64,000 nt of DNA from Phoronis australis (taxonomy: Eukaryota; Animalia; Phoronida), in NCBI GenBank assembly GCA_002633005.1, contig NMRA01000010.1, positions 1 to 64,000 of the forward strand. The letters run 5' to 3'. A program made the position numbers and the translations under genes. Under the pieces are notes generated by a model, which was not told where the DNA came from, ran no database searches, and worked only from the letters and a program-made list of their open reading frames with translations. Of the stretch, positions 1 through 64,000 are shown in pieces. How positions within the stretch are numbered: the first letter of the stretch is position 1; each line of letters starts with the position of its first letter.

Positions 1-189
1 GCGACTGGGCGAGTGGCTAAGTATATTCCTGGGAAGGATACCGACGAGTTGGAATTGGTACGTTCAGGCACTGCACAGTACACCATCAAGGCCAGCTGAT
101 GACCGCTCACGAGGTTTTATCAGTGTGCCTCGTTTTCGATCAATATTTAAAGATGGCGCGGGAAGATGGCGCTTTCGTGAAATAGGTGA

Positions 190-721
190 ATAGTAAGAGG
201 TTTAGGAGTCTTATTTTGCGACTCCTCGGACAAAGGTCATCCATGTGAAAGGAAAAGGTCAAAGGTCACGTGGAATAACTGCAATCGGAAGGGACACCAT
301 CCGCCTACCGGACGGATGTGTCAATGACGTTACACCTCATGACGTAATAGGTTTAATTGGACCTGTTAGAGAGGCACCCCGATGCCCGTTTTGCGGCTCC
401 TAGCAACGGATCGAGAATCGAAACAAAAGAGGGATGCTGAATAAGAACAAAACATTATTTCGTGTGCGCCGAGTGTCGTCGTTGTATACTGTGTGTTCTG
501 TCTCATAGATCAAAAACAAAGGCGTATACAAAAGGGGATAACCACCCAACTCAACAACAGATGTCGCGTAAAGTCTAACCCAGGCCCCGACGGTACTAAG
601 CGGATCGTACTCATAATATTAATAATAAGAAGCGACCAGCTAACACAGAACATAAAACTTATAGCGTTTAAACGTGTATTAATGACAAACCAACACTACA
701 AAAATCATCCAGACGTTCAGA
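190..721 (+). repeat. Left terminal inverted repeat of the Polinton-like element
   Basis: ATAGTAAGAGGTTTAGGAGTCTTATTTTGCG...AAAATCATCCAGACGTTCAGA aligns by eye along its whole length to the reverse complement of 8581-9131, with scattered substitutions. Confidence 0.92.
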
Positions 722-1645
722 CACCGTTACCCGTACCAGTGGTCAATTATTAAGACCCAATTATTAAATGTCCGGGCTCTTCAGATTAATTGTATACTGG
801 ATGAATTACATTTCTTATATAATTTTTCCATAAAGTCTGGGCTGACACATAGATTACTGTACACAGGATCAATTAAGTGCAATTCGAGGCGACAAATTGC
901 TGTTATAGAAAGATAAAGGATAAGCACTGCTTTTCATGATTTCTTATAGTTTGAAGTCTCATTTGGTAGCTTTATGGTCTTTTTCTTTCGCTATGTCGAA
1001 TGGAATAGTAATGTTCATTGGTGATCTTTGACTTGTGGCACATCTCTGCAAAATAGGTGCAATAAACTGGTGCACTCTAATTTTGGAAAGTAATCCCACA
1101 ATGTGACGGCTCCTCTTAAAATCTTGTACTATGAAAGATCAGATTTTGTTGTCGAGTACATGTACGTCATTGCACGTTTTTAGCACCAAGTGTTAGACTC
1201 ACATAACATAGACTACTACATGTAACATCTTTAAGTCAACCAACCTAAAATCAGCTTTACTGAGAAATTGTTTGCCAAATGGCCTGACTCACTATGCCAT
1301 TTTATTCGTGTCACACTGGCTCGTCACAATACACTTTAACTTCTGGCACGTTTTTAACTATTTTCGAGGTGGAAGCACGAGCATTATACGTAATATCATC
1401 ACCCCTTCGATGCCAGGTATTGTTTTAACAAGAAAAAGAAGAAATTATTTTCAGTTTATTTTGCCAATTGAAAATGTACAAGCATCTGTGACCCCTACTA
1501 TAAATGAAGTATTTGTATTCCGTAACAAGTTTGCAACAAGGTAAATGAAGATAAAGAGAAGGAGCAGGACAGCAACAAGAAGATGGAGAAGAAGAGGAAA
1601 AAGAGCCAACGGTATAATAATTTTCAATAGCGCAGTTGTGCTTAC

Positions 1646-1838
1646 GAGTCATCAAAACAATGTGACCCAGTTAGCACCCGCTGAGGGTGAATCAGCGAAG
1701 CACCACACACGTGACTACCGCGATGTTTCAATGAGAGTACCCATGGCCAACTATGTGGAACCGCTTCTTGTCCGCCAACAATGCGTCCATTTCCTGATTT
1801 AGGCGTGTAGGATGGGACACCACAGTTAAGCTGGCCCA
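1646..1838 (-). pseudogene. Trypsin-family (S1A) serine protease exon: activation site and N-terminal part of the catalytic domain
   Basis: Translation [56 protein letters not shown]; flanked by ttttag acceptor and gtaag donor. The conserved W of WVLTAAHC is R. No Asp/Ser catalytic exons are recognisable before the TIR. Confidence 0.85.
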
Positions 1839-2356
1839 CTAAAATCAACAATTATTTGGTTACTTATTTGCTTTTGTCTACTATGAAGGACTCGTATTTT
1901 GGAAAAGTCGGATGAAGAAGTCTCACCATCAGCTTTATATGTAGAGAGACGACCTGTAACTTGTTAACTCATAGTTTGCTTTTAGTAATCATGATTTTTT
2001 CATTTCCAGGCCAAAACCATTGTGAAATCTTGTAAAACTAACAGACTCTTCATTTCGAAAACGTAAGCCTAACGCTGCATAACTATATCCACTTTGCTCC
2101 ATAATGCTATTGTTTGCTATTTGGCTTCGGCGGCTTTGAAACAACTGAACTTTCGTTATTCCTTGAGACCGTGCCCGGAGCATAAAATGACCAGGAAGGT
2201 ACAGTACTGAACAGTGACGATCTGCCAGTAGTTCCCTATTCTCTCTAATCTGTAAGTAAGACCACGAAGTAGAGTTCAGCTTTATAACAGCAGTGTACAT
2301 GACCAAGGGACGGGAGTTCCTTCAGCCCACGCATTCCCAGTACGACCAGAACTTAC

Positions 2357-2464
2357 GGCAAACTTCATCGCTTCCATCACCACAGTCATCGGAACCATCG
2401 CAACGTTTACTCGCCAAAATACAGTTTCCGTTGCCGCAAGTAAACTCACTTGAACTGCAGGTGA
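2357..2464 (-). pseudogene. LDL-receptor class A domain exon of a mosaic serine protease
   Basis: 108-bp phase 1-1 exon (ttgccag / gtaagt) encoding [35 protein letters not shown], with six Cys and the DCxDGSDE motif. Missed by the ORF track. Confidence 0.9.
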
Positions 2465-2865
2465 CTGGCAAGAGGAACAAAAATTATCTGTCATTCAAAA
2501 TTAAACTAACGATAAGTGTTCGAGCAATAGAACAAAACAATTTTGTCAAATATAATTCCTTGCAATTTAGATCAATGAAAATAGGAAATATGCTTTTCTA
2601 TACGAACTTTACGAAGGTCTAGACAACAGAAACCGGCTTGTTTTCAACTAGACCTATCATCTATTCGGTTTCATCAATCTCCCGGTTATCAGTATTTTCC
2701 AAGCATCCTAATAGACATACTCAAAACAAAAATTCTTTTGTTTCGTTGCCGAACATTACAACCTCCTCCGTGTGACTAATTGCCATTCAACCGTGAGTTG
2801 TGGCGCTATGCCAGCATGTTAAAATCTTAGTCAATTTTCAGTGTTCAAAGCTAAACCTGTTTTAC

Positions 2866-3038
2866 CTGAACAGCTTCGTTAGAGACAAATTTGATATACA
2901 GATGCTGCCCTGTAGACTGGATGTCCGCTGGCTGATATTTGCCACAGACAGTTTTCAGTAAGGCGGCTTTGCTATCCGTTCCATCGTACACAGAGACATA
3001 ATCGAATTCACATTTGGCATCCGCTTCAACGTCGAAGT
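2866..3038 (-). pseudogene. CUB domain exon fragment (5'-truncated) of a mosaic serine protease
   Basis: DFDVEADAKCEFDYVSVYDGTDSKAALLKTVCGKYQPADIQSTGQHLYIKFVSNEAVQ is a typical CUB C-terminal half. It directly abuts the penton ORF. The 3' boundary (cag/gtaaaa) is tentative. Confidence 0.85.
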
Positions 3039-3442
3039 CTGAACGTAATTTCAGCTCCTTTCTTGACACGCATATGCATCTTATTAGTCACGTCGTTGTA
3101 ACCCAGTCTAATTTTTTGATCTCTGTCAGAACCCCAAGGTTCTTTAAGCATGGCGTGAACACTCTTGACGAGTTCTTTTGGGCTGTAATAAAATCCCGAA
3201 GCGAGAGTCTTGAGCGCATAGCCGTCGTCCTTTCCTAGTTTCGTTCTCATCCAAGCTTCGCCGTGTCTTATGTTGTAGTACGTGTTAGGAAATTGAATTT
3301 CTGCTAGCCCTACCTCCCAACGTCCGTCCAGGTCTATGTTTCTGGGAAGCTTAGTTTTAAATTGCGCGAGTGTGTTGTCGGGGAAATAGTCCATGGAGCT
3401 GTTGCTAGGAAGTGTAAGATAGAACATCGATTCAGCTGTCAT
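3026..3442 (-). pseudogene. Polinton/adintovirus minor capsid (penton-like) protein, N-terminal part, truncated
   Basis: FYLTLPSNSSMDYFPDNTLAQFKTKLPRNIDLDGRWEVGLAEIQFPNTYYNI matches the N-terminus I recall for Polinton minor capsid proteins. The ORF runs into host CUB sequence and stops after 138 aa. Confidence 0.75.
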
Positions 3443-3695
3443 TCTTGTTTAAAGACGGATTAGGTAAGACGACACCGAGTGAAGCGCTAATCAGCGTCAC
3501 CCAAAGAGTCCGCTTGTCGTTCCCTGTTGTCAAATTGTATAAACTCCACACTATGACGGTGAAGAGGACGATCATTTGACTGAAAAATACAATTTCCTTC
3601 TTCGGTACTTTTCGTCCGAATAACGACCAGTGTCTCTCTGTTGTATTACCAAGTTCAAAATTCTCCTCGGGTGCGTCCGTTTCGTTGGAACTCAT
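3432..3695 (-). CDS. Small two-transmembrane-helix Polinton/adintovirus ORF
   Basis: ATG at 3695. Two hydrophobic segments (EIVFFSQMIVLFTVIVWSLYNL; LWVTLISASLGVVLPNP). Packed between the integrase and penton ORFs with stop/start overlap. Confidence 0.65.
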   Translation of the reverse strand: MSSNETDAPEENFELGNTTERHWSLFGRKVPKKEIVFFSQMIVLFTVIVWSLYNLTTGNDKRTLWVTLISASLGVVLPNPSLNKNDS

Positions 3696-3724
3696 GCTGT
3701 TGAATGAGAGCAATGGTGTAAGTG

Positions 3725-4816
3725 TCAATTGTTATAGGTGACAAATTGACGCTCGTTAACCCACGAATTGAAGGAGTCGGGATATCCCGCCCACTTCACC
3801 AGATATTCAGTCTGCTTTTTTCTTTGACGCGTTTTGAGGACGCTCTCCACCTTGTACACGTTTCTATTGGCTACTTTCTGAAGCTCTTGTTGGTAAAACG
3901 TTCCTTCGAGTATTTCCCCGTGATCATCCATCTCCGTGTACGTTGTCGGTGTGGTTGAGAGTACTTTATCAATAATGAAAAATTCCTCAGTCCAATTGGG
4001 TAAATATCCCTTCTTGAAAGGACGTTTTGCCATACTTATGACAACCCGGTCACCGGTCTTAAATTCCGGTTGGGTCTGTTTCGTATACGGTCCGTAAAGG
4101 GTCTGCCATACTGTCTCTTGATTGGCTCGTGTGACAGACGAGGGCGTGGTCTTGATAGATCGATGGTACGTGTTGCTGTAGGACCTCACTAGATCGTGTA
4201 ATACTTCAACGTATCTCAAGGTGTTTTTAGACGTAAAGAACTTCCACATTTTTGTTTTTAAGGTGCGATTAAAACGCTCGGCGATGCTTGCCTTGGTCTC
4301 CTCGTTATGGGTAGTAAAGAAACCAACTCCTTCCTCCTTGAGAAATTTCTGAAAGACACGATTTGTAAACTCGGTTCCTTTATCAGTCTGCAAGGTCTTG
4401 CATTTCCGTCCACTGGTGAAAATAAGTTTGAAAGCTTCAACTAAGCTTTTTCCCGTCTTGTCTAGGAGTGGAACAGCGAAGGCGTATTTCGAGAGCACGT
4501 CTATGCAGGTAAGAATGTACCTGTGACCGTCATTGAATTTTGCCAACTTGGAGACGTCAACGAGGTCCGCTTGGAATTGTTGATCGATAGATCCAACGAT
4601 AACGCGTCGTCTCGTAAGATTTCTAACCAGAGGCTTGTGGCGAACGTAAGTGTCTTCGTTACTAAGCCAGTTTTTCACAATCCGTTTCTTCAATTTGCCT
4701 TTTAGGCCTCGATGAGTGGAGTCTAATCCTCCAAAACTTCCCGGGTACCTTGGATCGTAGTACACGCGTCTTAATTTTCCATCATTGTCACGTTGTTTCT
4801 TTCCCTTTTGTCTCAT
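3725..4816 (-). CDS. Polinton retroviral-type DDE integrase with C-terminal chromodomain (copy 1, triad intact)
   Basis: 363-aa ORF with QADLVD, LQTDKGTEF and AERFNRTLK motifs; C-terminal YKVESVLKTR...EYLVKWAGYPDSFNSWV chromodomain. Confidence 0.93.
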   Translation of the reverse strand: MRQKGKKQRDNDGKLRRVYYDPRYPGSFGGLDSTHRGLKGKLKKRIVKNWLSNEDTYVRHKPLVRNLTRRRVIVGSIDQQFQADLVDVSKLAKFNDGHRYILTCIDVLSKYAFAVPLLDKTGKSLVEAFKLIFTSGRKCKTLQTDKGTEFTNRVFQKFLKEEGVGFFTTHNEETKASIAERFNRTLKTKMWKFFTSKNTLRYVEVLHDLVRSYSNTYHRSIKTTPSSVTRANQETVWQTLYGPYTKQTQPEFKTGDRVVISMAKRPFKKGYLPNWTEEFFIIDKVLSTTPTTYTEMDDHGEILEGTFYQQELQKVANRNVYKVESVLKTRQRKKQTEYLVKWAGYPDSFNSWVNERQFVTYNN

Positions 4817-5326
4817 TGCGAATGAGAGGTCTAGGTGGTGTCAATCTGTAATATGGGGTCCATCGCGGTCGTGATGCAACCCTTTTTCGTTTCTTTATTT
4901 TAGGAGTAGTTTCCGTGCTCTCTTGTACTAACGACCAACGTACTTTATTTCCAATAAGTTCCCGTGGAACAATAGCATTTCTCAATTCCCGAGAAAACTC
5001 TTTCCAGCCCGATAGTGCCATCTGTTTTCGTTTCCTGAGCACGTCATTCAAGAGATCAGTGATGTTTGAAGATTCAATGGGTGATCCGTCAATGTAGACA
5101 CGACCTCGTTCGTCCCAGCTCATTCTCGTATTCTTTTTAATTTTTTCCAGCAGCAACTGGGCCTTACGACGCATTGAGACCGGGACGGAGTCAACAATAT
5201 CCGCATCCATAGTTTTAGCAATATTCTTTTCCTCGTTTTTATCTTCGGCCGGCTTTGATCCCCTTATTTCCACTTTTAAAGATTGATTCATTTTGTCGTG
5301 GTAGGTGACAAATCGCTGAAGAATCT
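4788..5326 (-). pseudogene. Partial copy of the conserved Polinton ORF upstream of the integrase
   Basis: Near-identical to the 3' part of 6780-7493; cut off at the N at 5327. Confidence 0.75.
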
Positions 5327-5423
5327 NATGTTTCTGGGAAGCTTAGTTTTAAATTGCGCGAGTGTGTTGTCGGGGAAATAGTCCATGGAGCTGTTGCTAG
5401 GAAGGGTAAGATAGAACATCGAT

Positions 5424-5687
5424 TCAGCTGTCATTCTTGTTTAAAGACGGATTAGGTAAGACGACACCGAGTGAAGCGCTAATCAGCGTCACCCAAAGAG
5501 TCCGCTTGTCGTTCCCTGTTGTCAAATTGTATAAACTTCACACTATGACGGTGAAGAGGACGATCATTTGACTGAAAAATACAATTTCCTTCTTCGGTAC
5601 TTTTCGTCCGAATAACGACCAGTGTCTCTCTGTTGTATTACCAAGTTCAACATTCTCCTCGGGTGCGTCCGTTTCGTTGGAACTAAT
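5424..5687 (-). pseudogene. Disrupted second copy of the two-TM ORF
   Basis: Start ATG mutated to ATT; TGG to TGA stop at 5538-5540. Confidence 0.75.
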
Positions 5688-5716
5688 GCTGTTGAATGAG
5701 AGCAATGGTGTAAGTG

Positions 5717-6808
5717 TCAATTGTTATAGGTGACAAATTGACGCTCGTTAACCCACGAATTGAAGGAGTCGGGATATCCCGCCCACTTCACCAGATATTC
5801 AGTCTGCTTTTTTCTTTGACGCGTTTTGAGGACTCTCTCCACCTTGTACACGTTTCTATTGGCTACTTTCTGAAGCTCTTGTTGGTAAAACGTTTCTTCG
5901 AGTATTTCCCCGTGATCATCCATCACCGTGTACGTTGTCGGTGTGGTTGAGAGTACTTTATCAATAATGAAAAATTCCTCAGTCCAATTGGGTAAATATC
6001 CCTTCTTGAAAGGACGTTTTGCCATACTTATAACAACCCGGTCACCGGTCTTAAATTTCGGTTGGGTCTGTTTCGTATACGATCCGTAAAGGGTCTGCCA
6101 TACTGTCTCTTGATTGGCTCGTGTGACAGACGAGGGCGTGGTCTTGATAGATCGATGGTACGTGTTGCTGTAGGACCTCACTAGATCGTGTAATACGTCA
6201 ATGTATCTCAAGGTGTGTTTAAACGTAAAAAACTTCCACATTTTTGTTTTTAAGGTGCGATTAAAACGCTCAGCGATGCTTGCCTTGGTCTCCTCGTTAT
6301 GAGTAGTAAAGAAACCAACTCCTTCCTCCTTGAGAAATTTCTGAAAGACACGATTCGTAAACTCGGTTCCTTTATCAGTCTGCAAGGTCTTGCATTTCCG
6401 TCCACTGGTGAAAATAAGTTTGAAAGCTTCAACTAAGCTTTTTCCCGTCTTGTCTAGGAGTGGAGCAGCGAAGGCGTATTTCGAGAGCACGTCTATGCAG
6501 GTAAGAATGTACCTGTGACCGTCATTGAATTTTGCCAACTTGGAGACGTCAACGAGGCCCGCTTGGAATTGTTGATCGATAGATCCAACGATAACGCGTC
6601 GTCTCGTAAGATTTCTAACCAGAGGCATGTGGCGAACGTAAGTGTCTTCGTTACTAAGCCAGTTTTTCACAATCCGTTTCTTCAATTTGCCTTTTAGGCC
6701 TCGATGAGTGGAGTCTAATCCCCCAAAACCTCCCGGGTACCTTGGATCGTAGTACACGCGTCTTAATTTTCCATCATTGTCACGTTGTTTCTTTCCCTTT
6801 TGTCTCAT
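5717..6808 (-). CDS. Polinton DDE integrase with chromodomain (copy 2; QADLVD changed to QAGLVD)
   Basis: 363-aa ORF with the same motifs as copy 1 and about a dozen amino-acid differences, including the probable first catalytic Asp. Confidence 0.9.
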   Translation of the reverse strand: MRQKGKKQRDNDGKLRRVYYDPRYPGGFGGLDSTHRGLKGKLKKRIVKNWLSNEDTYVRHMPLVRNLTRRRVIVGSIDQQFQAGLVDVSKLAKFNDGHRYILTCIDVLSKYAFAAPLLDKTGKSLVEAFKLIFTSGRKCKTLQTDKGTEFTNRVFQKFLKEEGVGFFTTHNEETKASIAERFNRTLKTKMWKFFTFKHTLRYIDVLHDLVRSYSNTYHRSIKTTPSSVTRANQETVWQTLYGSYTKQTQPKFKTGDRVVISMAKRPFKKGYLPNWTEEFFIIDKVLSTTPTTYTVMDDHGEILEETFYQQELQKVANRNVYKVERVLKTRQRKKQTEYLVKWAGYPDSFNSWVNERQFVTYNN

Positions 6809-7493
6809 TGCGAATAAGAGGTCTAGGTGGTGTCAATATGTAATATGGGGTCCATCGTGGTCGTGATGCAACCCTTTTTCGTTTCTTTATTTTAGGAGTA
6901 GTTTCCGTGCTCTCTTGTACTAACGACCAACGTACTTTATTTCCAATAAGTTCCCGTGGAACAATAGCATTTCTCAATTCCAGAGAAAACTCTTTCCAGC
7001 CCGATAGTGCCATCTGTTTTCGTTTCCTGAGCACGTCATTCAAGAGATCAGTGATGTTTGAAGATTCAATGGGTGATCCGTCAATATAGACACGACCTCG
7101 TTCGTCCCAGCTCATTCTCGTATTCTTTTTAATTTTTTCCAGCAGCAACTGGGCCTTACGACGCATTGAGACCGGGACGGAGTCAACAATATCCGCATCC
7201 ATGGTTTTAGCAATATTCTTTTCCTCGTTTTTATCTTCGGCGGGCTTTGATCCCCTTATTTCCACTTTTAAAGATTGATTCATTTTGTCGTGGTAGGTGA
7301 CAAATCGCTGAAGAATCTGATTATACATTTTCCCTTTCTGACTCTCATCAACGTCTTTTCGCTCCACGATATTTTGCATGTCTTGGTCCAACCCACTCAA
7401 AGCTTTGACGGGAAAGCTAGGGGGAGATTTGGGTGTGGAAAATGACTCCAATAAGCGAGGATCAACGAGAGCCATTTTCTTAGCGTACTCCAT
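6780..7493 (-). CDS. Conserved Polinton/adintovirus ORF of unknown function
   Basis: ATG at 7493 (MEYAKKMALVD). Motifs LSGLDQDMQNIV..YNQILQRF, SWDERG...GSPIESSNITDLL and GWKEF...VPRELIGN. The stop overlaps the integrase start. Confidence 0.7.
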   Translation of the reverse strand: MEYAKKMALVDPRLLESFSTPKSPPSFPVKALSGLDQDMQNIVERKDVDESQKGKMYNQILQRFVTYHDKMNQSLKVEIRGSKPAEDKNEEKNIAKTMDADIVDSVPVSMRRKAQLLLEKIKKNTRMSWDERGRVYIDGSPIESSNITDLLNDVLRKRKQMALSGWKEFSLELRNAIVPRELIGNKVRWSLVQESTETTPKIKKRKRVASRPRWTPYYILTPPRPLIRNETKGKETT

Positions 7494-7494
7494 T

Positions 7495-7838
7495 TTACCT
7501 TCGACCGAATAACCCGGGAAGAATTGTTCCCGCCAAGCCACCGATGAGGGGCTCTAATACTGCTCCGAGAAATCCGCCTCGTTGTAAAATCTGCCTTTTG
7601 GTTTTCAGAGGCGTCTTCTTCTTCACAAGAGTGCGCAGGCTTGTTTTGTGTTTACGAAGCTTCGATGTTTGATTGGGGGTCAGTGGTGGGTTCCCGTTCA
7701 ATTCGTTGACCGCTACTTCACAAAGACAGTGGATGAGATCCTTGTCGACGTGTTTAATAATTTTTTGGCAATACTAGGTTTACACTTGGACAGTAGTTTG
7801 AGTATATCCGAATGTCTCCTCAACCTTTCAGAGGGCAT
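7495..7838 (-). pseudogene. Small basic virion-type ORF ending in a QRGG/FLG amphipathic peptide (adintovirus cupiennin-like), with one frameshift
   Basis: From ATG 7838: MPSERLRRHSDILKLLSKCKPSIAKK, then a frameshift in the A-run near 7762-7767, then IIKHVDKDLIHCLCEVAVNELNGNPPLT...KRQILQRGGFLGAVLEPLIGGLAGTILPGLFGRR. Confidence 0.65.
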
Positions 7839-7975
7839 CTTAAGCGTGCAAAGTCTGGACATCGACTGACGTAACTCATAGCTTACGGGTCTATTTCAAT
7901 TTTTTGGGAAGGTAGGCATATTGCGTTTCATCTGAAAAAACGCGCGTCCGCAACCGCATGTTTTAGATCCACGAA

Positions 7976-8545
7976 AAGATAACCATCCGCCTGAACCTGC
8001 CGCTTCAAATAGGCTTTTTCGTTTATCAGTATGCAAAGTTGCGCATGTTGGAATTTTACTACGACTTTATGTTAAAATTTGTCGACAGATCCGATTTCGA
8101 ATATTGCGAAATGGACACGGACTCGGCGTACATGGCAATATCCGGTAACTGTCTTGAGGACGTAATTAAACCAGACATGCGAGCAACTTTCGAGAGGGAA
8201 AACATCTTTGGTTTCCGCGAACGAACACGGAAAAAAACGAAGCTTACGACAAGCGCACGCCCGGCTTATTGAAATTGGAATTTGAAGGGGACTACTGCAT
8301 CGCCCTTTGCTATAAAACATATTTTAGCTGTAAAATAGTGCAAAGACAAAGAAATGCAATCGACAAAACGAGGTATCTCAAAGTGTTACAAACCACAAAG
8401 AGTAGCTCGGCCCTCACAAAGGATTCCGGTTAGGCGGTGATAACATTATGTATACCTACCTGCAAGACAGGTGCGCGTTCACCTACTTTTATCCCAAACG
8501 ACAAGTGTTAGACGACGGCGTCACCACTGACCTTTGAACATTTAA
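7976..8545 (+). pseudogene. Protein-primed family B DNA polymerase (pPolB), C-terminal fragment, frameshifted
   Basis: LNLPLQIGFFVYQYAKLRMLEFYYDF...YCEMDTDSAY (motif C). After shifts: KRTPGLLKLEFEG..IALCYKTYF and YTYLQDRCAFTYFYPKRQVLDDGVTT. It ends just inside the right TIR. Confidence 0.88.
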
Positions 8546-8580
8546 TTCGGACATTTGATAAATTTACTATAGACTACTTT

Positions 8581-9137
8581 TCTGAACGTTTTGATGATTT
8601 TATATTCGAATGATGATTTTTGTAGTGTTGGTTTGTCATTAATACACTTTTAAACGCTATCAGTTTTATGTTCTGTGTTAGCTGGTCGCTTCTTATTATA
8701 AATATTATGAGTACGATTCGCTTAGAACCGTCGGGGCCTGGGTTAGACTTTACGCGACATCTGTTGTTGAGTTGGGTGGTTATCCCCTTTTGTATACGCC
8801 TTTGTTTTTGATTTATGAGACAGCACACACAATATAAAACGACGACACTCGGCGCACATGAAATAATGTTTTGTTCTTACTCAGCATCCCTCTTTTGTTT
8901 CGATTCTCGATCCGTTGCTAGGAGCCGCAAAACAGGCATCGGGGTGCCTCTCTAACTGGTCCAATTAAACCTATTACGTCATGAGGTGTAACGTCATTGA
9001 CACATCCGTCCGGTAGGCGGATGGTGTCCATTCCGATTGCAGTTATTCCACGTGATCTTTGACCTTTTCCTTTCACATGGATGACCTTTGACCGAGGAGC
9101 CGCAAAATAAGACTCATAAACCTCTTACTATACTACT
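8581..9137 (-). repeat. Right terminal inverted repeat of the Polinton-like element
   Basis: Reverse complement of 190-721 plus the intact terminus CCTCTTACTATACTACT. Confidence 0.92.
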
Positions 9138-12100
9138 CTCGCCTGTTCCTATTATTTCATTTAATGCTAGATTGCATTTAAAAATATTTGGTCCCTTAAA
9201 ATGCTTGTTTCTCGTCCATACAAATCGTCTTCTAGTCTCACGCATCTCAACGCCGTAGACTCTTGAAAAATATTCAAGTGACAGAATTTATTGAATAAAT
9301 ACGGCTTATTGGTAAAAATAACACAACGTGTGTTTAGCACACAATGGTATATTAGGCACTCATAGAATATACGAACAAGTGTGCGCAGTGTTCTTGTATT
9401 GTACCATTCATCCTACTATGAATGTGAGATTTTCTGGCCGACTGAGCCTTCCATTGGATGCTGTGAATACCACCCCTGGCCTAATGAGCTTAACTGAATA
9501 TAACTTTTGTACAAGAGTGTGTTTTTGAGGATTTCATAACAACACGTTGTCGAGATGAGGTTTACCAGTAAGCATATATACATCAGCTAACTGTGTAGAA
9601 CGTGAAGCAACTGACGGTGAGTTCTCGCAGTAGTTTATCTAACCACCATATAGCTAAGTTGACTCCATTTAAGTTTTATGTATTCAAAGTAGTTATTTAA
9701 TCAGTCCGTTGTTGGAGCGTTTGGTAGGTTGTGTTTTATATGAATTCGGAGTGTGATTAATCGTTGGTTTGCAAGGCCACTGGTTGCTATGCGCTTGAAT
9801 TTGAACCGGTTTAAGGTTGAGAAAAAATACTAATAAAAATTTAACCTACAATTTGAATTTAGTTTCACTTTAAAACATCACGAGTGTAAGACAGTATTAC
9901 GATGTACATACTGCTCACAGTGTTATGTTCTGAATACGAAAACTGGCTGAGTAACTCCAAGCATTATACGTACTTCTAATGCAATTGTGAGCTCGCGTTC
10001 TGACAAGAATAACTTTTGACTTATGCCCCATACTGCTGTAAAACTAGTACCAACTCATTAAAAATTGTTTTCTAAATTTGGAAAGCACGGACAACAATGA
10101 GTCTATATGCTCTGCGTGACCCGCCGGTACAAGCAAAATTCTTGAGGGAGGTCTCAAGCCAACTAGCAGTTCTTCAAAAGCCCAAAAAATCAATGCTAGT
10201 GAGAGCCTAGAGGAGATCAATTATATCACAATATATGGTCTGAATCAAAAGTTACATAGTATTTCGACGCAAGCCTGATTGGTAAAACACAACAAATCAG
10301 TCTCAAACCTGCTTGTTAATGTCTCACGTTTTTGACCCGTCTGGCGAAGACTAATTAATACAAACCGTTAATACATCTATCCATATAAACAAAACGATGT
10401 TTTGTTAAGCCACATAAAATTTGTTTCTAGTCCAGTTGTGATATTTTGTGGGATGGAGAAAACAATATTCCATCTGTTCCAAAAACTACATAGGATATAA
10501 TAGTTCAGATGGGAAGTTTTTGCCAATCATAAAAACATTCAACCATTGAATTATTTAACGACGCTATTTCACCGAGCACTTGATCAACATAACACACGAT
10601 ACATGCTGCGTTCTAATCTATACCTAAATTATCAAACTGTGCACTCGAGTAAATTTAATTTGCAAGTTGTGATCATTTTTGTCTAACTCAAAAAGCTACG
10701 GAATGGACACATGGTTCTGTAGTAACACCAAACAGATCAATTCTTTCAAAGGATCCATTGCTACAGGCAGATCCGTTTATTTACATGCATTCATACTTAA
10801 GATAAAACTTTCGTGATATGATACTTGAAACGAAACTAAGGAGTTCTGAATATGAGTGAACGACTACTTCACTCTGTCATGTATTCTGTTAGCTTCGATA
10901 TAACATATCCAGGTGTTGCTAGCCATTAGATAGCTCAGCCAACTATCAAAACTGTTTTGCCGCTTGCCTTAAAACTTAACGTGAAGTTGAGTGTACACAT
11001 AATGTATATGTGAACACCGCCGAAAATTTGAAATAACCCGATTTTCTGTAACAAGCTGGTCTCAAATATTCCTTTTTCAAGATATCAACAGTTTCTTCCA
11101 TCAAAGTGAGCTGAAAGATATTCAGTGGTTGATATCATCAGGCCCAATGTTATTATAAGGGTTGGCAAACACCAAAACATTCACGACATTTTGATTATCT
11201 TTTCGTAGCCTTTTTAATCGAACATTGAGTGACCGTTGACAGTAGTAAGTGATTACGTGTCAAACGTTGGGTCAACAGTCTCTACTTGAATGCACAGCAT
11301 TAAGATGATACAGTACACTGTATGTGGGCACCTCTCTCAGCCAATTGTCGCAGTGTCTCGAAATTACGGAACACATCTAAAATTAGGCTAAATCAAAAAA
11401 GAGATAACGCACTTAAACACTGTGTACTGACATCATAACCAAGGTGTGGGAGCTTTTACTTTTAAAAATTATATTATCCAAATGGATGCCTCCGGCGCGT
11501 GAACACTCATTTACTGTAGTTGCCGCGGCGAACATCACATTGTGCACAACGTGATGCACAGCTGACTTGACGAACCAACTATCACGTTTCGAATATGTTC
11601 CCTAGAACTCGGGCTGGGCAGACTTGACCCCACTTGATAACGTTTTCTTATTATACTGAGAAAAAAGTCAACGAACAAAAACGCAAGCAGCATCTGAATA
11701 ATAATGGAGAAATTACAAACGTACCATCAAAGTTATTGGGTAATGTAATGTCCGTCATGGCATACGGCAAGAGTGAGGTTACGTGCCGGGGGCGTCCATT
11801 TGAATGCTCAACACTACAATGTGAGAAATACTCACACGCCTTGTATATGTAATTGCCCATCCTAGCACCCAGCCTAAAATGGGGGGGGGAGTCAGTTTTT
11901 TGAGAATGTGGACCTTTTACTAAGACTCACTGGGCACGTTCAGAGCTATATATTGTACATTTGCCGAATTTAAGTAGTTCGTTACTGAAATTTGAATGCC
12001 CAAGACATTTAAAGCAAACTATACAGCCTACTTCAACTTCCGCTCCATATAACGCGGTGCCAAGGTTCAATCATTATGTAGTTATGATACCCAAATTCCA

Positions 12101-12417
12101 AAATCGACCCCATCCAGAAGCATAGTTCTACATGATGAGTGGTTTCATTCTAAATGACAATATGCCATTTTTTCTATTTTCAGAATGCCGTCAATTGTGT
12201 CGTGTGGGCATTATGCGTTGGTGAAGTGCTAGTCAAATACACACGACCCTGCATTAACTCATGACTGAGCCTACCGTCATGTTCGCAGAAAAAAGTTAAT
12301 CGAATAGACACGTAATGGGAATTGGAATGCAGGTATCAAGAAATTTCTGTCTCAGAATATGACCACCTGGAATATTTGTAAAAGCCAGACAAGGCAGCAG
12401 AACGTCGGAGCATCATC

Positions 12418-14874
12418 ATGATGGTTGACACTGCCGGAAGACAAACTTTTGAGCAGTCTCCCACTTCGGGTGACAACTCGTTACGCCAGACGCTGTCACA
12501 GCGAAGGAAGCCAATTGACAGGACTGTATCAGACAACATTTACACTCTGAGGAGAAGTGAAGATTTGCTCAGTCAAGTCGACGATGTATTTACTACACAG
12601 TTGGAGGAGACGCAGCAGAGAGCATCAAGCCGCGAACTCTCTAGCAGGGGGAATAATGTGTTGGGTAGAGAACTTGTTAGTCGAGGGCGAGAATACGACC
12701 CACAGTCCCCGGACAAAATTGTGACAAGTCCATCTGGTTTCAGAATATCTTTGGGAACAAGTAGATTAGCAAAAACCGTCAGTGAAAGACATTGGCATGA
12801 AAACTCAGAAAATAATCGCGACCACGATGACAAAAGCTCCCAAGACAAAAATAAAACGAAAGTCAAACCGGACAGCATCAGAAACGTGGGTGGCAATAAG
12901 ATGTGGACTAAAATAAACACAAGAAACAAGGAACTGAAAAGGTCGAAAACAATGTCTTTCAGAGGGCTTGTTAAGTTAGCTAATCGAGCTAATGGAATAT
13001 TTGGTGCGTTCAGAAGGACTGCGTCCCTTTCTCGGCGTGGATTTCGTCATCATAGCGTAGACGAATCTATACTTACAGGACATGGGGCCGTGAAACGAAA
13101 CTCCACGCAGCTTAACTTGCGCCCCACGTGGCACATCAGTGAACTAGACAACAGATTTGTCGAGCCAGGACAGGTAGAGTACTACCTTGTATCGCTATTT
13201 GGGTCTATATAGCCGGCTACGGTTGCCTCAGTGATCGCTGTTTGGGTCTATATAGTCGACTATGGTTGCCTCCGAGCGGTATAATTCCCATTTACGTCTG
13301 ATATAAACGTAAATCGGAATTATGATATAAAGGAATTATAATTTATGTCAGACATAGTTTTGAACTATGTTAGGCATAATTCCGATTATGTCAGACCATA
13401 GACCATAGTACATGGACCGCCAATTTCAACGGACGAAATCTTTGATCTTACGCATAAGCCGTAACGTCACTCAGATTCACTAGCGACACATGGCACACAT
13501 AGCACGTTTTAACTTCCTGCAAGTATATCGTCGGCTTATCATGGTCATTTCGTCGGGATTTAGATCGGCGATTTTGCCGTACTCGTTTCCGTGTTTAAAA
13601 CAAATTGAACGCTACTAAAACTGTAAACATGAAACGAGGCTTTCTGCCTCAAAATTCGGACGGCTCAACTCAGTACTTCCCAATGTTCCACCAATCGATT
13701 TCTCACGCTAAACGCCTACTAGACTCATTTCACTAGCCTTGTACAAAAATGTTAGGTCTTAACAGTGGAAGTCACGAAGATCACGTGACTACAAACGTCC
13801 ATTCATCACTTTATACGCTTCATCAATTCCAAAACAAGTTGTTTAAAGGTTGTAAATATTTTTAAAAACAACATCAGACAAATGGTGATCTTTGGTGGCA
13901 AAGGTACATGTAGTACCAATTTCTATTAAGATAATAATACCAAACGAGGCAAAATACTTCATAATATTTCGAGCACAAGCAATAATGTACGAAACGCCTC
14001 AGTGATTAAACCTATATTATGAAAAAACATGCATATTTTCAGTCAAACTGTACATTTTGTAAGAAAATATCTTTTCTTTTATAGGCAATAGCATTTTTCA
14101 AGAGAATGGTGCGTCGGTGTCTTAACTGTCTTTTTTGGATCCAACTACTTAGCAAGTAAGTTATCTCCCTTGTGTACTGATATTGATACGAAATATTCAT
14201 TTTATCACTGCAAAAATTCAACTAGAGCTACTTACAAAACTGATACCTGTTTGACATAACTGTTGGACGTTGATTATTGCATTTTATTGAAAATGTTACC
14301 CTTTTAACTGTTTGCCTGCAGTGTGCATTTATAATGAGTTTTGGTAGCAAAAGATAGAGTCGAGAACAATGCCCATCACAACTGACCTTTTTATTTGACG
14401 TTCATTGTGAGCTGATATCATTTCGGTTAAGTCCTATACTAATAGTCAAACTAACTTGTTTTGACGCTTCACATTTTATTAAATCCTCGCGTTCAGTTTA
14501 TTTGCTTTGAAACTCACTTTGTCAATCGTAACAATTCTAAAAGGCAATTATTTGTCTACTTAGAAAACATGGTCACAGGAATGGCATGCATTGATATATC
14601 ATGCTCCTTAATGCACCTGTTGAGCGCTTGTTCAAATAATGAGGTGTCGCTAGTATTATTTTAGAAATACTGACCAACACGGAACTTGACTGCAAATTGA
14701 TAGGGGAAACAAATGAAATAATGACGCGCGTAGATTGATTCAAGCTTACTATAAATGCTTTGTGGTCAGCATTATTTCGCAGTGTGTCGCAACACCTTCT
14801 ATTGATTCATAGAATAAGTTATCTTTATATCTTAAGTTAAGTGTCAACAATTTACTGTATATTTAGTGTATATG

Positions 14875-14940
<66 letters not shown>

Positions 14941-17900
14941 GATATACATATGTACATATATACATATATATGTATATGTATATGTGTATGTATGTATGTA
15001 TGTATGTATGTATGCTCCTATATTAAAATAGTGCGATAATATCCAATGAGATCGACTTCTAGGCGTAAGAGGCCATGCATTGCACTGATTTGTGTATGTC
15101 TTAACTGTTCGTCAAATTTCACTCGTGTAATTTTCTATATGGGAGCATTGGCGGTGAGCGTAATGAAGACGTAAACGCATCTTGTGCAACTATCAACAGT
15201 AATACACAACACTTTCTAGTGAAGAAGAGAAGCAGTTAAAAACGTTTGTTGATCTCGCAAAAGAAATAGAAGAGATAAGTCTTCCAAGTGGAATGAAGGA
15301 AGCGGGATTAGCCTTCGATAAGAACTACTACAAAGCAAACCGCGAGGTAATAACTTGCTGAACCACAACATATAATTGTTATCTTAACTGAGGAAATTAC
15401 AATGGTGTTCATTTAAAAAGTTAAACTTTTACTAGTTGATACAAGTTCATCGTTCAAACGATTGTCTTGCGTTTTATAAAGTAAATTCGTAAGTATTAAC
15501 TCGGTCCATCTTTCCATCGAAAATGTTTAATACATAAACTGTGCCGTTATTTTGACAGATTAATTTGAGTTCCGAGGTGATGAAGATACTGACCCTGAAA
15601 GCCTCGGCAAGGACACCGGAAATGGTTCAACAAGTCATGGCAGGTCTTCAAACGTTGCGCTCGTTTGCTGAATACCCCCTTCACATGCAATCTAGACTGG
15701 CCCAGGTGGCTTGGTATCAAATGTGAGTAGGAGGACTGGCCCAAGTGGCTTGGTATCAAATGTGAGTAACAAGACTGGCCCAGTTGGCTTGGCATCAAAT
15801 GTGAGTAACAAGACTGGCCCAGTTGGCTTGGCATCAATTGTGAGTAACAAGACTGGCCCATGTGGCTTGGTATCAAATGTGAGTAGGAAGACTGGCCCAG
15901 GTGGCTTGGTATCAAATGTGAGTAGGAAGACTGGCCCAAGTGGCTTGGTATCAAATGTGAGTAACAAGACTGGCCCATGTGGCTTGGTATCAAATGTGAG
16001 TAGGAAGGCATTTACCAAAAACATTTATTTTATAGTTCCACAAATTATAAAGAATATGGACCGCCAACTCTATAAATTCTCAGTGTGAAAAATTTGTGAT
16101 CTGCAAAAGCTAGTTCTATGGACCGAGACGTCATTATTCACGATTTCAACGAGTGTCTCGCGGCGAGAAAAATCTAGCCAAAATCAAGTGCTCTCAATGA
16201 AAATATACAAAGATATCTCGAATAATGTCACAAGATCTTGCTTTCTAGCGAGACAATAGGGTTAGTGAACTCAACCTGCCTCCCGTTCAGTAACGCTAGG
16301 ACCTCACTAAAAAGCAAGACTTCGTGAGATTACGTGAAATATGGCCGTGTATTTTAAATAATAACAAGTGACCTTGGCTAGATTTTAGCTAGGTCCTGGC
16401 GTAGGTCCTAGCGTTACTGAACGCACGCCCGGTGTTATGGAGGCAAATACGTGGTCCACTTACCCACCTGAAAACTGGGTTGGGCATAAAAGTAGAGCGG
16501 TGTCTCCTCTGGAAGTTAAAAGGAAAACACCTTACTTACGAATCTGCTATATGATAAATCTCATTCCAAGAACTACACTGACCACAGTGCTTTGAAAAAG
16601 ATAGAGGTTCAGTGAAACAGAGCGACACCTTTTGGGCACAACGATTACTAGAAGCCACAAACGGTTGCCGAGCGTGACATGGTGGACAGATTTTAATTTC
16701 GTCTACTTATACCTTTGAATACGCATCGTGGAAACTGGCATGTTCTCATAGTTCCTTGGAATTAATGTTTTTCCTTTCTAGTGTGCCACAAAAGAAGATG
16801 ATCATTCGTCAAGGTCACGAAGCCCAAAACTTCTACTTCGTTCTTGGCGGTCAAGCAATTATGAAAGCAATAAAGACTGACCCAACAGGAGAAACCTACA
16901 TGGCTACTGTGGGGCGACTGACAAAAGGGTCTAGTTTTGGGGTAAGAGTTCTCGGCTTGTATCGTAAGAAACAGCGTGGTCTAGTTTTAGAAAAGCTTCG
17001 ATGCTAAGCGCTTTTGAGCTGAGCCGAGCTGAGCTGAACTAGAAAAGAACAATCGACGTGTCTCAATCAGCTTATCATTTTTGGAGCAAGCTTCACAACT
17101 CACTGTATGGCTGCTTTTAAGCAAACATAAAATGACGTAATACGAGCAGTTTTTCAAGTACAAATTAAATATTGGATGTAAGCTCCGTGGTTATCATCTA
17201 TAGGACCAGTTTTGGTTAATGAACCTATCCAGTAAGCAATAATCGATTTCACTTTGCAGCCACAGCATTTCTCTGTTGGTTAGCCGTGACGCCTGAACTT
17301 AATAACACTCTTTGTGGGTGTGTTCTCAAACTTCGGTGACTCTGAAAATGATAAAAATGATATGCCATAGGCGGATTTANGGGGGGGGGCTAAGTATAGG
17401 CTCTCCCAGACCACCGGCAGCGGCGCTGCGCACTACGACTCCGTTTCCATCGTCTACTTCACTGTGCAATGAAGAAAATTACTTCATTTTTTAAAGAAAA
17501 TGGAATCTGAGTGACGATGAAAAAACAGAAGCTGCTGGTAAGATGTGAATTTTAATCGAAGCCTTAGTGAATCACTCAGAAACTCATAATTCTCTCTTTG
17601 TAAACCTTAACTTAAGACGATTTCCAAAGCAATCGCGTCATTAATGCCAACACAAAAACGAATTTGGTCTTTCGGGCAATTGAAGACTATTTTAAATACA
17701 ACGAATTTGTTACGAACTGATTGCACAAAATTTAAAAAGTGTAATAAGCATTACAAAAAGTAGGTTTCGCGCGCAAACACTGTGGACCATAAACAAGTAA
17801 GTCTCTTAGAATCAATGTGCGAGTGAAATTGTGGTGGTGCAGTGGTAGTAATTGCAGTTTTTCAAGTTTGACACGTTCTCTGTGTTTTTTTTCTTTGCCT

Positions 17901-20900
17901 TTTTTCTTGGATAGTATTTCAGGAATCAAGGAAAATGCTTGATTTTTAGAGGAAAAACAGAAAAATTTTCCTGGCGGGAGGGGGGCAAACCCCCCTCCCG
18001 ACATCCCCCCATTCGGTGCTATGCGCATCTACAATCGTGCTTTGGGCAAATTTATATAGACAAACTGTTGTCCCCCCTTGTGATATCCTAGATCCGCCAC
18101 TATATACAACGGGCCAAGTCGCCTCTAAGGTGACGCGAAATGACAAAAATCATTTTCTGCCAACAGGAAGTGGCCCTACTTCATCAAACCACGCGAGAAT
18201 GTACGGTACAGACTGTGACGCCAATGCAGCTTTTAGTTGTATACCGGGACGACTTTTTTCGAATTTTCATGAGCAGAGGAGAGAATAACGACCATGAGCC
18301 GGACCACATACAGTTCTGTAGGTTAGTGTACTAATTGTGCAACCAATTCAACTAAACATTACATCATTTAAAAAAACGTGCTATTTCGTAAGCAGGGGGA
18401 CAATACAATATGTGATTGATCATCCAGATGGTTTTTAATGAGACAATGCAATATGTGATCACCAACATTGTCTTCTAATGTGCCCGTCGATGTTCCTGTG
18501 TATCACTCGATTACCGTTGTTGTTCCTGTAGACCAACTCTGGCCACTCCCGCTCTGGAAGTTACATGTATATCACACTACCACTACGTGATGAAAAGCCA
18601 GTAATTTGTCAACGTGTTTGATGCTCATACTGTTTCATTGTGAACTACAAAAGTAAACTTTTGTCGAGATCTTATGAAAAGCTCAGCAAGTGAAAAGTCA
18701 GGAGACTCCAAATACGCTTTAAAAACACGTCAGCAGGTTGTTCAAAATGGTGAACCAGACAAGAGTTCGCTTGGGGATATTGACAGCCAAACTTTGTGGA
18801 TGTGCTGTGTCGTACATGTACTATCCACAAATCTTCATAGCTTGTCGCGAAACAGCGCACACTACTACAATGACTGTCATTCATTCTGAAGAGGTACTAT
18901 AGAAAACTATTCTGAACTGTCTGTTATGTTTTAGAAACAGTATTGATTTCCTCAAACATTGGCCAATTGACTTACTACTTGAGGAAGACAATGAGAACGA
19001 GTGTTTGTTCCATTTCTATCGTCGAGGACAAGTTGTCATTGAAGACAGTACAAAGGGCGAATGGATTTACATCGTGAAGACAGTTAGTATTATTCAGAGA
19101 AAGATTAGAATTAACTTTACGTTAAGATTATTAGTCTTATAAATACAACATGGTCTCCACAGTTAAAACACTTTCTCGTAGCTGTGTCTCAGGTTTTTCC
19201 TTAGCATCCTAGTCAGGAAACTTAAGACTTCAAGCTTGGAAAGAACTGGTAGTTTACTATTGACCAAGACAAGTCGGAAGAAGTTGGTTAACCGTAGAAT
19301 GGTTATTTTATGCGCCGTGCATTGTGTCAAGATGTGAAAAACTGCTAGGTCATTGCAAGAGGATAAACCATTAATTTCCTGAGTAAGGAAAACATTTGAG
19401 ACCAATTTTACAATAGTAAAGTGCCTTAATCAAAAGTTTATATCCTTCACGTTACATTATTACATGTACATACTCTTATGCATTATCACATGTAAATGCA
19501 TGTACTCTCATACAAGTATTTCTAGCACAAATTCTTCGAGTTTCTAGAATTATTGCAAGACACTATTTCCCATATTTTTACTAGTCTAGAACACATAAAC
19601 AGTTTCATCTACAGAGAAACATAATAAAATTAGGCTATTTAGCGAACTACAACTTGCATGTATCTTCACGTTTTACTGAAAATTCTTAAGCAGTGAAGTT
19701 CAACTAAGTTCAACTGTTGCGGCCATTTTGCTGCGGCACTACCAGAAATTTAGATTTATTTTGAAAATTCTACATTTCATATTGATTATTTTTAAAACAT
19801 CTGATTACGTGCTGAAAGACCATCAACATTTAGATACAGCTTTAAGCTCGATTAGTTCGACGTTTTAAACTGAAAAAAGGGAAAGAACATTTTTAAATTT
19901 TCAACGCTTTGCGACTGATTTCAGGGCACTTGTGCAGTAATGAAGCAACTACGTCACGTTGAGCCGAGATCTCCACGAGACCTGGTGAAAGAATTCAAGG
20001 AAAAACACGTGAGAAAGCCGAGAAGTTTACCAAAGATTGGAACTGCCGAACCTGGTAAAGTAAAACGAGTTAACAAGTCTCTTCAATCTGTCAATAGTCT
20101 ATTGCACGCAATAGTAAAATATTTAACTTTAAAGAGTCATTGCCGTTTTTGTGGCCGACAAACGCAATTTAGGGATAATTATTGAACAACATTACCCGTG
20201 TTTCGCAGCTAGTAGATGGGAAATGCCGAGGGGGAATAGCTACACCTTCAAGGGAACATAGTATTCATCCCAAGAGACAGGGATATTTCTCGAAGAGGTC
20301 GTTTTATTTTAAAGCTTTTATCAAAATTTCTGTCAGATTTAGGCAGTGTGTGCTGCTGTGGTATTCTTTTCCCAGGCAGGACAAATACTTTCCAGAACAT
20401 TTGACGCTGATAATGTACAGTAATCAGCTAAAGTGAAAAACGTATTTAAAAATACTGCATTGTACACAACGTTTACAAAAGTCAAATCAAAATGTACAAA
20501 CGGTAGAAAGCCAGCTAGTCATATGAGGACTATCGCCAACTTACCGCTAGGTAGCTTTGTGTTGAGCTCCTTAAGACACCGAAATTACACACAGCCGGGT
20601 AGCTCAGCTCGTCACTTCGCCGTGAAACTTATATCAACATGTAGAACATGCAGAATCTGGGAATTAACCGACACTCACCTTGCCCACTACAGCCGTGAAA
20701 AAACAAAACAAAACAATTTTTGCGTTATCCTCCGCCTTTTGCAACCATGAAAAGTTTCTCGTGGTTTTGGTAACAGTGTGCTCGTCATGCGCATGCGTCA
20801 TTTCCTAAAAACTTGCAGCAGCAAAATTTGTTCTGAAATTAGGTTTGCTGGTATTGAAATACTGAAAATTGTAACGAAATGAAACCTGTTCCGATAATTT

Positions 20901-23900
20901 CTTGTCACATGTACACAATCTCTTGGGTAATAATCGGTGAAATTGGCCAATAGGTGACGCAATATTTGATGGCCCCGTATACCGACCCAAAAGAGCACAC
21001 CCCAGTTTGAGCAGCAGAATAACGGTAGAACGCCAATTTCTCCAACACCGGTAATTATTTAGTTTACTGAAGGCAGAGTGTAGTTCTTAATGACATCATT
21101 AATTTTCGCGGCGATAGGCCCAAAGAAGTACATACGTGACGGAAACCGGAGGGAGTGGAGTTAAGCCAACAGACTGACGTCACTAAGGCTAGTACGAAAC
21201 TGGCCAGTCTCCATCCACTTCCGCGAAAAACAGTCCGCGAGAAACACCTCGAATCTAAATACATGTAGAGGGTCGGTGCACTACCTGGCACCAAGGCGGT
21301 GCCGAAACGGGCGCAACGAAGGTCTGTAGTGGAGCGTGGGAGAAGGAGTTTATGTGAACTATGCATTTGATATAATAAATAGGGTAGAGTTTCCAAAGTT
21401 CTCTAAGCTTTGACCAAAGCTAAAAAACAAATCCGTTGCTGCGTTTGTTGTGACTTTTCTTACATATTGCCGATTATCGCCGCTGAAGTTATGTTCAGTG
21501 TCTTTTGCCTTTTAAATAGACTTAAATACCTAGCTATTTTATACGTTGGGTTTGAATCAGTAGCAAAACGTTCTCGAGTAGGGTACTTAGTATACCTCGA
21601 CAGTAAAGCCTTTTTGATGCAGATTTCGTTAAAAACGATTTGCTTGTTAGATAACTTCTTTCTGCCTTTCTCGAAGTGCCTAACAGTACTCCTTGTGTGC
21701 GGATCGCATTTGTGCAGTAGCTCCCCGAGTGTTGTATAAAATTAAAGATACATATTTATGCAAACCATATAATTTTATTGCACCCACTCCTTTGTGTTCA
21801 TTTGTCGCATTCTAAGTGGCAAATTTTGTAATTCACGTATAAATCAAACTGATATAAGTATTCCTTTTTAGGCATTTTGACTCATACGTAATGTGTTGTT
21901 TAAGGGCCCAAGATAGACAGTTGGAGACCGTACCAGCCCAAACTTTCTCTACCTGAGTTACCAAATATCAAAATGCCTGAAAAAACCGCTCAGGCAGTCA
22001 GTGAACTATTCAAAAGCGTCCTCGCTAAAAAGGACGGGAAGCTTCACGATTTCGACAAGGGAGGAAAATCCAAGAAAGCGAAAACTCGCGTGACTTTTGA
22101 CATTGACGTAAAAGATGACGAGAAGAAACCTGATGAGAGTTTGCCCCCAGAACCGAAGCAGAAAAAGTTTTTCAATCCTAATAATTACGACGAAGAGATC
22201 TTGGCTAAGCTTAACTTGAGCAGGCCGTCCACGGCACGATCTGTTGCGACCACGCCACCACCAATTGCGCAAGTTCAAGTGACCGGATCCGTGGGCATGC
22301 CGGGATTCTCAAAGAGCAAATTGGACTTCTTCCCATGCTTAACCAAGTCGCACATGGTAAACGATCATCTCACTAACAAATCTTTACTAGAATTGTGAAA
22401 CCTGTTTTTTATAATGCATTGTAGTCGTTGTTCATTTTAATACATTAAAATAATCAGTTTCGGACAAAGTTTGCTGGAATCCCCAGGTGAAACAAAAAGC
22501 TTGAAATTGGTCTTTATATGGGGATATTCGTGATGTTTATTTCCTAACCGCCGTTCACAAGACTGTACGCAGATTTCATTTTCATTTGCTTACCTAGATC
22601 CTCATCGAGATTTTCACATCCATAATTCTTTTTTAGTCTCAACCATTGATTCCTCCTCCGATGAAATCCCCCTTTCTAGTACGATCTCGTACACTGCCGG
22701 ATTTCGATGACGACGACGACGACGTAATACGGCCGAAGTCAATACGACGGGCCACGTCTCATAGTGACTTGCGCTCGCAAGACGACGGGCGAAGCTTGGC
22801 TGGCAGTATCATTAACGACAGCGTGTTTGTTCAAGTGGGATTGCTGAAGCCAAAAGATTCTTTTGTAAGTACATGTGTACTAATTACTTACCTTCACCTT
22901 AGTTTAGTAACTATGACAACGTATGGATTCTTCATCCTATTCAGTTTCTGCTTCGAATTATTTTGGAAGAACTTGCTCTTTATTCTCTAAAAATGCTGGT
23001 GTAATAAGGGTTAAGGGTTATTTTCAAAAGCTCCACCTATCGTGTCCTACATGTATTTAGCCCTCATGCTTCGGAAGTTTGACTATACTTTGTTCTATCA
23101 CGACTGCAAATAAAAAATGTGCAATCGTAAGAAAAGTGATTTAAATTAAAAAGGCGTTTAAGCAAACAGATTCTTAATTGTCTCTTTAGCTTGACTTGTT
23201 GGGATTTGAATTAATTTAATACAATTTATAGGGCTTGGAGACTATTCAGTTTGACGACGAAGTTGAAACGAAGCACACAGGACTGAGTCTTGTAAGTACT
23301 CTGTTGGTATTATGCCACGTGCAATAACAACTTTTTACCACAAGGATGATCAGCTATTTAATCCAGTGTTCACAAATGTGTTCTATCTGCGGTCTTATGA
23401 TAACTAGAGTGGCATTAATGGGCACACTGGATGGCCGGTCATATGTGACCACGTGCTTTTTCAGACATCGAATCAGGTGTCTCATCATTCGTCTGATCGG
23501 TCGGATGTGAACGCTGTGCAACTTAAAGGAGAATGCCACCCGATTTGATTAGTATTTTTTACCGTCTTAATCGGTCTACATCCACGCACACGGTCGACCT
23601 TTCCTTGCCGAGAGGTGTCGCGTTAACATGTGAGGAAGGTGAGAAACGACGCAGCGACGTAAGTGGCTCATTTGCAGAGTGAATGCCGCTATTAGTCGGT
23701 GGGCCAGATTTTGTAGGGCCTCTAGAAAATGGTTTTTGTGAGTACTTTAGGGGGGCAATTTTATTTTGGTGTTTTTTAGTTCATTTATTAGAGTGTTTTC
23801 AAAATCTAAAAAGTTCCCACATATAAAGTTGCACATTTTTGAGAAATTTGAGTGTGAAGTTACCTAATAATCACCAAAGAGCTTAGTAAACTGATATTTG

Positions 23901-26900
23901 TAAAAACAACAGTTTTGGTGACTTTTTTGTAAAACAAGTAGTATGGTCCCATCAGTGCCATTGTATTGAACAATATTACACTCACATTACATGTTTTACT
24001 ATTGTAAATTAATTGTAAACAGTGAAATTTAAAAAACGTAAAGAGACACCTAGTGGCAAAAATACAAACTAAGTCTGAATGTTTCTAGGAAGTTATTCTG
24101 GCATTGTCAGGCAACAAAAATAACACAAAACACTTGAGACTGGGCAAAATTTGTGCCTCAATGACTAAAACATTGACTAATGGTGTAAAATACAGCTTGT
24201 TTGCATAATACACCAGAAATATGTTATAGTACAAAAACAATATAGTTGAATGATCTCTGTGAATGTGCACAAAGACTGTATTAAAATAGATTATTCTGAC
24301 AGCGTTTATTAAGCAGTATGAGACAAATACATGACAATGATCAAAGTATGTACTTTCTATGACTTAATCAACAAATAAAATTAACTTTTTAATACAAAAA
24401 AGGAAATAACGGGGTTGGAGGTCTATTTAGGGTTGGCCTGTCAAAGAACTATCCAATGTTATGCAGTCAGTGTTGCTGATGTTACTACAGTTGTCACAGC
24501 TGCACATTTCTGTACAGTTTGACCCAGCATTGCAGCACAAACTCAGTTTCCCAGCACACATGTTCTTTTTGCACTTGCAGCGTTCATCGTTTAGTACTGT
24601 CAATGGAGATGCGGTCATTGCCATACATATTAACTGCAAAGCTCCACCGCCAAGGAGCCAACTATGGTCGATTAGAGAGGGTACAGCACTGCACACTGGT
24701 GATTAGCCCGCAGGCAATGAAGGGTCAAACACTAAGTCCTTGTTTGGAGGCGGGCACTATTTGGGCAAACGTTTGATTCAAAATATGTTACAATGGGCTG
24801 TGTTAATTAGAGTCAGCAAGTGAATTATTGAACACTAGCCTCAATTCACTTTCGTATCTCTTAGTCAGGCACAAACTACAACAGTGAGTAGCTTCAACAA
24901 TATTTCTTAAGATTGCCTGTCCAAATAACTTCATGCACACCAGCTTTCTGAAGAACAGCTTCAAAGTCTTGCTTTATTTTTGAAAGGCAAATGACATCTC
25001 CATGTGCTAGAAGCTTTGATTCAATGAACTCCAAACAAAACTGTAGAAAAACATCTCTGAAAACTGGGGATTCGTCACTCTCCACAATCTTTGTCTTTCT
25101 CTTTTTTACAGCATGATGATCTGTGGTACTTGGCTTCTAAGACACAAGGTCTTTATCTTTGAATTTCATTTGCATATTCAGGGCTCTGGACTGAGCTGTT
25201 GCTTGCGATACAAGTCCAACTGAAAAAAACCCGAACTGTTAACACTAATTTAACATTCAACTATGAGTGAGTTGGCATGCAACTTTTTCAGACGGACGTA
25301 TCAGGAGCTGATCCACCACCAGCCTAACAAATTTACATGCCGTTTGATCTGTAGCCTAATAATGTTGATCGTCTAATAATTAGATCAGTAGATGCAGCTG
25401 AAAATAAATCAGCTGATATACCTGTGCAGTGATTGAAATTTAATTTTTTTTAAATCAGATGCTCAAACCATAGTCAATCGATTTACACTTAAGGTAATCG
25501 ACGTTTGACGAAATGGACAGTGGCTTCCATCGTCCTCAAATTTCGACGGCGACGATGGCCACTTAGGCACTTTAATTTAATTATCATTGCAGCTGCTACC
25601 TAAGTAATTAATGTTTACAAAAAATTGAGACTACGGCAGGGGATGACGGCCACTTGGGCATGTTGTTTGCAACTATCTACTCCATTTAACCTTCTCAAAA
25701 ATTTTAGACTTAAAGTGCTTTAAAATCACACCCACAGTATAACGCCATAGGATTATCCCTTAGCGCAAGCAGTGTCGATGTGGCAACTGAATGGAGTGTT
25801 CGAAAAACAGGATTGCAGGAGTATTTGCTTAAACTGGGAACAAATGAAAACATTAACGACCTCCTCAGAGGCATCTCTCTACGCGGTACTTCTAAACTTA
25901 TAGGAACATAATTTGCCGAAAAGTATCCGGCATATGAAGTACCTATAGTATGATCATCGTCTCTACTGGGTCAGCAGTATTGTCTAAGGCCTAGGCAGTC
26001 AAGGGGCTGAACAAGTTAAAAAACAACTGGTGATAATACTGAATCACACGTGGAAAACACCAAAATGTATTTTTAAAAAACACGTACCTGTTTTTGAAAG
26101 CTATACTTCTTTCTCTTTCTTGAAATGTGGCCCATAATGTACTTTTCCTGCTAACAAATGATGCACTCATGTTTCAGAATGTTCCTATCTTGTTCAGGTT
26201 AATTGGGTGTTTCAGATTTTGGAAGTGATTGATTTTCTTCGGAAATCTTGGATAACATCTGTATCACTTTCAGCAACTTCAGCTTTAGTACTACTGTTGG
26301 TTTCTTGAAACGTTGCTATGCCGTTCTATGTCCTTTCAATTTTCTGGTCTGACATTTGGTATTCTAGTCTATAGCACTCAGCAGTATACTGTGTAGGCTA
26401 CCAGCATGCAGCTGTTTTCTGCACAAACGTTTGTGACACCTCTTCTTCTTTTTGATCTACTGATCTACAGAGTTCCACAGTCAATCTGCTTTCGTCAGGA
26501 AGCTTTCCTAAGCTTCTTTAGGCTCTGACATCACAATTTTGTGCTGTTTGATAAACCTTGAATTATACAGACATCACATTCCATGGGAGCAGCCATATTG
26601 AAGTAACTAAGCACAACAATACAATCTGGCTCTCTGATTGGTCAATTCACTAGAAAAGCGCCACCAAGTGGCAGGAATATGCATCATATTTTGTGCAACA
26701 AAAACACCTTTTTTTAAAAAAATGTGCAAGTGTAGACGTGGGAACTTTTTGGAACTTGATTTTTAGTTATATTATCTAGCCACATAGAAAAAACTAGGTT
26801 GGCCCCCCAAAGTACTCACAAGGATGAACGCTATGAGATTTGGCCCACCGACTATATGTTGCGGTGCATCGTTTCCGCTTTTCCGAACTATGCAGCTGCG

Positions 26901-29900
26901 AGGAAAGCAGGTATATTGTTTTTTCGACTTCCCCGAGAGTCCTAAATGCTTAGGGAGTGGCTCGCGGCAATGAAGAAAAGTACCCTGTTAATAGCAAGTA
27001 TGAGGCCGTGAAACATCTCAGTGTCTGTGGCCGGCAGTCGTCGACGGTGAGTCTGACGAATGCCGGCTTACCAAAGAACTATCCATACGTTCCGTTACCT
27101 GTGCATGTTCACGGCACCTCTCTAGTATTTCTTGATCACTGTATTCCGGTTGGAACTGATAGCTTGTGAAACTTAACTATCCGCTTGCAAAGTTTTCTTC
27201 GGATGCTGTCGTCTAAGTCGATATTGCGAGTTGTCACGTTCACGTTTATTATTCTGGGTTTTATTTCAAATGAATTATTCTCACCCTAAACAATACATAT
27301 ATAAAACTTAAACAAAGTCTGTCCCATTAGATACAATTTGTAATGCCTTTGGAGTATTTGTGAGTGCAATTGTTTTGAGAAGCCAGCTATGAATAAACGA
27401 CTGCGTTACCGGCTTCAGATGCAACAAAGGTAATTGACCGGGCACCGAGGCGATGTGAGAGCGTGCTAATTCAGTGTTTGCTGACAGAAAACTGTTGTGA
27501 AACAATAACTCGATTTTATATGCTACGGTCACGTGTTAGTGGAATCTTTATTTAGATGTACAAATACATTACTCACATCATTGTTACTGTACAACTTTTG
27601 CCTTGACGGTTCTGTAAAAGGGCAACTTGATTTCGCGGCCCCCGACAAGTAAGTAGATTTGCAGTTTCGTGGCTAATTCACCAAAATAATTTCGTGCACA
27701 TTATTTCTTTGGCTCACTGGTATAATCTTTTCGTGACTGGAGGTTTAGTTTCCAAGTTAAGCTGGTTTATGTTCTTGATGTCCAGTTCCGGCGGCTGCGA
27801 CGGGCCTGATCGGGTTCCAAGGCACTGGCTGGGATAACAAGCGATTTGTGTGTTTAGAACTAAAAAAAAAACAGCGCAAGTCTAAAAGTACAACACACAG
27901 CTATCTTTTGTGTCTGTATTTCACGGCAGAATGATTCGAATTTATCACCAAACAGACCCATACTCCCGCGATCGATCATGATAACTTGGCTTAGGAGTCT
28001 ACACTCCTTAACCGAACTCTGTAGGCTACCGTACGTTCAAATACCAATAAATCCGTAACATTGACATAAAACAACACGTTTGTTCAAGAACTTGATATAT
28101 TTGTAAGGGTTTTACATCGAAATTTGATGATTTATTGTTGTAAAACGATGCACTCAGGCTATAAGTTGACACCAGTAAGCGTGTTGTGAACGGCTAAACA
28201 GACCGCGTTCGAACCGATTACGTCATCGGTTAATTTCAACACCTCCGTCTGCCGTCAGGTGTCAGGTAAAACAACTGAACTTGCTGTTATCGAGTGGAAC
28301 TACTCGATCTAAATTGATACAAAATAGATTGTTTTTTGGGTGGCGTTCTCCTACTGAGCGCGATGTTTTGTTCTAAGCCATAATGCCAGCTTTGTCGTGG
28401 CAACTTGATCGTGTTAAACTAACTTTTACGATTAAAAGCAGCGCTGAAATACTGGAATCACAACGCACAACAAAGGCACGCGCAACCGTGACAAAACGTT
28501 TCAATCTGTTTATTCAGTTTTGCCTTGAATAGAATAAAATAAATGTAATCACATTGAATTTATTATCCCGGCACTTCAGGTCAAATTTGTATTTCCACTG
28601 CCCTAACTGTATTGGCTGTGTCTTGGATCTCTACAGATCTTGCTTCGTTCATCTCAGTCAGCTCGCAAGGCAGTATGCGGGATGTACCCTACAACGATTA
28701 CTGCTTGTACATATCCAACACTCATCAGCGCCCGGTCTCTAATCTTTGTTCTCGAAACGAACTCGAAACTGTTTTTGGCAATTTCTCTGCAAATTTTGTG
28801 CGAACTTAAGATAATTGGTTATCAGACTGTGCTAGAATACATTATAGTTTATGCATAGGAGTTTCTAGTTCAAGTTTGCCCTTGAAGACCCTTATATTCG
28901 TGCTACAAACTCGAGTAAAAACTCGAAATTTCGAGTTCAAACTCGAACTTATTGCTTTAATATTGGGTTTACAAACTGTGAACTAAGGGCAATAAATTAT
29001 CTACGTAAGTTATTGTGTACTCGAGCATAGAATAATATACACTTATCTTGAGTTCGCCCAAAAGTAGAGTAGAAAATGCCAAACCTAATTTCGACTTTCC
29101 TTTTTGAGTAAAAAGATTGGAAACCGGGCCCAGGAGTTCACTCCTATAGCTAGATATGCATTGAGTGAAGTACGAACTCTGTACTCAGAACATATGGACG
29201 TCGTATTCCGTCAGCAGCAAACTTAGAGTTCCCAAGATGCTAAGTTCTCAATGAGGCAAACGGCATAAAGAAGTTGTTGGGACTATGAAGGAGACTATCA
29301 CGATAACGTGTCTCCAACGAATACATGTATTTATTATTTATTTATTATAGTGACATGTATATCAGTGTCCGTATCTTCATTCCGTTAAGCAAGTTCCACA
29401 CGACTCGAATAATCGTACATATTTTTGAAGGACAATGAAAAGATGTAGAGCTGCGTTATTTATCAGAGAGTGAGTAACCCGGAAATCGTGCAAATCTTGC
29501 ATGGTTATGAAGAAACTTGTTGTTCAACGTGGGAAAACCCTGGGCTTGATAACTGTTGGTGCATGTGTGAATTTTCATGTGAATTAAGTGCACATTAGAT
29601 ATTGGTGGATATAGGCGCAAGCGCATAGAATGTGCTTCACACTGTAATTGGAGATCAAAATTCTTCAATACCTTGTTGTGTTAGACATGTTGTTTGTGTT
29701 TACAGGTCAGTCGTGGTGCGGAGCTTATACTGATTTCTAAAAAATTCTTCATGAAACATTGCAACGATCGGACGCGCAAGTGGTTACGGGAGAAAGTCAG
29801 ACCCTACCCAGGCGAACCATCTCTACAACACAATTTTCAAATCAAAACAGATTGGGACTTATACAAAAGTATAATCCTTGACGGATACACAGAAGCCATT

Positions 29901-29924
29901 GATGGAGCACGTGATTACCGCTAG
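12418..29924 (+). CDS. Cyclic nucleotide-binding domain-containing protein 2-like (CNBD2-like), 12 coding exons, about 889 aa
   Basis: GT-AG exons joined in frame by hand: 12418-13173, 14085-14155, 15220-15346, 15559-15722, 16782-16941, 18167-18321, 18935-19082, 19925-20054, 21905-22356, 22637-22864, 23232-23291, 29706-29924. CNB motifs IIRQGHEAQNFYFVLGG and SSFGEVALLHQTTRECTV. Split second CNB (EWIYIVKTG...KDSFGL...LVSRGAELILISKKFF). Tail VRPYP...DWDLYK. Confidence 0.85.
14866..15014. repeat. Compound microsatellite (TA)n(TG)n(TATG)n
   Basis: Directly visible. Confidence 0.95.
15694..16005 (+). repeat. 39-bp minisatellite, 8 copies, each containing the exon 4 end plus the GTGAGT donor
   Basis: Unit AGACTGGCCCAGGTGGCTTGGTATCAAAT/GTGAGTAGGA; the first unit overlaps the coding exon. 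Confidence 0.95.
16140..16432. repeat. Fold-back/MITE-like inverted repeats
   Basis: CGTTCAGTAACGCTAGGACCT (16285) pairs with AGGTCCTAGCGTTACTGAACG (~16404). AAATCTAGCCAA pairs with TTGGCTAGATTT. Confidence 0.55.
17369..18101. mobile_element. hAT-like MITE ends around an assembly N
   Basis: GGCGGATTTA(N)GGGGG at the left and TAGATCCGCCACT at the right with G/C-run subtermini. No TSD confirmed; N at 17380. Confidence 0.4.
21400..21740 (-). mobile_element. Possible Penelope-like retroelement 5' ORF relic
   Basis: One frame reads VRHFEKGRKKLSNKQIVFNEICIKKALLSRYT, resembling the FNxxCxxxxLLPKYT N-terminal motif. Otherwise degenerate. Confidence 0.3.
23693..26854 (-). mobile_element. Academ DNA transposon, internally deleted
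   Basis: TIRs TAGTCGGTGGGCCA / TGGCCCACCGACTA, TAG...CTA termini, 3-bp TSD TAT on both sides, subterminal TTGTGAGTACTTT / AAAGTACTCACAA. A Cys8-finger relic lies at 24427-24696. Confidence 0.85.
24427..24696 (-). pseudogene. C-terminal Cys-rich (CXC/Cys8) finger of the Academ transposase
   Basis: RCKCKKNMCAGKLSLCCNAGSNCTEMCSCDNCSN preceded by a PSLIDHSW segment; isolated and degenerate. Confidence 0.7.
28730..29129. mobile_element. ~400-bp MITE (copy 1)
   Basis: GCCCGGTCTCTAATCTTT pairs with AAAGATTGGAAACCGGGC. The interior is shared with 30701-31102 (TACAAACTCGAGTAAAAACTCGAAA). Confidence 0.7.
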
Positions 29925-30700
29925 CGAGTAATGGAGTTACACGCCTTGAACTGTCCCTGCAGTTGGCTCCTGTTCTGCAAAACTGATTGGTGCTGCCGGA
30001 GATTGCACTGACTGAGATGTCGCCAGTGGTGCTGAGTCTGACATTACAAATGCATCACTACTTGCCATTGGAGCTTTTTTGAGTATTATAATTTTGATGT
30101 ACGCCAAATTCCTTAACACCTCAATTATTCTTTTAGCCCCAAATTATACTCGAGAGTATTCCATATCTGTGCGTGTGCGAATTTCAATCACAACAGCAAA
30201 GGGATTTGGTCAAGGGATGACTAAAACTCATAACTCCAGCCTAGGAAGTCTCAAATTACTTATGCGATGTTATTCTCGACCCTTACTTTGTCTGCTGATG
30301 TGCTGCTAACTCTTGTTAAGCGTATTATCACAGAGGTATCCTTGCACATTAAACGGCATTCTCCATTTTGATAGTTGTATGACGGCTGTTATGATTGCTA
30401 ATGGCACGTGTGCAGATATGAATCACCTCTGAGAAATAATTTGATCGCACGAACGTACCCGAAGTGTCCTGGATGGCACCCCAAGGAGGCGGAGCTTTCA
30501 TGCGATTTGCTGATTGTTGAATTGTTGAGTATTGATGCTCCTCAAGAGACTCTGTTTACAAGATGTACGTATGCACGCATGTGGTTAGATTTTACACTAT
30601 TGTGGAATTGTAATTTAGAGCTTCACTTTTGAATTGCACCTTTGTTTTTTAACACAATTAATGGAACGTGTCTGGTAATTGTATTGTGATTGCATTCCAA

Positions 30701-31102
30701 GGCCTGGGGTCTAATCTTTGTATAGGAAATCCAATTCGAAATAAATAACGTTTGCTATTTTCCGTTCTTGTTTTGAGCGAACTCAAGCTGGCTGGCTAGT
30801 CTGTGCTAGAGTATACTTAGCTTTTGCATATGAGTTTTTTTAGATCAAGTTCACATTGATGACCCCTAAATTTGAGGTACAAACTTGAGTAAAAACTCGA
30901 AACTTCGAGATCAGACTCGAACTTGTAGCCTTAATGCTGGGGTTATTAAGTGCAAACTAGGAGTAGACAATTATCCACTTTAGTCATTATATACTCTGAC
31001 ATAAAATGGTAGACACTTATCTTGAGTTCGCACAAAATTAGAGAAGAAATTACTAAAAATAGTTCGGAGTTCGATTTAGAGTAAAACATTAGACTCTGGG
31101 CC
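30701..31102. mobile_element. ~400-bp MITE (copy 2, same family)
   Basis: GGCCTGGGGTCTAATCTTT pairs with AAACATTAGACTCTGGGCC; colinear with 28730-29129. Confidence 0.7.
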
Positions 31103-31334
31103 CTGATTCTAATGTGTTCAGCGGCTGGAAACATATTTTAATATAATTCAACTGTGCGATTTCATTCTAATGAAACTGAAACCTTGTACCTCGAACATGG
31201 CTTCAGGTTTCAAGTTTCATTTCATTCAAACACTTTTAATTTGTGGCATTGCAGCATGAAACCTACAACTTACTACAGTACAATCCAGGTAACATTGTCT
31301 GCGGATTCTTTAAACACTTTCACTGAATTGTGTT

Positions 31335-32328
31335 AGTAATATAGTTGTTTAGGCGCCCCGTTTCAGCGGGACTTCGGTCAAAGGGCCGACATACACCAAA
31401 GATTAAAAATCAAAAGTCACATGTGATGGGTGCAACCGAAAGTGACATCGTCCGCCTATCGGATGAAAGTGACAATGACGCCACAAGTCATTAAGTAATA
31501 AGATTAATTGGACCTGTTGGAGAGGAACCTCAATCCAAGATCAAAGTCATGCGTGTAACGGAATGAAGTGAAAACGAGGTCATAATCGAACTGGAAGTCA
31601 AGTGACTGCTGATATCACCTGGTAGATTAGGGCGTGGCACCGTCTACCACAGGGGATATTCTGACCTCAAAAAGACGTTGAATACGTTCAAATGAGGTTG
31701 TAGAGTACAAATGATTGAGAGTGCAGGGGATTCCGTAATATTCCGTACTTTTGCGTTCGCCACATGTCGTCCTTCTATAAGTTATCCCCTTTGCTCTCTC
31801 TCATCTCTCAACAACATATGTCGCTTATACCTAACCCGTGAAAGGTATTAAACTGATGAAATATTGTAATCACTTAAGATAGAAAAGAAACCTTTTTCAT
31901 GTTTAACTGTGTATCAATAACAAAGTACATTCTAATCATAATGGCGTTACAATGTACTTTGCTAAACATAAAAAGGTTTCTTTACCATCTTAGGTGGTTT
32001 CAGTATCTCTTAATTTTGAGAACCCTTTCACAGGTAAGGTGTACGCGACATCTGTTGTTGAATTAGGTAGTTACAATATCTCGTTTAGTTTAGTTTAGTA
32101 CCTTTAACGGGTTAGTTATATGTGTTGTTGAGAGGTTAGAGAAATCAAAGGGGATGACTTATAGAAGGAGAACATGTGCAGTACGCAAAATATGGGAATC
32201 AACCTTTCGAACTCATTCAGTACGCAAAATTACGGAGTCCCCTGGACTCTCGATCAGTTGAACTCTACAACCTCAACGTATTCAACGATTGTTAGTGTCA
32301 GAACTTCCGAGTGGTGGACGGTGCCACG
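31335..32328. mobile_element. Fold-back element built from diverged Polinton-type TIRs, with no coding interior
   Basis: Starts AGTAATATAGT. Shares TCGGTCAAAGG, TCCGCCTA, TTAATTGGACCTGTT(G/A)GAGAGG and CTCAACAACA(T/G)ATGTCGC with the TIR at 190-721. 31633-32328 is an imperfect palindrome centred near 31940. Confidence 0.75.
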
Positions 32329-33633
32329 TAAACTGTTTGGTTCAAACGCATCGTTTTCTAAAGTATTTTTAATTGTTCACACGATTTCTTTAGTGGTCGT
32401 TTTCCTAGCCTCCTAACTTTTGTTAAATCGGCCACTATCGTCTGTCGTTATGGCAATAATCTTCAACTTATGGTTATGGTATAATCCTTAGAACATAGCA
32501 GCCGTATCCTTCAATTTGCTTCCAAAGTGTGAACCACTGACAAGTTCAACTTTGCATAAAGTGTGACAAAGTCTTTCGCCGGGACGAATTCTGTTGCGAC
32601 TTGCAATTGGTTTTGATTTCATTCCAAAAGTTCGAGTTGACAATAATTTGGTTGGAAGAAATCTGACTACGAATAACTAATAGTTGATTTTTGTCTTTTA
32701 CGTTTGACGTCATTGACTTCTGTTTATTCAATCAGACGATGCACTTGTGACTTCGAGTTGTAGACTGTGATTAATTAGAGTCCGTTGAAATTTTATGAAC
32801 TTCAATATTTGTTTAGGACAATCAAATAATCAAAATAATGCTAAAACGGTGTCTTCCCCGTCTAAGGGCACACGAGACATAAATATATTTGACCAGCAAA
32901 TCGTTCATATCTAAATATAAAATATCAATATTTTTTTAAAAACAATACTGAGACACATTTAATCTCCGCTAGTGACAACATATGGCAGACCATTCAAGCC
33001 AATATTCACTGCAACCGATGAACAACGAACTGTAGTTCTTTTCTTTTCATCCAAGCTCGTTCGCTACTCTTGAATATGAATGCACGTCGATGGCGACACA
33101 GCCAGTAATAAGACTCCTTTGCCGGGTTGCATGAAACAGTCACAAATATGGACTCAACCAAGTTAACTAAATCTTTTGCATACATATTCTATACTCATAA
33201 ATGTAGTATTTGTTCTAACATTTTATCTTTATTATGAGCTTTTCTTTGACTAATGCCATTTTCTAATAATATAACTGAAAACTGAGCCCTAAATTCAGTC
33301 AAAATAATTTGAGACTTAGTTCTAAAATTTAGATGCGTTGCAAGAAAATACCGGCCTAAAAATTTTCAATAACACTGGGAATTCAAGGTAGATTTCACTC
33401 TCGATTTGTATCAAAGCCAACAATTGACTTAGTAATGAGACCCAAACAGCTTAAGAAAGGAAATCAATGGTTTCAAAAGACAAATAGGCTGTAGACTTAA
33501 GGAACTTAGTTGAGTCCCTATTTGGGACGATTGCATGCCACTAGGCACTGGAATAAACAATTCTGTGAAATGGCAGGAGTATCGGTGCATCAAGAACGTT
33601 CGAGTCACAAACAGTCACGTGTCTAGTGAAATA

Positions 33634-36600
33634 CTAATAATAAAGCGTATCGTGCAGTCTTGAGCTGTGTACGAACTCCTTGACAGTTCTCACTTTAAAG
33701 GCGTCCCAGTCTGCCTTCTCCTGTAGTTTTTGCTCTAGAGATTCTTCGGACGGATAAGGCTGTATCTGGAATTATTAAGAAACATCGAATTCAATTGGCT
33801 CACTATTGTTCACATTTCACTAGAGTTAGACCTACTTCACTACAGTTAGACCTACTTCACGTTTTATAAAAAGTTGTGACTTAAATACTCTTTTGAACGT
33901 GAGTGACAATTTATGAATAAGTTTATATATAAAAAAAGTTTCGACTCAGTTAAAAATGTTTTTACTTCCAAACTGTCATAACTGGTTAGTTTCTTCGGGT
34001 ACTGGTTTTTTTCCGTAGATAAGCCCACCCGATGAAACGCCCACAACTTCTGGTATCAAGTGTCCAGATAGTGGGCGTTTATTCTGAAAATTTCCTCTTA
34101 AAAGCCTACTAAGCGTCAACTTTTAATCACAAATTCAGTTTTGTGGAGCATTTAAAAAAAGCAGTGCATGCCTAATGGAAAGCAGTATCGTCTCTATAGA
34201 AAGCAGTGTGGGGTCATATGGAAACCAGTGTGGGTCCTCATGAAAAACAATGTAGACCCTTGTAGAACGCAATGTTTTCTGCTCATCAGTCGAGGTTCAT
34301 TATAAACATCCCACATCAATAAAACATCATGAAACAGAATTTTGGAAAAAATCGGGTTTATAGTGGAGCCCCAGTATTAGTGTTAGCAGAAGTTGGTTGG
34401 GGTATAGATACTGACCGTTTTCCTTAAGTGCTTTATCATCGTTTCTGTCAAATGATGTAGAAAGAATTTCTTGTTTATCAAGATGCACTCGGCTCCATCA
34501 GAGACCAAACTAACGCTTGTCGAATTTCCTGTCATCGCAAAAGCCACGTTCACAAGACCCTGAAAAAAATCGAAACCTCTCACCAATTTTTTCTTAGGGA
34601 TAGTACGTTGTTCATGACTTTCGAAACAACGGAACAAGCTGCCCGATGAGAAGAAACCTAGGGACGTAGACGCCGTAACTCGAGGAGATATAACGTAATT
34701 CCGCCATAGCAAAGTGGTTTCTGAAGAATTGAGTTTGAAATGGATACTGGAGCACATCTGTTTGCGGTGATATGGCTACACACTGACGTCGGCTTTGAAA
34801 AGCAAACGACAAATCAACATTTCCGGTATTTCTGTTCAATACCAAAAGTGCAGTGGAATGATCTCCAACAAGAGATTCGAATTTCAAAAAGATAAAGCGC
34901 CTCACAAAGGTGTCTTTTGTGTTGAGCTTTTGAACCTGGACAAACACGGTTTCGGTTGGAGTTGGTTTGTGATCCCTTTCGTCCTTGACCTCCATCCCAC
35001 TAGTGCCCTGAAAAAAGTGCAGCGCATACGTGAACTGGTCAACTACCAGGGCCAATAAAACGGTAGGCCAAACTCACCAAAAATTACATCTCGCTATATT
35101 AACGTAATTTAAAGATGCATAGTCTCATTAAATTGTGATTATTCAAATGAAATACTAATTTAAAAATAACCACGGTCGTGCATCCGAGAACCAGACACCA
35201 TTATAACCGTGCGAAAGACTATTTTAATGTATATGTGTCTGGTAATGTTTCATGGCTAACCTGATGAAACAAGGCACAGTTTTTTATTATTTTATTTCAC
35301 TATCAAATAATGGTTGCGTCATATTTGGAATTAATATAGTTTTTTATCTGTTCGTCCTCGTTTTTAAGGGTATCAATTGTGTTTTCTTTAAAATAACAAT
35401 TTATTTACAAATTGTTTCTTGTCCTGATTGTATACACATTTCTCCAGGAAGTCACGAGGTACTAGGTGGCACTTGCTGCTAATTTAAATATTCACGGTTT
35501 CAGTCAGACGTACTGTAGGACATTTAACTTCATCACGGAGCACAGTTCAGCTTGTATAGTTCAGCTCCTAAGTTGTGTAAACTTAGTTGTTCAACTCAGT
35601 AATATATGACGACGAAAGCCGAAACGTTTTTATCCAATACTTTCATGTACTTGTGTTTCTTCATTCCTCTGAGTCGTTAAAATTGTACAAAATTGTGATA
35701 TTTTTGGAGGCGAAAAACAAAATAGCAAGTTGCCTATCTCGTATGTTTACTTGGCAATGGGGTTTGATCGCTCCGTAAGCCGCTGTATAAGTAACCGATA
35801 ATTCCCGCCATAGCTGTTTTTAATGATATTTTCAACAATGCGGAGTAGGATCAGAAGCGCACCGTATCAGCAAGCCTCGACTCACTCTTCGTAATGTTTT
35901 GTTTTGTACTGTTAGGTCGCAGTTTCTACAATTCTAAGGTCAAGCCCACTTTATATATGTATATTACAGAAAACAGTAAGGTGTTAAAAACCATCACCAC
36001 TTCTTGGTTGTGTGAGTTTCTGCAGAGCTTGCTCTTCTTCGCGTTTTTAAAACAATGTTGAGGCACTGACAATTTTTGCACGGGTAAAGGTACTTGTCAG
36101 AATATGACGCATGCCTGTGAAAGACCTGTTACGCCTATAAATGTCAAATTTAGTATTGCAAAGTACATTTTCCTGATTAGTGAATCTTTGGGGGTAATTC
36201 AACTGCACCGGTACGAAAACTACTCCAATTATGGTCATAGTAGGCGTATTTAGAAATTATTGTTTCAGAGGGCAAAGCTTTGCCTGAATATAAGGGTAAG
36301 AGAAATCCACCCCCGTCGCCATCGGCTCTATCCCGGTCGTCAATAAATTTCACCCGTCGTCACTAACTTCAACCTGCCCCAGTAGGCCACCGCTTTACTC
36401 CCCAGTCACTGAGTGCCAAATTTCTCCCGTAATTTTCCATTGAATGCTTCGATGCCAGATTTTTCTTGATTTTCCAGAAGTTTCTTTAATTTTTACTCGA
36501 ATCTCAGGTCCGACAGTAAAATTACCTGTTCGTGTAATCGTGTGTAAATTGCTTCGATTGTCTTTAGGTGTTCTTCTTCTGTGACTGCAAATTCAGTGTA

Positions 36601-39600
36601 AAAATAATTAAAAACTAACACGATTATCGACAAAACCAATTTTTTGGGAGCCGCTTAGATCATTTAATCAATTCAAAGTACAGAAACACTGTAGTAGCCA
36701 TCGATCTGTAAGATTAACGCAAGTGTGCACCAAACTACGGTTGCAACCCGAAGAGGAAAGTAGAAAGGTAGAAATTGGTGGTTATGTAGGTTCCATTTCA
36801 AGAGTAATTGTCAAAACAAATGATCGGGAATGGACAAAGCTTTAAGATGGAACATTTTTCTGCCACCGCCAAGTTTTGATCCCTTAACAACTCACGTGAA
36901 CTGCTCTTTTGTTTCTTCATTTTGATGGGCGGCAAACATGTTGATGTATTTTGTTGGCACTCTGTCTGTTGCACAACCTTGGCAGGTACGGTATTTGATC
37001 GACAGTGTCGGCGAGGTTGAGTGGTTACGAGATGAAGGTTTGAAGTGGACTTGGACTTTCCTCTCTGTGATTTCACTCCATCTACAATAGATCGTAGTGT
37101 CCTTAAGAAATTTAGTACGAAGACAAGCCTGCAGTTAAAAGTACATAACGTCTGTATTTGACACCACGGTTACCGTATACAGTAGGTTTAGGGCAGACTT
37201 TGGCAAAATAATTATCAAGGAAAGAAACGTTTTGGAGACATTTTATGAAAATTGTTAGCGGAGTAACCGGTTAGGTCCGTACACAAAATATGACCATTTC
37301 ACGTCGGCTACACTTTGTTATTTAAAAGAACTACCATATTTTCAAGAAATGTAACAATTGAAAATGTAACAATGACGGTTTATAACATTCCCAAGCACTC
37401 CCTCATGTAGACACACATTCGACCACGTGACCGATAAAACCACAAATGGTGTAATTAATAGGCAAGGGCTCCTATGATAATAGTCAACGGGCAAGGGCGG
37501 TGCAGCATTGAAAAAAGTGGAGGGCTAAAGCCCCTTCAGCCCCCTTGTGGTGCACAGCCTCTAGACCACGTGCGGCGTAGCACTGAAAAAAGTGGGGGGA
37601 TTATAGCCCCCCACCCCCTTATGGTGCGTCCCCCATGAGGGGTCCTTTCATGATAAGCAAGTGGTCCTACCATAATAGGCAAGGCTAATGTTTACATTTA
37701 TGAAGAAAATGTACATTTCAAAAACACTAGGTTTTTGCTGGTAAAAGTGGACTTTTCAAAGACACTAATCCAGATTGACAATTTTAGGTATACTTCGCTC
37801 ATCGAATATTTAGTGAAATAATGTTTTAATCCAGAAATCCACTATAGATCAAAAACATGCGCGCACCCAGCCTTCAATATGGGGGGCTCGAATTGCCGAC
37901 ATTTTGAACCTGTTGCTAACAAAAGAGCGGGTGGACTAACAAAAAAAAAACGGGAGAGCACCACTGTGAATTGCGCGTTTGCGCTTATTTAGTGAACTTT
38001 TGTCCCATTTTCTCGAACTTTTTTCACTCGTGGGCGGACCTTTTTGCCCAATGGGGGTATTCGTTCAAGCCCCCAGAGCCCCCCTGGGTGCGCGCATGAA
38101 AAAGGATTTGAAATTTGTGAGAATTCTAAGAAAGATAACCTTTGGATTCTCTTAAGCCAAACTGGTGAGAGATGTCAAGTTAAAACAAAAGAGCAACAAA
38201 CTCTGTGGAAAAGTTGTAGCGAGATTCTTCAAAGGGTTCTTGAACATTTTAATTTACTAGACAGGACTGGAATTGTTAAGTTACTTGTTTCCCGTCCCGC
38301 TTGATTTTTCACATGAAAGTCAACACTGTATCCACCTGGACCGCGGCACCATTGTATCTACCTTTTATAAAGACACACTTACTGCTCTTGAGGTTTGGAA
38401 GGTAGGTGTTTGAAGAGTTATTGGCAATGGCATATCTTGTAACCTTGAGTGACTTGAGTATGCGGCACGTGCCTGTTTTGACAACGTAAATCCACTCAGA
38501 TTTGTTACTGTCTTTGCACATAACTACACCTCGCCTGAAAAACGAATAATACCTGTGACATGTCAATCATGGTATCATAGACCAAGTGACTTATTGGTTT
38601 TGTTAGGTGTTGAGATGATGCTTTATGCCCAATCACGTATTGCGATGCTTTACTTGTATAAAATGTGCATACTAAACACGAATTTCATTCTGAAAGTTAA
38701 CACCAATTCTTTGACTCAAATGCTGTAGCGACCAGAACAAGTACAAGTACAAGTACAAGTACAAGTACAAGCAACAATCACTCACTTTAATGTTAACATG
38801 GAAAAAAAACGAGAAGCTAGGAAGCGTACTTGTCTGAAAACGTGTTGACAATAATTGTCCCGTTTAGCCAGCTTAAATGAAAATCGAATTTGATCTTTCA
38901 TTCTAATCAAATCAGGAGTAAACTGATACTAATCTCAGTTTAATGAGTTTCATTTGTTTACTAGCACTTGATTGGCATGACCCAAAAATAATCAGTGGGG
39001 AACATTCTACAAAATTTCAGTATTATAGTGATTATTATAGTCTGGGACATTATAGAGCCTTATATAGGGTTGTAGAATGAGTGGCTAGATTAAAGAAAGT
39101 TCTAAAATGGGCTTGAGACTATAATTAAATAGCCAGACACGGGCTAGCTACAAGGTACCTAAACTACACGGTTAAAAGACTGCTACGCAATCTCACGACT
39201 CACGTAGACTACCTGCAAACACCGTTCACTGACTCACATACACGGGATCGGACAGTTCAATCTAGTAAAGCATGCCCAATACACGGTCACGGCTTCTCGG
39301 GTAAGTAGCGCGAAACAGTGAGTTTGAAAGGCACACGTCATTTTGAGAAGAAAGCAAAGAAGATAACTGAAGTCGCTACTCTCACTGTCAAAATAGAGAA
39401 CCGATGTTACAAACAGGTTTAGGACGTCAATAAGTAGTAGAACAAATAAGTAGAGTTAAAATAATGTTTATTGTTTCTAATTCACAAGAGTTACACATCA
39501 CATTACGGACATACATGTTACATCACATTACAGACATACATGTTACATCACATTACAGACATACATGTTACATCACATTACAGACATACATGTTACATCA

Positions 39601-42600
39601 CATCACGGACATACATGTTACATCACATTACAGACATACATGTTACATCACATTACGGACATACATGTTACATCACATTACAGACATACATGTTACATCA
39701 CATTACAGACATACATGTTACATCACATTACAGACATACATGTTACATCACATTACAGACATACATATGATAAAAATATCTTAAATCTCCCACCCATTAC
39801 ACGGTTGTCCAAGCCGACTTCTATATTTTATCCGTAAACTGTGTGTGGCGGTCCGTGTGCCGTTTTTCTAGGTGAATGTGAGTCCATGAGAGCGTATTTG
39901 GGTGAATGGATCGTGTTTTACGAGTCCGATCCCGTGTATGTGAGTTAGTGAATGGCGTTTGCAGGTACATGATTCGTGTTTAATAGTCCGTTAACCGTGT
40001 AGTTTAGGTACCTTGAGCTAGTGACAGTCAGTTGAAAGTGCGTTACAGTTGAGTAGCAGTTACACAAACAACAGTTAAAGCGTTAGTCAAGGAAGAGCCA
40101 GGTTAGAGACAACAGGTTATTGTAGTACATGTAGTTGCTGGAATTGTCTCAGAAGTTTATCAAAAGTCAAGACTTCGCAGCACAAGCTGTAGCATAGAAC
40201 AGACATTACGTCGGACGCATTGTTTGACTTGATTTTTGAACATGCGGTCAAGATTATGAAAGTGATTAACTCGAACCAGTCTTCAGCCTATGGTCGCACC
40301 GAATGCTATTAGCACCGGTCGGTAATAACCTGCGCCCACCCATCCACGCGAAACCCCCCCGTAAGTCTCATAGCATTCTTCACCATCATAGTACTGTATT
40401 GCAGTCATCACTTGGGGGAAATGAAAAGGAAGCTTTCCACCTACAACTCCTTAGCATTGACAGAGCACGAAAGCCGCTCTCGACCTGATTCCTGATTCTG
40501 GTGCGGAAGATAGGTCGGAGGCAAGCAAATAAATCTTTCATTCAATCACATTTCTAGACATTGGAAATTTTGTATGACTAGCAAGGCTGCGGCAATTTAA
40601 CGGCATGCTGGTACCAAAGAATCAAAATACCCCTGGAAAATGACTGCATTAACTGCTCATAGAAGAATGTAGAGTGACGTCTACCAAGTAGCCTATCACT
40701 ATCTAGCAACAAGGTGTAGTTCATCACATCGCCGTCATATACGAACATGTTGTGCGCGTTTCACAATCGTGGTGATAACGATCAAAGTAAGATGTTACTA
40801 CCCCCATATCAACTAACTATGACGGCTCATCATTGAGAATAGTGACTTACCTGAAATACGTGAATAAACAGATCTTTGGATCGTCATATGGCAGGCACTC
40901 TAGAGGCCAGTAGTCTAATATGTCTACATATCGGAGAAATTGGATGTGTTCTGGCTCTGTGTCTTTCGTAATAGGCATGAATATGTCAATAAAATCCTCA
41001 CGTCCAACAGCAAGTAATTCAACGTCGTCTTGACACGTGACCGTCGCACTACGTAAGGCCCCGTGCATCAACGCCAATTCCTGTAAATAACGGGTTATAA
41101 AGTCATCAAAGACCTGTTCGTGTAAAAACGAACATCCTTTACATTCTAATACACTTAGGTCTACTTGTAAGAGTTTTCTGTCTCCGAAATCAGCGTCGTT
41201 GAAATGAATCCGTTAAAAGCGAATTTCAAACCCTTTTACAGACGTGTGCACGGTCGCATTCAACTTTGTTATTAACGCTTGACTTGCTGGCACTACATCC
41301 AGTTATTCAAAAGCACGACCATCAATCGATTTTGCATGAAAACACTGTTAAAAAGGTGAACACGTGGGCAATATGCATTCACTGTAATGAACTGATATTG
41401 ATTAACAGTCTTGTTTACAAGTTTCGCATCTATGTATCACGAAAAATCGCACTGTATGTACATATACACCTAAATAGTCCAAATATGACAGAAGCATAAT
41501 TCTCCATATTTGTTATTGAAACTCTTTGCGAGTATTAGACAATCATTTGACCTATTCCAACATAAAGACGCAAACAAAAAAAATTAAAATCACACGTAAA
41601 CCCCTTTTCTCAGTCGGCGACAAACGTTACCTAGCATATTAAATGCTACAAACCAAAGTAAAAGAATAAGTGTACATACATTGGGTATCTGAAAGATAGG
41701 GTACTCGACGTCATCCCAGGGATCCACGTACTTAACGCTTTTTGAAGGCGTTCTTTGGTAAAAAATGTGGCATGTTAAATACTATGAAACGTACTTTGTA
41801 CCATTTTTCGTCGCAATTAACAATCCTTCGAAATGTGACGCTGTGAGCAACTCACACAATCCATGAGAACACCGAGTGTCTGATCGGGTGAATAGCAGTT
41901 GTGTTAGTGTCATACCTGTTTCTGGCATCACAGCATGCGCGCACTCAGCCACCAATGTGGGGGGGGGGCTCGAATTCCTAACGTTGCGTACCTTTTGGTA
42001 ACAAAAGGGCCAGCGGACTACAAAAAATCAAAAAAAAAACAAGAAAAAAAAAAACGGGCGCACCACTGTGGATGGGGCTATTCGGAAAATTTACAATAAG
42101 TAGAGGGCGCGCGTGTACTAGTGGTGATAGATTAAGCAGCTTCGATTTCGCGAGCCCTTTAAATACATGATGAAATGGATTGCAGCCGTGCCAACTGAAT
42201 CTGAGATTGCGTAAAAAGGATGCTTCGATGAGAGGAAAAAAGCACGACTTTATTTAAAGGTAAAGTTTGTGATTATTTTATCCATTATTCCATGTTTATT
42301 CTACTGATGCCTGTTAACTGAGGTACTCGCCGATGTCGACTTCGCGGCAGTCGCCAGTCGGGTTAATCTTTGTTTGTTGTGATGCGTGTTAAGATAATTG
42401 ACGTAAAACTCGGGATCTCTTCGTACATCAAAGCACTATTATTGTTCGGAATGATTTATAACAGGTTTATCAGTGACAGTTACGTCAATCTATGCTGAAT
42501 TTTTATGCTGTCAACTCGATATTGGTTAGTGAGTTAAGATTACAAAGGGCAAAGGGTACGTGACAAATATGCATTACATTAGACTATTTGTTTACTCCCT

Positions 42601-45600
42601 ATCATATGTCTTCCGGAAATCTATTACACGTTGAAATAGGAAATCTATCATGTCTGTTTTCATGTGACCTTTGGTTTTTAGGTTTGAGGGCTGCACCGTA
42701 CCTGAATTGTCAAAAATTGGTTTCTGCAGCTCAGCAAGATCTCAATTCCCATCCAGTGCAGATCTGTTGTCAAAGCCTACTTTCTACATCGGAGACAACG
42801 AACAAAGCCTTTGAAAAGGAACTGCTATTTTTAAAGAAAAGTATGTAAGTCATTGTGTTAAATTTACTTATTATGGTCCTTAACTTGACGAGGGATTGGC
42901 ATAGGGGGTTGGGGTTGTAAAATTTGGTGAAACTGAATGTGTGGAAGTGAAGTAACAGGTAATACATGTCTGGGGGAAAGAGCATGGTAAGGTAATTCTT
43001 AACCGGCTTGAAGTTCCTTCAAGTTTATTTCATGAAACTGTTTTGCTATCAATTGTAAACCAATAAAAATATATTACATTTTAGGAATTCTCAGTGACTG
43101 AATAGTCTTAACTCGTGCCTTGAAATATTGCAAGTCGTTAACAAATTCAAATGACTACCATTTTTTGTAAAAATTGAATTTTTGATGGTGCCTTACGATT
43201 TGTAATTACTGTTAAACAACAGAAACATTATCGATCATGCTTGACAGACCCATGAATCTGTAATCGGAGTTTAAAATTGCTGAAAGTATCTAAAATAAAA
43301 AGGCTTGAAAATGGGTAAAAAGGTTTGAAGTTGTCGCAAAAAACGTGTATGTTTTGCAGACAAGTGATGCGTTTAAAGAATTGTTATGGCTACGAACGAA
43401 AAGTAAAGATGCAGTTTTATGCAATATTTGTTATAAACACCCTGGGTTTCTGAAATTAAATTTTATGTGAAATTGTAAAGCAGTCACCATTTCATATTTT
43501 TGAAAAATAGGGGTAGAATTTTTGACCCAACCTGGAGTACTTACTTATTCCTATTTCAATATTCGTTCCAGGTACAGTAATATTTTAAGGCCACTTCAAG
43601 CCGCAACATGGACAAGCTTTGTTACTCCGTTCTCTTCCCACAGCACTTCCACACACCAGCAGTGATGCATTGTGCAATGTACAAGTCAGTGGCCCTGGAT
43701 AAATGTGAATTGCAGTACTAAGTTACCATAAGACAATGTGTCAGTGGATTGTCTGTGTATCCAGACAAACTATATCTGACTGCGACACAAGTAAGCCTCG
43801 TCGGTGAGGATGCCCTTTAATAGGCAATGAGTCGTGTGTGGACAATAGCTTATTTCCTTTCCTGGAAGAAACGTGAGGGACTGAAGTTAAAGAAGACCTA
43901 GTCACACTCTGGTGTAGTTCAGGGTCCGATTTGGGGCACAAAACGATTCAAGTGATATGCTGTTGTGTTTACCTTCAAGGGTCTAATTGTGGATGTTATT
44001 GAGGCTGAAAGAAAGCCACATGCCGAAACTGGACCTTTTTACAAGCGCTTCTATAGGTCATTGAAACTAGATCCCAGTGAAATGAAAACCAAAAGCTTCT
44101 GGTATAAGTACCTGTCCTTTCTCACTGAGTGACATTAACTTTTCCTTTCAGAAGAAAGGCTTTATACTAATGGTAAAATCTTTTCAATTTCGTACACGTT
44201 ATGGGTAAATGATATTCAGTGACTGCATCGATTGTCTTATTGTCAGTAGAAAGCCCGTTAATGTTACACTTTGATGATCAAATAAATTTTTAATGAACAG
44301 GCAAGTTTGTTACTAATTATTGAAACCACAATATTTCTTCAGTTTTAAAGCCCCATACAGTGCAGTTGTGCTTATTCTTGATAAAGCTGAAGTGGTTACC
44401 GAATACGCTTGCGAATTGTCATTTTCCTGTTGACCTATAATAATGTCCAGTGATCAAAATGAAGTATTCCCTTTGTTTGCATTTGATTTGTTTGTGTGTG
44501 TAATTATTTTTAGAGCTTTTTCAAGAAGGCCTTTGAACAATGTTATGGTTTGTGTTAACTTGTCTATGAACAAAAGTTCCATATGCAAGAAAAGTATGTT
44601 TTCAATTGTAGCTAGCTGGATAAGTATCTGCTATGCACAAGATTCCAAAATAAACAATTATCAGTGTATTTAAAAACAAAATGGCAAACTGAACAACCAC
44701 ATACATACATACATACATACATATAAAGAAACAACACTGCAATGGAGTCCATAATCGAGCATATCAAGTGCTGAATTTCTGAATTAAGTTCATTTCTCTC
44801 AGGTTATTGCTAAAGAATTGCTTTTCGCTTTGTCCAAAGGTAAAATAGATAGTTGGGCGGTTGGTTTCAGTTGTTTTCTCTCACCTGTAACAGAATAGTT
44901 GGAGAAATATTAGCAAATTATAAAAGAAAACACAAGACAAACTACTTTTGTAAAGCAGAACATACTTGACGTTTCATCTTCATGTTTATATGTAGAAACT
45001 AATAATCTTTGTACCCAAGTCTTATTTAATATCTGAATTAAAATATGTGAAACAGGCTAAAAGTGATTTAACACTGTGCATTTTTCATGTCACTTAAATG
45101 TGCTTCTGATCTCAACAAGGAAAATTCATTCTATGTGTAAATTTTTATTGCAATGTAATGTTACATCATTCACTGAATTAAAGCTTACTCGGTAACTAAT
45201 CTGGTAGTCCTGGGGGGTGGTTTCCGCAATAAAATAAGGAAACTCACTCATCTAGAGAAGTTTATTGGACACAGCATAGTTTTGAACAGAAATTGCTGTG
45301 GAAAAGTCACCCTTGACTTCTGAGCGTCACGTATCATACACTTCTTATACTGGGCGCACTCCTACCCAGGACAAATATGAATATGTCATGTGCTGCTAGC
45401 CTACCCGGCAAACGAGTCCCGGGTGAGTTTCCGAAAAGAAACACTTAGCTCCACTCAATAAACCCGTTATTCAGTGGGGTAACTGGTGGGGATAACATCA
45501 CCGAACGATGTCGATAGAAACTGATTGCTAAAAAACTTACCAAGTAAATGGAAATGCATATAGAGTACACAAGGGGCTTCAGCATCTACACACTTTTTGT

Positions 45601-48600
45601 CAGTTGGTTGACCCATTGACCGCAATTTTCCACGAATATAGTAACCTGAGGTCTTTTGGTAATTTTTGGCCACTTGTCGAAGACTTGCACCACGGAAAAT
45701 AGCTGTAATAAGGCTTAGCGCGACGCGTATTTTGATAACAATTCCATCTTTTACCAGTTGTTTACATGCAGACAGCGACGCATGCGCAATTCAATCACCA
45801 CTAGCACAGCAGCGACACCGCGAGGAGAATTCTCCGAATAGCTCCATTGCGCGTTTGTGCTTGTTTAGTGGACTTTTGTCTCATTTTCTCGGACTTTTAG
45901 TTTCTCACAGGCGGACCTTTTTGCCCACTTCGCTCGTTCGATCCCCCCGAGCCCCCCCTGGGTGCGCGCATGCACAGCTCAAGTTAAATGGTGAATTGTG
46001 ATGTGCCGTGGCCGCGGCTGAAAATCGATGATTGTCACAACATGCTCGATACGTCACGCTTCCGGTGGAATAGATCATATTATTAGTATATTAACTTTAT
46101 TTTGATACAAAATTTAAAAAAAAATACAGAAACCGATATACATGTATGCCAAATTGACCAAAATCCAAAAAAATAAAAATAAACATGCCGCTATTTGCGA
46201 TAAGCGGCAACGTTGTTTACGACTGACAAGCACCTGACAAAGGTGTTGCGATCCAGGTCTGGGACCGAATATGTCCAGTGTCTGAATTCCCACTCGTATT
46301 CTTACTTAGTTTTATAAATTTGTGCTTGAGTATGAATTTCATTGGCTGAGACGAGAGTCCTTGACTAAATGCTTGATCAAGCACGTTCATGGTCTCCGCA
46401 GACGGATGAGTACAGTAGGCCTACATAATCCAAGGACGCAAAACCTCAACTGGACTTTGACTCAGGGCAAAGTTAATAGGATAACAGCGGAACATGGTTA
46501 TTGTGACACGTGGCAGCACATACGGGTACTCTTCAGCGGAGAATGTTCAGCTGTGTTTCATGAAAAGTGACTTAAGATTTGGTGTACTGACATGTGCTCA
46601 CACTTCACAATTATTGAATATAGATTGATCCCTGTACTTACATGTACATGCATTGGCACAGTCAGTGTCTAGACATAATTTATACAAATTATTTCAGTAA
46701 AAAGTGATTATGGGAAATTATTTATTATTATAAAGTTAGTTTTAACTATTTTTTCACAAATAGTTATGTGGGGCGTAAGACCAAATTTCTGTCTTGAGTC
46801 TTAAGTCCCTTTTCATGAAACGGGCCCCTTGAGTCAGATGAGTCAGCATTAAGAACATCATCAGCGAGTGCGACTGATGGGTGTCCACCAGTTGTTTAGT
46901 TAGTTCTGATGATCCTCAGCAAAACCCCTTTACCCAAATTAATGTACTTCCCTAGACAGGTTTTAGATTATCAGAAAGTTTTAACATTAAAAAGCGAGCA
47001 CCATCAAACACCATGTTGTTCTTACCCCGAAACTGTTTCCCTTCTTCAAAAATGCTGCCGTTCGCACTAGAGGTTCTCCAGTCTTATCGTCATTCTCGAG
47101 AATGGTGACGACAGCTAGAAAATACAACCGTCAGTGATAAATTCACCTAATTTATAAAGTGGAGATAAGTGACACGTAGTCAGCACGTGCATCACAAGCA
47201 TAGAACCACAGCTGGAGGTAGGATTACCAAATTTGAGTAATGTCTGATTTATTCTAAATATTGTCTCTACATATCCGCCATTGACTGCAGTGTAACCAAT
47301 CAATTAAATGATTTAAAACTAGGTTTTCATAGAGCAAATAAACCTTTAAACGAACAAGCTCAGTCACCCATTTGTACGCACTGCTCAGCAGTACTCACTT
47401 CTACGCAGAAACTATTTAACTTGGACAAATCGCAAAAGGCCTATCAAGAGTCCAGACAGTTGCCTTGTAAATGGGAACGGAGGCCCTTTATGAATACAAT
47501 GTATTGTACGATCTCTTCAACTGAAAACTCAATATTATCATTTTCATTAACGGTGCAACCACGCTTTGCAACTCTGTCGCATTAGGAAACCGTAAATTGA
47601 TTTCTACTGAAATATTTTCGTAAAGCATCTCGAGTTCAATACACGGTGTTTGTTCTTCGACACACAGTGGTTTCCTATGTAGTGTGTGAAGTGTTACTAG
47701 CGCATTTGAGATAAACTTGCGGTTCGTTCTGCGTGGCATGGAAGACCAATGCAAATGTGCTATACATGAAAAACAGCTATCCTTATACATAACATGAGCA
47801 TGACAGTGACCTTTACCAGTAATAACATTATGATGTATAAGGACTTACTAACACATGAGCATGACAGTGACATTTACCAGTAACACCATTATGAGGTATG
47901 AGGACTTACCAACACCGGATAATATGAAGTAAAAGTTGTCCGCTTTGTGACCTTGACGTATAATAACCCTCTTGGAAGAGAATCTACAAAATTGTAGCGA
48001 TGGAGGATAATTGAAGAAGTAATATTGAGCTGTATAGAAAGATAATTCAATTTAATAGACAGTTCCTGAATTCGGCAGTCTACCTTAAGTTTGTCTCAAT
48101 ATAACCTACACACCCCTTAGCCACGTGCATTATTTCAACATTCACCCGCAATGTAATCTGTGTTTACAGTGCGTAATAAACTTAATTATCACAAAAACGT
48201 TCAAAGCAAGACGATCTGGTCACGGGCGGGGCCAACATATTAATTGGGTCAAGCTGGTGCATTGTGACCCACTTTAAAGTAGGTCAGCAGTTCATTGTTA
48301 GACACTCCTTGCGTCGGGAGACTGATATAAAAACCAAAAGTACGAAACAGATACAAAAATCGGGTCAAGGGTTAAAGCACATAGTGAGCATGAGATCGAA
48401 ACAGCAAAATATCAAATTACCCAAAGTAAGAAATTTGGGTGATGATTTATCTCTTTTCACAACTTAGTGTTCGTGAACGCAAAGTCACCGAGGCGTGAGG
48501 CGACTCCCAACAGTCGTATGCAAACAGACACACAACTGTCTCAAGGTCAAGACAACGTTTTTTCTTCGTTTTCCCCGACATCTTCTTATCATATGTACAC

Positions 48601-51600
48601 GTCGTTGACGCAATATTATGGCAATTCGGTGAGTGAAAGGGCTGAGGATACACAGCTGCTAGCTTATGTGAAATATGGTAAAATTGGTCAATTTTTGTGA
48701 ATAAGATTTGAGATGTCTCTAAAGGGACACAATTGGAAACTTTTATGCGAGATTTCATTTTGAAGTTTTTGCCTTGACCAAAGCTATGAAGCAGTCAAAT
48801 CGTTTGTGATTGCATTAGAAATCGCTGAATTATTGCAGAAGTTTCCACTCGAAACTTAAATAGTTGATCTCATCACCAGTTTCGTTGCTAAGCGCTGTGA
48901 AAATGACTGTGGCCAAGTTGCCCGGTAACTAATATTAACCGAGTAAAGCTACAAGGCTCGATCTCGTAGCGCAGATAGAATAAAACAAGCTTCAGGAAAA
49001 CCACATTCCGCGCACCCTGTCGCGATTTTACCCTGATATGTTTTTTACGTCAACAGTAGGACGCTTTCATGTGGTAGACGATGTAGAAACGTGTCGCCAG
49101 TCCGAGTTAAGATAGACTGTAGGTCTCCTCGGTCTAAGACGTAGTCAAGAGAATGTATGTATGGCTGTGCCAACATTTTTGAATGATCTCTGATAGGTGA
49201 CCTGTTTACGCAAACATGCTTTTTTAAATGCCTTAATCCGTTTTCACGCAAAAACGTGATAACTATCACTCCTAACTTATGTAGTTTTGGGGAGGTAACT
49301 CCTACCAAAGTACTCAGTTTATGGACATTGAAGATTATATGTGTCATTATATTGTGAATATGCAAATGAAGTACTAGTTTACACACAATTCCGAGACTTC
49401 CGGTGTGTCGGAAACCATCCGAGAATCAGTTATCGTTACAATCTCGCGAAAGTCTCGTTTTGCGAGACTATTAAATAACCATTGGGTAATATTTGAAATT
49501 ACTATCGTTTTCTATACACTTGTTATTGTTTCTTTTCCTGATTATACTTGTAGACAAAGTTCTCCAGGAAGTCACAAGGTGGCACTTGCTGCAAATTTAA
49601 ATATTCACGATTTTAAAGAGACATAGCATCTTTAACTCTCTGTTGTGGAATTACATGCCAGGCACACGTGACTTGAGTAAGGTTGCACCTGAAGGTCACG
49701 TAGTTCAACAAGGATGTTTAGTATCAACGAAAACAATAGCACATTCACACATTCACGTAACAGTTGAGCAATTACTTAAAGTGCTCAAAATGACCAATTT
49801 CATATCAAAACACCCAAAACAACCCCACCTGTTCATCAGCTGTCAACTTATAACCCCCTGAAAACACTATCTGACTGTATGCTTTGTTCATTAGCTGATG
49901 TGGTGTTAACGAGCATTTATTGGTCAATGCATACTACGTAAAACCGGGAGAACCAATCACATTACTAGTCGTGAATATAGATTAGGATGGTTTCCGTCTT
50001 ACTCCTGTATGGCAACACTTTTTTTCTTTTATTTTGCATAATATTGTATATTATTGTTTTGTATTCCAATGTATTTTACTCCACTGTAATATCATACTAT
50101 ATGTTCAAACACGAGGGTCACTATGCATGTAATGGTTGTACCAAATAAGTCTCCATCACTGTAAAAATACACGTGCTTACTTTTCATACCAACCGACACG
50201 GACTAGAGATTCTTGCATATTGATAGGAAATTCTCCAAATGCATCGACCACCTGATTCAGCGCCACTAGGGCCGTGTGCAACTCATTGTCCGATCTCTGA
50301 GACGGGGTCTTTTTAAGGATGTTGATGGCTTCAGTAGACAGCTGCATCTGACAGATACATGAACAGTATATTAAGATTAAAGAAATTGAACATGCAAGAC
50401 AAACGCGGATGCAACTTTTTGCTAGGAGGGTCCAAGCAAAACAGTAGATTTTTTGAATATGTAATATTGGCCAACAAACACTACATTTAGATAATCGAGC
50501 TACCTTAGCCACGGATACATGTAGTTGTTCAACATACTAAGTGGGAATAGCAAAACACTAAGCAATGCTTACAACGTATATGCATTTTACTATATCAACC
50601 TTATTTTGAAGAAAGAACACGCTCTAATCTGTCACATTTTGTATTTTCACCTCACTGTTTAAACTAGGTGTTTCACACTCATTCGTGAACTAAACTACTA
50701 CTGCACAAAGTACCATTATTTTGTGTCACGAACGCTTGACAGACCCAGATTAAATCAATGCCCCTACATCGTCATGAACGCCAGTCCCGATAGCCAATCT
50801 GCACACGCTCTGTTTCTCACATACACTTTCACTCTGCGTAGACATCCGATAATCAACAAGATGCGTATGTCCAGTAATACATCTGCGTCAGCATGCTCCA
50901 GACAGTCAACAAAACTGAGATCTCATACACAAGTCTCCAGTACATCTGCCACTCCTTCACCTCATATCAAAGAGACGAGGGATTGGATAAGTCGTCTACC
51001 TCAACCGTTTCGTACCCTCAGCATCAACTTAACGCTAGAAACAGTCTACGCCAGAACAGAAACGCCCTTCCTACCCGTTTCACTCAATCTGGTACGAAAC
51101 TGAACGTTTAAAGGACCAATAAATTGTATGGTTAAGTCCCTCAGGTAGTATTCCTTGGCAGAAGAACTTGGTGCATTATCCCGGTGCATTTTTGGTTGAC
51201 TTTGGGGCTCTTGGCGCAACAATTGCAGATCCGACAGCCTCAGCTAGTCGGGTGGCGTCATCAAACCAGTGGTCAAACTTGACTTCAATCTCCGTCCTCG
51301 TGTTCTTTGTCCGTTTCTCGCATTAATTAATCATTTTATATGAATCATAAATATCAATGTCTCTCTTCTGCAATTGTCCTGACATTGGTCGAACGGTTGC
51401 CAGCACACTAAGCATGACTACGAATACGTTTTGTAAGACCTACTATCATACCTAGTTATTGATCCCGCCTCCTACCTTCCCAGAGATTCAATGTCTGCAA
51501 TACTAGCAGGGTACAGTATTGCTTCAAAACATTCACAAAGATGTTCATACATATCATAAAAAATGTCAAAGCACTATGACGTTCAACCCAGCGAGTTTTT

Positions 51601-54600
51601 CATAGGCCAACAAGCCTTTTCTTTTTCATCTCAGCCGCATTCTTTTGAATCACATGTTGGAGAAAACGTTGTCATTTTAGAGACGAACCGAACTATATGA
51701 AAACTGCGTTCAGTGTATCCATCATAATGCAAATACAAAAGCACCAGCAACTTTGGGACTGAGAACATTATTGTTGCAGTGAACGTACAAAGGTCTCGGA
51801 CGAATCGTCAACAGGTAACTCTTTACGTGGACAAACTTGCATGACTGAAGGAGGAGGTGTAAATGTGGATAGTTTGCGGTATGTTGAAAAATCAGTGCTT
51901 AATTGGAATATGTTCAAGAAATGTGAATTGGAAGGTTGGGGTTGTGCCTTATTGGTATGCCTGTCGCTGACTTTTGTTTTCGTTTGCTGTCCTGTTTTCA
52001 AACTGTATGAATAACACACTTTTAAGTCGGCCACGCGGCTTTTAAACATTACTGTAGAAACGAAATATTTGCAGTAGAGAGAAAATTTGGTTCGCAAAAA
52101 TGTTGACAAGACTAAAAATCGTTCACAGTCCGCCATTTTTTTCTTTGTTGGAAAGTTAAGCTGCTGAGGTTAGATCAACCACTAATAAAACGTGTGTTGC
52201 TGAATTATGCCTGTGTATCACCCCTAGTGGACACGCAGGGAACCAGCGACAGTTAGGGACCGCCGGAAGTCCTCCTAGCGGCGCAGCGAGGAATCTAGGG
52301 AAAATCAAGAGACTTGCTTTGATGTTCGTGAGTAGCAAAAACAAAAATATGTGGGCACTATGTGGAAACCAGTCGCTAGAAACAGTACTCACATAGTATT
52401 GTATCTGTCGTGGTTTCCCGGTTTTCCGCGCTAATCAGTCAGCAGAAATTCAGTAAAAATCGTATTTTCCCGGTTTTTTTTTCTTGGCAAAAAGGAGGTT
52501 CGGACACCCGGATCCGCCTTTGTAAGACTACGCAAAAGCATCAACTAGAAACAGTACAGTTAAATTGTTTAAGTTTTGGCAGCTCTTGTACAGCACAATC
52601 TCCTTAATTTCTGAAGGTCTGCAGTTTAGACGTCAATATTGGCACAAAAATGAATTTAGGTAACCTAGTGCGAGGCAACCCATAAATACCTGAAGTTAAA
52701 CGAAATTAGATGTAGTTACCGATCATTAAGGGATAAAAACCAAATGCAATTTAACTGAGAGATGAAAGTACATTGGTGACTCCATTGTTGACGTCATTGT
52801 ATCAACGCACATTCTGTGAAGACTCATTAGAATCACTTACTTTTCTGTTTGCCTTGAACAACGACAAGTCGAAGGCTAAGTCGTGTTTGGCTTTCTCGAA
52901 GAGATCACTCTGTAGCTGAGCAAATGACAAGAGTTTGGCTTCCGAGTGTTCAGCTTCTCGTCTTTGACTGCAAAAATCAACCAAAGAAACGTTATTGATA
53001 ACTAAATTAAACAAAAATATTTGACGAAATTTCTTTGTCATCGGGTAAGAAGACAATCTTTTGTTAATAAATCATTGGAGATACTAGAGTAAGGCTCGGA
53101 GTAAGATGCCCAGTCGGGAATTAACGGAAATGAGATTACAAACGTTCTCATTTTTGTTTCACGTGTCAAGTCACCACCTGCAAACGACGGGTGCCTCAGG
53201 ATAGTAACAGTCTGGCCTCTGATATAGTTTTAGCTCCAGTCTTACAAAGCAAGTCTGTCTTTTGGAGCAAACTGGTCGTTTTTGGGTTGTGATCGTTACT
53301 GGGGGCCAACTCACGACTCTTTGGAGTTCCTCTGATTAACTTTACTAATATTGACCGTGGCGTCAACAACTTTATTTTGTTTTACTACAACTACTATTGG
53401 TGACATAGCGTTACCAAGAGAGTACTTGCCAACATTTCAGCTTTTGGCGAAACTGTTCCTCTTTTTAAAGATTTGTTCTACCATCCCGCCACAACATCAA
53501 AATGTCCCCGTTGTTGTAATTTCTCCTTCGACAAAGAAAACAAAATAACCCTTTCTGGAGCTTTTGGTAACTGTTTATTCGGTTTGACCAAAAAAAAATA
53601 CGGTGTTGGGTCGTTTGTGGGTGTTGCGGCGAAAAGCTCACCGCTATTTCAACCTGTATGCCTTGTTTTTCATTCTCGGCGTTTAGCAACAACGCAGCAA
53701 GTTTTCCAGACAAAAGTGTCTCTTTATGACCCTTGATTTTGTCCAGCGGTCAATTTAGTGATTTAGCAGTAATAAAAGTATCCTTCAATGTCTCACTAGC
53801 ACTAATTTTTACTTTGTGAAGTCCTTCACAATTACAATTTTGTTAATTTATCACTAACAAAACCCTTTATCTGCAAATTTCGCTTAAGCACTTGGAGTAA
53901 TTAGTTTGTCACATTTTTTTGTAAATTCGCTTGCAACCAGAATTTGAACAGAAAAATGGCATTGCACTGTCTTACACCAAACGACACCATGCCAAGTTGT
54001 AGTCAGTGAAAAAGATGCATAATTTTGGATGAAGATCTGACTACATTATTCACATCAGCTAAAACTAGGGACACATGCTCTAAAATTTTTGTCTATGTCC
54101 ATTACCACTCGTTCAATCATTGAATCTATTTTCTTGAATTTGTGAAGCGATCGCCCTTTGTGTCAGCCACTGGAGCCGGTCAAGAAAACACACATACACA
54201 CCGGGGTATCCACGTAGGGCACGACACAGCTCCATTGTTTATTGTAAAAAAGCACTCTTCCGGAAGAAACTCGTGTTGAATTTGCGGTTAACCCTCTTAT
54301 TCCTTGCACAGTACATGTACGCTAAACTTGCCACTCGTCTCAGCTCAGAGCTAATCTGCTGGTCAACAATTTCGCGTTTAGAACTTGTTGAATACTACAG
54401 TAGCTACGGCAGCATTATTTGAATGTTATACATAGCTAATGTTTCTACTTTGTTAGTGGAATAATACTAATTTGTCATAGACATGCAATTCTAACATTAA
54501 TCAGAGTCCTACCTAGCGCTGTAAGTAACCCGTAAGACTGCGATGACTAGTTTGGCTGCTTGCTTGAATCTGGCCAACGGCTGCAATAGAAGAGAGCGAC

Positions 54601-57600
54601 TCAAGGCTTAGCTGGTAACACAAGTTTTTGATCATAACAATTACAGAAAAATAAGCGATAATGTGCAGTTTAATCTCGAAGAATATTGAAGTCTAAATAC
54701 ATAAACATTCGAAGTTTCAGCTAAACCTCTAGCCATCGACGGACATGTTACCAAATGAAAAACTAAAAAACTGCCTGAGGTGGACACACGTGTATTGCAG
54801 AGCAGCGGGTAAGAAGCCGGCTGCGATATCATGTGGCCCTCAAGTTTGCGTTATTTGCTCGTTTTTACTTAGTCTATCGTGCATTTCAGTACATGTAGAA
54901 GTGAAAGGGCAGAGAATACAAGACAGAATAAAGTTTCTGTGCTCATTTGTAGGGCATTTGATGTGACACGACTCAAAACGTTTCTTTCTTACAAATTTCG
55001 ACAAAGTGAAGAAAAAATGACAATCCATTGACGTGTGTTCTGCACGACAAAACCCTCTGACAACTGTTATGTGCCCCCAAATTCAACAGGAAAGAGTTTG
55101 AATCGGTGACGTACAATCAATCAACGAGACAAGTGTAATTGCTGGTCAGCCACTCTTGGGACATGCTCATCCAACTACACACCTGGGGAGTATTGGCAGG
55201 AAATTTTTGGTTGTATAGGCCCTCTGAGCGTATTTATGGGTGGGGTTGTTTGTAGAAAACTACATGTATGGAATTAAAGAGCAAGCGACACAGTGGTTAA
55301 GGGATTTTTGTCACACCAAGCGGAATATATGTACATGTAGGACTAGGGTAAAGGTTAGCGTTCAAGTTCGGGTTAGAGTTACGCATGTAAGCTTTAATGT
55401 GATGTCACTTTGTTCTGTTTTTTCTGAATGACATAGCATACAGTCGATAGGTACAAGAAATCAGCGAAAACACATAATTACGCAAGCATGTGTAAGATTT
55501 TGCCACGAATTATAAGCACGTGGGTCACACCAGGTTTGTTTCGTCATAGAACATGGAACACACTGAATCACGGGTATATGATCCACTTGCAGAGGGGAGA
55601 GAAATTTTTTCTGATGGGACATTCCAATTACACCGACCAAACCGTTTGTGCATTAGAAAGTTCCGGGCATACTCGCAAAACACTCGCCTTTTTGCATGAC
55701 CTTTGCGTGTGCGGAACGCACCCCTTGTTAATTGTAACCTGTACTTCTTTAAAAGATGTGTCGCTTAGCTGGTCTTACAGGACTGGTAACAGGAACAGAA
55801 CACAAATTATATAACGTACTCGACCTGACTCCCCGCAGCCGAAATATGACTCACTTTGCCATTTCCATTTGATCAAACTACTGCACGTGATCGGTTCAAA
55901 ATACCTTCAAGACCAAGGCAAATAAACTGACTTAGGTTAGAGAGGTTGAAAACTGGTAACAAGACTTTGGCTTGGAGTCGTTGTCAGTCCACTCGGACAT
56001 TGGATGTTTGCGCTAAAATCTTCTGTAAAGTATTGTTAACCTATTGGTAGTCGGTATAATTTATCACCCCAAAAACTTGACCTTTATATACAATAACATC
56101 CATAGTGGTTTGTTTTCACAAATATCCAGGCGCCAAAGTACCTCAAAATTGCGTTGATGTTCGTCTTATTTTGAAGATAGTGAATTGAGTCCCATAAGTG
56201 AAACTATGCCATTTATACAGTCGTTCTCCATTTTTAATCCACCTTGATATCAAAAGAAAATCATGTTCTAGGTCCGCTGGCGCTTTGAAAAGTAGAAACG
56301 ATTCCTTCATTGAGTTAATGATCCGCACATAACTAATCGCCCGATTCAAACGATTAACATCGCGTCTTAACGTGTTTTATAATTGATAATTAATCGTAAC
56401 AATAACAGTCTGCTTGCTGGCGTTACCCGACTTCCATCAACACGTTAACAGTGTTGAAGAGTAATCTTGCATAAAATCACGTATTGAAATGTCTGTGTGC
56501 ACGCAACAATAATTTTGCCTAAGGGATGTTTTTGTGTTCCCAAGAACTAACCATATTATTTTGATTCGACAGAGAGATTGTGTGTTTAATTCAATTAATA
56601 TTTCAAAGTCCAGGCCATGTAGTGAGAACCAATCAATTAAGAGATTTTTAATTTGCTGATGAGAGACTGTAATAAAATGTAAACAGATCTTATAAAACAA
56701 CATAAATTATCATAAATTATTAATTGCAACAAAATCAAACTTTCTATGGCAAGTTTTCCGCCTCGAAAGCGTCAGTCAACGAAAACAAAATAGAAAGAAA
56801 ATAAAATGCAAGCAAACCGTTTAGTTAAGTGACAAAAAGGAGATGTACATCATTCAATCCAAGGTCTTTGAATATATTAAAGTCCAGTTTTAGGAATAAG
56901 CCACTGTGTAACAGTGTTCAACATGAGATTACGTCTTCATTAGTTTTACTGATTTTACACATGACTCTGGAAACTTAATTTGTTCTATTTTAACATGGTA
57001 TATCCTTCTTGATGATATACGATATTTACAAACTTAATTTGTTCTATTTTAACATGGTTTATCCTTCTTGATGATATACGATATTTACAAACTTAATTTG
57101 TTTTATCTTAAAATGGCTTATCCTTCTTGATGATATACAATATTTACAAACTTAATTTGTTCTATTTTAACATGGTTTATCCTTCTTGATGATATACAAT
57201 ATTTACAAACTTAATTTGTTCTATTTTAACATGGTTTATCCTTCTTGATGATATACGATATTTACAAACTTAATTTGTTCTATTTTAACATGATTTATCC
57301 TTCTTGATGATATACGATATTTACAAACATACCCTATGCGATCTCCTTTCCACACACGTTATTGTTACTTTCGCAATCGGTTGCGTGCGCGGTATCAAGT
57401 CCGTGTGACCGCTCCGTCTTTTCCAGAAGCGTGTTGACGACTCAATGCTATCCGGTGACAGGTCGAGAACGTAGGATCCCAAAAGTTGCGAGGAAACTTT
57501 CTTGCGTAACTTTTCAAGTGGACGGACCCTCCTACTAGGACGTGTATCAACAGTTGGCAGTTGAATCTTTGGGCTGTCCAAAGAAAGCTCGTTATCATCT

Positions 57601-57881
57601 CGACTTTGCCTTCTCAATTCTAACTTTGGTAATGTGTTAGTTGAGCTGACTGACCGCCTACGTTGCTCTATTGTTTCCGGCGGTGGCAGCTTGGCAAACG
57701 CCTTAGGAAGATTACAGCCCAGAGTGCCGATGGAAGGATTTCGATAGACACGAGTAAAGCGGAATTCTTCGTCTTCATCATAATCATAATCCGTCAGGTT
57801 TTTCTTTTGGTCTGGGTTAAGTGCCGGTCCCTTCCTATTAGAAGTTTCAAGGTAACTTGTCGAGGTTATAGTCGGAAACAT
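33634..57881 (-). CDS. Second CNBD2-like paralog, at least 13 coding exons, about 692 aa
   Basis: Exons joined in frame: 57881-57333, 54580-54513, 52967-52841, 50347-50181, 47983-47910, 47114-47026, 41080-40851, 38534-38383, 37081-36896, 36584-36526, 35007-34906, 34559-34416, 33765-33634. Motifs IIRQGHKADNFYFILSG, NSFGELALMHGALRSATV, EWIYVVKTG, SLVSDGAECILINKKFF and IQPYP...DWDAFK. The first exon and the exons at 36.5-37 kb are less certain. Confidence 0.85.
34158..34275. repeat. Degenerate ~21-22-bp tandem repeat, about 5-6 units
   Basis: Recurring (G)AAAGCAGTG core with diverged remainder. Confidence 0.7.
37856..38098. mobile_element. 243-bp MITE with CATGCGCGCACCCAG TIRs and 5-bp TSD (AAAAA)
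   Basis: Perfect 15-bp TIR; AAAAA on both flanks; second family member at 41934-45972. Confidence 0.8.
38738..38771. repeat. (ACAAGT)n microsatellite
   Basis: Directly visible, about 5.5 units. Confidence 0.9.
39144..40021. mobile_element. Non-autonomous TIR element (~110-bp imperfect TIRs) carrying a minisatellite
   Basis: CAAGGTACCTAAACTACACGGTTAA...CTCACATACACGGGATCGGAC pairs with GTCCGATCCCGTGTATGTGAG...TTAACCGTGTAGTTTAGGTACCTTG. Confidence 0.75.
39490..39767. repeat. 25-bp minisatellite, about 11 copies
   Basis: Unit GTTACATCACATTACAGACATACAT. Confidence 0.95.
41934..45972. mobile_element. MITE of the CATGCGCGCAC family (5-bp TSD CACAG) split by a 3.8-kb insertion
   Basis: The halves match 37856-38098; CACAG lies immediately outside both TIRs. 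Confidence 0.8.
42074..45845. mobile_element. Degenerate TIR DNA transposon with AT target duplication (ISL2EU-like by inference)
   Basis: GGGGCTATTCGGAAAATT pairs with AATTCTCCGAATAGCTCC; AT on both flanks. The empty site is visible in the uninterrupted MITE (ACTGTGAATTGCGCG). No intact ORF. Confidence 0.6.
47792..47914 (-). repeat. 61-bp tandem duplication including a splice donor
   Basis: ACATGAGCATGACAGTGAC...AGGACTTAC(T/C)AACAC occurs twice; the second copy overlaps the exon ending at 47910. Confidence 0.8.
51110..51770 (-). pseudogene. hAT transposase fragment (THAP12/PRKRIR-type)
   Basis: KKRLVGL*KTRWVERHSA, FYDMYEHLCECFEAI, RPMSGQLQKRDIDI and FDHWFDDATRLA, with stops and frameshifts. 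A hAT-like end (CCGGATCCGCCT) lies near 52519. Confidence 0.75.
56971..57328. repeat. 59-bp minisatellite, 6 copies
   Basis: Unit AAACTTAATTTGTTCTATTTTAACATGGTTTATCCTTCTTGATGATATACGATATTTAC; begins a few bases after the putative donor at 57332. Confidence 0.95.
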
Positions 57882-59757
57882 CTCCGCACCATGTAGTTTG
57901 TGCTACGTCTTCAAAAACACATGGCCAAAACTTCACACTAGTCAATAAGGTATCCGGAGATATAATTTGTATTTTTACAAAAATAAAAACACATGAAACG
58001 TTAGCAACCGACAACATGAGGCCGATGCGTCCTACCAGAAATATTGGCTTCAGGTGAGGTGACGGAGCAAGGGGCCTACACAAATTCCGAAACAAAACTA
58101 ACTGTCGCCCATAAATAACCACGAGTGCAGCATAATTGGGTAGGATTATATGAAATGTTGTGACTATTGAATGCTAGGCGCTTATATTTGATTTGTGATA
58201 TTGCTTTTAATAAGTCGCAGTTTGACATTTAACTTATTGATATGCTATCTCCGCTTTATTGCTACACTACTCGATCGTTGCTGTAAACTTACGGACACGT
58301 GTATTGTTGAACGATAGGAATAAAAATAACCATATCTACACTTATGTCATTAATGTTCGAGGCCCGTCCAACCACGTTAGTTCTCAGCAAACGGGAAATA
58401 AAAAAAACAAGTGGAAACCGATTACTTGATGGTTAAACTGAGTAAAAGAACAGTGGACGACATAGTTACCCGTTGTATTAAGGTGTTAGGGTGGACTCGA
58501 AGGTTCTGAGCTAGAGTTTGGTCTAACAATGCCTTTAGAGCAAACGCACAGTGAAGATCGATGGATTCGGTGTCCAGGGAGCAATTGTCTTATTCCCCTT
58601 CTTCGACGCGGCACCCTAACATTTAAATCAACCAAGTAAAATACTCATGTCCCTGCTAAAGTTGAGCCGATGTCAGATTTGAGAGCATGGCCGATGGTGG
58701 GGGAGTGCCCGTCACGGCAATGTTTGCTTCGCTAATCAACTTCCTCTCTTAAAAACATTCTCATGTTAACAGGTTTTTATCCACTCAATCCTATTGCAAA
58801 AGATACAATTATAGTTTATATAGTTTTAATGCCTCTTGACCCCCCACGACGACAATTACAAAGTTGTTTAAAAACAATGCCTAGAAGTGGAAAGTTTTAA
58901 GGTACATGACAACTTTTCAGCAAATTTGTGCAACCTTCAAAACTATCGAATTTAATTCGGCAAAAGCATATATTCTATGAACATGGAAACTCTATGTAAT
59001 TTGATAGTTGACTTCATAGACATTTTCTATTAAGTGGGTGATACGTTACCACGTCTTTTTCAATAAAATTAAGTCAAAAAGAAAGGTACGTTGATAACAA
59101 TACAGCAAAGTTAACAATATGACTAAAGTTATTTTGTTGATTTAAATGTTCGAGGTAAAATCTCACAAACGCTGTTAAATTTTTCTGAAGAAGCAATTCA
59201 TTTTCGTTTATGCAATTATTTCAATAAAAAACATGTTCTTCATGCAAAAGCAAAACATTTCATCTAAAAATTATTAAGTATCGTTTTGCAGAACAGTGCA
59301 TAATTCATAGTATGTGAACACTCCGTCTGAAGTCGTTCAGCCATTACTGGCATGTATGACATTGTTAAGTTAGCCAAATTAAGACATATTTTTGGTTCTC
59401 CCATCAGCGTGGCTCGGCTTGTACGAGAAAACTATTTATATATTTATTTCGCAACTGCTTCACATGCTGCAAAACGTCGTATTGTTAAGCAAGATTCGCA
59501 AAATAAAAATTATTGTATATATTGCACTGGCTCTTTTGGTCATATGATATTTTTGTATGAATTCATATCGACCATTCCTGTGAAGCACATGAATGATATG
59601 ATAGGACATAAACGGTTGATAAACATGAATACAGTTGACATTTTCGTGCAAGGGTTACCATGGATGGTGATAATTTACAATGTTTTCCGTTTTTCACAGA
59701 GCAGTGATCAATGAGGGTTTTCATGAAAGATGAAATGAAATGACTGATGATTATTCA

Positions 59758-60250
59758 TCATAAGTCAGCTAATCACTTTTCATCATTCTGCTAATCAGTT
59801 TTCATAAGCCTATTAATCATTTATCATAAGCCAACTAATCACTTACCATAAGCCTGCTAATTACTAATCACTTGTCATCAGTCTCCTAACCACCTATCAT
59901 AAGCTTGTTAATCACTTGTCATCAGTCTCCTAACCACCTATCATAAGCTTGCTAATCACTTGTCATCAGTCTCCTAACCACCTATCATAAGCTTGCTAAT
60001 CACTTGTCATGAGTCTCCTAACCACCTATCATAAGCCTGCTATTCACTTGTCATCTGTCTCCTAACCACCTATCATAAGCCTGCTAATCACTTGTCATCT
60101 GTCTCCTAACCACTTATAATAAGCCTGCTAATCACTTGTCATCAGTTTTCTAACCACCTATCATAAGCCTGCTAATCACTTGTCAGTCTCCTAACCACTT
60201 ATCATAAGCCTGCAAAAATCACTTATCATAAGCCTGCTAATACTCATCAT
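59758..60250. repeat. 22-bp satellite with a 44-bp dimeric core
   Basis: Alternating ATCAGTCTCCTAACCACCTATC and ATAAGCTTGCTAATCACTTGTC; more diverged monomers at the edges. Confidence 0.9.
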
Positions 60251-60333
60251 GGGGACGTATGATAAGCAAATTAGGCGTTCTCTATTTTGCTAGTTAATTA
60301 TTATGACTTGCCAGTCACACAAATTTCACTACG

Positions 60334-61233
60334 TCATACACTTGGATATTGGAAACAAACGAAACCTACTGTATCAAAACTCCTGCAACTTTTTCGCGTA
60401 GCAAATTCTGAGCTGTGGAGCTGTTTGGATCTTCGAGCCCTTCGTCTCAGCTCCCACAGGTCAACGTTGTCGCTTTGATATGGAATTGAGAGTTTGCGTC
60501 TGTGCAGTGAATCGGACGAAGTGGTCTGTACGTCAGACGATACTGGTAAATTATTTGATACCTCTGAAAGTGGTAGCAGAACGTCCAAACTGTTCTCGTG
60601 CGAACGACTTTGATTTTTTGAAAGGCTGTAACCGTCAAAGACCTGTAGCAGCCTCTTGTGGTCCGTTGTGCTCACAGAACTGCGACGTGCGTTGTCACGG
60701 CCATTTACCGTCTTTAGGCTCAAGCACTCACTATCCGTAACATCCTGGTTAGATTTATGATGAAATAGTAATTTAGGTGAACTCTGTTTTGTCCACCTGT
60801 CGTCATGGACAGTACCTACCGAACTCGGATGATGATGATCTGTCTCGGACTTTCTAAGTCTCGGGCTATAACTAGAACTTCGCCTGAAACCCGGCGCTCC
60901 GACTATAACTTTGCTTCTTTCACGAGGATTGGAATTTGTCACTTTTGTAGAAGTCTGATCACCGTCTTCAGACCAAATCTTTATAGTTACGGGATTCGTT
61001 TGTGCACGACTTCTAAGCTGTGTCTTCGATGAACCGTGCTTTGGTGTGGAACTTAATTTCTCCGTTACGATGGCATGTCCATCTTTTGTATTTTCATGCC
61101 CTCCTGACTGTTCCCATGCAGCTATCTTCCTCACTACATCTATCTGTTGAGTCTGGTCCTTAGCTTTCACTAGTGGGAATCCGAAACGAGGAGGCGAGTC
61201 CGTCCGCGTGAAACCTTTTCTGCGCGATGACAT
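60334..61233 (-). CDS. Ser/Arg-rich low-complexity coding exon; probable alternative or upstream first exon of the minus-strand CNBD2-like gene
   Basis: 299-codon ATG-initiated ORF in AT-rich DNA. Its composition resembles the first exons at 12418 and 57881. Phase-0 donor ACA/GTAGGT at 60370 is compatible with the PLARFK exon. Confidence 0.6.
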   Translation of the reverse strand: MSSRRKGFTRTDSPPRFGFPLVKAKDQTQQIDVVRKIAAWEQSGGHENTKDGHAIVTEKLSSTPKHGSSKTQLRSRAQTNPVTIKIWSEDGDQTSTKVTNSNPRERSKVIVGAPGFRRSSSYSPRLRKSETDHHHPSSVGTVHDDRWTKQSSPKLLFHHKSNQDVTDSECLSLKTVNGRDNARRSSVSTTDHKRLLQVFDGYSLSKNQSRSHENSLDVLLPLSEVSNNLPVSSDVQTTSSDSLHRRKLSIPYQSDNVDLWELRRRARRSKQLHSSEFATRKSCRSFDTVGFVCFQYPSV

Positions 61234-61964
61234 TCTATTCGGTCTCCATCACTTATGAGGGTTTTCAAAGCAATAGGAAAGATCTTCGGCATCGAACGAT
61301 TGGTAAACTAACCTTCCAGGAAACCAATTTTTGGAAAGTCAACATGAAAATTATTCTATTGTATGTTCACCACTTTTTCTGACAACTTGCCACAAACAAA
61401 CACTATCCGACAACCTTGTTGAGGTGACTGACAGTTAAACAATGTCACGAACAACACGTTCGTTCTGATCAGCCAGGTCGCATTAGGTCATTTTGGTGTA
61501 AATATGAAATCAAAACAAATTGCTCTAAGTCTATTGCACATTTGAACGATTACGACGTTCATTATGTTTTTCTATCTGACCATTAAATTTGAGAGTTACA
61601 ACAGGCACTACGTAACCCCCGTTATTTATTGCCACTACTGCCGAATCCCTGTTGGCACGCCTTTATTGATGGAACAAGGCAAAAATATGGCAAAAAGGAA
61701 ATTCAGTTACAAATGAACGACATTGACAAGTGTGGCAATATTAATCATGACAATAATGATGATGATATAATCTGTTTGACTCCAAAACTCTATAAAATAT
61801 GCAATTGGGAGAATAAAGTGAAACGGGCAAATAGATAAATATCAAAATAGAAAAATTAATTAAAACTGACCACCAATTTCATACGCCGTGGATGGCTTTG
61901 TTAAAAGAAGTTTTAATGAGGGATTTAAAGGAACATTATTGGCCAGGAAACTTTTTCTTCGCCG

Positions 61965-62045
61965 GATCTGCCTCCGCACGGAATCGAACCTGCCACTTCT
62001 GCGACAGTGGCAGTCAAACGCTCTGCCGGCAGGACCAAATCCATC
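61965..62045 (-). mobile_element. Possible tRNA-derived SINE head
   Basis: The minus strand has GGCAGAGCG (A-box-like) and GGTTCGATTCC (B box). No complete cloverleaf could be folded. Confidence 0.35.
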
Positions 62046-63379
62046 TTGATAAACGACAAAGTATTTTGAGCATATTTAACTGGAAAATAAACCACCCCCA
62101 TTTCTGCGTTTATCTGGAAGACAACGGGACAAAATCACAAAAACAAAGCAGGTTTGTCTCGGTCAAAGTTATACAAGAAGAAGACGTGATGACGGTACAT
62201 CTCTATATGAATTACAGTGAACGGATACACAGGATATATAACAATATGTTGACCAGTAATACACTTAATGATGTCATCAATAAAATATATGTTCTGGCTA
62301 GGATCCACTACGAAAGTAATGCAGAAGACAATGATGAACGTATCGATGTAAATCATTTAAGAACTCCATTTAAAAAGAGGTGTTATAATGGTAATGGCGG
62401 TCATATTTTACACGGAAGCGGCACGTTTCCCAGCAAGTACTCTCGTTGTATGATGGCGTCAACCAAATATGACCTCTAAATCCGATTTCACAAAGGAATG
62501 CTTAGTGAGTTGAACAAAAAGAGACTTAGGAAGTTAATTGGGTTTAATCTAAAAATTAATTCCTGCGCATTATCCAGATTTGGAAATCAATATTATATAC
62601 ATTATCAATGAGAGTTATTGATGTTCAAAGATATTTTAACTGATCGCGTTTACTTATTTTTCTTGAAGTATTTGAGCAAACCAAGATGGTCAACACGCCC
62701 ATGCTGTTTTTAATACATAAACGGCAAACGTTTACAACATGTGACGAAAGAGAACAATGTTATGGCTGAAATAGCGCTACACAGCAGCTCATGGTTATGA
62801 GAATTCCATGAACAGTGTTATTGCAATGCATTGAGTAACATTTACAATCACGGACTTGTCTGTAATCCAAGCGATTGTTTGCATAGAAAGGACAATAACG
62901 TAACTTGCCGATGAAAAGAAAAATAATGTTTTGGATTAGTTGTATAAATTGAATGGAAAACTTGACAGGTACCTTATTTGGGGAAGGTAACAACTAACTT
63001 ACTGTTGAAAACGCATCAAAGGAAATACATTATAGTTAGTTTCTTTGAGTCAGGTGCTATTAGACAACCAGGGCCGTAAGATGACTCACGGGCAAATTTT
63101 TGAGCTAAACTGATCATTTGCAGTAGAATCCGAAACTCGCCGAGAGCTTGCAAAAAACCATATTCTGTCAGACAGTGACAACTCCAACGTTTACCCTATG
63201 ACGATACATTTATTTGCCAACGAATTAGTTCATTAAAATTCCACTACTAACCAGCAAAACTTGTTTTTATTTAAACGACTATTAAAACTTTAACATGCAC
63301 GGATACACGATTAAAACCCTACTGTAAATGTACTGGTGATTGCATACTTGCATAACACCAAAAGGTCTCACTAGCTACT

Positions 63380-63900
63380 TTCTTTATAAAATTTGGACAC
63401 ACCAGGGGTGTATGAAAAGTTCTTTCTTATTTTCGATGTACTTATATGAATTTTGGACCATGTTAAAACGGTTATAATACGAGGAATATTTGTGACAGAT
63501 TCATCTGATATTCATTCATTATACTAAGCAGACGATGGGCATTATGCGTGAGTACTTCGGTGAATCTCCAAAAATTGTTGAATTGTCTAAATAGCTGTTG
63601 TAGGGTGTGGGGTATGTCAGTAAGCCTTAAAAATACAAAAATTATTGTGTTCAGAAATTGAGATCCATTGCAGAATTATGAAACATGGTTCTTTGACAAA
63701 TATGAGGAGGAAGTGGTTAGCCACTATAAGTATTTGGGCCTCATGATTTCTCCCAGGTTGGCTTGGACTAAAGCGATAACAAACCTTGCTAGGCAAGGAA
63801 GTAAATCTCAAACCACTTTCTCATACCCGTGGTAGATGCAGATTATAGTAAAAATCCTTGGCTGATAGACAAAAAGTATCAATAAAGCCGTTCAGCTCAA
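63380..63900 (+). mobile_element. Non-LTR retrotransposon reverse transcriptase fragment
   Basis: Degenerate QGCM.S..LF, IHSLY*ADD, LQKLLNCL...WGMSVSLKNTKIIVFRN and EVVSHYKYLGL motifs with stops. Confidence 0.75.
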
Positions 63901-64000
63901 GTTACTAAAGTTGTTTATTTTAAACCTGACCGTGAAAAGACCAGTATGTTTGCATGCATTTATGCGTCAAAGCATTTCTCGCAGCGTTTTCGTTGGGCGG

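What the first reader, a model, noticed from the sequence alone, without database searches (positions are those of the whole stretch)
190..9137. Polinton/adintovirus derivative that appears to carry a captured, intron-containing host protease fragment between its TIRs
Seen: the TIRs bracket viral genes (3026-8545) and also ~2.3 kb (722-3038) of host-type DNA with CUB, LDLa and trypsin exons and their introns. The fragment is cut on one side by the penton ORF and on the other by the left TIR. Known: Polintons normally carry major capsid, packaging ATPase and adenain protease genes; none is recognisable here. Inference: DNA-level transduplication analogous to Pack-MULEs, giving a non-autonomous element that could move host exons using a helper. 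I am not aware of this being commonly described for Polintons. Both capture junctions lie left of the N at 5327, so they are within one contig. Alternative: an insertion into a resident protease gene followed by rearrangement.
Basis: partly seen in the sequence, partly recalled or inferred. Interest (0 to 1): 0.85.

Follow-up and report, generated by a model that had tools for sequence, protein, structure and literature searches.

The report
Dead Maverick holding copied host exons
A broken virus-like transposon (Polinton/Maverick) in an animal genome has half of a capsid gene replaced by a 2.2-kb, intron-containing piece of a host protease gene that also exists intact and expressed, most likely a recent one-off DNA-repair accident rather than a mobile gene-shuffling element.

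Summary
The observation largely holds, with corrections. The host piece is 888-3039, not 722-3038. It carries CUB, LDLa and trypsin exons with introns that host mRNA splices. Contigs of other element copies leave the window's sequence at 887 and 3039, and parent mRNA leaves it beyond 888 and 3039. Both junctions are therefore element-internal, inside host exons, and share 0 and 1 letters. An intact, expressed parent gene exists. The window copy is nearly identical to one parent version but lacks 43 nt and has two changes in a conserved trypsin motif. It replaces the rear half of the penton gene and, by the order in a relative, the genes after it. Limits: no listed contig bridges either junction; the right TIR lies across a contig join; the left tip and target-site duplication are missing; nothing suggests the cargo was amplified. 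Best reading: a recent single-copy capture by gap-filling repair (a 'Pack-TIR') into a dead Maverick. Intron-bearing Maverick cargo and Pack-TIRs are both published; I found no printed case that combines them with a traceable parent.

The parts
1..189 (.). Unrelated high-depth repeat abutting the left TIR and standing where the tip should be; not part of the element
   Evidence: summed contig depth 690-1560 against about 8-17 in most cargo bins; no match elsewhere in window
190..709 (+). Left TIR, lacking the 6-nt AGTAGT tip
710..887 (+). Element sub-terminal non-coding DNA (not host)
   Evidence: diverged contigs span 574-774 and 666-853; element-type contigs leave the window at 887 in X2, X3, X4
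888..3039 (-). Captured host genomic fragment, 2,152 nt, of a CUB-LDLa-trypsin serine protease gene
888..899 (-). First 12 nt of the second trypsin-domain exon, cut by the left junction (no shared letter)
   Evidence: acceptor AG at 901-900; the mRNA loose end at 1646 begins with these 12 letters
1646..1838 (-). Exon: activation linker, IVGG site, trypsin N-terminus with the catalytic His; window-only W>R and A>G changes in the His motif
   Evidence: Pfam Trypsin E 4e-13; mRNA ends 1646/1838
2357..2464 (-). Exon: LDL-receptor class A domain
   Evidence: Pfam E 8e-13; joint 1838/2357; splice sites
2861..2868 (-). Scar of a 43-nt deletion that removed the end of the CUB exon
   Evidence: parent-type contigs carry 43 more letters here in all 4 DNA runs (35+8 in X3 and X4, 42+1 in X1 and X2); mRNA carries 34 unplaced letters here
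2866..3039 (-). Rear part of the CUB exon, cut by the right junction (1 letter shared with the element)
   Evidence: Pfam CUB E 9e-14; mRNA and parent contigs run on past 3039, element contigs start at 3039
3040..3427 (-). 5' half of the minor capsid (penton) gene; its frame stops at 3026 and is not in frame with CUB
3432..3731 (-). Small hydrophobic ORF conserved next to the integrase in relatives; function unassigned
   Evidence: tblastn hits in L004, L006, L009, L017
3725..4816 (-). Integrase (rve + chromodomain), left-contig copy, open frame
3336..7319 (.). 2-kb stretch present twice, either side of the single N at 5327 (likely an unmerged contig overlap)
   Evidence: 98.4% identical, 30 differences spread evenly; integrase copies differ at 6 silent and 14 replacement codons
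5717..6808 (-). Integrase, right-contig copy
6780..7773 (-). Two unassigned element ORFs (about 234 aa and a small basic one)
   Evidence: no Pfam hit; no usable Atlas hit for the larger; E 0.11 to the ORF upstream of the integrase in L017
7967..8545 (+). Broken C-terminal remnant of the protein-primed DNA polymerase (DTDS motif), spread over several frames
   Evidence: E 0.001 to the C-terminus of the L001 polymerase; frames
8612..9137 (-). Right TIR with intact ACTACT end; the next 6 nt (9138-9143) are the would-be target-site duplication

Best explanation
A decayed Polinton/Maverick copy holds a 2,152-nt genomic piece of a host CUB-LDLa-trypsin gene in place of the rear half of its penton gene, most likely patched in once, recently, by gap-filling repair of a break inside the element, and it has probably not moved since. 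Shown: the element's identity; the two junction positions (887/888 and 3039), each inside a host exon with 0 and 1 shared letters; an intact spliced parent; near-identity to one parent version; decay of the copy. Inferred: that the lost element DNA included the PW, major capsid and protease genes (from the order in relative L009 and in vertebrate Mavericks); that the filler was copied from the parent locus during double-strand-break repair (template switch or end-joining); that the copy is single and inert. It cannot encode a working protease, since it has no start, no Asp or Ser motif exons and a truncated CUB exon. It makes no in-frame penton fusion.
For: Element-type contigs stop matching at 887 (X2, X3, X4) and 3039 (X1-X4), and parent mRNA and DNA run on past the same points. 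Element DNA flanks the cargo on both sides in its native order, within one contig (left of N 5327). Intact parent: one contig per run covers the CUB exon with the 43 nt the window lacks and continues past 3039; 76 and 72 mRNA reads continue there. A third copy is hinted: X4 shows three versions at 2774/2775 (depths 30.3, 19.0 and 23.4, the last with the window's letters), and parent-type contigs differ between X1/X2 (3 changes) and X3/X4 (7 and 6) over the CUB exon. Youth: the closest listed X1 pieces differ by 6 of 1,519 letters, while the other version differs by 17 of 232. Decay: of 5 listed exon changes found only in the window, 3 alter residues, two of them in the His motif. No other protease exon in 64 kb (150 proteases by tblastn; flanking-exon motifs at chance level). 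Relative L009 reads integrase, small ORF, penton, 166 aa, 374 aa, weak C5 protease, as in the int-mcp-pw-Mcp-pro module of Barreat and Katzourakis. Tan et al. attribute most single-copy animal Pack-TIRs to gap filling, with a median microhomology of 2 bp.
Against: No listed contig bridges either junction. In all 4 DNA runs the only contig over 2815-2974 is parent-type, so the window's letters at 2933 and 2998 and its deleted form were seen in none; the same holds for 1667 and 1680 and for 3022 in X1 and X2. Contig simplification can drop a minority version, but this was not tested. The 4 DNA runs are one sample, possibly the assembly's source or a pool, so three versions do not prove three loci. 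The replaced element stretch is probably several kb, far larger than the median gap of 4.6% of element length in Tan et al. The parent's position is unknown, so the cis bias of gap filling could not be checked. The 0-1 letter overlaps do not separate gap filling from end-joining or from capture during the element's own replication.
Confidence: 0.64

Rival explanations
1. True transduplication: the fragment was captured at another site, or during the element's extrachromosomal replication, and the cargo-bearing derivative was then integrated here, perhaps with helper proteins from intact family members.
For: Both TIRs are long and 96.5% alike, the right tip is intact and the integrase frame is open. 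The family is multi-copy, with an uninterrupted penton in deeper contigs. No parent exon lies in the 55 kb to the right. Nematode Mavericks carry intron-bearing cargo in the same left-arm position.
Against: Only 1-3 versions of the cargo at listed sites and no raised depth. Left tip and target-site duplication are not visible. The polymerase remnant is broken and a second large deletion is present, so the copy looks like a fossil. The TIRs lie on different contigs.
Confidence: 0.13
2. Assembly artefact: the junctions, or the element as a unit, were produced by mis-joining short reads from the parent gene and from family copies.
For: No bridging contig is listed and the window's CUB-exon version was seen in none of 4 runs. 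The runs hold only 0.63-0.73 of the sampled words. The same locus has an evident unmerged overlap at N 5327.
Against: Overlap-based assembly needs shared sequence, and the joints share 0 and 1 letters. Two chimeric joints would have to keep the element's order by chance. The window has its own changes and a 43-nt deletion. Low-depth contigs carry window letters at 817-868, 1006 and 2775. One X2 contig differs at 868 and lies 31 letters from its nearer end, so it may run about 12 letters past the left junction (weak; below the tool's bridging rule).
Confidence: 0.13
3. Resident gene caught between two same-orientation Maverick insertions and trimmed by two deletions, so that the outer TIRs now bracket a piece of a disrupted allele or tandem paralogue, as Polintons reshuffled the C. 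elegans eri-6/7 locus.
For: Precedent in Zhang et al.. The left flank in the window is only 189 nt and the right flank lies beyond the contig join, so neither excludes the parent being adjacent. The two sides of the N differ by 1.5%, as two copies might.
Against: It needs two insertions and two deletions that each remove a TIR and leave the element pieces in native order. Two intact parent-type versions plus a third are seen in one sample. No upstream protease exon lies in 9138-64000.
Confidence: 0.1

Closest known systems
Single-copy Pack-TIRs of animals (Tan et al. 2021, PMC8277862; passages read; 12 supplementary files searched for two terms)
   Same: Non-element genomic DNA inside a TIR element, internal breakpoints, little or no microhomology, apparently one copy, parent still present.
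   Different: Their cases are mostly hAT and Tc1/mariner. 'Maverick' and 'Polinton' do not occur in the main text, and 'Maverick' occurs once in the searched supplements, as a column heading. Here the host element is a virus-like Maverick and the replaced stretch is likely several kb.
Cargo region of nematode Mavericks, wasp and krma genes (Widen et al., bioRxiv 10.1101/2022.07.12.499685; section 11 read whole; passages; supplements not seen)
   Same: [quoted passage not shown]
   Different: Their cargo is whole genes of Maverick-associated families in largely complete, horizontally moving elements. Here it is a broken fragment of an ordinary expressed host gene, with the parent traceable, in an element that lost its capsid module.
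Vertebrate-type Mavericks (Barreat and Katzourakis 2021, PMC8097293; section 7 read; passages)
   Same: (ACT)2 end motif, TIR of about 520 nt, integrase followed by minor capsid, polymerase on the other strand; most genomic copies are degraded.
   Different: Major capsid, protease, ATPase and most of the polymerase are missing; no target-site duplication; the modules point away from each other, as they report only for the cane toad.
Polinton-driven rearrangement of eri-6/7 in C. elegans (Zhang et al., bioRxiv 10.1101/2024.01.15.575659; passages; supplements not seen)
   Same: Polinton remnants and TIRs intermixed with host exons.
   Different: There the resident gene is split and inverted. Here an intact parent persists and the exons face internal element breakpoints.

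Membership tests
Polinton/Maverick | Long terminal inverted repeats | tested here: met
   520 nt, 96.5%; the arms lie either side of a contig join
Polinton/Maverick | (AGT)2//(ACT)2 or (AG)3//(CT)3 end motifs | tested here: inconclusive
   right end ACTACT present; the left 6 nt are replaced by another repeat (motif)
Polinton/Maverick | 6-bp target-site duplication | tested here: inconclusive
   the 6 nt after 9137 do not occur at the left end; the true left tip may lie outside the window
Polinton/Maverick | Retroviral-like integrase with chromodomain | tested here: met
   Pfam rve and Chromo above cut-off; 4,187 relatives at E<=1e-30 among 5,761 candidates
Polinton/Maverick | Protein-primed PolB | tested here: inconclusive
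   only a broken C-terminal remnant, E 0.001 to the L001 polymerase, no Pfam hit
Polinton/Maverick | Minor capsid protein (penton) | tested here: met
   46% to residues 1-132 of the L009 protein; its model (pLDDT 95.9) matches mavirus penton Z 14.1, rmsd 7.2, 235 aligned, and an adenovirus chain Z 14.4
Intact (autonomous) Maverick | Major capsid, packaging ATPase and cysteine protease genes | tested here: not met
   no tblastn hit at E<=0.01 with candidate references from L001, L008, L009, L013, L017; the element is a deletion derivative
Pack-TIR | Non-element host sequence inside a TIR element, with an identifiable parent copy | tested here: met
   caveat: the junctions are not bridged by a listed contig
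Pack-TIR, gap-filling class | Single copy, parent often nearby, element present without cargo at the same site in other lineages | tested here: inconclusive
   1-3 versions at listed sites; parent not in the window; no genome held
Transduplicate (Pack-MULE-like, multicopy Pack-TIR) | Several cargo-bearing copies, each with its own target-site duplication | tested here: inconclusive
   no sign of extra versions in one sample's contigs; contigs show presence, not absence

The most novel reading that the evidence does not exclude
This is the first step of Maverick cargo acquisition caught at base-pair resolution: Mavericks swap their capsid module for host genomic DNA, and such 'Pack-Mavericks' are re-integrated or packaged with proteins from intact family members, giving marine animals a route to move intron-bearing host exons within and between genomes.
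Probability: 0.12. Interest if true: 0.68.

Novelty: new variant of a known kind. Interest (0 to 1): 0.35.

Why it matters
How Mavericks acquire the intron-containing cargo that they move between nematode species is not explained in the passages of Widen et al. that I read. This locus gives a candidate for the first step: a very young piece of an identifiable host gene, both breakpoints known to the base, in the same left-arm position. As it stands it is one broken copy with no sign of movement or function, so it illustrates a known repair process more than it reveals a new system. It would matter more if a survey found such captures to be common in Mavericks, or found this one at several loci.

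Tried and rejected
No whole genome is held, so the parent locus, copy number and sequence left of the window could not be examined. No RNA holder was listed for the stretch. The two RNA runs laid are other samples of the same species label; nearly all their exon reads carry parent letters (e.g. 113 of 113 and 113 of 115 at 1667), which says nothing about whether the cargo is transcribed in carriers. Rejected: left junction at 722 (710-887 is element DNA). Rejected: the inverted 10-nt match near 714-723 and 3036-3045 as a capture signal, since the left copy lies 165 nt from the real junction. Rejected: a penton-CUB fusion, since the frames differ. The word-based search with the trypsin exon found 2 candidates and no hit. 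The HMMER search gave only distant relatives (best 62% identity among the 150 listed); 2 of those 150 have CUB-LDLa-trypsin in the same spacing, named TMPRSS-like or uncharacterised in a clam and a tunicate. No orthologue could be named. L001 (viral collection, 1 locus) has a different gene order and was not used as the model; of 20 metagenome loci only L002, L006 and L009 match the penton. The 374-aa L009 protein had no PDB sequence hit and no real Pfam hit: calling it the major capsid rests on position and size only. The Atlas did not answer for the penton piece and gave no usable hit for the 234-aa ORF. No Rfam match in 1-12000. Earlier-findings look-ups gave nothing on this genome and two notes on other elements that do not bear on this one. 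Summed contig depth was not used as a copy number.
Full report
WHAT IS THERE. The first 9.1 kb of the window hold a decayed Polinton/Maverick. Its inverted repeats are 190-709 and 8612-9131 (520 nt, 96.5%). The right one ends in ACTACT at 9137, the (ACT)2 motif listed for vertebrate Mavericks. The left one lacks the matching six letters, and the six letters after 9137 are not repeated at the left end. Bases 1-189 are a separate high-depth repeat. Inside, on the minus strand, are an integrase with chromodomain (Pfam rve and Chromo), a small hydrophobic ORF and the 5' half of a penton gene. The penton call was tested: the piece matches residues 1-132 of a 255-aa protein in metagenome locus L009 (46%, E 2e-32), and a confident model of that protein (pLDDT 95.9) matches PBCV-1, adenovirus, mavirus-penton and Sputnik chains at Z 12-15 and named minor capsid proteins in the viral library. 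On the plus strand only a broken C-terminal remnant of the polymerase remains. No major capsid, protease or ATPase was found with 14 reference proteins.

A CAVEAT ON THE BRACKET. 3336-5326 and 5328-7319 are the same 2 kb written twice, meeting at the single N, with 30 differences in 1,991 nt spread evenly. This looks like an unmerged overlap of two contigs that come from different alleles or copies. The right TIR may thus not belong to the same molecule as the cargo.

THE HOST PIECE. Exons for CUB, LDLa and the start of a trypsin domain score well in Pfam and have GT-AG introns. No genome is held, so I used public runs of one species label: four DNA runs from one sample, kept as contigs, and two RNA runs from other samples. 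The RNA shows a spliced parent transcript. LDLa joins trypsin at 2357/1838 (162 and 146 reads); reads run on past 3039 into host sequence not in the window (76 and 72 reads) and past 1646 into the next exon (99 and 99 reads). The first 12 letters of that next exon are in the window at 899-888, after an acceptor site. Element-type contigs leave the window at 887 in three of four runs among the rows shown, and at 3039 in all four. So the cargo is 888-3039, 2,152 nt, and 710-887 is element DNA. Both cuts fall in exons and share 0 and 1 letters with the element. Exons make up 24% of the stretch, so two exonic cuts are not remarkable (about 0.06).

THE PARENT. In each DNA run one contig covers the CUB exon, carries 43 letters that the window lacks at 2861-2868, and continues past 3039 (840 nt in X1 and X2). 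These contigs differ between runs: 3 changes from the window in X1 and X2, 7 and 6 in X3 and X4, which suggests two intact parent versions. X4 shows three versions at 2774/2775, one with the window's letters. The closest listed X1 pieces differ from the window at 6 of 1,519 letters, the other version at 17 of 232, so the capture is likely younger than the split between the two parent versions. Of the five listed exon changes found only in the window, three alter residues, including W>R and A>G beside the catalytic His. The parent is not elsewhere in the window: 150 proteases hit only the three cargo exons, and motifs from the two flanking exons matched at chance level. Its family could be placed only loosely, as a CUB-LDLa-trypsin protease like TMPRSS-type proteins of a clam and a tunicate.

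RESULTS AGAINST. No listed contig bridges either junction by 31 letters a side; only 16 of 935 and 32 of 290 pieces were shown. In all four runs the only contig over 2815-2974 is parent-type, so the window's own version of the CUB exon was not seen, nor its letters at 1667 and 1680. Contigs drop minority versions, and window letters do appear at low depth at 817-868, 1006 and 2775, but the junctions remain supported by the assembly alone. The four DNA runs are one sample and may be its source.

HOW IT MOST LIKELY AROSE. Element DNA flanks the host piece on both sides, at internal breakpoints and in native order: TIR, sub-terminal DNA, cargo, penton, integrase. In L009 the penton is followed by a 166-aa ORF, a 374-aa ORF and a weak C5 protease match, the order given for the int-mcp-pw-Mcp-pro module. 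The cargo therefore likely replaced several kb of that module. An insertion into the resident gene would present TIR tips to the host DNA, not internal cuts. The simplest account is a break inside a resident element, repaired with DNA copied from the protease gene. [quoted passage not shown] The steps from junction anatomy to repair mechanism are inferred. Nothing indicates later movement: at most three cargo versions at listed sites outside a small intronic repeat, no target-site duplication, a ruined polymerase. I put this at 0.64, against 0.13 for capture followed by re-integration, 0.13 for an assembly artefact and 0.10 for a resident gene trapped between two insertions (precedent eri-6/7).

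COMPARISON AND NOVELTY. It is a Maverick derivative that fails the test for an intact element, and it works like a single-copy Pack-TIR. [quoted passage not shown] Eight literature searches listed no paper on a Maverick holding a fragment of a traceable host gene; Tan et al. do not name Mavericks in their main text, and only as a column heading in the 12 supplementary files searched. The library lacks most subscription papers and repeat-database entries, and bioRxiv supplements were not seen, so this absence is weak. Also consulted as passages only: PMC6431247, bioRxiv 697771, PMC3014272. The names Pack-MULE and adenain are recalled or taken from the finding. Verdict: a real-looking but probably inert capture, a modest new variant of known things; interest 0.35.

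Noticed in passing
window 31335-32328: A second, more diverged relic of the same TIR type: a tip-like start at 31335, 75-78% match to the main TIRs over 31410-31529, and a long imperfect fold-back (31633-31854 / 32092-32328, 31808-32061) with a short 91% match to the TIR. No coding part seen.
   Followed up: partly
window 1-189: High-depth repeat that stands exactly where the 6-nt left tip should be; likely another transposon inserted into the TIR end. Family not identified.
   Followed up: partly
window 190-709: TIR-like contigs are far deeper and more varied than the internal genes, with many internal skips: possibly a large family of short non-autonomous TIR derivatives in this species.
   Followed up: no
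window 2152-2191: A 40-nt piece of a multi-copy repeat inside the LDLa-trypsin intron (many loose ends in all DNA runs).
   Followed up: no
window 40847-41212 and 34383-35073: Minus-strand host exons of a cyclic-nucleotide-binding-domain gene (Pfam cNMP_binding E 8e-5 for the first); other long ORFs at 12382, 21904, 57321 and 60334 had no Pfam hit.
   Followed up: partly
window 17380: A second single N before a G run: another contig join.
   Followed up: no
window 15655-16044, 56971-57331, 59757-60250: Tandem arrays with units of about 39, 59 and 44 nt.
   Followed up: no
L017:227-4218: A related element with the small hydrophobic ORF upstream of the integrase rather than downstream, a different order from the window and L009.
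   Followed up: no
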